From the NCBI GenBank assembly GCA_040954595.2, contig CM082583.2, forward strand, positions 8,120,849-8,184,848: DNA of 64,000 nucleotides, in the 5' to 3' direction. Position numbers and translations under genes: made by a program. The stretch comes from Balanoglossus misakiensis (taxonomy: Eukaryota > Animalia > Hemichordata). Below the pieces are notes generated by a model, which saw only the letters and a list, made by a program, of their open reading frames with translations, did not search any database and was not told where the DNA came from. Shown here in pieces: positions 1 to 64,000 of this stretch (the stretch's first letter is position 1; each line of letters begins with the position of its first letter).

Positions 1-3000
1 ATGCATCAACATTCCGACACCTGAAACAAGCCAAAACAAGCCCAACTACACAGAGATGTGTCGCCTTCTCCATTAAGAACCTTACAATGGGAGCCCTCAT
101 TGTGATTCCACTAATGAGCACTCAATTAGCGCTCAGTTACCGTGGATACTGGAAAGTGAATTTCAGTTATGACAAGGACAACATTGTAGTTGACTGTCCT
201 GACTCTACCCCTTGTTTGTTTGCTTTGCTAATCCAACAGCAAACAAGACCATTCACCTCTTTACTTGCCCTTAATGATTATTTAATCCACTAGCAAACAA
301 ACGATCATTCAGAAGTACAGTTTTCTTCAGGTGATTAGGTAATCCAGTTGCAAACACAAGAAGAAGAAAAAAAACGGTCAAATTTTCCACGGTGACTATG
401 AAACTGCCACGAAGGAATGTACCATTTTTTGGCAGGTTAGAAAAGTTTGCATACAGAGACACATGTACTATGTAAGGCAGTGTGTATTGCCATTGCCAAA
501 TAATGCTCTGCGCCAATAGTAAACATTCAGTTGTAAGATGAATGGGTCTGTTTAAGAATGTTGGAGCGTTCTTCGTCAATGAAGCTGTCAATGGCATTAC
601 TGGTACACATATGTTTTCCACACAAACAGGTTGCTGTACATTGTGTCTATTTTGTCTAAAAATTCAAGAAATCCATGATGACTTTAAACACAGATGTGTG
701 TAAAAAAGTTTGACTGGAGCAGGTTACTGTCCATTGAACCTGGGGTGGCCCGTTATGTTATTGGAGAGCGGACAGACATTCCTAAAATGTCTTTGTAAGA
801 ATTAACTTAGCTGGACTGCATGTCCACAGTACATGTCAGATCATGTCATTATTACGACCTGACCAGCAGACAAATTTATCAATACATGTATCTACAGGGG
901 GTACTAGTAATCTAGTTCATCTGATTGATGTGTCTGCTTCTGTGAAAATTTCAAGCATTTAGCGCAAAATTTTCGAGTGAGTTAAAATTAAACCCTTGGA
1001 TTTAAAAAAGTTTGTTAAAATATACAACTTTAAAGACAGTCTGTGAAGGTCTGTCTGATTTCAGAAATTCCAGAAACACACAAAAAGTATGGTTTTAATT
1101 TGCTGTCAACACTGTCTGATGACGAAGTAGTGTATAGCAAAACCAACATGGCAACGCTGATGTTATGACACCAACTAAGCCCTCGGGCTGTTAGAAAGAG
1201 AGGGAAATTTGAAATGGGTAAAATTTCTACCGTGCACACTTGCAGTGACAAGAGCTGATAAAACATGCATTTTTTAAAACGTAAACCAGTTTACCTGAAA
1301 CGGTGGCCTTAGAAAACGCATTGGGGAAGACAGTGAATTGGACCGCCTGGTTATGCAGTGGAATGCGCTGGCTGGCGATTGATTCATCCAGCAAATCAAA
1401 CATAACTGTACTTTTTGAATTAATCCGTACATAAACAATACATGTGGGGGGACCATTGTCACCGGGAGTGCAGCTGCCATGAATGGGGGCCACCCCACTC
1501 CAATCACTGGTCGTTTTAATTTATGGAGGGACACTGACTTGCTCTGACCTTTTGTGGCGGCATGAATGAACCGCGCTGCTGGTATTGATTTGGCTTTCAG
1601 CGATGAACCAAGAGACGGGGGACCTGGGGACACGCAACACTCAGTCTGTCGTGACCACGTTTTATGTCGGTGACAAATTGTTACTTTTTAGAACAGCCCT
1701 GTAGGACGGAACAGTGACGCCATCCTTTTGTCAAACTGCCAGTTTGTGAGATGGGGACAAAAATTAAGTAAAATGAATGGTCTGTCATCTGACTGCTGGT
1801 GGTTGAGAAATCAAGTTGTCCTCTGAATAAACAAAATCGTGAAATGCACTACAAGTGTTTGATTTTACGCAAATTTCCGTCTCAAAATTGAGCAGACGTC
1901 CTACCTGATGTACTGACAGCAGCTTCTTGCTCCTTGACCATACAGCTACTGCTTAAAATCGCAACGATCACCACTGCTAGATTTCTGGATTTGTCAACGT
2001 CTCTACAACTGCCAAATTATCAGTGATCTGGAACCAAACAACAACAACACGTTTGTCACTTTCATTTTCTGTCGCAGGAAACCGATACTTTTGAAAACAT
2101 GCAGAGAAATCTTTAGCCACTGAGTGAACAAAACTCACTTTGCTCAGTGGAGATTTCTTCTCTCAAGTCAGGTAACATACACCCCCATGTTTAGCTCACA
2201 CTTGGTGATTATTGGATAATTATTTCAGATTACACTTCAATTGTAATGAACCCTAATAAATTCATAATGATACCCCCCCCCCCCCACTTCTTTGCTTATT
2301 TTACATACCAGGTATCAACGGAAATCAACAATGCAACCTGAGCTGGCAAATCACAAGCCAGCTACCATTAGTATTAGCCAGCTACCATTCACGTCCTTGT
2401 GCTGTATTCAGAGACATGTAACCAAATAAGCCTGCGCCTTGGGATTTACTACATGTAACAATTGAACACTTACTGACCCAGAACAATTAACATAGAATTG
2501 GGCAGATCAGCATAGAGGGACTCCGTTCTCTTTGAGAGAGGGGTATCTCAACTCCAATTAATGTATTTGTAGCAAAGTTGTTTCTCCTACAACAATTTCA
2601 ACTTGTCAGTATTAAAGTTTGCGCAACATGTTCAAATGGTATCTTGTGATACAGAAATCTCAAAATCTGAGTTGTGCCGTCTCCGTCCAAGATACTTTAT
2701 AATTTGTCCTAATTTGCATGGGCTTTCAAAAATATGCCACTGCCAAATACAACCACTCAGGAAAAATCCTTGATTTGAAGTAAAATTTTGAGACGGTCCC
2801 TTAAGAAAAGGGTCACAATCCTCAGGGATAGCGTGGTTTCTCACACAACTTATAAGGTTGCCAAAACTGTCCCCCCAAAACAGAAACACAACACCCAGTG
2901 AAAGAATACTACACCGCCAAGGAGGCTAATCTCTCCCAACAGCAAAAGACCCGACTGTGTTTAGCAAATATTGCCGGAGACACAATGCATGGGGACTTGG

Positions 3001-5958
3001 GCGGTTTGTTGTTGTTTTCCATCAATGTAACAGACTTCTGACTCAAACATTTGTGGCTTGGTGTGGGTGGGGATTTAGTTCACGCACAGCCCCAAGAATA
3101 TGCAGTTTTTCCTTCACCAAATTAACCATGTTTACAAACATTACAAAAGATTCTGAAGACATCAAAAATGAATGCATCAGTTCCATAATGTTTTTCATCA
3201 TCAACTTCATATAACTTCAAGTTCAGTCAACATAAACTTAACCAAGGACACATTACTAAACCATTCCTCTTCAACTGAAAAAAAAAGAACTCAACGTGAC
3301 CCACTCGTGAGTACTGATGACTAATATGATTGTAGTAATCAGATTCACATTAAGCGTGTTTTGCAAACAATCCCGATAAATAAAACAATGATTTATGTAC
3401 TTCAAGTTCAGTTCATCAGAAACCCTGTGCAAACATGGCGATACATGTAACCAATGTACCAAGTACTTCTGCTACATATACATCAGTGGCATCACTAAAA
3501 CAACAATGTCTTTACACTGTCCTGTTACACAAACCTAACTAAAAAATCAAATCTGGCTACCGGTAATCTCTGCGGTGGCAACTTAAAATTTAAAAAAATG
3601 TTCCATTTGTGACATGACCCAACATGTCATGTTTACCTTTTTAATCTTTCTTTATATGTACTATGTAGAAATCTAAATTTGAATTTAACAGAAATTTGAA
3701 TCATAAACTATGATGTATTTTGAAATGTACTCGGAACACATAGAATTAAATTTCATCTGTGATATTCAAATTTTGACTAACAATGTGTCAATAGCGAATG
3801 TGCCAGTAAAATGCATCACAATTCAAAGAGCGTAATTGGTTCGTGACCTGCCACGCACAATCCTACCGTGTTGGCAACGTGTTCCGGATGCAGCTACGTT
3901 TATATCTGTGTAATCCTCTGCATACTTACTATCCACTTGGATTTGACATTATTGCACATCCTAAGAGCGACACGCGGCACGCGACATCTGCACTTCAACG
4001 TCGCGGGGCGTAGGGTCAAAGGGCAACACTGGGCACCAGTTATTCCGCGCAAATCGGTGGAAAATACGCATTTTCCCATGCGAAACGTCACTGCAAGACT
4101 TCCATTTTTCTGTGACAGTCCCGTTGTCAGTAATTGGTAGAAAAACATCAAGAAAATCCTCTACTTGCGGGAACACGTGGATGAATTTGCATATTTGTTC
4201 AGGACGCGTTCCCCGACATCACAACGCAAAATTTATCGGTTGTCACTGCAGCAGAACCAATCAGATTCGGGCATTTCAAATCCCAGACAAAATAGCAAAG
4301 AAACTGAATGGCCTTAGGTTTAACTGGATATAAAAAGGATTATAAGGATTATTTTGTGAACTTGACAAGGCAGACAAGTGTTACCATATGGCTCACACGT
4401 GTGAGAAACTCAAAAATGCCCCCCCCCCCCATCCCATAACAGTTTACAGTTATCTGGTTTAACTGCTATTTTTTTATACAGTCACACCCTTGACAATAGA
4501 ACTTAGAAATCTATCAACTTTAATTGTTTTTAAGACACACACAATACCTGTATTCTCTGCAGTATACAATAAAAAATAAACTATTACTAGTAAACCTAAT
4601 CAAATTTTAACTGCTGATATGAAAACTAGGATTTCAGGAATTCTCACAGATATCAAAGAAAGCCCAGGTCTTACCGTAACAATTGTCCTGACACTATCAG
4701 CGCGCAGCCTTACCTGCAAAATATCATCACCCTTGAGTTTCAAACGGTTTTTAATGCGATACAATTTGCCAGCAGGGTGTGTGCACACTTGTAGGTGACC
4801 GTCAACCCCTGGCCACACAGTACGACTAATCCATCAGTAAACAACAACACAAGTATTTGTTGGTAGTGTTTTGGACAGGTTAATCCCTCTCACAACAAAA
4901 CTGCGGGACACACAGTTTGCAGACGCAGTTTGCAGACAACGCCGACAGAAAAACAGCCTGCCATACGGCAATAATTTTGAAAATAAATATGTTGCACTTT
5001 GTCGGGGCAGAGATAACGGTAATTTCAGCGTGATAGGAACACCGATCTGTAAGGAGACTTTGATGGACGATAAGTTACTTCAAAGGTGGAGGACAAAACG
5101 ACAGCTACTCACTGCCGACTGTTTGATAAAAAAAATTGTTTGAAAAGGATTATACCACTCCAGTGATTGGGAAAAAAATAGTATACAAACTTGCAAATCA
5201 TTTACACAGAACCTTGTGAGTGCAATTAGACCTGGCATAATCCCAAAAAAACATCAGCAAAGCCCACTGTATGAATATGGAGGCTTTTTTTTCCCCGATA
5301 TCATAAAACAATCACTTGTATACACAGGAGGCCAAAGCAAATTATTATTTTCAAATGCTGTTCTAAGCCACCGATAGTGTTTTTTTTTCAGAACACAACT
5401 AGACCCTACGAAAATTTAATTCAATTTCTTACCTTCATATAACTATGTTTTCAATCCACCGACCATTCCAAGGGAGATATTTCTTGTATCGCAACTCGAG
5501 GTAGCTGCGTTCAAATATCCAGCCAGCCAAGCAGTCAGCCTATGACTGGCAACACACTGCAAATCAATACGTTCAAAAAAATCAATCGCAGGAAGAAAAA
5601 GATTCATTAGGTAGAACAAAAGCCCTGAGCTCCTTGAAAACATTTGAAGACACTTCAAGTTTCCATCAAGCAAAAATAACGTGATTATTCTGTGATTGTT
5701 GATGGTTACAAGAGACGCTAGTGTATGCGTTCAAGACCTACACACGCATCTAATGTTTTTGATGCATGATAGTGGTGGAAATTCAGTAAAAACTCAGCAC
5801 AAAGCTAAGTGCTTAGTAAGTTACACCTTTTTAACAGTAATCCCTTAACATGTGGCAGTTAATCCCTTCTTGAAAGAAAACCAATAAAGTTACAGAAACA
5901 AAACTGTTTGTTCCTTCTAAGTCTAAGCTGATAATTACTCGGTGGATTTCAAACTCAC

Positions 5959-6130
5959 CATGAGTTTTTAGGGGAAAGAACTGATGCTCCTTTTGGTTCA
6001 AGTCTTGATGTTTGAGTTCAGCTTGATGTCATACTCCTTGGGGCGAGTCTTGCCTTGGATTCAATTCAGTTTTTCCGAACGTTAAAATTGTCTACGCGGC
6101 AAGTTTCAGCTGGTCTGCCTCATTGGCTCT
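5959..6130 (-). other. Probable internal 5'UTR exon, ending in ATG, of an unidentified minus-strand gene that continues left of the window
   Basis: Minus strand: TTAAC branch-like motif, pyrimidine tract tttctttccctctctag acceptor, and donor ATG|GTGAGT at 5958. All three frames contain stops, so it is non-coding except possibly for the terminal ATG. Confidence 0.45.
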
Positions 6131-8400
6131 CTAGAGAGGGAAAGAAATACTGGTTAAAAAAATCCTCTTAATGTTATGAAAACCGTTTATAAAGCTGCTT
6201 TCTTCCTGTGTAATTCCAATTTATCACGGTTTGGTGACTCTTGTCAAATAAGAAAGAAACCGCTACAAAATGCCTTCTCCTATTAAATTAACGAAATTAA
6301 TGATAGTGGTTATCCCTGTAATCTAACTTAAAGACAGGGACCGCTAAATTCTGGAGAAAAAAAAACATTTGAGGGAATTTTAAGAACACTGCAATCACAT
6401 ACCTGTGCTTTATATAAAAACCCTCGCTATTGACTGAGACAGAAAACCTGACAATAATGGGCTTTGAAATGGCCAGTTTGATTCGACAACTCGTTATCTC
6501 ATTAACTCTGTGTATGAAGCCAGTTCGGTTATCGACCGACAATGGCGACCTGTCTGCTGCATTGTTCGGTGGAGAGCTGATTTTGAATGGTGTTGATGCC
6601 CCCCGACAGACTCCAATTCTCCAACCGACAAAAATCCAATTTCTTCGCTCGCAATAGTTTGGGGTTCGGGCATTCTGCGATATCAATGCACCTAATCAAC
6701 TTTGACACAATGCGGTGATCAGAGGGATTCATAGTAAAACCAAGGCCACGTAGCACTCATTTTATTTTAGTTCATCTATCATAACTTGTCACAATAAACG
6801 CAGGTTTCACAATAAAATGTGAACACCATCATAACGCTATTTTCATGTACGTGTAGTACTGCAACTCACTGTCAGTTACTGACCACCAAGGTCTACTATT
6901 AACCAACCGTAATTACTTTATTTAAACTGCAATCAATCATAATTATCACGCATTTATGTACTTGTCAGAGAGCACCACCACTGCACCAAATCGTGGGTGA
7001 TATTGCTTCAAAACTGATTTCTGCCACTGAGGGCGCACTAAATGATCATACCACCAGGACCCATGGCAACCGGGCAACTGCATGTGGCCATCAAATCATG
7101 CCAAATAAACCCAAGTAGCTATGTATTTAGAGGCCTGTTTCGCTGGTACTGTGAGCACAGAGATACAGGTCAGCATCCCAGCTCAATAACACATAGCCTA
7201 CAAGTCCCTTGGTTGTGTGTGACACTTATCATACAGTAGTCCCTCTATTATAAAGGTTATAGAGGGGCTGTGCTCCACCACACAAAACCAAGAGAGTTGG
7301 AGGGCTACAGATCCACAGCATCATCAAATTCAACAGAGCTTGAGACTTTATACCAGTCCCTCCACCAAGTACCAACTTCAGGGCCTTTTATAGTACCACA
7401 ATCCCTCCATCGACTACCCATGACCCACTCCACTGATCTCAGGTCGATATCAGCCATCACAGTTTGTTTGTTTTGTGTATATTAAACGACATTGTCTTTG
7501 TTTGCAACATACATCAATGCACAACAATACAGCAGTCACTGAAGGATGGTCCACCCATTGTTTTGCATGGGTGAAGATTACATAACATTGGCAATATTTC
7601 ATGGGCCTACGAATACTGTGACGTGGTCCACTGGAAAATTTTGTAGGAAACGTTAATGGGATGGCTCGGTTGAAAAATCAAACTTTGTGCCAACGCATAT
7701 GCTTGCAGTAAACCCTGATCATGCTCTGGTCGGTCGCTAATCCAACACATGCATCAACAAGATTTGTACAACAACAGGGGCAAACTTATTAGCCTGAACA
7801 AAGTTATTGTTTAACCAAACGACTGGCCGATCGACCGTTTTATTTTTGTCCGTTCGTGCCAAAACATTTCTGTGTGTTTTCGTGGCTTCTTGTCCAGCGA
7901 TCGACACACAAGAAAGCTCTTTTACAAGAACTATGTAATCATTTTTGATCAGGTGTTCATAGCAGAATTCTAGTGGAACTGAGCGATAATGATATTGACA
8001 CTTGTTCGCACAGGTCGTGACAGCTTTATTGCTCGTGTACGCGTGCTGCTCATGCGATTCCAAATAATCTAGGAGGAAAACTCGATACGAATGTCGGAAA
8101 ATGCAGTCGTTTCGACCATGAAAGTCCGTTTAAACTGACGAAAGTGTCTCGATGAACTAAATGAACGTTTCCCCCGAACCGCTACAAAAACGTTGCGTGG
8201 CAATGATGGTCACATTTCAATGTTGACATCGCCTCCCCCGGCCAACCCGATTCATTCGATTACATTGTCTACAATGCACTCCAAAACGCCGGGGAAATAT
8301 CGAAAGTGGGTTCCCGCAGCTGTGCGAAACATCAACAGGCAAATAGGGTATACATATTCATAACAATGTCAAAGCGAGTTTCAGTAATCAGGTGACCTAC

Positions 8401-8504
8401 CACACCATATTCGGCTCCGAAAACACGAAACCATCATATTCATCCGCCCATAGATTTCAAAGATGGCGCTATTGAAGTCAACAGACCCTATCACGCATGC
8501 GTGA
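8401..8504 (-). promoter_or_regulatory. Probable promoter/first non-coding exon of the same minus-strand gene
   Basis: Minus donor GTG|GTAGGT at 8400; YY1-type AAGATGGCG at 8460-8468; 14-bp palindrome TCACGCATGCGTGA (NRF1-like) at 8491-8504; CpG-rich surroundings. Confidence 0.4.
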
Positions 8505-8680
8505 ATTGTGATACTGATTTTGCGCCTCGAGAATCTTTCTTATATCTTTATCTACACAAGTTACCGTAAGAATGTGATCTTCAGAATCACATTTGCTTGT
8601 GAAGTTGTGGACGTGTGGGCTCCAAGTCGAGCTATGCGCGCGTTCGACATAAAAAAAAAACAGTCAAACTATCTTCGCGT

Positions 8681-8698
8681 ACACTGGCGCCCTCTACA
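8681..8698 (-). promoter_or_regulatory. CTCF-like site
   Basis: Minus strand reads CTTGTAGAGGGCGCCAGT, matching the TAGRKGGCGC half of the CTCF core. Confidence 0.35.
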
Positions 8699-11600
8699 AG
8701 GTGTCGGAATCGTTATCTTTGTTTCTCATAATCAAATTACACTGTGCACGTTCAAAATCACTACCACAAAGGTGACAATTATCATGATAAAATCACAGTT
8801 CTTCGCATTTTTGGGATTGAACAACGTCATTGATTAAAGGGAAGGCGACTCTCACTTTAACCACTCTAACCGGGGCATGCACCAGTACCAACATGCGCCC
8901 ATTAGAGTTTGCTACCAAGCCACAAACTTTGGTTTCGAATGAGACATGTCGTAGAATTTTTAAGAAGAATTTGTGAGGAAAATTGATGTAAAAGAAGTCG
9001 CTCTTTTGTGGGTTAGAAGAGCACAAATAGGATTAAAGTGCAATCTGAGAATGGACAGCAAGGAGTACTACATTATAGTTTTAAAAGACATAAGCGGGCG
9101 GTACAAGGTCTTATGCGAAGGAAAAACGCAACCAAAAACACTGTGTGAAATCTAAGATTCAAAAATCACCTGCATATAGGAAAAACGCTAGAATATGTGC
9201 ACATTTTGTTTGGACAACGAAAAACTATTTGATAAAGAATCTCTTACTCTGCGAGAAATCAAATTTACCTTGTTATCTCTGTCTGGTTCCAATTGGTGAT
9301 GCCGTGATGTCGGGAGTCGCAGAGGTACTTCAGGCGTCAGTTCTGTGGCGCGGTGAGTATAGTCCGGAAATATACCGACCATTAACACCAGCCAGGCTCA
9401 TTCACAACCATCGAAACACGTCTATGAAAATGAATTGAAGATGTAGATGTCTCAACGGATATACGCAACAACTTCAACGGTCAAACGAAATCGCCGCCAC
9501 ACGGTAACAATATATCACCCAGCTGTCATTCTCAGCTCACTGAATTTGTCATGGCAAATTTACGGAACCAGGATAACAAGAAACGAAGACTCGGACATCA
9601 TTTGGTGAAAACGCTGAATTCAAGGTTATGCATCAAATCTAATTCAATTGCCTAAAATAACATTTGTCAATGCAATCAAAATTAAGACCTCGGACAGTTG
9701 AAGTATGTAATTACATGATGGCGTTAGATTACTCTCAAACTCACATTTACCTTACTGCTCAAGAACGCTGCTTCAGCGACAGTGGGAACGATTACAATAT
9801 TGGCGCCTTGGGACAATTTCGGATGAGAATTTCAAACGGTCAAAATTACCACGGCAACTCTAAATATTTGACTTCGCAGATACCAGAACGGCGTCCATAG
9901 GAATGTTGATTGAAACGTCTTCATCTGAACATGTTAGCAAAATGACATCTCTATTTAGAGCCAATTATTATCAACCATTCCAACGCAAATCGTGCTCAGC
10001 TATATCGATGGTAAGTTCAGCAACCATGCAGTAATCAAGAACAAACGAAACCGGATAAGAACGCAGAAAGCGATCCTAAATGTGTGAATGCTTCCTACGT
10101 GATACTCTACAATAAAATAGGCGCGAAGTTCATACCCTCGACGGTTAGCCAGAGAAACAGTTAGATTGCCGAAGGCGACGTCTTTGTGGTAGTTTTTGCT
10201 TGTTATTTTGTCCAAAAATCGATTTACAGCACCCGCGTCAATCAATCTTTAGTGGTTTGGCCCCTTTCGCTAATGATACTTACCAACCTGACAAAATAAA
10301 GAAAGTATTCTATATTCAAAACAGATTATGGCATTTTAGATAGCAACGCAACGCCCCTATTCAAACTATTACATACAATTAGTTTGGACACTGCTCTGTT
10401 AAAATGCTATAAATCTAATTTTTATTGTCAAGGAGGTCTATACAAAGATTCCATTACTCGGGGAAACAAATAAACCTCTGGTAAATTTGACAACGATTTT
10501 AGTCAGTTTGAAATACACTTCTGAATGAAAGTGTCTACAGAAGGATGACTCACAAGTCTTCATATATTCCGCCAGACTCAGAGAATGTGAACAAAACGAA
10601 TTACAGTGAGTCAATTGAAACTGTTGCTCAATTACTGACTCCGGCTCAAAGGGATTTTGGCCAATTTCACACTGCCTGTTCAAATATTGATATTTTACGG
10701 GGAGATGATGATTTCTTTCATGCGAGAAAGCCCGTCAATTTGTGCAATGAATGAATTCCAAAGAAGATGGATTACTGTCGCATTAATATGTCAGTTTACA
10801 AGACAACAAGTTAATCTAGTGGAAAAGGTGGTTAACGATTGGTATGAAACCCACACAAGAGTTATTGATCACCGAGACCATTTTGTGGAGTGGGGAATAA
10901 TCTGTTCAAATGTCCGTTGGTCCATCGAGTTTTATGTCATCAACGAATACTAAGAATTATAAATATTGCAAAATTAGAAGGCTTTTTTAAACAGGGACCC
11001 AGTAAGTTTGCTTTGCCTTAGCCAATGTACAGATTGTCTTCAGTTCTATTGACCGTCTCATATTGCAAACCTGAATTTGCTCTATAAGCCAATTACCGTA
11101 GTAGTAGTTGAGTTGTGCGACGTAATGTATCTCTAGAAAGACAAAATTGCTTTGATTATCTAAAATTAATATTTATTTCATTAAAACACCGGCCCAGCTT
11201 CTTTTACTTAGTGAACTTTTCGTGTGCGTCGTTTACAAATGAGTGTGAGGTGGCAAGTGCTTGATTCAGCGTGTAAACCGTCACTGACTGATCGGATCTG
11301 ACTTGAACGAATTCTCAGATTGTGTGTCGTTAATTGTGAGTTTTGTTGCTTTGATATTCACTATGATTATTGTGGAAACAACCAACTGTTAGAAATAACT
11401 CGAAACGGCGATGTAGACAGTTAAAAGCTGGTTTTGTCACCGATGTGTCAGACTGCGGCGCGGCCCTGGAATGCGTGTCACGGAAGGTGTTAAGCTGCCT
11501 ATTGTCTGCTCTTCATGTAAATGAAGGGAGGTGCGAGACAGGGCAAACGGAAAACAACGACCGCCCGCCAAAGTAAAAACGTGTGAATTGCTTTACCCAG

Positions 11601-14600
11601 TCCTGTTAATTGTTGTATTTGTTGCGTAAACAACAATGTAGATTCAGTGTCAAGTTCAAAAACAGAGTCATCGGCACCTATTAACCGTTGGTTTGCTACT
11701 GTCAACACGAGAAAGTTGCTGTCGATTGAATGATGAGCTTTCAAACGTCCACGGGCACAGAATAAGGTCGTCTGTCATACATATTAGCGATTTTTGTTCC
11801 ATTTAACGATGTCCTCCATCTAGGAAATATGGGTTAAATATTACCGATTCCTAACCGAATTTTAACCCGTCAAATCAAACGAAAAATTGTCAATATGAAA
11901 CAGTATCTTACAAAGTCGGGAGTTTGAAAGAAAACGTCATGGCGGGGAAGTTGCCGGTTTTGCAAAATTATTGGCCTTGGTTCCACTAGGACGATCTGAC
12001 AATGCACACAACTTTGCCTGTGTGAAATTGTAACTACTATTTCAGGCTTTGCATTTCGTATAATGAAATCAAGAAAGTAACGTTGAAAACAGACGAAGTC
12101 GTTCTTATAGTTCTTGAACGTATGTATGCACCGACTCCCTTCCCACAAGAGGAAAAAACAAGATGGCGGCCGCCCCAAAGAATTAGTCCATCGATGAAAT
12201 TACTGAACTGGTTCGTTATATCTTTCCAAGAAATATATGTCGCTTTAATGTCGCCAAACATTTAATAACATTTATGTTTTATTGATTTTTATTTTTTTTC
12301 AATAACGTGACCCCAAACTTCAGTTAACCCGATCCTTCTGCCGCGGTGGGAAATTTTCCGTCAACTGCACAACGCCTCATTGCACTTGCCTTACGAATAA
12401 TAAGCACTCCCACGCCAATGGGGTATTACCCACGTTTTAATTTGTGAACTCAAAAACCGTTCATACAAAATACATTGAAACTGACTGAGTCTTTATATGA
12501 CCTGTCACATAACCGGGTTATCGCATATCTATTGCGAAAACATTTTCCATTTGTAAGTTTATCGAGTGTCGCAGTCAAACGCCGATTTTCTGTTCCGCGG
12601 AGGAGTTTCTGACTGTGTGTCAAAAGTATAAACGAAGTGCCCATCAAGCGCACTTATCCACAGAAAGTTTGGTATAATTGCAGGATACTTCATACTTTCT
12701 CTGTTTATTCATATCATGGCTAAGTTTGTTTTGTGTACAGCTATCAATGATGCAAGCTAGACAACATGGGGAGGTGCCAAAATTTACAAACCTACAACCC
12801 TTACACATATTTTTGTCTGGGATCGTATTAGTTGTGAAAAACATAAGGTACGAAGCTGGGTTAGTATTTCAATTAAAGTTAATAGACTGACGTCGTGCTC
12901 CCGATCGAAATGATCCTATAGTCCCGCCTGTCGTCATGCATACATAAATAATTATAAACATAAACAGCCGTGAATTTGTAGAAACAAATAATCCTACACA
13001 AGTTGAAACACGCGAGTTTCGATACAAGTAAAGTGTCCCACCCTCTCCATTCTCAGTGATTGATATGACGAGAAATTTAAAGTCTCCTTAGCAGATCCAG
13101 ATTAACCTCAATTGTAAGCTTACCTGTTCTGTTTTTAGTTCGTCATCTTCTTCCCAAAATTGGCAAACGTCACACGGTAAATTCCTTCGTCAAGGTGTGA
13201 TCCATGGTAGCATCAAATAACTGTAAGACATCGGTGCACAATAATGATTGATAGTATTCCAATAGTATTGAGGCATGTTGGTGAATAGATGTGTATTTAC
13301 TTACAAACAGCAGAGTGCGAGTTAGAATTCTAATAAGGAAACAGCGCATGGGCAGTCGGGCAACAGGTGAGGGGCGACGCGATTGGACACCCGATCTACT
13401 ATCATTGCTTTGAATGACATTATGGACAAGTACAGGGTGCACAATAAGCTTTACCTGGCAAAGCCTCGAGCTACAGTATACATACTGCATTGGAGTGTGG
13501 TCTTTCCGTCAACATAGTGCGACTGAGAAAACGTTGACTTATACTGCAAACGGTCGAAAGGCAAATTAGCGAATGTACCAAGAAAATGAATTTCCACATG
13601 TAGAAGCAAAAGTGAAAATGATGCTTTTTTATAGGGATATACTGATGTTCATTGCCAAATAAATATCCATCAAAATGAATGAATGAATGAATGGCTGAAT
13701 AAAAACAATTTTTATATCAAATAGCATTAAAATATGCGGTTGGTTTTCAATGAGGTGTTTGCAATAGGAAACGATGTCGATGAATACAGTAATGTCCCTC
13801 TGCAATGTACACGTACAAACTGTTACATACGGGGAATGGGGGGGGGGGGCGCTGTTTGATTTCGAAGTCAGTGCATACATGACAAGAGGATCGTTGTATA
13901 CACATTGCACTGGCTAGAATGCTTTTAGCAGCTGTTAGTACATGCAACGAAACCAAAGTTTCCAACAGACAGATAAGAAAAGAAAAACGCACATTCACAT
14001 AGAGTTGATTATTTAGTTTATTTCTCTTCTATAATAATGACATAAAATTGAGCTATAATTTTATCTATGCTATATAAATTATTTTCTGGGAGTTGCTTCT
14101 CTAAGTACGTATAAAAAAGGAACATCCAGTTTATATGGCTGTACATGTAACGTGTGATTACAGACAGAAAACATGTTGGCAATTAAAAAAATAATGCCGT
14201 TTTTGGACAATACACAATGCAGTATAAATCAGCTGAAAAAAACAAACAACCCGCATTTTTTTGCAGGAAACAGAGAAAGAACACTGTTGGTAGTGAGACA
14301 CATTAACATCAGACAAACAGTCTATGTTTACTTTTTTTTGACAAGAAAAAAAAATCTTTGACATACATCTACCCAGAAATTGTACAAATTACAATATTAT
14401 ATACAGAAATATATTCCATGTTGATTGAAAATTCTTTTCACTTTCTACAGCAGATTCATATAAAAAAATAAATGTAATGCACTGCCAATCAATCTAACTC
14501 TAGGTCTTTCATTTTCAGATCTAAAATGGCGCCACTTTTTTCTTCTCAAAGTGTTCCAATGAATTCAACACACCAGAAACTCTTTTCAACAATTACTTAT

Positions 14601-14922
14601 GACCTAATCTTACTTTCTGTTGGTACCGGCTCCGTTTTATTACACAATTTCACATTTTTAAAACTGGTCGCTTTTTCCCTTGCACTGCAGCTATGATTCT
14701 TGTTAAATGGAAGTAAAAATGTCCCATCTTAAAATATGAGGAGCTGGGGGGTTGCACTGTAAAAAAAATTGACTGCAAAGGAAATGGAGTGAGCTGATGG
14801 AACTGGGGCAATTTTGACTAAAAAGTCTGAACAAAAATGAAATAAATACACTGTGAATGGACTTGATTTTCTCTCCTCAGATTTGTCTGCAATTAACATT
14901 TAGAGTTTGGGATATTGTTGAA

Positions 14923-17900
14923 TTATGCTAACTGAGCTGAATCCATTGATATAGGTTGTGGGGGTGATACAACACTTCTCTGTGCCATTCCGTTTTGACC
15001 CCAAATTTCGTGGCCCCTGGCATCCATTTCCTTGAATCTGAAGCCACTCCTGGACAGATCGATGGCCGGACAAATTTCCGTTTCCTTGGGGATGTACTCG
15101 CTTCGGTACATGGTGCGATCGTCGAACGGCGTGTCACTGACCTGCGCTCCCCTGTCGGGCGCAAAGCTCCTGGGTGGCTGGCCCGCCTTGGGGATATAGT
15201 GCATCTGGTAGTTGGACATTCCTTCAAAGGGCACCGAGGGTTTCTCGTAGGGCTTCCGGGACGGGTCCCCGCGCATCTCCGGCCGCGACTCCCACGGGCG
15301 GAAGTCGGTCTTGTAGTTGGTGCGGTCGTCGAAGGGGCCGCTGTCGTATTTGTTGCGGGAGGGCGGCCGGGCTGCTTTCGACGGCTGCACCCGGTGGGCC
15401 GGGTAGTCCCTCTTGAAGGTGGTCAGTGTGTCGATGTCGCCCTTGGGTTTGACCCACTCGTCCGGAACGTGGACCTGGGGAGGCCGCACCTCCCAGGGTT
15501 TGTAGTCCCTCCTGAACGTGGTGCCGTCGTCGAACGGGTGGTCCGAGTGCAACGGGACCTGCGACGGCTTGAAGCTCTCCAGCCGGGGGGCCTGCTTCTC
15601 GATAAAGTCCCGTTTGTGCGTGGTGAGTCCGTCAAAGCGGTTGGGGTTATGCTTGTAGTTCTCCGGGGTGCGGACGAACCGCGGCTGATGGGGGTGGGCC
15701 ACGTAGGCCAGACGGTGCGACGTTCGGTCGTCAAACGGGATCTCCGACTGCGCCGCTGTCTCATGGGGCTTCATGCTCTGGGTTATAGGCACTTGCTTCG
15801 GTTGGAAGTCTCGCTGGAAGGTGGTCTGACCTTCGAATGGCGCCGATGGAGGGCGATACACGTGCGAGCCCTTGGCCAGATCTCTAGGTTGGAGTTCCCA
15901 TTTACGATAATCAGCTGCAAGAACAAGAGAAACAAAAAGATCAGAACAAATTCTGTACACCACATAATAACTATATCAGGGTATTTTAAATGTTATTTGA
16001 TACCTGACACTAACAGTGACTTGTCCCTTGTATTTTGTCTGGTATTAAATTGACAATCGCGTTTGAATTTGTTGATCTGTTGATGTTTAGAGACATACAG
16101 AATTATTGTCCAGTTTATCATTCCACAAATGAGTGATTGCATAAACCAAAGATACCCTCTACTAGAGCTGCAAGTATGTACTCACTTTTATATGTTGGAT
16201 CGGCCTCAAACTTGTCGAGAGGCACTTTCCTAGTTTGTAGATTTTTGGCGCTTTTAGCGGGGACAGACTTCTTGCCTGGATAGTCCCTTGTGTAAGAAGT
16301 CAACATGTCCATATCGCCCGGCAATGGCTGGTATTCATCGCCCTGGTGAACATAGGGACGCTCCATTGGATGTGGAATAAAGTCTTTCCTGGAAAATAAT
16401 TTTAAAAGTTTGTTTAGGATAATTCATTTCTGTACACAGGGAATAGTAAAATATGTCAATCAGTATGTGAAATGATATGCGCATATGTATTTATAAAATG
16501 ATGAATACAAATACAAACAGGTTCAAAAAATTTCACTGCCACATAAAATGTAATAAGCATTAGGGTGTGACAAATTCCTTCACAGTAGTGAAGATGAACA
16601 AAGCAAACCTTTAGTGAAATTTAATGTATGCTTTCAGGATTAATTGAAAGGAAATCAAAAGACCCGTGTTGATTTCACAACAGCTGTATCCAATGACAAC
16701 GCGAGGTACACTGCTGAGATACACTGTCTTGGTGGAGTCCAGTACTCTTTGAATGAACCCAGCCACGAGTACTTTGGTGAGGTCAATGTCTGAGTGCCAA
16801 ATTATATTCATTCTAGTATGAAATGCAGTAAGTAACTTGGGGGCCAGTCTTATAGTGTGAGATCTTGTGTTCGGGGCACCGGGATTGATACTGATAGGTC
16901 TCCCCACCCAAACCTCCATCCTTTGTTCGGGCTTTCAGCGGGACATGTCACGGTCTGCTTACGGGCAAACTGACAGACAATAAGTACTCTATTCAAGTAA
17001 AGGGAATTTGTTTGTGAATGCACAGGGAGATGCGATAGCCTTGAAAGAAATGCACGCCGTCACGACAACCAACCCCCATTTTTGTTCAGCATTTTCCAAA
17101 TTTGACAGTGTAAAAATATACAACATGTACTTCAGAGCATAAAACTATCGTTGGACGAAATACAAATCAATAATTACTTGTGTGTGGTGGTTGAGTCCAT
17201 TGGACCAGCGCCTTTGATCATTTCTTCTTTTGGTTTGAAGTTGTCTCTCCTGCCAGCCCCTGGGTAGCCCTTGTATTTGTTGGCATATTCGGAGAGGTGG
17301 CAGGGACCGAATCCCTTCTGTACTGTTCCTTGTGGCTTGTGGGGGCAGCGATGGCGCCTGAAGAGCAAAATAAAAACAAGGAATTTACAATTAAATCACA
17401 ACTATGGATGATGGATTCAGTTTGTTACTGTTGCAAGCATATTTTTCAATCAAAAAAATTCTGTTGACCCCAAGAAACTTCTTTGCAGATACATGTAAAT
17501 GTTTTCCGATTTAACTTTATTGGAACATAATGCTGGAAACAGAATATGCAGGCTAATAGACCTGTAAACTTTATAATTATGAGAGTCTTGCCTGGCATTT
17601 ATCGGGAGTCATTAATTTTCAATCACCGGACTACTGCCATTGACAATTACTACATTTGTAGCTTTTTTATTTTCCCCTGGTTTTATTGAGGTCAATCAAT
17701 CTACAAACGAGTAGCCATAACACTAACACCAAACGTATTGGCGTCTTGACAACACAGATTTTGCTAATGAAAAAATTCCTTTCCTGCTACAAGCACTGAC
17801 CAGAAGCATGTAAATAAATCATTTAAAGGGGTTTATCTTTTAGCCTGGGCTGCATGAACCTTGCCGACCTCTCATGAAGGCTCCCCAGATCTTGAGTGAT

Positions 17901-19251
17901 TCAGTTTCAGACCAGTCTCTTTGAGTCTCTCACTCTCCCAGACAAAAGTTTTATTCTCAAAAACAATTGTCTTTGCACCTTATCAACATATAACTGGATG
18001 TAACTTGGAAACTACAACAAGCCAAAGTGCAACACTCATTACACAGACAGGATATACTGACTACCTGTGCACACAATCATTTTTTCCATAGTTACATGAA
18101 CAGGCGAACACAAGATTGTATCCAAAATATTTCGATAAAGTATTGATTAGTGGACAAAATGTTAGCTTCCTGTGCTTTTCGTTACACATTACACGGCAGA
18201 TAAATTTGTGATTCTATTTTGTGTAAAAGAAGAACTGCACCATAGTGTTTTGTGGTTTTAAAAACTCCAGGCTTGACACCATAGTGATGTCAACATCTAT
18301 TTGATTTTGACCTTTAACCTAAGTACATTGTGTCTCACCGACTGAACATTCTTCTGCTTCTGTGACAACTTAACAAGTATTTTCTGTGTAAGAATTACCG
18401 GTACATTATTATCTCACCCAAGGGCAGATTAGACTCAAATCTTCTGCTGTTGTGATGTTTGGAGTTGTTTATAAAACACGTAATCAGCTTGTCAATTCCA
18501 AACATAATTATTTATCTTAAGTCTCTAACAATGGTAACAATGCAATTTTGAGAATGTTATGAACGCCTGAGCACATTTTAAAATCAGATTTACTCTGTTA
18601 GTTTTCTTTTATGTTTACACACAGAATATGCCTTTCATGCCACTATATTTCATAAAACAGTTTGGCAGACACCGTTAAAACATCAGCCTAGGGCAAGGCT
18701 CTCTAGTCATGCCAGATGTAAATTATCTGGACAACCACCAATCCATCACTAACTACCAAATGATCAAATGAAATCAGAAATCAAAAGTAATAATACCTCA
18801 GTGATGACTATATGTCTATTACACTCTACATATAACGGTAAACTGGCCCAAAACTGTTTGTGATCCTTATAATACTAAGTGAGCTACCACTTCAGAATCG
18901 GTAGCGTGGTGTGCTGTGAAATTTGGGTTACAATTATAAGACCATGTCGAGTGGTTCCACTGGGCTACCTTAAAATATGAACATCTGGAAAAGTGGGGTT
19001 TGTTACTAGTAATGGTCCAAAGGAAGATGCTTTAGCTCAAATGATCGGAGAGATTGCTCTGATCTAACTCATACGTGTTAAAAGTAAATCTTGCAATATG
19101 ATATGATGGACATAGAGTCCAAAGCTCAAGTCACATGCAACATACACTGCCTGACAGATATTCCATCCAACAAGTGCACTGGGTCCGATCAAATACATCC
19201 AAATTTTACTTACCCACAGGTACAAATTTCACAAATGCACCTCTTCGTCAT
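14923..19251 (-). CDS. SAXO2: Stabilizer of axonemal microtubules (SAXO1/2, FAM154 family), 4 coding exons
   Basis: Exons 19214-19251, 17178-17357, 16186-16388, 14923-15914, all GT-AG and in phase. N-terminus MTKRCICEICTCGRHRCPH is the SAXO Cys-rich signature; about 12 Mn-type repeats (e.g. FEGQTTFQRDF, FDDGTTFRRDY, FDDRTNYKTDF) spaced ~33-35 aa. Likely co-ortholog of vertebrate SAXO1 and SAXO2. Confidence 0.93.
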
Positions 19252-19413
19252 TTTGCTTCCCAGAGATTTCAATTTATGGCTCTGGTCGCAGGCTTTCGTT
19301 CGATTCTTGAAGCACGATTTCAGCCAGAAGCCCCTGTGAAGCTGAAGTATTTCAGTTGTTGGTGGGGTGTTATGGTGGCCAAGGATATCGCGTTAGTTTG
19401 TTTGGCTGTTGTT

Positions 19414-19427
19414 GTTGCCACGTCAAC
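19414..19427. promoter_or_regulatory. RFX X-box in the SAXO/EFL1 divergent promoter
   Basis: GTTGCCACGTCAAC matches GTTGCCATGGCAAC at 12/14 positions, ~165 bp upstream of the SAXO ATG; forkhead-like GTTTGTTT at ~19396. Confidence 0.6.
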
Positions 19428-19920
19428 CTGAATATTCATAGCGTGTTGGGGGCAGGTCTCTGCGAGAAATGAGCGCTATCCATTGGCCAGCAGACTGAGT
19501 GATTGGAGTTGAAAGGTCAGCGCGTTGAAGTCACGTCGCCTTCGCCGCGCCGCCAACGACGACACTCTCAGCAGATATCATTTCGGGTGCGAGAGAAACT
19601 GATCCAGGAAGTTGCGCAAGTGCCAAGAAACAGCAGACAGGCAGTGCGTACATGCTGCTGGATGTATGTTGACAACGTGCAACGATAATCGCGATACCGG
19701 AGAAAGATTTTCATCGAGTGAAAGTACCCGTAGATATCCGTCGTTCAAGCAGTCATCGCATCGGTTAAGGTGAGTTTCCGCTGAACAGATGGAAATCGAA
19801 ATTTGAGATTGTGAAGGCTGTCATTCATCTGTTCATTGCCAGCTGACTTTCCTGATACTCAGTCACACTGTTACTGTAATGTCGTTCCACAGGTTGGTGA
19901 TCGAGTGAACACCATCGAAA

Positions 19921-22900
19921 ATGAGGACCACTACAACATCAAAGCTTGCATTTCTTCAGCGGAACCCTACCAATATAAGAAACATGTGTATACTTGCGCA
20001 CGTTGATCATGGTAAGTCTCTAAGTTGACGTACAGCCTCATGTTTGATTTCATAACCATGAACACAGTGTATGTCAACAAAGTTTCCATTGAATCAAGTC
20101 ATCCGACTGCTTGCAGTGCAGTGCAATTCTTCAAAAGAAATACAAAACACGGTATCCCGGTTTTGCGTGACTTTGGCACCGCATATATGTTAGTTATGAA
20201 TATGTACCATTCTTCCTTCCAGGGAAAACAACAATTGCTGATTCCCTCATTGCCAGTAATGGAATTATATCACAAAGGTTAGCTGGAAAATTACGATATC
20301 TAGACAGCAGGGAAGATGAACAAATCAGAGGAATTACAATGAAATCAAGTGCTATATCACTGCACTTTATCAAAGGTAAGATATATTATGAAACAGCAAA
20401 AACAACCACCAAGTTTTGATGCATTTGTATTTATCAAAAATGTATATTTAATAAGTGTTAGCACAAACACACATCTTTGCAAATTGATCTTCTCTCTTCT
20501 TCTTCAGACACAGAAGATTACCTTATTAACCTCATAGATTCTCCGGGTCATGTCGATTTCTCAAGTGAGGTTTCTACAGCTGTCAGACTGTGTGATGGTG
20601 CACTCATCATTGTTGATGTTGTAGAAGGAGTTTGCCCACAGGTAAGGTGGATTAAAAGTTTTGTACTACTCTAGTAAAGCTCTCCATTTCAATGATTTTT
20701 GGAAAGTACATGTGTGATATGTTTGTATTTCAGACGCATGTGGTGCTGCGGCAGGCATGGCTGGAGAACATCAAACCAGTGCTGGTGTTGAACAAAATGG
20801 ACAGGCTGATCACAGAACTGAAATACAGCCCCATGGAAGCTCATTTACACTTGCAGCAAATACTGGAGCAGGTCAATGCAGTCACTGGTGCTCTCTTTGC
20901 CACAGATGTGTTGGAAAAGACTGCCAATGTAAGTGTCTATGGTGGCGATTTGCCAGTTTGCGTTATTCATGTTGGTCGTGTTGTTGCCCTAAACCCTCCA
21001 CCCATACCAATTACACACAGTCATCAGTCATGGTTCAAAGGTTACATTAGCCATGCTTATTATAAAATGTTACCTGTCTTATTTATTAATAGAAATCTAA
21101 TGGAACAGAGGATACAACCCAGCCTTTCACAGAAGAGCATGTGTATGACTGGAGCGCAGGACTTGAAGAAACAGATGATTCTAGTCTGTATTTCTCACCC
21201 GATCAGGGCAATGTTATCTTCGCAAGCGCCATAGATGGATGGGGATTTAGGTAATCGCATTTGAGTTTATCTCATTAATATGTGTGTAAGTTTGAAATGC
21301 TTCTCATTATGCATAAATTCCTGGTTAACCTATCACAACCATCATAAACTAGGATTAACTAGCAATTACTCAGAATCATAGAACAATGATTTTTCTTTAC
21401 CAACAGTATCAGTCACTTTGCTGAGATGTACGCCAGTAAACTTGGAATCAAAGCTGACATTCTCAGGAAGACATTATGGGGAGATTTTTATCTGAACACC
21501 AAGACGAAGAGAATTATGAAAGGAGCACAGGTGAATATTAATATTGTCTGTGCAATTATTGCTTTGTTCCTGCTATGCTATTAGAAAGAAAGCTTTGTCA
21601 AAAGAGGGCAGTATCCACTGTCTCTCCTGGTCATGGAACCGAAAACACACTATTGCTTGCCAGATGTAATGCACATAAAATGTACAGTGTACATTTCATC
21701 TTTCATCACCTGATTCTAATTTCAAAAGTGGTGTCTGATGTGTATTTTATTTTTCAGAACAAAGCAAAGAAACCGTTGTTTGTTCAGTTCGTGCTGGAAA
21801 ATCTCTGGTCAGTCTATGAAGCAGTTCAGATCAGGAGGTGGGTATTGAGCTTCACTGCTGCAAGTTTTGCATCCTAGTATGTTCTGTTCACAAAAGTGAC
21901 AGCCCTTTTGACAAAATGACATCATCACATTTAGTATCCCAGTAACACATGTTTTATTCTCTTTATACAGAGATACCGATAAGATTGAGAAGATTGTAAA
22001 GTCCCTGAATTTGAAAATTTCCAGTCGAGATTCACGTCATAATGATGCCCGTGTTCATCTACAGGCCATCTGTAACCAATGGTTACCTCTCTCCAAAGCC
22101 GTTCTCTGTATCCTTGTTTTGGCATCTAATCCAATTGGGTGGATACAAATATATCATACTGGTGTGGGTATGGTTCTTAGTTTGAATCCCTTAAAAAATG
22201 GTTCTTTCCACAATCACTGCATAATGGGAACTTTGATGGAACCCATTTTGTTTTGTAGCCATGGTCACATTCATGCTCAGGTATCATACAGTTTCCTTAA
22301 CTCGCCTGCAGCCATGGTCATAGACAAGTTACCCAGTCCACTGCAGATCAGTGAAGAAAGAGTGGAGAAATTGATGTGTAGTGGTGGAAGGCGATTTGAT
22401 ACATTTCCCGCTCAAACACAAGAACTGAAAAAGGGTAAATGCGCCCCAAAATTAAGTAGTTAATGTACATGTATGTGGTTGTTTATCAAGTGTAACTACC
22501 AGTAGGTTTTCACATTTGAACACAGGATCGCAAAGGTAATGTTCTGCTAAAGATTGCAGTTTGTAGAAACATGATTTGAATGGCACATGAGAATTTACCC
22601 ATACTGGGGAAAAGGTGATTAAAAGTATGGATTTTATTCACATCATTGATTGTTCCTCCCGTCTGCAGATTTCCAAGCGTGCAACGCATCCACAGATGCA
22701 CCGGTCATCATCTACATCTCAAAGATGTTTCCAGTCGACAAGAAAGCATTGCCTCAGAACAGGCAAAGGTCAGTCTTGCATCAGACTAAGATTAAAATGT
22801 CAACGGTTAAATTAGCTGTTTGGAACCTATTTAAACTAAAAGCTGGAACAGAGAAGTCATAATAAATACATTATCTTCAGATTGTTATATACACAAAATT

Positions 22901-25900
22901 GTCACCAGTGTGCTGTACTGTGTTGGTATAGCTTGAGGTATAATTTAGATTGTGCACCACAATTCAAATATAAATTGACATCATTCCCCCATCCACTCAG
23001 ACCTCTTACACACGAGGAAATCCAACAAAGGCGAGAGCTAGCCCGACAGAAACATGCCGAGAAACTGGCCAACATTGCTGCAGAGTCCACCAGTGAAAAA
23101 GATGCAGAAAACAACAGTGGTAAGTCTCAGTGATCTCACCTGTGTGTTCACATAGAAAATGCCAGTCCATGCAGTTGTGCTGTGCAGAATTTTTTTGTTA
23201 GTTTTAGCCTGAGTGATTTAAATTGATTTTATTTTGCAGTGTGAAGATTCTGATATATCCATCCATTTTATTCTTCAATTATCTTTAGATGAGCAAGCCC
23301 ATGCCACTAGCGCTATTGAAAAATTAGCCGAAAAAGAAAAGGATGACAATGGCGAGACTTTCATTGCATTTGCCAGGATATTTAGTGGTAGCGTCAGAAA
23401 GGGGCAGAAGATCTTTATACTGGGTCCAAAACATGATCCAGCTAAAGCTATTGCTCAGGTAGGTAATGTCTCGTTGTCTTAGATAGAATTCACTGTTCAT
23501 ATAAAATTATTTTGCATATATGTACAAATCTGATGACATTGCATCTTTAATGCACTTACATTGTCTCTCACATATTTGAACAGAACTGATGACATTACAT
23601 CTTTAATGTATTTGATATTGACTGCAGGGAGAGGAAGCTGTCAGCAGTGAAACTCTGGATCAGATGGAAAAGACCAAACACATCTCCTACACAACGGTCG
23701 GCGAGACCTACCTCCTGATGGGGAGAGAGTTGGAAAGTATGGATGATATTCCGGCGGGCAACGTGTTTGGAATTTCCGGCTTCGAGGATCACGTCCTGAA
23801 GTCAGCCACCGCTTCCAGCACTGTGGCGTGCCCAGCGTTCACTGACATGGATTTTGAAGCGGCCGCCATTGTCAGGGTTGCCGTGGAACCGACGCATCCA
23901 GGTGGGTAGTCTAAGAGTGAGATAAGCCTGAAAATTATTGTACTATTAAAGTGTGATTATTTGTTACAAAATTGTTGTCATTTGCAGCTGACATGCCGTC
24001 CCTTGTCAAGGGTATGAAGTTACTGAATCAGGCCGATCCTTGTGTGGAGACTTTGGTCCAGGAGACAGGGGAACATGTGATCGTTGCCGCCGGTGAGGTG
24101 CACCTCCAACGATGTCTGGATGACCTCAGAGACAGGTGAGATTGTAGTGTATGTTAGTCTGTGTCTATCTGTTTATCCCCTGTGTGGTTGTATGTAGATC
24201 TCATTCTACACATATAATGTCATGTCTTCTGGAATAACTTCTGTGTGATTAAAACTTGTAAATCTGCCTGTGTGTTGTCAGCATGGCCAATTCATTGTCA
24301 TGTGTCTGTTTCCCAGGTATGCCAAAATTGAAATCAGCGTCTCGGCTCCGATTGTGCCCTTCCGGGAAACGATCATACGCCCTCCGACCATCGACATGGT
24401 GAACGAGGTCATCGACTGGGAGAATACCATTCAGAGGAATCGGAGCCTGGACGAGCTGATCCACGAAGACACGGAGATCGCACCGGACGGGCTGGTGAAA
24501 ATGAAAACGGCAGACAGGCAGTGCAGTGTCCACGTACGCGCCGTGCCCCTCCCCGATCCGGTGACGGAGTTATTAGAAGCTAGCACCGAAGTCATCAGAG
24601 TGTTGGATAAAGTAGCCCGGGGGAAGATGGATGAGGGCAAGTTGAGCTCCGTCATGCTGGAAAAAATTGTGGAATTCCGGAATCTACTGGGGAGTGCTTT
24701 CCAAGAATCGGGAAAGCAGTGGATGGGGACCATGGAACAGATTTGGACTTTTGGGCCCAGGTACTGCGGACCGAATATCCTCTTAAACAGGACTGGTGAC
24801 TATAAAAGACCCTCCATCTGGGAATTTCTTAAAGAGGACGCTGATAGGACAGTAGCCGGTTTGAGGGAATTCGACAACAGTGTAGTGAGTGGGTTTCAGT
24901 TGGCCACTTTGGCCGGACCCATGTGCGAGGAGCCCATGATGGGCGTGTGTTTTGCTATGGAAGGCTGGGATATGGGTGCGTCGAGCAAGGATGACCAGAA
25001 TCGAGGGAACGGCGGTCCAGAAGAACAACCAAAATCGGAAGGTAGCGAAACCGGAAAGACAAGCAGAGGAAATGCAGAGGCTAGCGGGCGGTTTGGCCCG
25101 TTTTCCGGACACATGATTTCCACGGTGAAGGACGCGTGCAGGGTTTCATTCCAGGTGCAGCCGCAGAGACTTAAAGCGGCCATGTATAAGTGTGACATCC
25201 AGGCAACAGCTGATGTTTTAGGTAGGTAGGATACTGGCGAACATTATAACTCAGCCTGTCTACCCCGACTTTAGTGTATCTAGAAGTACGTGCATGTGAG
25301 TAATGTCAAGTTCAGTAAAGCATCTTGCAAAAAATAAAATTGTGATCATCTTTTCTCTTTTCCTTGCAGGTCGAATGTACGCCGTGTTAAACAAGAGAAA
25401 CGGCCGAATTCTGCAGGAGGAGATGAGGGAAGGATCCTCAGTGTTCATGGTCAAAGCTGTCCTGCCCATAGCTGAGAGTTTTGGCTTTGCCGAAGAAATC
25501 CGGAAGAGAACGAGTGGACAGGCCAGTCCACAGTTGTTCTTCAGTCACTGGGAGGCAAGTACAAAAGAGTAGTTCACCTGCAGCCAGGGTAGTGGTTTCC
25601 TGCAGGGTTTTTTTCATATATGGGATATTGAAACTTTATGTTGTGCGTAGTTGTGCGCTTAATTTTTGCCGTACAACAGGGATTAGAGCAAAGTTATCAA
25701 TAACAATAATATTGAAATGATTGGCGAAGAAGTTGTTGCCTTTTCACCAAAATGAAGTGCTTTCACTAGCCGCAATTTTCTTCAACGAACAGACAAGTTT
25801 TCATAGAGTCTCTTCCCTCCCCCCTCCCCCCACAGACCGTATCGAGCGATCCATTCTGGGTGCCTTCCACCGAAGAGGAGCTCTTGCACTTCGGCGAGAA

Positions 25901-26024
25901 GGCTGACTCTGACAACCATGCCAGGAAATACATGGACAGTGTGCGCAGAAGGAAAGGGTTGTACGTGGAAGAACAGATCGTGGAGCATGGGGAAAAGCAG
26001 AGAACTTTGGGGAGAAACAAATAG
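19921..26024 (+). CDS. EFL1: Elongation factor-like GTPase 1 (60S maturation factor), 17 coding exons
   Basis: Exons 19921-20011, 20223-20375, 20508-20641, 20734-20928, 21093-21250, 21407-21530, 21758-21837, 21971-22107, 22312-22434, 22669-22768, 23001-23119, 23289-23458, 23628-23901, 23988-24135, 24317-25221, 25370-25554, 25836-26024. Motifs [33 protein letters not shown]; C-terminus [21 protein letters not shown]...[14 protein letters not shown] is EFL1-specific. 5'UTR intron at about 19770-19892. Confidence 0.97.
22108..22311 (+). other. U12-type (minor spliceosome) GT-AG intron of EFL1
   Basis: 5' site GTATCCTT; branch site TTCCTTAAC at 22293-22301, 10 nt before the end of the intron; no pyrimidine tract; splicing restores [14 protein letters not shown]. 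Confidence 0.9.
25555..25835 (+). other. GC-AG intron (last intron of EFL1)
   Basis: GAG|GCAAGT donor and C-rich tract ending CACAG; joins FSHWE to [10 protein letters not shown], colinear with EFL1 orthologs. Confidence 0.88.
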
Positions 26025-26334
26025 ACGTCTGGCTGTTCATGGACTGTGCAATTTTGTTAATTTCACCAATTGCAAATGAAATTTTTTTTTTGTCAGAATG
26101 ACAGTTGTCAAGATTCAAATGGTACAGGTTCTTTCTGGGTTTTCCAGCTCCCGGGCATTCCTTTTCTTTGAAACTGCAGTTTGCCTTCAAAATGCACTTC
26201 TCAATGTCCACGTCTGGTGAATATTGAAACAAGAGAGAAGACATGTTTCTATTTAATAAGTTATGATAAAGATACATTTTATAATGCAAAAAATAATAGT
26301 GTCGATATTGGAAAAGGGAAAGCTATGAGAAAGT

Positions 26335-26352
26335 TGACCGCTAGAGGGCGTT
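26335..26352 (+). promoter_or_regulatory. CTCF-like site between the convergent EFL1 and carboxylesterase 3' ends
   Basis: TGACCGCTAGAGGGCGTT closely matches the CTCF core CCRSYAGRKGGCR. Confidence 0.5.
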
Positions 26353-26522
26353 TTCAACCACCTGTTGATTTCTCTGTTTGTGTGTTTGTTTGTTTGCCTA
26401 CCATTATCTCCATCTCATTAGCGTTGTTCCGTATACCGGTACTAGTAATTTCTTTTTTCAGTTCTGAATGTTGAAAGTCACAACCAACTTGTTCTTTTCT
26501 CCCATACCACACATCTGCAACT

Positions 26523-28688
26523 TCATGTATACAGGTCCAATGAATCCCAAAAGTCGCACTTTTCTTTCAGGTAGTCGGTGTCGACCCGGTTACGGGGTGT
26601 CTTAAGGTGCATGTAACTCCACCCTGTCAAGTTACTATACACTGGCCAGTAAGCAAATTCGCTTCTGTCATTCAGAGTGTTACTTTCCGCCCTTTCTTGA
26701 TCTGTACCGCCGTATGGATTACCGGCGTGCGCCAGGTTGGACCAATAATACACCATACTTCGTGACAAGACCTCTTCGGGAGGTGTGTACGAAAACCCTG
26801 CGAGAGGAGCCGTGTGAAAGTCAAACGCCAGTTCAGCTCCGTGACAGGAATAATCTACGCAGTATTCGAATGAAGGGCCCCACGCGTCGAAAGATAATTT
26901 ATGGTCGAACAGATACGTCCAGACGTCGCCGTTGCCGTACTCGACAATTCCGCGAAGAGCGACTCTCTTCGGGCATTCGAATAAGAAGTGGTCGAGAGCT
27001 ATAGATAACTGCTCGCGTTGGTCACTTCCTGGCGGATAGGGAGGGTATTCCGCGATAATTTCCAAAAAATCACCCGGGAAAAATGCAACCATAAAGGCGT
27101 AATAGTCAACGATCGTCATCGCTGTCTGGTATTCCCCAAAAACGACTATACGCGCTTCGTCTGTATTTGTGCCGATTATGATTGGCATTTCCCGGAATTC
27201 TCCGTTTTTAAAAGCGTCTAAGGACTGCTGCGTGACGTCATCACCATCTACGTAAGGCCCCCATGGTTCAAATATCTCAAACAGATTGTGCGGATTAATG
27301 ATGATTTCGCTCGAAATTATCTCTGCCTCTAAGACATCCTCAGCTGATCTGGAGCGCATGCATTGAAGGTTGCCTTGGGGACAAGCCAAAGCCCTGGCAA
27401 CATAGTTACCCTGGGTAACAGCTTCAACAGGAGTTCTGAATGTTAGTGAGAACGGGAAACTCTCCATGATTGTCCGTTGAAACAGACTCCTTCCGTGGCT
27501 TGATGTTAGATGTATAGCAACGGATTGGGCGCCAGCACTTTGTCCTAACAAAGTCACCTATACAAGAACGAAGAGATATAAACAATTAGCACGTTTACGT
27601 TAATTTAAAACTTTGAATAACATTATTGGATATAATCGTATTTATACACATGAATTTTTAATGTCATTTCATTTCATAGTCCACCTACCATGTTTGGATT
27701 GCCTCCAAATGACGCAATGTTGCTCTGCACCCATTCCAGTGCCAAACGCTGGTCCAGTATCCCATAGTTACCGCGAGTCTCTCCTTCTCCATCTTCGGTC
27801 ACCAAGAAACCAAACGTACCTTTTAAAAATAGTATACGTATAGCCTGGGAGTCGCTTTCTCGGACAAAATGGACGCCAAACCGGTGAATGTCTGCTAACG
27901 GTTAAGCACCAACAAGAAGCTCCAACAACGTGTTTGTGAAAATGTATTTATTCGAACCAGTGTAAACGCTTGCAATGTTGTACTAGTATTTGAAACAACA
28001 CCAGAAGTTGCTGACTGGAAAAGCAGTGTACCTACCAAGTCTGTAGTTGATGAACACCATCACCGTTTCCGTGTGATTCGCGTAGTACCTGCCGTCAGTC
28101 ATGAAGGAGTAGCCAGCTCCTTGAGTAAATCTTCCGCCGTGTATAAACAGCATAACTGGAAAATTGGAACTGTTGGTAGCGCTCTTAGGCGTGAAGACGG
28201 TGAGATACAGACAATCTTCGCTCACCTGGAAAAAAATGGCACAGTACATGTACAACGTTTCTAATTGAGAAGCTGGGAAATAATTAGAATTGTTGATGTT
28301 CTGTGCCTCTCTCTCTCTTGTGCATACTGTTTTGTGAAAATAGTGGATAAAACAGAAAGAGCTCGTTGAATTTGATAAACATACCGTTTGGGGACAGACA
28401 CGTAATGGTAGTCGACAGTGTTGATAGCAACCCGGCGGGATTCTGTCGGCTGGGTAGACGTCGGGCCTCCAGCCGTCCAAGGGGTATCGGAGCCCGCCAT
28501 CGGTTTTCTCCGACGGGCGGCACGGCGTAAGGAATGCCGTAGAAGGCGTTCGACGATTCGAGGTGCACTCCCTCCACCATCCCGTTCCTTGTCTCCACCA
28601 CTGGCCCAGTTTCACTCGCCGCCCAGGCATGGTCGATTGGGAGACTCGTGAAAAGCAGAAAGAAACTGGACAGAACTGACGAATGCAT
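26523..28688 (-). pseudogene. Type-B carboxylesterase copy 1 with a +1 frameshift in exon 1 (pseudogene, null allele or assembly error)
   Basis: Exons 28385-28688, 28036-28225, 27689-27819, 26523-27557. Plus strand CCAAGGGGTATCGG (4 G, 28481-28484) versus CCAAGGGTATCGG in copy 2 shifts RAPIPL-DGWRPDVYP out of frame. Otherwise intact: GQSAG, GTNTDE, CHGAEL. Confidence 0.75.
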
Positions 28689-29631
28689 CTCTCTCTTCCA
28701 ATACCGAATCATCGATATGCGTGGACAGTCAATTATGTTAACTTAGTACATGTAGATACATGAACTTGTCGGCGCTCTGGGTAGGATGGACCATTTCAAT
28801 TTAGGGAGGCCGACAGGCGTTACCGAGCACATGATACCTGCATGTTACACAAGGTCATCGCCCCACCTCAAATGATGAAACGAATTTCATCTACCGCTGT
28901 GTATAAATGTGATAGAAAGTTTGGTTAAATGTGCAAAAAAGTTCAATGAGACAGGATACATTACTGCATCTCTGTTTAAAGGAATTTAAAATATCTGAAT
29001 TCAGACTCCAGTCTGGCGTCCTCTAATACTAATTTACATGGTGAAAGAATCAGACGTCATCTTGGATCTGTCGTCCCTGAACTTTGTTTGACAGAACGTT
29101 TGAAATGAGTGGGCACCTTCATCTTCATCATTCTCGTGTGTGACCTGCATTTTGGTGTTGTGTGATGATGCTGCCTTTTTTGTCAGCGCTGTTTGGTTGT
29201 TTTCCATGACGAATAATATGAGGTTAGTGCGAAAATACCGCAAAGTATGCACGAGGACATTAGCGCCGCGTATTATTGTTTGATAAAAAAAAACCTCCAG
29301 AAAGCTGGAGGTGGTGGTATGAACGATCAGTGTTCGCTTGATTCACCTTACATGGGTATTTGCATGTTCAAATGCATTCGGATACCTTTATTTTTCTATC
29401 CTGAGAGAAAATGTGGCTAAAAAATGAAGCACTGAAATTACATAATACATGTATTCAATTAACTACAACTAGGTCTACTGCAAAATCAATAAATGTGCGG
29501 TAGTGCTAAGCATAATCAATTTCCTGTACTTTTTTATCTGCACAAAGTGTTTCCTACTGCATCCTAGTTGTGATTTGTGCTGTCGTTTGGTTATAACTAA
29601 ACACTGTCTGTAGGATTCACCAATGATGAAT

Positions 29632-31843
29632 TCATGGGTACAAGTCCAAAGAGTCCCAGAAATCACACTTTTCTTCTAGGTAGTCGGTGTCGACCTGGTC
29701 ACGTGGTGTCATAAAGTGCATGAAACTCCAATCTGTTGAGTTTCCATACCGAGGCCAATGAACGGGTTCGTGTCGTTCGTTCATCGTGTTATTGGCCGCG
29801 CCTTCTTGGTGGGTGCCGCCGTTCGGATTACCGGCGTGCGCCAGGTTGGACCAGTAGTACACCATACTTCGCGACAGGACCTCTTCGGGAGGTGTGTACG
29901 GAAACCCTCCGAGAGGGGCGGTGTTGAAGAGAAACGCCAGTTCAGCTCCGTGACAGGAGTAATCTACGCAGTATTCGAAGAAAGGGCCCCACGCGTCGAA
30001 AGATAACTTATGGTCGAACAGATACGTCCAGACGTCGCCGTTGCCGTTGTGGTACTCGACAATGCCGCGGAGAGCGACTCTCTTCGGGCATTCGAATAAG
30101 AAGTGGTCGAGAGCTATAGATAACTGCTCGCGTTGGTCACTTCCTGGCGGATAGGGAGGGTATTCCGCGATAATTTCCAAAAAATCACCCGGGAAAAATG
30201 CAGCCATGAATGCGTAATAGTCAACGATCGTCATCGCTGTTTGGAACGCTCCAAAAACGCTAATACGCGCTTCGTCAGAATTTGTGCCGATTATGATCGG
30301 CATATCCCGAAATTCTCTGTTTTTAAAAGCGTCTAAGGACTGCTGCGTGACGTCATCCCCATCTACATAAGGCCCCCATGGTTCAAATATCTCAAACAGA
30401 TTGTGCGGATTAATGACAATCTGTCCTGAATATATCTGTGCCTCCAAGACATCCTCGGCCGACCGAGAGCGCATGCATTGAAGGTTGCCATGGGGACAAG
30501 CCAATGCCCCGGCAACATGGTTACCCAGGGCGACAGCTTCAACGGGACTTTTAAATGTTACTGAGAAAGGAAAACTTTCGATGATTGCCCGTTGAAACAG
30601 ACTTCTTCCGTGACTCGATGTTAGATGTATAGCAACGGACTGGGCGCCAGCACTTTGTCCAAACAAAGTTACCTATACAAGAGCGAAGATATAACATAAG
30701 CAATTAAAATGAATGCAAAACGTATAACCCGATCAAAGAGGGTGAACACTGACCTTTTGAGAAAGTGCTAGTATAAAGGGAAGTCTTTGAATGCCGTTTC
30801 ACCTCGTAGTATACCTACCAGGTTTGGATTGCCTCCAAAAGACGCAATGTTGTTCTGCACCCACTCCATTGCCAAACGCTGGTCCAGTATCCCATAGTTA
30901 CCGCGAGTCTCTCCTTCTCCATCTTCGGTCACCAAGAAACCAAACGCACCTGTCAACACGTGCATGCATTAATAATATTAGAACAGCCAAGAGGGTTTGA
31001 TGATCGTTTTCTATCATTAAGGTAACAAACAATCTTTTGGCCAATTTAAAACCTGTTTATCTTACTGGACATTATTTTCTCGATTTTTTTATTTTCTCGT
31101 TTTTTTCGCTAGCATTCACAAGGTATCCGCCAAAGTAGACCAGTGCATGATGTCCGCTTACGGTTACAAGTAAAACACGCTTATCCCCCAGTACCTACCA
31201 AGTCTGTAGTTGATAAATACCATCACCGTTTCCGTGTGATTAGCGTAGAACCTGCCGTCAGTCAAGTAAGAGTAGCCAGAACCCTGAATAAATCTTCCGC
31301 CGTGTATAAAAAGCATAACTGGAAAATTGGAACTGTTAGTGGCGGTCTTGGGCGTGAAGACGGTGAGATACAGACAATCTTCGCTCGCCTGGTGGGTTTT
31401 GAGAAATTGGGATATACATGTAATTAGAATTGCCAATGTCGTGCTTCGAGGAAACTTCGAAACGCAGACGTATACTCTTTTGTGAAAAAATGAGAAAGGG
31501 GGCAAAACAGTGAGAGAGAACACGTAACTTGATAACCTACCACTTGGGGACAAGTATATAACGGTTGTCGACAGTGTTGATAGCAACCAGGCGGGATTCT
31601 GTCGGCTGGGTAGACGTCGGGCCTCCAGCTGTCCAAGGGTATCGGAGCCCGCCATCGGTTTTCTCCGACGGGCGGCACGGCGTAAGGAATGCCGTAGAAG
31701 GCGTTCGACGATTCGAGGTGCACTCCCTCCACCATCCCGTTCCGTGTCTCCAACACTGGCCCAGTTTCACTCGCCGCCCAGGCATGGTCGATTGGGAGAC
31801 TCATGAAAAGCAGAAAGTAAATGGACACAACTGACGGATGCAT
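29632..31843 (-). CDS. Secreted type-B carboxylesterase/cholinesterase-like protein, copy 2 (4 exons)
   Basis: Exons 31541-31843, 31199-31388, 30819-30949, 29632-30672. Signal peptide [23 protein letters not shown]; [36 protein letters not shown] nucleophile, GTNSDE, CHGAEL; ends [12 protein letters not shown]. Confidence 0.92.
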
Positions 31844-32475
31844 CTTTCTCTTCCACTACGAAATCGCCAATATTCGCGGTCAACAAGTTCTGTTAATACT
31901 TATAGGCGATCTGAGTAAGGATGGACTATTTTCAATTTAGGGAGGTCGGACAGGGGTTATTGAACTCCTTGCCCGCATGTCTAGGCCTAAATTTTCAAAG
32001 TCACCCACCATCCGAGTGTTGTGTAAGACACTGGCTCCATGGGCCTTTATATCTGCAACACTTGCAAAGTAGTCATGACTCGGCAGGTCCGTGCGTGGGA
32101 CCCGCAGTTTTGCACAAAACATATTCAACGGTGCTGGTCGTGGACTTGAGATGGTCCCCTTCGAAATTTAGCCAGACTTGCCATAGGGCGGGTAGCCGCT
32201 ATATCTTTTCCCACTGTCACTCCGCAAGTAAACTTTCGTCCTTTTATACAAAGACCGAAAAGACGCAAACACGTGTCCCAGAGGGGAAAAACTAAATTTT
32301 ATTCATAGAAAAACATCTTTCCACATGTAATATAAATTTATACAGTAGCTCTATCGTGTAAATACATTTGAGAAGACTGCTGTCACGTACACCAAAAACT
32401 ACACTAATGCCGAACACCCGTTTGTTGCCCACTTCGGGCAACTCAGTTATGATTCGTAGCAGTTTCGAACAGAAA

Positions 32476-35353
32476 TCAAGGGTAGACATTTAGGGAATCC
32501 CAAAAATCACACTTTTCTATCAGGAAGTCCTTGTCGACCCGGTCACGTGGCGTCATGAAACGCATAAAGCTCCACTCTGTCGATTCTCGGTACTTTGGCC
32601 AATGGACAAAGTCATTTTGACCGATCGCCGCGTCTTCTTTCCAAGAATCGTCGTTTGGGTTGCCGGAGTGCGCCATGTTGGACCAGTAGTGCACCATACT
32701 TCGCGACAAGGTCTCCTCGTCGGGCGTCAGGTGAAATCCGCCGCCTGAGCGAGCGCTGTGGAACACGAAGGGGAGGTCGATTCCGTGACACGGGTGGCCG
32801 TCGCAAAATTGCCAGAGCGGGCCCCATCCGTTAAACGACGACGCTTGTTCGAACCTGTACATCCAGGCAACGCCGCCGCGTCCGTGTTCAGCGACACCGC
32901 GCATTGCCGCTCGCAGCGGGCACTCGAATACCAAATGATTGGCCAGAATGATGAGAGCTTCACGCTGGTCATATCCCGGTAGGGCGGGCGGGTATTCTTC
33001 GACCACTTCAAAGAAATTGTCAGGGAGAAAGGTGTATATAAACGAGAAATACTCGATGATCCTGGTTATTGGTTGGCGGAGTGCCATGAAAATGTTAATG
33101 CGAGTTTCATCTGACGTCGTCCCCATCATGATTGGCACCTTGCTAAAATGACCAGTCCTGAACGCGTCAATTGGTTGGAGCGTGACATCTATCCCGTCTA
33201 TGTGTGGTCCCCAAGTTTGAAACACCTGGAGCAAACTGTTAGGATTGACTACAGTTGCCCCGCAAGTCTTTTGCGCATTTAGCAGATCATCGGACGATTT
33301 CGAGCGCAAGCGGTTCATGTCGCCTTGACGACAGTCCAGTGCATCGGCGAAGCAGTCGCCGAGAGCGATGGCCTCGAAGTCTTCCTTGAATGGAACGCCA
33401 AAGGGTGCGCTCTGGAGAATTGCCCGGTGAAACAGATTCTTACTGCGCTTTGATGACAAATGTGCGGCAACCGATTGTGCACCGGCGCTCTGCCCGAATG
33501 CGGTTACCTAGACGGAAAAGAAACACACAACCTCTTGTAACAAATATTTAGTAAAGAACTGAAAAGCTCATATACTGCCACATATTGAGAACACGAACTT
33601 GTAAATTAGTAGTTGTACGGTATATATCATAAATGGATAGTAGTGGTGGTGGTGGTACTGTAGGCGGACAGTGGCCACTGCGAAACAAATTTTACTATCA
33701 CTACCTTATTTGGATTGCCTCCAAATGACGCAATGTTGGCCTGAACCCACTCCATTGCCAAACGCTGGTCTAGTATCCCATAGTTACCGGTGGCGTCTTC
33801 ACTCTTGTTTCCAGTCACCAGGAAACCAAATGCACCTAAGCAAGAAAACAGATATGAAGGAAATATGGTAAAGGGTCAGCTCAGAAAATAATACATGTAG
33901 GCCAGCCTATATTTGACGGCATCCATCTTGGTCACACACTGATGGAAAACATGGAAATTATATTGTAACCGCAAACCTCCCATGTCACGACACTCACCAA
34001 GCCTGTAGTTGGGGAGCACCATGACGACCTCCTGATGCTTGGCGTAGAAGGTGCCGTCTGTGAGAGGTGTGTACGCAGCTCCCTGCTCGAAGTTTCCTCC
34101 GTGTAAAAACAACATAACCGGGAGATTTGAACTGTTGGTGGCGCTTCCAGGCGTGAATACAGTGACGTACAAGCAGTCTTCACTCACCTAAAAATGATAA
34201 CGCAGTTTGCAGAGGATTCTTAATTTCAAGTTTTACATTTTTTTTAATATATAAAATTAACAATAAGGGCCACCACAAAATGGATTGGTCAATTTCAGCA
34301 CTGACTCTTCTCATCACGCAAGCCGATTTTTTTGGAAACGAGGTTTTAAAAATTAAGAACATGTACTAATACGTTCAGAAATCCTTACAAATTAACAAGT
34401 ACATGTACAGCAATAGTATGTACATTTGTATACGCATTCCCCGATCTGACAGCTTTCGGTAACTTGAAGTTGCCCGAGTCACTGTAACTCCATGCCCGAG
34501 TTAACAGTGACCATGCGAGGGTGACGTCGTGTGTGAGAGATATTTATCATGTAAAATTTCAAACAAGTTATGCACCGCAAATGAAATCTAGGCCCTATCC
34601 ATTGTTTTCAAAAATAATAGATATCCATTGTGTGCTTATAATGAATGGTCGATTCGCGTGACAACATGTTTAATCTAAACAGTGACGTTCGATTGCACTT
34701 GCTTTGTTTTACATATTATATCACAGGAAACTGAGAAATTGGACTGATTTTGGTGGTTGTTGTATAAAAAATTAAGAACTCCGCCAATTTCAAGTTCTGT
34801 CAATCACGTTTTGATGTTGAAAATATTAGTAAAAGAACAGTCATTATAAATTATAGATTTCCATTAAACTGGGGGAACGCATATCACAAAACGATTTAAA
34901 GGAAAAGGTACGATGGATTTGTTTGAGTTCGAACACGCCAATCAGTAAATATGAAACTTTCATAACTATGAAAGCGAGCCATCCGTCGCGTTGGTGACGG
35001 TGTTTTTTTCTGACTTTCACGAAAGCCAATTCTAAAATGTTAATACCAACCGTCTCCGGGCATGTGTGTGGAGGAAGAAAACAGTCCTGGAAACAACCTG
35101 GAGGAACTGTTTTAGCCTGGTAGACATTTGGCTTCCAACTGTTGGCAGGCATCGGCGGTTGCCACCGATTGTCGCCGACGGGTGGCTCGGCGTACGGAAT
35201 ACCGAAGAAGGCGTTGACTGAGCGCAGACGGATCCCCTCTACCGGTCCGTTGGTTGTTTCAACCACCGGGCCCGTTGCGCCTGATGTCCGGACGTAGCCG
35301 AGCAAAAAGAGCATAGCATAAAGGGTGGATTTTGATACCCCCGACAACGACAT
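32476..35353 (-). CDS. Secreted type-B carboxylesterase/cholinesterase-like protein, copy 3 (more divergent)
   Basis: Exons 35051-35353, 33998-34187, ~33705-33835, 32476-33507, same intron positions as copies 1-2. [41 protein letters not shown]. Start Met ([18 protein letters not shown]) is inferred. Confidence 0.9.
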
Positions 35354-35793
35354 TTTGGCGTATGGTCCGTCGTGTAGTGCTTTTGCTATGCTTTGTATAT
35401 GGGGCTTGGTTCCGCGGCCGAGATTTGTTAAAAGTATATGGTCAGACCATTTCATGACGGGGAGGTCACTACAAAATCAACGGCAACTTTGCTACAGCTG
35501 GATTGTCTTTACCACAAATACTCATGCTCTTTCCCTCTGTATCATCGAGGGGGTTAGATCGCACTGGTCACACTTGGTCGACTTTTTGGATTATCAGTCT
35601 ACGTGTCCAAATTTTGAAAGGTCGATTTATTGATGAGTTATTATAATGACAATTCAACGAGACACGAGAGTGATTTCAGGGTGCAGGATGTAGAACATGT
35701 CTTATTCACGTTTCAAACAAACATTTCACCATGTCTTGTGATTTGTTGAATATTGTATCATGTGATATGTCACATGATCAATATTCCCGATAG

Positions 35794-35806
35794 GGGTCAA
35801 AGGTTA
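35794..35806 (+). promoter_or_regulatory. Nuclear-receptor DR1 element (HNF4/COUP/RXR type) in the divergent esterase/epimerase promoter
   Basis: GGGTCA-A-AGGTTA, ~60 bp upstream of the epimerase ATG. Confidence 0.5.
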
Positions 35807-35864
35807 CTTGGCGGTCGACATCTGCGGCAAATACATACACGTATATACGAAGCTTCGAAGAACG

Positions 35865-38800
35865 ATGGCGAGCAACTCTGATTTGGTTGTGCTGCAGAGA
35901 AGTGAAGATACGTCAGTTACAGTGCACTTGCATGGTAAGAAATTGTAGTATGGTCATTAATCGTCAGATTGTGGGCAAGTTCCGTCGGGACAACTACTGT
36001 ACGAGGAAACGCTGAACGGAACTTCGAAGTCATTCGACTGGTCGGGGGGTGTGCATCCTATAATAGTAAACAAGAAATTGGGAGGGTTGTGTGTAGATAT
36101 TGTGGGTTGCGTGATATGGCGTGTTATTTACGCTAGCTAAACGAAATTTCGACAAATGTCTGATGTGTTGTTTTAAACGCGATTTGCACGTAATCGTGCT
36201 CAGAAAAGAAGAGCTCTCTGATTGTGTACACGCCCCCGGGTGACCCCATGCATGACCTCGGGATTTTTCTCCCTAAGTGCAGGTGAAGTTTCATCCCAGT
36301 ACTACGGTTCGCGTGCAGTGCACAATTAAAATAAAGCAACCCTTTTGACATTTTTAAAACAGGATATATTATATGTTGCATATTTGGTAAAGTAAAGAAA
36401 CAAACCAATACATGACTCGCACCATCAAAAAGTTTCCAAGGACAAAACATAACTTGAGCAGGGCGATGTTTAATATATTATGTTGATGCCAATGACAGCA
36501 ATGATCAGTTACATGGTTCTGTTTTCTGTTTATGTTTTGTTGTTGCGTGTAACAGGAGCTACAGTGATATCATGGAAGTGTTGTGGAGAAGAAATGATCT
36601 TTGTCAGGTAAGGATAGGATAGGATAGGAGCATTCCAGCTAAAAATTATTCATCAAAAGCCTCTTTTTTTGAGTGCATTCTCTGTGACATTACAAGTGAT
36701 GTTTATTTTCTGCAGCAAACAGGCTGTGTACGACAACAAGAAGGCGATCAGAGGGGGAATTCCACTTGTCTTCCGTGAGTTACTAAAATTTCTGTCTCAT
36801 TTTCCTTCCTTTTGTCAAACATTTGTCAACTTTTCTCGTGGCCAATCAGACGCTGTGCCAAGGGGAAAATGTTCCTTGATTGGCTAAATGTTTGATAGAG
36901 TTCACAAAATTTCAGCAAACCATACAAGAATGTCAATTGAGCACATTATTAATGAAAATCGTTATCTTGTATTTTTCAGCGAATTTCGGTCCCTGGGATC
37001 TCGGTCCACAGCATGGTTTTGCTAGGATCTCTCGGTGGAATTTGAGTCAGGCTCCAGCAAAGGTAAGATTCCAGAAGAAGGATTCCACCATTTTACAGAT
37101 ATCAATCTACATGGATGTGCCACATTGTATTTTGAAATTATCATTGCTAGTCAAGAAATGCTGAAATCAGCCTGTTTGTAAGTTTTCTGTTAATGAACTG
37201 TTTTCACTGATGTCTTGTGTACTTCAACTCTAGGATAGCAGTGGTAATGTGTCTGCAGTGTTTACACTAGAAGATACAGAAGACACACGCAAAATGTGGA
37301 ATCACAAGTTAGTTTCTACATTTCCATTACTCCTGTTCATGGTCCTTATATATTTTTAAGCATCTTTTTATCTCTATACCTGTATGTACACATTCTTTTG
37401 TCTGACCAGTTATCGTGTTATATCATGGAGAAGTCGTGGGTGGAATTTTCACTTTCACTGTCAATCATTGCACTGTGGAAACAATAATAAAACAATTGCA
37501 ATTTACTTTTTTTCAGATTTAAACTCGCTTACACCCTGACACTGAAAAAATGTGAATTTCAAATGGACTTTGCTGTTGAAAATACAGGTTTGTGTCTTTT
37601 CGTTTTGTCACAGTGCTTGTACAGAATGCTCCAGCATATTAAGTTAATCATACAAAGATACTCTGTCAGTCAATTTTCTTTTTGATTAGTCTGTGTGGGT
37701 GTTAAAATCAAAATGGAACTCTTTCTGTACCGTGAAACATTTCAGCACCTGTGAAATTGTAGCCAGAAATAATGGGTTAACGCTCTCACTCTATGTTTGC
37801 GTTTGATTCAGGTTCTGATGACTTTGACTTCACATGCCTTCTCCACACGTACTTCCGTGTGTCAGATGTTGCCAAGACAACGGTGTCAGGACTGAAGGGA
37901 CTCCAATATTCTGATAAGGTACGGGTGGTCTTTTGCCATATACTAGCAAATTAAGTGATACCATGGCAACAGCGCCATGACTGAAGAGATACAGTACCAG
38001 TATTTTCACACATTTGACTGAAAAAAGTTTGTTGCATTTGGGCGAAACTGCCTTCCCTAAAATGTTTCAAGACACGCCACACTTATATTTTTCCTCTGAA
38101 CTGCAGGTTCGTGATGGACAGACATTCACAGAAGACAGAGAGCTTGTATCACTGGCTGAAAACTACGACAGGTAACTTGAACCGTGGGTTTACCCTCACC
38201 AACCGCCATCTTGTTTCAGTAGAGCATGATGGGATTGACACTTCTGAGCTATTCCCATTTCGCCCAATGCCAACTTGACAATATTGTGATTGTTTCCCTT
38301 GTATATGAATTTACGATTTCTGAATAATTTTATGGTTTTTGATTTGAAGAGAGAAAAAAAGGAAACTTTCCAATAGATTTAGATTATCCTATCCAGTGTT
38401 CTGAACCTTGTTTTTAACATTGATGTATTTCCGTTGGTTTGTACCAGGGTATATAATGGAACGCCGTCTGAGCATACGATAAGCAACGTTTCTGCTGGGC
38501 GGAGTATTCTACTGAAAAAATCCAACCTCCCTGAAACAGGTAAAACTATTGCATGTACATTGTACACTCTGATACACACATACACCAGCAACCACTGGGA
38601 CAGCATGTTGCTGCTTTGATAGTAAATGGTGATTCTGCTTGGACCCAGTCTCTACGTTGTTCTGAAAATCTTCTATATTTCATCGGCAACAAATATTAAT
38701 GCTTGGCTACAAAGTGAAAGAGCTTGTTAGGTTTTGTATGAAAACAATGATACCCAAAACTGTGTACGATTGAATGCCACAGGGCCGCTGCAGCAAGTGT

Positions 38801-39005
38801 TTTATGATATATTTTACATTCTCTGAATTTTGTCTTTGCAGTTGTGTGGAATCCATGGACCGAGAAAGCCAAAGCAATGTCCGACTTTGGAGACGATGAA
38901 TATCCCAACATGCTTTGCGTCGAGGCAGGCCATGTCGCCAAACGGTACAGCTTGTCAGGGGGTGCCAAGTTTGAGGCCTCACAGACTCTGATAATCAAGC
39001 AGTGA
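35865..39005 (+). CDS. Glucose-6-phosphate 1-epimerase (D-hexose-6-phosphate mutarotase, YeaD/YMR099C-like), 10 exons
   Basis: Spliced product MASNSDLVVL..VHLHGATVISWK..KAIRGGIPLVFPNFGPW..PQHGFAR..FTCLLHTYF..NYDRVY..VVWNPWTEKAKAMSDFGDDEYPNMLCVEAG..QTLIIKQ*; catalytic His/His/Glu motifs present; last exon 38842-39005. Confidence 0.93.
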
Positions 39006-39910
39006 CTTGCAAGACTCTAGAAGCAGGGTCACTCCGTAGAGTCAAACCATGGCCTTGTTCAGAAAACGTTCTTGGGTGTGATAACTTGCAGAGGAGCACA
39101 GTTATGAAGAACATCCTTGATGATAAAATTACCGGGTAATAGTTTGGGGAAATGTAATTTGCATAGTGGAATCTGGTGTCGTTTAATGCCTACTGGTAAT
39201 TAATTTGGAAGGAGATGTGGCTCAATTAATATATACCCGTACACGACAACTTTCGGTAGATCATATGTGATCCTGCACAGACAGTGATACTGCCACCAGT
39301 GGCCAAAGATTGCAATCGGACCTCAAATGGGGCCCAATCTGGCTAAGTGTTCAATTGACCCTGCGGTGGCGCACTTTTATTGCGCGTGCCAATCACTGAA
39401 AACCTGTGATTGGCTATATTTAAATTGTCGGTCACATGGTAGCAGGTGTTAAATGTGCAGAGGTGACGGCACATCTGTAATTATAACGTGGGGAGGGGCT
39501 TAATATGAAGCTTGTTTCTGTAATGTGGTAACACTATGCTAACTGCGGATCAAAGAATTCTGAGAGTGAGTAGCGTTCTGCATATTTGTTGCGTAGTTGC
39601 ATATATGTGACGTCACTGGCCATACCCCTACCACCGCCTATCACCAAAGCGAGAGGGCTTTACTAAAATGCGAAGCCACATTAATCGATCGAAAACAAAT
39701 CTAGACGTTGGGACATAAATTGAAGACATTTTCCCCTTTAGAAAGATTTATAAAAAGCTACTCACGAAACGGAGACCTTTGTAGCAGAGAACATAGAAAA
39801 AAAAACACAGCAATTCATCACAACTATTGCCTTTATTTTGTAGTTTTGCACCTAATTTTCAGTTTGGATATATGGCAAGTCCAGAACGAGTAACTAGTAA
39901 AAGCGTGCTA

Positions 39911-40849
39911 TTAGTCATAGTAGACATACGCATTGTAACACAGGTAGTCGTTGTTCTCTGTGAAGTAGCAGTACTCAAATAAGGTGTCGCGTGTCTGTAT
40001 GGCTGGCGGCGGTGGAAGAAAGCGGATATCCTCGGCGATGGTACTTGGGCATTCCTGCAATATAAAAAAGGGGGGCCTTTTCTGTGACGCAAATTGTAAT
40101 CGACTGTAACTAATATACATATTATCGTATTATCTTGACTTGGCGAGCAGGTAATTCCGACCAAGAAATGTTTATTAAAAAATTGCGTGCGTTTTTTGTA
40201 AAGGGAGGGGGAACAATGGCGTGCTCTAACTTACCGTGCCAATATCGCTGCACTCGAAGATACCATATCCGTTGCTGTAGAAATCACCAGTGCATAATCC
40301 ACACTGGTCTACTTCGTAACCAGTTAATGCGCCCTATATAAATTACATAAAATGCACATTCGGCTAGGGGCTACATTTACAAATCCAGATTAGCTCTATC
40401 TTTGGACACAGTGTTAACGTATTAACAATAAAAGTTTGAACGTGATAGCAAGAGTAATATCATGATCCTTAGCTTGAGGGATAGTGATGTCTGACCATAA
40501 TATCGATAACAAAAATAAAATAAAAAATAAATACCTGTTCAATATTTGTGTTGTTGTCCAATACGGGTTTCTGCACAGCGAAGAGTAGCACTGAGTCGGT
40601 ACCGTCGATGTACTCAGATGTAGTGAAATAGAGCGCCCCACTGCCCACGGGCTGGAGTTGTTTGGTTTCCTTGTAAGCTTGCTCGATGTCGGCGGGACAT
40701 TGCACGTTATAGGTGAGCCCTTTGTTACTAATCCCCGTTGAAAACGTCTTGGCATGGAACACGAAGCACGAGTTGGGAGTCGCTTTCAGGACGCCGCGCG
40801 CTGTTGCGCTGAACACCAAGAGCAGGCCAATCGACAGGAAAGATTTCAT
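39911..40849 (-). CDS. Uncharacterised secreted 185-aa, 8-Cys protein, copy A
   Basis: Exons 40535-40849 (105 aa), 40235-40333 (33 aa), 39911-40054 (47 aa + stop), all phase 0 GT-AG; signal peptide MKSFLSIGLLLVFSATARG; TATAAA on the minus strand at 40935-40940; paralog with identical structure next door. Confidence 0.88.
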
Positions 40850-41555
40850 CTCTTCTGCAGTGCGTGCAAATTTTTAACGTGTTGTTGCGGGAAAATCCTC
40901 AGCTCGATAAAACTTCGGGCGGTTTGTGGTCGGCTTTATAGCCCCTCTCAGTCCAAAACAGGTTAGCCTACAACAGAGACCTATAGCTACGATCGAATCA
41001 ATCATTTAAAAATTATTGTTCAAATTGTTTACAAAGTGGTTATGTTGATTTACTGCACCATCAATCTGTCTGATAATTCTCGAAACACGTGCTTCAAGTC
41101 TCATAGACGATGTAGACTGAGGTAACAAATCATCAGGTGAGATTCCAGAGGTCAATCTGACTTTATCAACCCCTAACAATAAACCACCTCAGGGTGTTCG
41201 CAGGCCAGAATCAAACGTGCACATACCGACACAAAAAAATCTTAGTAGTTCCATTTTTTTATTGGTATTTTAAAAATGTTTCCTGTTTTTTTTGTTTACT
41301 TTTTTATTTTATTTTTACTATTTGTTGTAATGATGTATGGTGTTTACCAGTCATTTCAGTTTTTCAGTTCTCTATAGGATAGCAAGCTTTATTCGACCAT
41401 TTGGGCAGTTTTACATTTGCAGACATTTTCCAGTTAAAATATGAACAAAACACGTATTGAAATTAATAAAAGTCGGCAGAGACGGTCTTGATCCCAGCGA
41501 CACACATCATCGCGAAACCATCTCCCTTTTTTCACATTTTTGCTTCATTTTACCA

Positions 41556-42403
41556 TTAAAAGTAGGTATACGCATTGTAGCACAGGTAGTCGTTGTTCTC
41601 TGTGAAGTAGCAGTACTCGAATAAGGAGTCGTGAGTCTGCACGGCTGGAGGCGGTGGAAGGAAACGGATTTCCTCGGCGATGGTGCTTGGGCATGCCTGC
41701 AACAAGGGGAGAAGGAGACCAAATAGTACTACATTTATGTGTGTGCGAGAGAGGGGGGTAGGGAGGGAGAGAGACAGGGAGAAGGGGGAGGAGAGAAAAC
41801 GATGACAGCTCTAACTTACCGTGCCAATATCGTTGCACTCGTAGATACCATATCCGTTGCCGTACCAATTACCAGTGCAAATTCCACACTGGTCTACTTT
41901 GTACCCAGTTGAATTGCCCTGTATAAACGACATAAAAGACTTACATTTACAAATCCAGATTAGCTTTATCTTGGGACACAGTGTTAACATTTTAACAATA
42001 AAACGTGACAGCAAGAGGAATATTGTGATCTGCATGAACGAGGGGTGGTGATGTCTGACCACAATACCGACAAGAAAAAAAATACCTGTTCAATATATGG
42101 GTTGTTGTCCAATGTTTCTGTGTACACGCTGAAGAGAAGCACCGAATTCGTGCCATCGATGTATTCAGATGTAGTGAAATAGAGCGACCCACTGCCCTGC
42201 GGCGGGAGTTCTTTGGTTTCCTTGTAAGCCTGCTCGATGTTTTCGGGACATTTTACGTCATAGGTGATACCCTTATTATTAACCCCCGTTGAAAACGACT
42301 TGGCATAGAATACGAAGCACGAGTTGGGAGTCGCTTTCAGGACGCCGCGCGCTGCTGCGCTGAAGACCAAGAGCAGGCCAATCGACAGGAAAGAGTTCAT
42401 CAT
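41556..42403 (-). CDS. Uncharacterised secreted 185-aa, 8-Cys protein, copy B
   Basis: Exons 42086-42403, 41820-41918, 41556-41696; about 79% identical to copy A by hand alignment, all 8 Cys conserved; TATAAA at ~42499-42504. Confidence 0.88.
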
Positions 42404-45400
42404 CGCTGCAGTGCGTGTTACTTGACGTGGGTGTACCGAAAAATCTTCAGGTCGATTTAACTTCGGACAGTAAAGGTCTGCCTTATTTAAAGACCAACTT
42501 TATAACCCCTCCCAGTGCAAAACAGATAACGACTAAGAAAGTCATTCAGGTCGAATGCATAATTTTAAGATTATCGATTACAAAGTGGTTATGTCAATTT
42601 ACGACGTAAGCAATTTGTCTGGTTTTTGTCGAAACACATGTTACAAGTCTCACAGACCGAGTAAACACTTTTACAGGTGACATCATGGCTACCCTATAAC
42701 TGCATTGTGATACATAGTTCCTAACATATGTCTCTAAGAATTCTTCTTTTCGTTAAAAAGCCCAGGGAAAGAAACTTTACTCAGTTAGGATAATCACAGC
42801 ATCATTTCAAGAACACCGGGAACGCATTAACAGACCATACGGACTCTATGTGCGTGTATTATTATGCGTCTTCAGACTAATACGAGGCCTTTATGCAAAA
42901 CAGTTAGGGCCTATAGAACACTAGTGGTAGTACTCCTTATACATTTAGTAAAATGAGATATTTAGCAAACGCGTTACTATGAAAATAATTAAACGATGAA
43001 AAAGTTGGGAGGACACACTGCCAAATGACATGTCATGAAAAGAGTAAAACATTTATTTGGATGGGAAAGGCAACAATATTCATTTAAAGGCACCATCGTT
43101 CCGTGAGGATTAACGGGCATTGTTGCCTCTCCGGGATTTGAAGGTGAGACGGTGGCGTAAGTTGTAATGGTAATCACCGGTAAAGTACACTAACTACAGA
43201 TAGGGGCACTGACAGTTGTTGCAAAGTTGACAGTCCGCAAACAAATTGGAGAGTTTTATGAGGACGTCATACTGGTATCGGCAAATTATTACACGTTCGT
43301 GATACACTTTGTCGGATTTATGACTGCAAGCGTGTGAATTTTTCCTCACCTTGTTCATAATTATCTTATCTTAAAACAGAAATGCCTGTGTTTAAAGTTC
43401 GGCTTGTACTACATATGGATGCTTTTGTGAACTAGTTCTCTGCAGAATTTTACTACGTGTTAGGGGGTCAAATTACATTATAATAATTGCATTCTGGGTA
43501 AAAGGTGGACAATCACTGTAGTATGAGTTTGAAGGAATGATGTTAACTGTATTTCATGGCTTCCTTTGTCAGATCAAACATTTCTGTCTTTGTAGTTAAT
43601 AAAGTCAGGTTCGATAGCACTCTATAGAGCTTTCGGGGACATGTGGTCTCCTTCTTGAGAGGCTATAATGGAATACACTGCAAACACCACGTAAGGCCCA
43701 TGCATGCTGTCACCATGGATCTGAAACGGCAAAGTCACAGATCCTTGAAGTTGTGCATTGATAACAAAAGCAACCAAAACACCAGCGCTCAGTTTTGTTA
43801 CTTAGTAAAACTTTACTTGAATTGTGTCAAATGGTGTCTTTCTTTGGACTAGATTTTGTAATGTTATACAGGTTCTACATTTCTATGTTGTAAGCTATTG
43901 GTTCACTACACAGGCCATTTTCATGACCCCTGAGGGACCTTACATCATGGCGTTATATTGGTATGAAATCGTACATCATTCAACATGGCACACAACATTC
44001 ACCCATTTGAAATAGACAAAAGTTTATACTCAAAATGGGGAAACTCATACCAACAAAATGCCAGGATGTAAAGGTCACATAGGGGTCACAAGTGTGACCT
44101 ACTTCAGATCAAAGCTGCTTGGCCACAGGCCAAGCATTGACATATCACTTCAAGAAATAAACGTCAGTATTTTGTCAAAGTATGATGTATGCATTACAAA
44201 AATGCTGGGGGTTAAAGATAAACTCAGACCCGTTCTCTCTAGGGTCTATGCACAAACTCGATATTCTTTATAGTTTCGTTCTAGTTTCCATCTTTAGAAG
44301 TTCAAATCTGGGGAGGGTGGAGCAGATGACAAATTTCTGTGCTCTCACTGGCAAATGTAGTGTCCACCATTGTTAGGGCGGACCACTGGAAAACTCAATT
44401 TAACATCAGATCGAAAAAGCTAGGTAGAGCAACGAAATACAAAAGTGTATCAAGTTTAAGAAGTAAGGTTTACTATAAAGTCTGAGTACGCACCATACAA
44501 CAAGATCTAACAGAGAGCCTCTATAAAAGAAATTACAAGTTTTATTTTATGATTGCAATTTTTGAAATGAACATAATTTTGACCAAGCTTTCACCTACAA
44601 TTACGACCTTCACAAGCATTTGCACCCTACTACAAAAGAGCCTGGTTGTTAGCACGACAACCAGTTTAACATTTACTGCAAGAGCTGTTCCTGTTGGAGA
44701 CACTCCCAGGATCTTAAATTCACCAAGCAAGTTGTTGAATAGTAGCGACGGTTTTTCGCCGGCTGGAAATTGTAAATATGTTACACTCACAGTGCACATT
44801 CCCATGGTTGGTACTTATCCTTAATTAAAAAAATCAACTTGTACTGCCTGAATGATTTCTACATATGGAAGTTGTCTTTTTTCATATAAGCATGCAGTTC
44901 GGGGTAAAACGGGGTTTTAAACACTTTTGGAAGGACATGTAACAACCATAGGATTTTGCACACTGTCTAACAAATATTTTCATCAGAAGAAAAAAAAAAT
45001 GCCACTTTAAAAGTCCCTAGAAGTTCACATGAGGGTTTACCTGTTAAATTAACATACTGTTTTCACTTTCCCATTTTGGGTCAAATTGAGTTTCAATGAA
45101 GTGAGATAGCACCATTGAGTCATCTCTGGTCTAGGCAGCTCACTTTAACATGGGCTGTACAATATGTTACATAAGTATAAAAAAAATTCCTATTACTACC
45201 CTAAAATGCAACGGAATTATTGAGCTTTCTGTCAAATCATGAATCTTTTGATATTAATACATAGTTGCTTTTGTAATAAATACACACTTGATTACAAATT
45301 TCTCAAAGTACCCAGACTTGAAGGAGTTTTCTCATTGGCCCCAGTTTCGCTCCCCCCCCCCCCTTTGGAAAACATTTTGTGTTTTTGCAGTGGCCTCATT

Positions 45401-46048
45401 TGAGTTGCTAAAGACTGCAGATTACCCTTGGCTCCAAACATGACTCTAGTTAAACAAGTCAGCTTAGCACACTACAAGTAAGTTTCCTGGGGGTTTCAAA
45501 CAGGATGAGCGTGTGAGTGTGTGTGTGTGTGTGAGCTAGCCAGAAATATATGCAAGTTTTCTTCCGCTCCCTGCACATTGCTGCATCCGGAGAAATAAGG
45601 CCAAAGGTCACAAAGAGAGGCAACTTGTCCCCGAAGACCTCGAAAGAGTATTTTGAACACACATAAATATTACCACTACAGAGTTTTTCCTCAAAACAGG
45701 GCTTCTACATTGCAGATACAAAGAACTTTTTTCTCTCTTTTGTAAATTTTCATATTCATAGGTTTAAGAACAGAATCAGTTAAATATCTTATTGTATAAA
45801 ATCAAAATATGAGAGGGTGGAACAAACTGCTGCTACCTAGAAGTACGTATGTCCTCGCAGAGAACAACATATACTGTATTTCATTTTAAACACACCAAAA
45901 AAAATCCATTTCTGAAAATTGAATGTTCAGTCTATACATTATACTGTACATTAAATGCAGGCAAAGCTGGGATAGGCTTATTCATTTGACATTTTTTTTA
46001 TAATCATGAGATTACAAATGTGTGTCTCAGCAAGCCGACGATCTCTTT

Positions 46049-49000
46049 TCATTCGATGTACTCCCATAGGTCCCTATCGTAGCCTTCATGTACGTGTTCT
46101 AGTAATACTTTACGTCTGCTTTCACAATACCTGGAAAGATTTGAAAAATGAAAAATAAGTGTCATTGAAATTAACGGCTATAACAGATCACAGAATCTGA
46201 CATTAAATATTTCACACGACACTTTCCAAACATTTTTAAATTCTCCGACTCTCTTACCTATATTTGTCTTGCACTTTCTGTTTGATATCTACTAGTGAAT
46301 CCTGGGTAATATCTCTTTCTAAATACTCCGACAAGGTTTCTGTTGCATTTTCAAGGTCTTTCTGATTTTCCTACATGGGGGGAAAACACAAACAAGCGAA
46401 ATCAATTCCAGGTCAACCACGCACACAAGTCTGAGAGATACCGATCCAAATTGGTCTTGAAAGACATCTATGAACTTGTATTTACCTCAAATATAATCGA
46501 CTGGTTATTCTTCCGTAGATAATACGCAAATACATAGGTATACATGAGCGTCTGTCGGCAGAGACAGAGGACGTCCACCGCTTTCTTCAAGAACTGAACT
46601 TCAATCCACGACATGTTGTGGTGTTGCATCTCCTCCATCTTGGCCCGGATCTGAGCGTACAGTTTGTTCTCAAACCGCAGACTTTGCATATGGTTCATGT
46701 AGCGATTGCAATAGAATAAGTAACGTTGAAGAGCTGCTCGTGATTTCTGCGAGGGGGAAGAAAAACGCGATAATTAATCTGTGCCTAACAGCCTCTTTTG
46801 ATATCATGAAAATTTCTTTCCGCGAACATTTCCCGTTATACAGTATTCACTCCTTTAATGACAGTCAATTAAAAAAAAAATACACAATGCAAAGAGAGCA
46901 CTAGTCTATACACATCTACATTTAACAATAAACCCACAGAATTTCTGGGGGGGACAACTTACACTCACCTCCTGGGCGTCTCTGGCCTTCTTCGCTTCAT
47001 CCTCGTTGTAGCGGTTACAATTGTACCAAGACGAACCGTGGGGTTCCCAAGGGCCCAGACACACCCAACAGAAGTCAGCCTGCAAGGTATAATAATATCC
47101 ATGAATGAGCAGAATTCAACAAGTGCTTTTATTTCTTACCCGTTGTACATACATCACGTTCGGTGTGGTGTCTATCTTGACATGAAATCCACAGATACAT
47201 TTTCAGGCCATACAAGGGACTCGTTCTCACCTTACAATTCTGGTTCCTGCACACCATATGGTTGCATCCACCATCTTTTTCTATTGTAACATGGCACTTA
47301 GGGCATTCTTTTGTGTTAGCAGCGATCCAGTTTGAGGTCTCACTGTCATCGTCACATTTCTTTATCCACTTCCTCAACCACTGCAAGCAAAACACAAGAT
47401 AATACATTACTGTCTGGATATGTCTTTTCTCAGTGCTCATAAAGTATTGGATATTAACAATATTTGGCACGCACACACACACACCTGTCATCTGCCGATA
47501 ACCCAGAGTTAATTCTAGATTGCATTAGATGTTTGTGACATACCTTGCATTTGACTGGATCGTGCCAATTCTCTGAGCAATTGAAACTGGAGAGTCAAAC
47601 CAAACAGAGCAAATTATCAGTACAGCACGGCTTTGTCAATTTAATTCTCCATATCACATTTGTATAACGCTTGAAAAAAAGTCAGCCATCAACCCTTCAA
47701 ATAGTTTATAATTCTACCGACTACTTCTATAAACACCCTGTGAACATGTGCATGATACCACAGTCTACTGACATACTGAAATTATCTTTATGATATCTCC
47801 CATATCAGCAACATGTGTGTAGATATCAAACATGGTAAAAAGTGCAACTAAGATGCCTATGTTGAGGTGTACAATGTAGGACCCTGTGGAGATTATTACT
47901 CACCAGTACGTGTGTCCACATAAACAGACGACCGGCTTTGCATCCACGTAGCTAACTTTGATAGCGTTGGGACAGTCTGGCGCGGGGCACCATTTCATTA
48001 ACCGATTACACACTACAAAGCTATTGGTGATAATGTGTTGATACTTTAACTTTACCCTAGGGTCTTTCACTAGTTTCCTGTGGAAAAGAAGTAGTGACAC
48101 GTGAACGGTCAGTTAGAAAGGTCACAGATTTGTCTGAAGGGAAATGGATTAACTTCTTGGGTGTTTCAATAGAGAACAGTTTTTGTCAAACATGAACACA
48201 GGACAACCACCAGCAAACGCAAGAACCTAATCCTAAGTATGTTCGTTTCATCTCTCAATCGATACTTACATGACAGTAGCGTCATCTACTAAGATATCAC
48301 AAGCATGGGCTGCACAAGATATTGTCTGAAAAACAAAGCACAATGCAGTAGTTTGAGAAACAGCTGACTCCAACAACCTTCAGTAGCAACACACGAGATA
48401 ACTGCAGACTAAATGACATGAAGCACCATTCCAATGATTGGAATTTATGACTCACCCAGTGGGGAAAAAAATGTTGCAAGAACAGATACTGGAATTTTTG
48501 TAGGATGATCAGCCAATGAAGCTGAGACTCTCACTAAAGTTTTACAGCAAGTTTCTATTCAAGCTCTCGGCAAGGTGTTGATACAAGAAGGAAGACCTTT
48601 GGAATGTTAAGTGTAATGTGACACTCCTGGTCCATGCGTGTATGTATTGAGTTATAAACTTGACGAGGGTGATTTACACTAATTAATAATAATACTAACC
48701 TGCCCCATGCCTTCTTCCATAATTTTTGTAGTTAAATACTCTGTCCAACATTCTACACAAAATTTATGACCACATTCTAGGCCTGTTAAATGCTGCAAGG
48801 CAAAAGATTAACGTATTAACAAAAGTCCATCAGCTCACTTGTCAATTACGCATATACATTCTAAGATGCATTGAAATACCCCCCATCAAGGTTCTAAGTT
48901 TCTTCCAAGTTTTTCTCCTGTCTACCAGAGATGGCGCTCTTCTGCACGGAACTCATCCCAATGGCCAAGCAGATGTACAAATGTTTCAAGCAAAAAGTTA

Positions 49001-50254
49001 ATCTGTTTACTTACTGCCAGGGCAATTGTATTGAGACAAATTTCACATATAACATCACTACTAGCTAATGCAGAAGATGATCTAGTATTCACATGTGTCT
49101 GCAAGAGAGGAAAGAAATAGTAAGTTGGATTTATTTTTGTCATTTAGCAGCAAAGTGAAGCATACCTTAGTATTCATTAGGAACACGTTTCAATAGGCAC
49201 AAATGGATGTAAAGAGATTTTGATAAAGAACATTGTGCCCATTTCTAAAGCTTACCCTAGGTTTCACTGATCTATGAGGATTCACAACGTGCGCCTCCTC
49301 AAATAACTTTTCTTGGTCTTCCCCGTAGTACCGTTCCATGAGTTTTTCTTTGTCCCATTTGAAATGGTTCAGTAAAATTCTTGTAATGGTGGCAGGAATC
49401 TGAAAGGTGAAATGGATGTCAGCAGATATCCACAGTAAACATGTGAATGACATCATTTCAAGGGGAACTGGTCCCCCCCCCCTTCTTTGACAAATTGCTA
49501 GGGAGTGCCAACATGCCAACAGGGGGTGAATCTCCCCATGATCCCCCAATCTAGATGAAACACTGGTCACTGATGACACAGTGTTTTTCTGTTCATTCGA
49601 TTTCACACTTTTGGGTCGCAATTATTCGGATAAGTGGCGGAAGTGACGATGGAAATATTTTCACCTGCATATTATCATGGGGATTTAGCATTGACCTGAC
49701 CCACTAAAGTAACAGCTTCACACCTTCCCACTGGACGTGCCCTTTCCATTTCACTGAAACACATTTGCAGTTATAGTGCTCATCATCACTCGACATGCTG
49801 GCTATTTGTGGCCAATGCACGGTAGTTTGATTCTCGCCTGATTGGAGACAGTCGGCGGGTAAACTGCGAAAATTCCAAGTATTTGATTCATACTGAACAA
49901 AACACGGTTATATGCACATAGGTGGCCGCCATCTTGGATTTTTTCCCCAAGTGTCAACCTCTGTTTTCGACTGCCCAACATCGGGTCAAGACACCGATCT
50001 CGCACAAATGACAAAGTTTATACCTCAACGACGGCATTAACTTCTTTAATGCAATCCACCATGTGTTGGACAATCTTATCCGGCGTTAAAACTTCGAACG
50101 GGAATTCATCCTCTTGGTCATGTCTATCGTGATGCTCTGACGTCTCTGCTTCACCGATTCCTAATCCAATATCAAAGTGATCCTCTTCAACGTCACTTGA
50201 TTCAGGCTCGGCATCCTCCTCGTCATCATACATGAAATCCTCATCCGAGTCCAT
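46049..50254 (-). CDS. ARIH1: Ariadne-1 RBR E3 ubiquitin ligase, 12 exons
   Basis: Acidic N-terminus MDSDEDFMY; UBA-like [17 protein letters not shown]; RING1 [13 protein letters not shown]; [11 protein letters not shown]; RING2 [22 protein letters not shown] with catalytic Cys; Ariadne domain ending RDLWEYIE*. Confidence 0.97.
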
Positions 50255-50370
50255 TTCGCACAAAACCTTTGCGAAGTTGAATTATTTGTTCCCGATCAAA
50301 CTACCCCACTTCTACTGTTTCAACACACTTCAACATTAACAGTCTGCTTGGTCATTCGCGTTTATGCTGA

Positions 50371-50598
50371 TGACGTCATGCTCGGGTGTGGAGAATGGAA
50401 AATGACTCATTCCCTAAAATGTAAAATTACTGCAGATGCAGCCTTGATCAGGATACATTAATAAATCCGGTGAAGTGCGAAAGCAACAATGAAAATCGTT
50501 ATTTGCGGCTTCAGAGTATACCTTCCGTGAAAAACCTGAATGGCTTCCGAAGATGACATCATCTTCGGAATACATTGTCGCCATGCATTATGGGAATA
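50371..50598. promoter_or_regulatory. ARIH1 upstream regulatory cluster: CRE, perfect palindrome, ZNF143/Staf-like site
   Basis: TGACGTCA at 50371-50378; TTCCGAAGATGA-CA-TCATCTTCGGAA at 50545-50570; minus-strand TTCCCATAATGCATGGCG at ~50579-50596. Confidence 0.55.
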
Positions 50599-51285
50599 AC
50601 CATTCATTCGTCAAAAGACAAATGAACATCGGGCACAAGCTTGTCTCTCGTGAATCACGTCACCTGCTCGTTTTGGGCAGACATAAAAGTTCACTACAAC
50701 CTTGTTTGTAGCTGGTTTTCACTTGAGTTTTATTTTCAAATAAATATTTTTTGAATGATGATTTGAGTAAGGCCACCTTCTGCTTGATCATGTGTACACA
50801 TTGACATTGATGACAGGTCGAAAGAGGCCTTTTATAACAAGGTCAATTCAATATTTATATGAATATCAAGGATTTCAAATTAAGAGTAACAGGTCAAGTT
50901 CATCAGATTGAAAGCTGAAAACCTTGAATGATTATGAAAATGTTGGACCATGATGAACTTACCAGTAATATGACATACAAGGTTTATTCTTTCAGAAACA
51001 CAATATTTATTTGTGACATACAATTAAAATATCCATTGTAAAAAAAGGAAAATAAATATTTCCTCTCCACTGCAATCAGAATATTTTTTTCAAGGACTAG
51101 CAACTCATATTCTAGAAATATGAAATACCCAGTCGCTGTTCAACAAAAGTGCTATTTGAGTTGAAACTATGAGCACCATTACAAATGCAGATCTTCCAAC
51201 AAACAGTGCACCTGCACTGATTTATGGATTGCGTTCCTTGGCACGCAGGAATATACGAAACATGACATCAAGTCATTGCTATTGA

Positions 51286-53049
51286 TTACTCTTCTATAAG
51301 TATTTTGGACATTGTTTGAAAGGATCGTCCGGCGTAGGATCGTCTGTCCATCGACCTCTCTCTGCTGGCTACAGGTATTGAACACAATAAGGTAGATAAT
51401 TTGTCTGTGCTAATGTGACCGCCAGTCTCAAGATTTCTGTATATTGCCTGAAAAAAAAAAAAAATGTTTTTACAGTTTCTCATTGACACAGGTATTTACA
51501 CAATTTTAGGTGATTAATTTCATTCTTTAGTCTCTACGTGATACACAAAATACCAAACATACGGTAAGAGTGATTTCAATGAAAACGTGTATAATTTCTG
51601 TAGAAGCAAAATTTTGAGGACTCCACTGAAAGTGGGAAATTTCAAAACTTACTTCAAATTCTGTCGACAATGCAGCGTCATTCTTGGTATCTTCTCTGAC
51701 TTGGTCAAGCTGTAATAATAATAACAAACAAAAATATGGAATTCATACACAAAACACTTCAAATTGCATCGACGTAAGACTGTGCAGTATTAATGTTTCT
51801 CCACAAATCAATTTTGGTATGTATATAAACCCTTTCAACAAATGACAAATATCACACACACAAATCAAAATGGAAAACATCAGGGTATCCTTACAGATTC
51901 TTCACAGATTTGACTTTTCCTCACAAACGACGGGACATCTCTCTCATATATCTGTTGTAAATGCAGGAAGGTTTCTTGAAATCTTTGCAGCATACTCAGT
52001 GAGATTACCTGTGGGAATGCAATGCAGAATAGCGCATGTTGACTGAATTCGATGGAAAATATGGCACCAGGATAGTAGAGAGAGTTACCAACTTCAATTG
52101 TCAATAGTTTAGGATGGACGTTATATTTCTGAAGGTGAGCTACATTTAGATAACAGCAGACAAATCTGTTTACATTTCAGTGCCATGGGGATATATTTGT
52201 AAAGTGCCAAGACCATACCTGTATACTCCGACAAATTTTATTGTCCATTCTTCTTATCAATGATAATACTGATAAAGCTTTCATGGGATCATTCTGTACA
52301 AAAAAAGAGAATGAAAATAATGAAATATACTATGTATATGACTGCTCTTGCAGCCAGCCATCACACATGAAAACCAATACAGCAAGTGAAAAAAGCCCAA
52401 TCCTTGCTCCACTCACCTGATTATTTGCTAGAGCTGACACTAAACAATAGGCATTCCTCGATAATGTCACTTGTTTGATCTTATGTTCCTCCAGAACTGC
52501 TTGAGCCAGTTCATATGATGCTGTCGTGTTCTGTGGAAGAAGGTGGAATTGGGAAGAAATGGAAAATCAGAATCAGTAGATGTATTACATGTACTTTGAA
52601 TTTCCAAGTTAGAACTGAGAATATTTTGCACCATGACATGCTCAGATCACAGGGAAGAAAGCCTCACCAATTTATAACAGGCAGCAAGTGCCACTGTGTA
52701 AGAATCAGCTATCTTCTTCACTCCTTGAAATCCCATTTCATCATACACTTCTAAAACTCCTGAAATTAATCACAAATGTGCCAACACATGTATATTGATT
52801 ACTGTGTACAGTTCCCATGTTGTATAGATTTTTTGCATATACCTATATTTTTGGAGTTTTGAAGAATGATAGATCATGAGAAAAATGTTCCATGCTTACC
52901 ATTGTAATCTCCAGCTTCAAATAAAATATCCATGGCAAGATTGTAAGATGTTGGATCAAAAAACAGACCCTGAAGTTCCTGTGTGGAAAAAAACAGAAGC
53001 TTGGTAAGGTACTTTTCCACAACAGACATTTCCATGGAGATGGAACTTG

Positions 53050-53112
<63 letters not shown>

Positions 53113-53113
53113 T

Positions 53114-53145
<32 letters not shown>

Positions 53146-54092
53146 TAAAATTATTACAATGATGTACTCACTTTGCACTTAACTACATCCAATATCTTGT
53201 CATACACTTTGACACTGTTGAACATTCTCATCACTAGAGGTCCAAACCGGAACTTGTCAAATGATGCATTTTGGTGCTGTTTGTGATACCTGCAAAAAAC
53301 CAACACTTTATGCTAAAATATGATGCTCACAAAGTTAGAAGATCATGTGTGGATAATGTAGTAAAATCTTACTGCATGATAGAGATAGATCTATGTCATT
53401 AATTAAAGAACTTGAAAGTCCATAGAAATAGAAAAGTTGGTGCACACTGACAAACCTTTTGAGAACTTTCATGGCCAAGTCTGTGTGTTTCTCAGAGTAA
53501 CACGTGTGTAATATCATCTTGACTTCTTCTGTAAAGATTATATCTTCTTTGTCAGCTTTGCCTGCTATTGCATTCCTCAATGTCTCTGAAAAAGTACATG
53601 TTTAATATGTGAGGAAAGTATGTAAAGTGCAGTATTATTGAAAGGCTGGGGAAGAGGTTACCAATCGCAACGGCTCCTCAGTACTTACCTGCATCACCAA
53701 ATAATCTGTCTTCTGTTCTCATCTTCTCCTTTTCAAAATCATCGTATCTTGTGACATGTGGTGCTAACAAATGTCGTACACCTGAAATCGAGAAATGGGT
53801 GACAAATAGGTTCATAGTACCATGGACGTAAATGATAGTACATACGACAGTTTATACGTCCAAACTCTGACGAAGAGTAGGGTTGCTTCTGTGCACCCCC
53901 CCCCCCTCGACGACCACCCCAGGCACCAATGCACCACAGCAGTTGATATTAAGATCTTTCGTACATCTCATAAAATTGGACCTCAAAAACGTATGAAGAC
54001 TCACTCTTAATGTTTGGATTATACACCAAACGAGTACTAGTCTTCAATGATTGCACGAGTGATCGGGACACAGGTACCACGAACGCCGCCAT
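51286..54092 (-). CDS. PTCD2: Pentatricopeptide repeat domain-containing protein 2 (mitochondrial)
   Basis: Presequence-like MAAFVVPVSRSLVQSLKTSTR; RYHKQHQNASFDKFRFGPLVMRM; ELQGLFFDPTSYNLAMDILF; ends GHISTDKLSTLLCSIP..RSFQTMSKILIEE*, colinear with human PTCD2 as recalled; head-to-head with MRPS27. Confidence 0.88.
53050..53144. repeat. (CAT)n microsatellite in a PTCD2 intron
   Basis: About 31 CAT units with one TAT interruption, between the minus-strand donor at 53170 and acceptor at ~52979. Confidence 0.95.
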
Positions 54093-54322
54093 GCTTGGAT
54101 CATAATGTTCACATTTACAAACTGTGTGTTCGACATTTAACTTGGGAGTTTATGAATACATTTATTTTCATACTTATCACATTGAGGGGTATACAGTCTC
54201 TAATATTTAAATAAGAAGATTTTTTAAAGCTCATAAAATATCATTTAAATGCTGTTTAATACGTACTGAATGCTTGTAAGTAATTCGAATTTGAACTACT
54301 AATATGAAATGTACTTTTCAAA

Positions 54323-57300
54323 ATGGCAGCCCACATGTGCAGGCGTGCCGCTTCGAATCTGAAAAAGTTGTGTAATTCGCCAAATTTTACAGGTTGGTAA
54401 CCTATCTAGCGTCTTTTATAGCCATTCCTCCGACAGTGGATGATCCGTCCGAACGTTTCCAAGCCGTTTAACAACTTGTCATAACAGTCCATACACTGAT
54501 TCTTGCATGTGTGTACGTGTATGTATGTTGTGTATCGGACATTGACAACCCGTTATGTAAATTGTATTAACACTGCAGTGTATACAGGACCGCTATGCGG
54601 TGGGGACGAAACAGGTCTCAGCAGAATGACGTTTATCGAATTGTGAGCGTTTTGTAAATGCGTTGTTTTAATTTTAACACCTTTTGCACAAAGCATCTGC
54701 TCCAGCAAGTCACCATCCTCAGTTATGTAGTGCGCCCTCAACGATTTTTGAAATTTATTCTGCCCCCCCCCCCCCCCCACATCAACTCTTGAATGTCATT
54801 TTTACTGTACTTTTGATTTCATCTATGCTGTTTGCTTTCACCCAGTTCAGAAAATTAGAACACTCCTATCAGATGCATATTACTGCAATGCTGCATGGGA
54901 CCAAAGAAGCAGATTACCTGCTAGTTTAGGTAAGTACTAGTTTTATAAGTATACTTAATTAAATACATTTAGGACACCTGTCCAAGGAGATGTTTTCAAA
55001 GTTCAGCAATTATGGGAGCATAAAGTGCAATCTTAAAATGAAACCAGTGTATTTTCATTCATTAAAAGCATTTCTTGATTTTTGTTCTGACAAGGTGAAT
55101 TGACAAAAAAGATTGAAGCCAAATTCAACATGAAGGAACCCGAAAAATATCCAGTGGCTTCTGTTGACATTGACACAGTAAGTAATCCTTAGCCATGTGG
55201 AGCTTTACTTGTTTTAAACATTTGGAATACTATTTGGTACACGCTAGTGAAATGTTGATGACCTAGGGCATGACCTTATGAGCCCAAATAGCTCTGCCTC
55301 TGATTGGTTGAACCTTGAGCCATAACCCAGACTGAAGAACTTGACTTGTCTTTTCTTGCATACAAACTTCTTTTGGCACAGCAGGACTTTCCCAGTGAAA
55401 GTATTCAGAGTGATGTCAAAAGTTTTTCTTGCAAGGCTGATTTCGACTTAATATCTCTCCATCTTTCAGTTTGTCAATAATGTGGAGACAGAAGATCAAT
55501 TGGACCAAGCCAAGGAGTTTCTTTATAAGTAAGTCACATGTCTGTCAAAAATGCAAAGTGAAGTTCTGCTTGTTTAAATTTACCAAAGGTCCTGACTTCT
55601 AATGAAGTAATGAGGGGATTGTTACAAGGGTCAGTATTTACATGTTACACTTTATCTATAGAAGTTTTTTATAGATGCTGGTGTACAACAATAAACAAAT
55701 TTCCGCTTGTCTCCCTTATTTGCAATGCAGGTACAGACATTCTCCTGTTGCATTCTATTTGAGAGATTTCACAGTTCACGCGTGGATACGCATGTGTTTA
55801 AAACTGGGGGCAGTAGACCAAGCCTTTGCCACAGTTCAAGACAAGGTAAGAGCATTTATCTGCTTTTGTGGAAGTTTTAGCCACCTACTGTATGGTTCAG
55901 TACTGAGCACAAAGAATAGAAGTGAAGAAGGGAAAATATGATTCATGTGGCATTTTCTGAGACTTTTTATGTGTTTATTTGCATCCTAGGTACATTATGG
56001 TTTGTTTCCAGACAATTACAGTTTCAATTTAATCCTGGACACTTACATCAAAGCTGGGGATTTCAAAAGTAAGAGCTCATTTTTCTTGTCATTTTGAAGT
56101 TTCTCTCATAATCCTAAGTAAATACGTAGTTTGTTCTGTAATATTGACACTGTCTGCTGATTTCTGTCTTTGTTTGTGATAGATGCTATCAATGTTGCCA
56201 TAGAAATGATGCTTCAAGAAGTGTTGGAGCCCGGACAAGATTTGTCTCAGTTATTAGCTCTCCATACGTGTCACCAATATCTGAACAGTGGTGAGGACAT
56301 TGAGGTAATATGTGTTGTCAATGTCATGTGTTAATGCCATGTGTAATGTCAAGGTTACACAAAGAACTAAAAAAATGTGATATTCTTGTAACAGAACAAC
56401 TACTGTTTTGGCACCAAACTGAGACTGGTTATTACCTTCCAAAATATAGGTGCCGTCCTAGACCAGGTAGGCTGTCAACACCCTGTTAAAAATGCACTGA
56501 CAAAATGAATAGCTCCGTTGGTCAACCTTTCTTGTACTCTGCAGGATGAGATGAGAAAACAAATTGGAATGACTCTGATTGACTGCACAAGGGGACACGA
56601 TCACGTGGTGGCCAGGACCTATCACCTGATTGGCCATGCCATGATTGGAGACACAGAGAAAACAGTGAGGGCGCTGTCGAAGATGGTAGATTCTGAGTCC
56701 TCTCCATGCTTACTCCAAGAAGCAGTAAGTAAATGCAGTTTATTTTTGTACCAGTATTTTGCTTGTGGTGAATAAAAAAAACCAAGATTTTCACCACTCC
56801 CCAATCTTATCTCACACTTTCTAGATTGACAGTCTGAGGGAAGCGTATCTAAGCAGTGATCTGAATCAGGAGCAAGAGGAAGATGATGGTGTTATCCTTT
56901 ATGATGTAAAGGCCGAAAAAGAGTTACTGAACAAATTACAGGTAAATAATATGTATGCAGGTAAATTATCTGCTGAGCCACTTCTATACCGAAATTGTTT
57001 AGCTCAAATAACTTCCATGGCTATATTAGCCTGATGTTTTCTCCTCGTGTGAAAGTCTTACAAGTTGATTGTTGTATTCCATTCATGGCAGGACCTAGTT
57101 GAGAGTTTGGCAAAAGACAGCGTGACTGACGGCAAACTCAGTGAAATGGCAGAACCGTACATCGCAGGCCAGATCTCAGACTTGGAGAGGCCACACATCG
57201 AGAGCTACCCTGCCTTGCTTGAAGACAAATACCAAGACGCCAAGGCGAGTCTGGAGAAACAGATTGCCTCCCGGGAAGCCAGGATAGCCGGGAAGGCGGC

Positions 57301-57427
57301 CCGGGAGAGGGAAATATGGAAGTTGATGATCGGCACCCCCGGTGAGCCTCTGCCCCCACCACCAACACTGACAGAGGAGGATAAGAGGATAATTGCCAAG
57401 CAAGAAAAATATATTTATGAAGATTAG
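54323..57427 (+). CDS. MRPS27: Mitochondrial ribosomal protein S27 (mS27, PPR protein)
   Basis: MAAHMCRRAAS presequence; [73 protein letters not shown]; last exon ends EKYIYED*; AATAAA at ~57653. Confidence 0.92.
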
Positions 57428-57961
57428 TTTGGTGGTTTTGAAGGTGTGAGGTTATCAACGGGGCAGCCTTGCATCTGGACTCAAATTTTGATGCAAGTAC
57501 AGCTGTCGAGCAACAGTGGAAAGAAATGTGGAAAGGATCTCATGCTCTCTGATAAGGCCAAAGTTGGAACAAACATGACAATTTTCAAACTTTTTGACAG
57601 AGCAAGAGAGTACCAAGTCAACCAACACCATTACTGGCACCATATTGGTACAAATAAAGTTCCCCTGTATTCCCCAAACTAGAAATGGGTGAAAGATATG
57701 ATGCTATCTACATAGAAATTTTCAAATTAAAAGTAAAGCCATTAGCCAATTATCATTTTCTCATGTTGAATTTTATTCATCGAGTTGATTTCAACACGTG
57801 TTTAGACAAAAGACTGTTTTACAGTACAGGACCAGTGTTATCTGTTCTCAGCTTGAGTAGGAATCACTGCGGTGTAAATGTACAAAGGCACAGACAGGGA
57901 CATCACATGCTTTTCCTCGTCAGGATTCTCAGACAGTCAATTCAACATGAATCATGGGATA

Positions 57962-60900
57962 TTAGGTTGCTGTTGTAGCCAGCTGCAGTAACATTTCTTG
58001 ACCTGGGTCACAACCCTTCTCTGCTTCATCCAACAAGAACTGAAAAATGGCAAGAAAATCCATGATAGTAATTTAATTCAAGAAAGATTTTATTTCTTAT
58101 GAAATGCAGCTTTACTATTATTCGCAAACTGATATTTCAATAGTTAAACAAAATTTGCCTAGTTTTTCAGTACATGAACGCAAGCCCAATAACATTGCTT
58201 TTGCTGAAATATCAACACAGTTTTTGCGCACTTGCCTGGATTGCTTCACTGTCATTCTTTTCTACAAAGATCTTCATCAGATAGTATCTGGCTACTGACA
58301 CACTGTGATCGGTGGCAATTGCTGTCACTTGTTGCAGGTTTCGCTTTGCTTGCCTGCAATGAACAGAATAGGCATCCTTAGTGTCAAAAACAAGTTGAAC
58401 CTTGATCCAATTGTACAGGAATCATCTTTGTGAAATGAGTTTAAACACACACCTGTGATTTTTACTGTTGAATTGGAGAATTCCCAGTATGAGAAGAGCT
58501 GCAGTGCATTGTGGGTCAAGTTTCAAGGCTTCAGCAGTGGCTTGCTGGCACAGGGCTGTCCATTTGTCTGTGGTGGTGTCACCAGGCTGCGAAAAAAATT
58601 CAAACATCAAAAGTGTGAGTTGCTCTCTATCCAAACATCAGAGAGAACCAAAAGCAGTAAGCAAGATTCAAAACTTGCATTGTGTCACCAGATGTCATAC
58701 TCACCACTGACAACTTCAAAGCCAAGTAAGCCAACCTCACTAATGGCACTGTCTTAGCCGACTTGGAAACTTGGAGCATCTGTCTGTAACACGTCTCTGC
58801 TGCGACCATCATGCCTTGCGAGCAGTAGACTTCTGCAAGTGTCTGGTCAGTAACAAAACAAATTAACGACAGATGAGAGATGACAGACACTTGTCACTTT
58901 TCTGATAGCAATTTTGGTTTTTACAGAAAGCATGATTTTTTGAAAACCTGTGACATGAAGGTGATCCTACCATACTTTGCAAATGACAACCCGCTGGCCT
59001 GTGCCATAGGTCACCAGGGGGTCAGGGTTCAAAGGTTAATATATTCAGTGTCATCGTCTCACCTGCCAGGCATGCCCTGCTGCCGCTTCTCTCAGCACCG
59101 CATTTCTAATCAGTTCAACCTCACTCCCGTTCAGTGGACCTCCATCAACTTTTTCACAGACAGCAATCTTTGCATCCAGTAGTTCAAGCTGAGATAGGAA
59201 TTGGGGCTGCGATGTGTACATAGACTTGATCTGATTTTTGAATAAAAATACATTGATTACTTGTTAAAACTCAATTTGCGACAGAATTCACTCACTTCAA
59301 GACTGCGACTACAGTTTCGGAAAGCTCCTATTATGTTATTGCATACTAGACTTACCCTTTGAATGAAATCCTTAGCTTTGCTGTAGTTCTGCGACAGCAA
59401 TAAACTCTCGACGGTCTGCTTAGCTGCCCACTGTAGCAACTGTTGGCCACGAACTTGATTGGTGCCCTCTGCTGCCATACTTTCCCCTGGATGCGTGGCA
59501 AATATAACATGTGAATACTTTGATGAGTCTCTCATCATACAAAAATATCTGCAGTAAATGAAGGCCAACAAACTGGAGAACACATGCAAAATGAAAGCAC
59601 CCTGACAGCTGACTACTTACCTCGCTGCAGAACAAACTGGGAAAGTGTTGTGTTCAAGTTTCCCCCACGGCGATCTTTCTGCTTCATGAACTTTGACCTC
59701 ACTCCATCGGCATAGCAACTGGCACTGAGTAAGACCCAGTGATTGGTTTCACCTATAGACATCACACAGCCAAGATTTGATGGTGAAAAAAATGACACAT
59801 GACAAAATGTTGAAATCTAAATCTAAATATTAAAACTAACACACTGACATAGGCATGAATTGATACTTTTTATCAAGCGACTGTGAGATTGCATGAAGCC
59901 CCACTGTGATCCTCTTACCTGGATAAAGATGTACCATTTTCTGAGCAGTTTTGAGAGTGTCCTTGTTTTTGTCTTTGTTGCTGTGTTTCCCAGCATTCAG
60001 CTGAGACAATGCAAATGTTGCTGAGTTCTGAAAAGGGATTGTGCTTGATGTTATAGTGTCATAAGAGTCATGGAGGATAGTGAATGGTGAAGTCTGTCAG
60101 CTACTTCCATTATGACAGTGTCATTATCGATAACGGCAAAGATAAAAATCAGGGGGATTATTTACCTACCTTTGATACAGTGAAATCTTTCAGGTTGGCT
60201 AATTCAGAACAGACTGCAGCATTCTGAAAAAATAAAATGATCAGAACTGAAGTTCTTTTGCAGAGTTGAAATGATTAAGTGCTCCCTTTTATGCCATTGG
60301 ATTTGGGCTGTAACATTATCTGAGTGAGAAGTTACAAGCATGATTTCAACTTGGGTATATGGGTAGATACAATCATGTTCTCCACACAGATTGTTCTACT
60401 CTTAGATAGCTATGATAATAACTTAAAAATAATTCAAATTGTTGACATACCTCAGCTTTGCTTGGCATATACTGAATGATGAACTTGGCAGCCTGTTGCC
60501 ATAGATTGGCTCTCCATGGACATCTGCAATACATGTTAACTGTTACTGACCAAGCCAGGCTTTTTTTAGTTTTTGTGTGGTTGCCGCCACCTGTCTCCTC
60601 CAACATTATTTTTACAACTGAAAGCTAGAAGAATCTTACAACTTACATACCTGTGTATGGCTTTCATGATTTGATTCTTTGCTATGTTGTAACTTCCCTG
60701 CATTGGAAAAAAAATTGTCAAGGTGATTTGTGAAAATATGCTATTTCACAAGGCTTTTCAGAATAAACCCTGAACATAAAAATGTTTATTTTTTTCTCAG
60801 TACATGTATCAGGTAAGACCAGATTACCATCACAAAATTGAATGAGACAAACCTGCATAACGTAGAGGCATGAGGTCAAAAAGCAGATATCTTCAGAGTA

Positions 60901-63900
60901 TTTCTCATCACTGCCCAGTTTGAGAAGTTCTCCTAGAGCAGCTGCAGCAAGTGTGAAGTCACGTTGGTCAAGGGCAAAGGCACAGAGGGCCAGTATTCCC
61001 TCGATGCAAGGTGGCGATACTTGAGAGCTGAATGAGAATGGTTTATCAAGTTAGACACAACGAATGACCATATTCAATCAAATGGGATTTTCTTTCATCA
61101 ATTCAAAGAAACAGAATTGTTGGATTTTATGAGGAAAATTGGCAATTCTTGGACTCAAGAAAAATGCATGCACACAATGTCAATACTAACCACTTGAACA
61201 GCAGAGTTTTGGCTCTGTCTTTCTGGTTAAATTTATACGCCACAATTCCCATGGCAGCAAGAACTTTGGATTTCTCTTCACTGCTGCTGGCCAATTGCAA
61301 GGCTTGCTCGTAGGCTGCAAAAGAGTACATGAGCTTATTTTCAGCATTGCTACTGTGCAAAATATGAATTCAAGTCAGGACTAGAAATTATTTGTCAACA
61401 ATAACAATGGTAGTTACACACACAGGCTGGAAAGAAACTTTACCTTGATAACTTTCTTGGAGTTGGTTGGATTTGTAGAGAGCCATTGCCAATCCACAGA
61501 TATCGTGGAAGTCACTGAGTGGACTGATGGACTGGTACTGCTTGACTGCCTCAGTGTACTTGCCAGTTGTGCTGAAATCAAAATCTGGAGATTATAAAAT
61601 CTGCAACCTGCAAGTAATTTATTGGATATACACACCAACCGACAGCTAGTACTAGATAGATAGACAGTTAGATAGATAGATCAGAAAATGATTTGAAAGG
61701 CTTACCACAGCATTCGGGCATAGTTTGACAGTGCCATGTTTAATCTATCTTTGTCTGCATTCTTCTGTAGGAGATTCACAGCTCTGAAATGACATTCGAA
61801 ATGGAAAAGTGAGAAAAAAAACAGCAAAAAATAAAAATTGTAAAGTGAACAAAAATGCCAATTATCGAATATGATCTAGCTTCAAAGATGACCCCCGACC
61901 ACAACTGCTATATCAAACCACGTAATCCTTACGTACTCATACCAACATTCAACTGACGTGTCGCCAAATGGTGAGCACAATCAAATTTGTACTCTACCTG
62001 GCAAACATTGACTCTGCTTGTCTGTACAATCCTTCTTCTTCCAGAAGTAGGCCGTGGATGTTACTGGCGGTCGGATCATCCTGCTTACGATCTGACGGTA
62101 AAACACAACATAATCAGGTCAACTAAACAAAGGACAATTTCTCATATCAGTGTCAAAGATGGTGAATACAAATATAATTTTACCTGTGTATTTTCCTATA
62201 GCCACAGCAGCAGAAGTGACTGCTCCCATTTGTACAATGTTATACTTGTAAAGCTCAGAACTTTTGTCAATTGTCTTTCCAAATACACTGCTGCAGACCC
62301 AATGTGCGTAACCAAGGGAACCTTCCAGCTGTGAAAATTACAATGTCACTGTTAAGTCATGTCTTGTACATATATAGTTACATTTATGAACACTATATTT
62401 GGTGTGCATGACAGTTGTTGTGACTTAATCCATGAATATAAAACTTACATGAGTTGCCAGTTCTGTGGTGTGTCTAAACAAATCCATGGCTTCTTCACTG
62501 CCAATAGTTTCCGCAACCAATGCCTTGGATGGAAAAAAAAGACAGGTTAGACTAAAATATCGCACGTGCCAGTGTTTGCTTTGGGATTACAAAGTTCTGA
62601 GAGCTTCTGAATAGCATGCAACACTACAGCCTTCAGAGTCAATAAAAGAGAAAGATTTACCTGTCCAATCCAGCATGCAACATAGGACGGCTCTAATGAC
62701 TGAGCAGTTTTGAATGCTTTGTGTGCTAATTCTATTTGATGATGGCTATAGTAGAGGGCACCCAGGTTTGTCCAGGCTACAACATTCTGGAAGCGAAATG
62801 AAACATGATACAAATCATCTTCATCTTCACTATCATCATCATCATCATCGTCATCGTCATCGTCATCATCATCATCATCATCACCACCACCACCACTAGT
62901 TGAACAATATTGTCTATCACAGAGGCAAATTATCAGAACCATTATGATTACTACAATTTGACTTACATTATTCTCTGCATGAATTGATTTGATGAATGCA
63001 TGTTGGGCCAACTTTGGGTTGTCTATTACTGCAAAGACAAAAAACAGGCAATCACATTAAATATAAGCAAATTATGTATTACAACCTGAATTTTCTGAGA
63101 TAATATCTTTGATTATACTCACATTTTGTTGCTGCCATCAGACCCAGGGCATTCCAGTGGAGGTGGTTGTTGACATCCAACGACACAGCTTTTTGCAAAC
63201 ACTACAAACCAACAGAGAGATTTATTCAAGTCAGCTCGGAAAAATAATTTGCAACAGCAAAAATTATGCATATGCAGACAAAACTGACCAATGGAATACA
63301 TGTACAAAAAAAATGACAAACAATAAACACCAATCACCTGCACAGCTTTCTTGGCCAGCTCCAAACATTCATTGCCATCAGCGTCCTCTTCCTGTGATTG
63401 TCTGAAGTAATTCACACCCAGATCGTGCCACAGATTACTCGTGTCTGGTTTCAAACTCAGGGCTCTGCCATAACACCTACAAGGTACAACCAAGATTTAC
63501 TAATGAAGAGTGAATGCACTCCTTCATTGAACTAAGGTATCCGGAGGGAACATGGGACATGAGTGAACACTTCAAATTGTTAGCATGAGCCTCGAAAAAT
63601 CAAAGTCTTCAACTTTTTATGCCATGCTGGACTCTGTTGGTTGACCACGGAACTTACTTGGCTCCGAGTGTCAAGACTTCCATTTTCCCCATGGTAATCA
63701 CCTGCTCCTCTTGCAATCCCCTCTCAAGTAAACTCTTGGGTACATCGATCCTGTCAGAGGGAACAAAGAACAACAGAAATGCAAGACAGTTGATCCAGAT
63801 GTCAAACATCTATCCTCTTTCAATTAATGTCAAAATTTACATTCGCCACCCACATAACGAGGCAACATGCAAAATATAAAACTGAATTGTTGCAGTAATC

Positions 63901-64000
63901 ACAAATTGTACATTGTACCTTACAAGCTGTTTGTCCAGTGAATGGATGACAGTACAAGCATCGCCAAGTAGCTTCCAGAGACAGGACACGTCGGGTCTGT
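57962..64000 (-). CDS. SKIC3: SKI3/TTC37 superkiller complex TPR subunit, 3' part (5' end beyond window)
   Basis: TPR exons [88 protein letters not shown]; C-terminus [21 protein letters not shown]|[25 protein letters not shown]. Confidence 0.93.
58040..58235 (-). other. GC-AG intron (last intron of SKIC3)
   Basis: Minus strand CAG|GCAAGT donor and ttcttgccatttttcag acceptor; phase 0 join keeps the frame to TAA at 57962. Confidence 0.8.
62815..62897. repeat. Compound (CAT/CGT/CAC)n microsatellite in a SKIC3 intron
   Basis: Trinucleotide run inside intron 62787-62966. Confidence 0.9.

What the first reader, a model, noticed from the sequence alone, without database searches (positions are those of the whole stretch)
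39911..42680. Tandem pair of orphan secreted 8-cysteine proteins
Seen: two intact 3-exon genes, 185 aa each, with signal peptide, TATA box and 8 invariant Cys. They share the motifs GSGxLYFTTSEYIDGT, VDQCGxCTG, NGYGIxEC, CPSTIAExIRFLPPPP and LFEYCYFTENNDYLCYNAY, and are ~79% identical with mostly conservative changes and a variable patch near residues 91-102. Upstream DNA is also duplicated (~40990-41120 versus ~42550-42680). I do not recognise the family. Inference: an aromatic-rich, probably beta-rich disulfide-bonded secreted effector (lectin/ligand-binding, defence, toxin or mucus protein), likely tissue-specific given the TATA promoter.
Basis: partly seen in the sequence, partly recalled or inferred. 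Interest (0 to 1): 0.7.

Follow-up and report, generated by a model that had tools for sequence, protein, structure and literature searches.

The report
Acorn-worm secreted pair, unmatched beta fold

Summary
Two minus-strand, three-exon genes (GT-AG, phase-0 introns) each give 185 aa with 8 Cys, 145/184 identical, dN/dS 0.49. They are not strict orphans: 14 'uncharacterized' RefSeq proteins of Ptychodera flava (about five genes, four contigs) align end to end at 38-46% and keep all 8 Cys. That confirms the gene models independently of RNA. No other organism, Pfam, NCBIfam or PDB sequence matched. An AlphaFold2 model of a P. flava relative (pLDDT 73.5, pTM 0.72) has eight strands in four hairpins with three short helices. 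Its best Z against 48,161 solved chains is 4.3, with only weak barrel look-alikes. Best reading (0.4): a disulfide-stapled, acidic, secreted beta protein that likely binds a small ligand in a Tyr/Thr/Ser/Lys-lined site. Ligand and tissue are untested. The 'variable patch' is not significant (p about 0.25), and nothing points to gene transfer. Real, undescribed, moderately interesting.

The parts
40535..40849 (-). Gene A exon 1 (residues 1-105): predicted signal peptide and first half of the domain, Cys28, Cys51
   Evidence: profile of exon 1 of A and B finds the P. flava relatives
40334..40534 (-). Gene A intron 1, 201 nt, phase 0; 85% identical to intron 1 of B over 166 aligned columns
40235..40333 (-). 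Gene A exon 2 (residues 106-138): CxxC and Cys133, predicted third hairpin
40055..40234 (-). Gene A intron 2, 180 nt, phase 0
39911..40054 (-). Gene A exon 3 (residues 139-185 and stop): Cys140-Pro, RF-x-PP, YCY-x-TE, last hairpin; most constrained exon (dN/dS 0.25)
40935..40940 (-). TATA box of gene A, 86 nt before the ATG
   Evidence: same context in gene B
41024..41117 (.). Duplicated upstream block of gene A, 76% identical to 42573-42666
39832..39837 (-). Candidate polyadenylation signal of gene A
   Evidence: use not tested
42086..42403 (-). Gene B exon 1 (Met-Met start)
41919..42085 (-). Gene B intron 1, 167 nt, phase 0
41820..41918 (-). Gene B exon 2
41697..41819 (-). Gene B intron 2, 123 nt, phase 0
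41556..41696 (-). Gene B exon 3 and stop
42499..42504 (-). TATA box of gene B, 96 nt before the first ATG
42573..42666 (.). Duplicated upstream block of gene B
41388..41393 (-). Candidate polyadenylation signal of gene B
   Evidence: use not tested

Best explanation
The two genes are a tandem duplicate of an acorn-worm gene family whose products are predicted to be secreted, acidic, 18.5-kDa proteins that likely fold into a disulfide-stapled eight-stranded beta barrel or curved sheet and likely work as soluble binders of a small ligand in extracellular fluid or mucus. Shown: intact gene pair, full-length relatives in P. flava, 8 invariant Cys, constraint on the protein. Predicted: four beta hairpins joined by short helices. 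Inferred from spacing only: disulfides 28-51, 116-140, 119-133, 167-177, each closing a hairpin. Inferred from strand alternation only: K34, N42, T46, Y74, S/T78, S86, Y166, Y168 and T170 line one polar and aromatic site. The ligand (small aromatic, sugar or lipid) is a guess.
Confidence: 0.4

Rival explanations
1. A secreted lectin or innate-immune recognition protein that binds microbial glycans on a surface site, with paralogues widening specificity.
For: Aromatic and hydroxyl-rich conserved residues; repeated duplication in two species; exon 2 has 12 nonsynonymous and 2 synonymous differences, ratio 1.6.
Against: The exon-2 excess is not significant (p 0.73); variable sites of A/B and of the P. 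flava paralogues do not overlap beyond chance (13 shared, p 0.21); only two copies in the window; no lectin family by sequence.
Confidence: 0.2
2. A structural or matrix protein of mucus, burrow lining or egg coat that works by disulfide-stabilised packing or metal bridging and has no specific small ligand.
For: Acidic (pI 4.2-4.3), one N-glycosylation sequon per copy; lineage-restricted secreted proteins often serve such roles (general knowledge).
Against: No low-complexity or Ser/Thr/Pro mucin tract beyond five prolines; compact predicted globular fold; even number of invariant Cys leaves none free in A or B.
Confidence: 0.15
3. A secreted enzyme, for example a barrel-type cyclase or a component of the bromophenol or light chemistry of acorn worms.
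Confidence: 0.1
4. A signalling protein, pheromone, protease inhibitor or defensive toxin that acts by binding a protein target.
For: Size and disulfides fit; some P. flava relatives carry a 30-residue N-terminal extension ending in Arg-Arg that looks like a propeptide.
Against: A and B lack that extension; no similarity to a toxin or inhibitor family above chance (Bowman-Birk E 0.068 on a 33-residue exon, below cut-off); no amphipathic or basic patch seen.
Confidence: 0.15

Closest known systems
Uncharacterized Ptychodera flava proteins XP_070553276, XP_070557262-3, XP_070557801-8, XP_070581566-7, XP_070539569-70
   Same: Colinear over the whole mature domain, 38-46% identical, all 8 Cys kept, acidic.
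   Different: About 30 extra N-terminal residues after the signal peptide; XP_070553276 has three more Cys in the core region; none has a name, Pfam domain or paper.
Calycin-type barrels (avidin/streptavidin, lipocalins)
   Different: No sequence similarity; helices predicted after strands 2, 4 and 6; the N-terminal GxW motif of these families (recalled) is absent; Z far below family level.
CYTH / triphosphate tunnel fold
   Different: Covers only model residues 36-172; the ExExK metal motif (recalled) is absent; those proteins are intracellular and not disulfide-bonded.
ML domain (NPC2, GM2 activator, MD-2)
   Same: Secreted, about 150-170 residues, 6-8 Cys, C-terminal strand pair; my first lead, recalled.
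   Different: No Pfam hit at E up to 10, no PDB sequence hit with the family profile; predicted helices between hairpins do not fit the sandwich as recalled.

Membership tests
Unnamed P. flava family (XP_070557263 and kin) | Significant full-length sequence similarity | tested here: met
   blastp E 1e-29 to 1e-45 at database size 1e9, residues 14-184; hmmsearch E 2.9e-15 and 6.0e-14 from exon 1
Unnamed P. flava family (XP_070557263 and kin) | Eight-Cys framework with spacing 22-64-2-13-(6/8)-26-(9/12) | tested here: met
   8 of 8 Cys invariant in 7 of 7 aligned sequences
Avidin / streptavidin | Sequence profile of the family | tested here: not met
   No Pfam hit; no PDB sequence hit
Avidin / streptavidin | Eight-stranded up-down barrel | tested here: inconclusive
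Avidin / streptavidin | Biotin binding | not testable with these tools
   needs a binding assay
Lipocalin | Sequence profile, GxW motif in strand A (recalled) | tested here: not met
   No Pfam hit; A has no Trp at all
Lipocalin | Barrel with C-terminal helix | tested here: inconclusive
ML domain (NPC2/GM2A/MD-2) | Pfam profile match | tested here: not met
   0 families for P0004, P0005, P0008 at E up to 10; 0 for exons 1 and 3
ML domain (NPC2/GM2A/MD-2) | Ig-like beta sandwich with lipid cavity | tested here: inconclusive
   fold searches cannot exclude a family
CYTH / triphosphate tunnel metalloenzyme | ExExK motif in the first strand (recalled) | tested here: not met
   alignment shows no such motif in any member
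CYTH / triphosphate tunnel metalloenzyme | Tunnel fold | tested here: inconclusive

The most novel reading that the evidence does not exclude
An undescribed fold, a two-fold repeat of hairpin-CP-helix-hairpin closed into a disulfide-stapled barrel, that acorn worms evolved independently of lipocalins and avidins and use to carry their brominated aromatics (the polybrominated quinones of the P. flava light system, PMC4208949) or riboflavin in secreted mucus. The new-fold part alone I put near 0.3; the link to brominated ligands has no direct evidence.
Probability: 0.08. Interest if true: 0.75.

Novelty: new variant of a known kind. Interest (0 to 1): 0.38.

Why it matters

Tried and rejected
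Word-index searches with exon 1 (5 candidates, none E<=1) and exon 3 (9 candidates, none E<=10) found nothing; the index-free profile search did. Two of its four rows, P0006 (TPR repeats) and P0007 (repeat protein), were dropped as repeat-driven. Pfam, NCBIfam, PHROGs: nothing above chance. PDB sequences: best E 0.19 and 0.42 for 4e9k. Atlas: window sequence not readable; P0005 best 0.81, P0004 no usable hit. Exon-1 model gave no fold match. Foldseek on the full model: 0 hits at E<=0.001 in PDB and BFVD. No ML-domain protein stood among the 50 rows shown; that does not exclude it. Metagenome scans: 279 and 136 pattern matches, none a relative. Phages: no match. One cyanobacterial locus (L001) is a 2H-phosphodiesterase sharing an 8-residue seed; hhalign probability 14%: chance. 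Internal two-fold repeat: hhalign sets the Cys, CP and Y-x-T in register but 6 of 200 column shuffles and 30 of 200 block shuffles reach the score, and 0 of 9 pairwise half-against-half tests pass (best 90 of 1000): suggestive only. Variable patch and shared variable sites: not significant. Rfam: one sub-threshold hit. Sequencing runs: no RNA holder listed. Homodimer prediction: no verdict. No genome held for the window, so copy number outside it and synteny are unknown. Papers: (listings only) showed nothing on this family; five accessions gave 0 papers. Supplements of hemichordate genome or single-cell papers were not opened and might list these genes.

Full report
Observation. The window is animal DNA of about 41% GC. 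Pfam names its neighbours as three carboxylesterases, SAXO, EFL1, an ARIH1-type ligase, a TPR protein and an aldose-1-epimerase-family gene. Between the epimerase gene and the ARIH1-type gene lie two minus-strand genes. A: 40849-40535, 40333-40235, 40054-39911. B: 42403-42086, 41918-41820, 41696-41556. Each splices to 558 nt and 185 aa with GT-AG, phase-0 introns and Cys at 28, 51, 116, 119, 133, 140, 167, 177. Identity is 145 of 184. Both have a hydrophobic N-terminus, a TATAAA 86 or 96 nt before the ATG, a downstream AATAAA, pI 4.2-4.3, about 18.5 kDa mature mass and one N-glycosylation sequon. The duplication covers coding exons, introns and about 270 nt upstream but not the 3' flank. No third copy is in the window; the rest of the genome is not held.

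Selection. Nei-Gojobori counts give dN 0.125, dS 0.257, ratio 0.49, with a nonsynonymous deficit at p 0.007. Exon 3 is most constrained (0.25). Exon 2 has ratio 1.6 on 12 versus 2 changes, not significant (p 0.73). Against a clean reading, intron 1 is 85% identical over 166 columns, more than synonymous sites (78%), so either it is constrained or partly converted, and dS is uncertain; Rfam finds nothing there.

Relatives. Word-index searches with single exons failed. A profile of exon 1 from A and B against 1.84 billion representatives gave 4 rows. Two are repeat-driven artefacts and were dropped. Two are 229-aa uncharacterized proteins of Ptychodera flava, an enteropneust hemichordate. A family profile then returned 3 of 2,049 candidates, all P. 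flava, the third standing for 11 members. In all that is 14 RefSeq proteins on four contigs, which I read as about five genes from accession runs and contig lengths. They align with exons 2 and 3 as well, although only exon 1 was used to find them (blastp E 1e-29 to 1e-45). This is independent support for the splice models. Seven sequences were aligned (A, B, and 5 of the 14): core identity of A or B to them is 38-46%, and 37 of 165 positions are invariant, including all 8 Cys. In the tree A and B group together (92/90), four P. flava proteins group together (100/99) and P0004 is a long branch, so each species expanded its own copies (long-branch warning noted). No relative appeared in other animals, prokaryote genomes, metagenomes or phages. 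These searches are limited: one used exon 1 only, the others need shared words. Earlier scan notes call this genome a likely acorn worm; my homologues agree, but I did not place the neighbours taxonomically.

Possible internal repeat. The two halves each read hairpin, Cys-Pro, helix, hairpin, and intron 1 falls at their junction. P0004 has C-x2-C-x13-C-x5-CP in its first half and C-x2-C-x14-C-x5-CP in its second. That register suggests the disulfides 28-51, 116-140, 119-133 and 167-177. Statistically the repeat is weak: 6 of 200 column shuffles and 30 of 200 block shuffles reach the hhalign score, and none of 9 pairwise tests passes. It stays a lead.

How it likely works. Shown: intact, constrained genes in a family found so far only in acorn worms. 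Predicted: secretion and a compact disulfide-held beta fold. Inferred: invariant or near-invariant polar and aromatic residues fall on the same parity within predicted strands 1-4 and 7 (K34; N42, T46; Y74, T/A76, S/T78; S86; Y166, Y168, T170). If those faces meet, they make a hydroxyl-rich, tyrosine-lined site of the sort that binds a small polar aromatic or a sugar. I could not check this on coordinates. I commit to a soluble ligand-binding protein of extracellular secretion at 0.4, ahead of a lectin-like immune binder (0.2), a matrix protein (0.15), a protein-targeting signal, inhibitor or toxin (0.15) and an enzyme (0.1).

Comparison with known systems. It may work like a lipocalin or avidin, but it fails their sequence tests and the fold test is inconclusive. 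The ML-domain idea, recalled from the Cys pattern, got no support. The CYTH match lacks the metal motif as recalled. It is a member only of the unnamed P. flava family.

Literature. Five searches by topic (listings and abstract starts only) and one by five accessions (0 papers) showed no description of the family. Of PMC11175523 I saw 12 passages, none on it. Of PMC4208949 I saw one passage and two references: a polybrominated benzoquinone and riboflavin act in the P. flava light system. Of PMC8944799 I saw two reference titles, one calling balanoglossid luciferase a peroxidase. Subscription papers and supplements were not seen.

Verdict. A real, undescribed, apparently acorn-worm-restricted family of predicted secreted eight-cysteine beta proteins whose model has no clear structural match. 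Function is inferred only. Interest 0.38; new variant of a known kind.

Noticed in passing
window 26526-35476 (-): Tandem array of at least three carboxylesterase-family genes (large last exons at 26526-27557, 29635-30672, 32479-33507; N-terminal exons near 28287-28742, 31427-31855, 34847-35476); the exon near 28287-28708 appears to shift frame, so one copy may be broken.
   Followed up: partly
window 40372-40433 and 41942-42003: A 62-nt stretch of intron 1 is 94% identical between the copies, better kept than synonymous sites; no Rfam match. Possible regulatory element or gene-conversion tract.
   Followed up: partly
window 35869-39124 (+): Multi-exon aldose-1-epimerase-family gene (likely glucose-6-phosphate 1-epimerase) converging on gene A; Pfam PF01263 on the exon at 38808-39005. 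A useful synteny anchor.
   Followed up: partly
window 46000-49621 (-), 14926-15975 (-), 20656-25226 (+), 59260-63496 (-): ARIH1-type RBR ligase, SAXO, EFL1 and a TPR protein (TTC37/SKI3-like by recall): ordinary conserved neighbours.
   Followed up: partly
window 57053-57424 (+): 124-aa open frame with protein-like composition and no Pfam hit; possibly a transposon or exon fragment.
   Followed up: no
P0009-P0019 (P. flava): One P. flava gene of the family is annotated with eight isoforms that differ at the N-terminus, some apparently lacking most of the signal peptide; several relatives carry a Cys-containing extension ending in Arg-Arg that A and B lack.
   Followed up: no
window 52846-53178: Long ATG/CAT trinucleotide microsatellite that reads as a poly-Met frame.
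   Followed up: no
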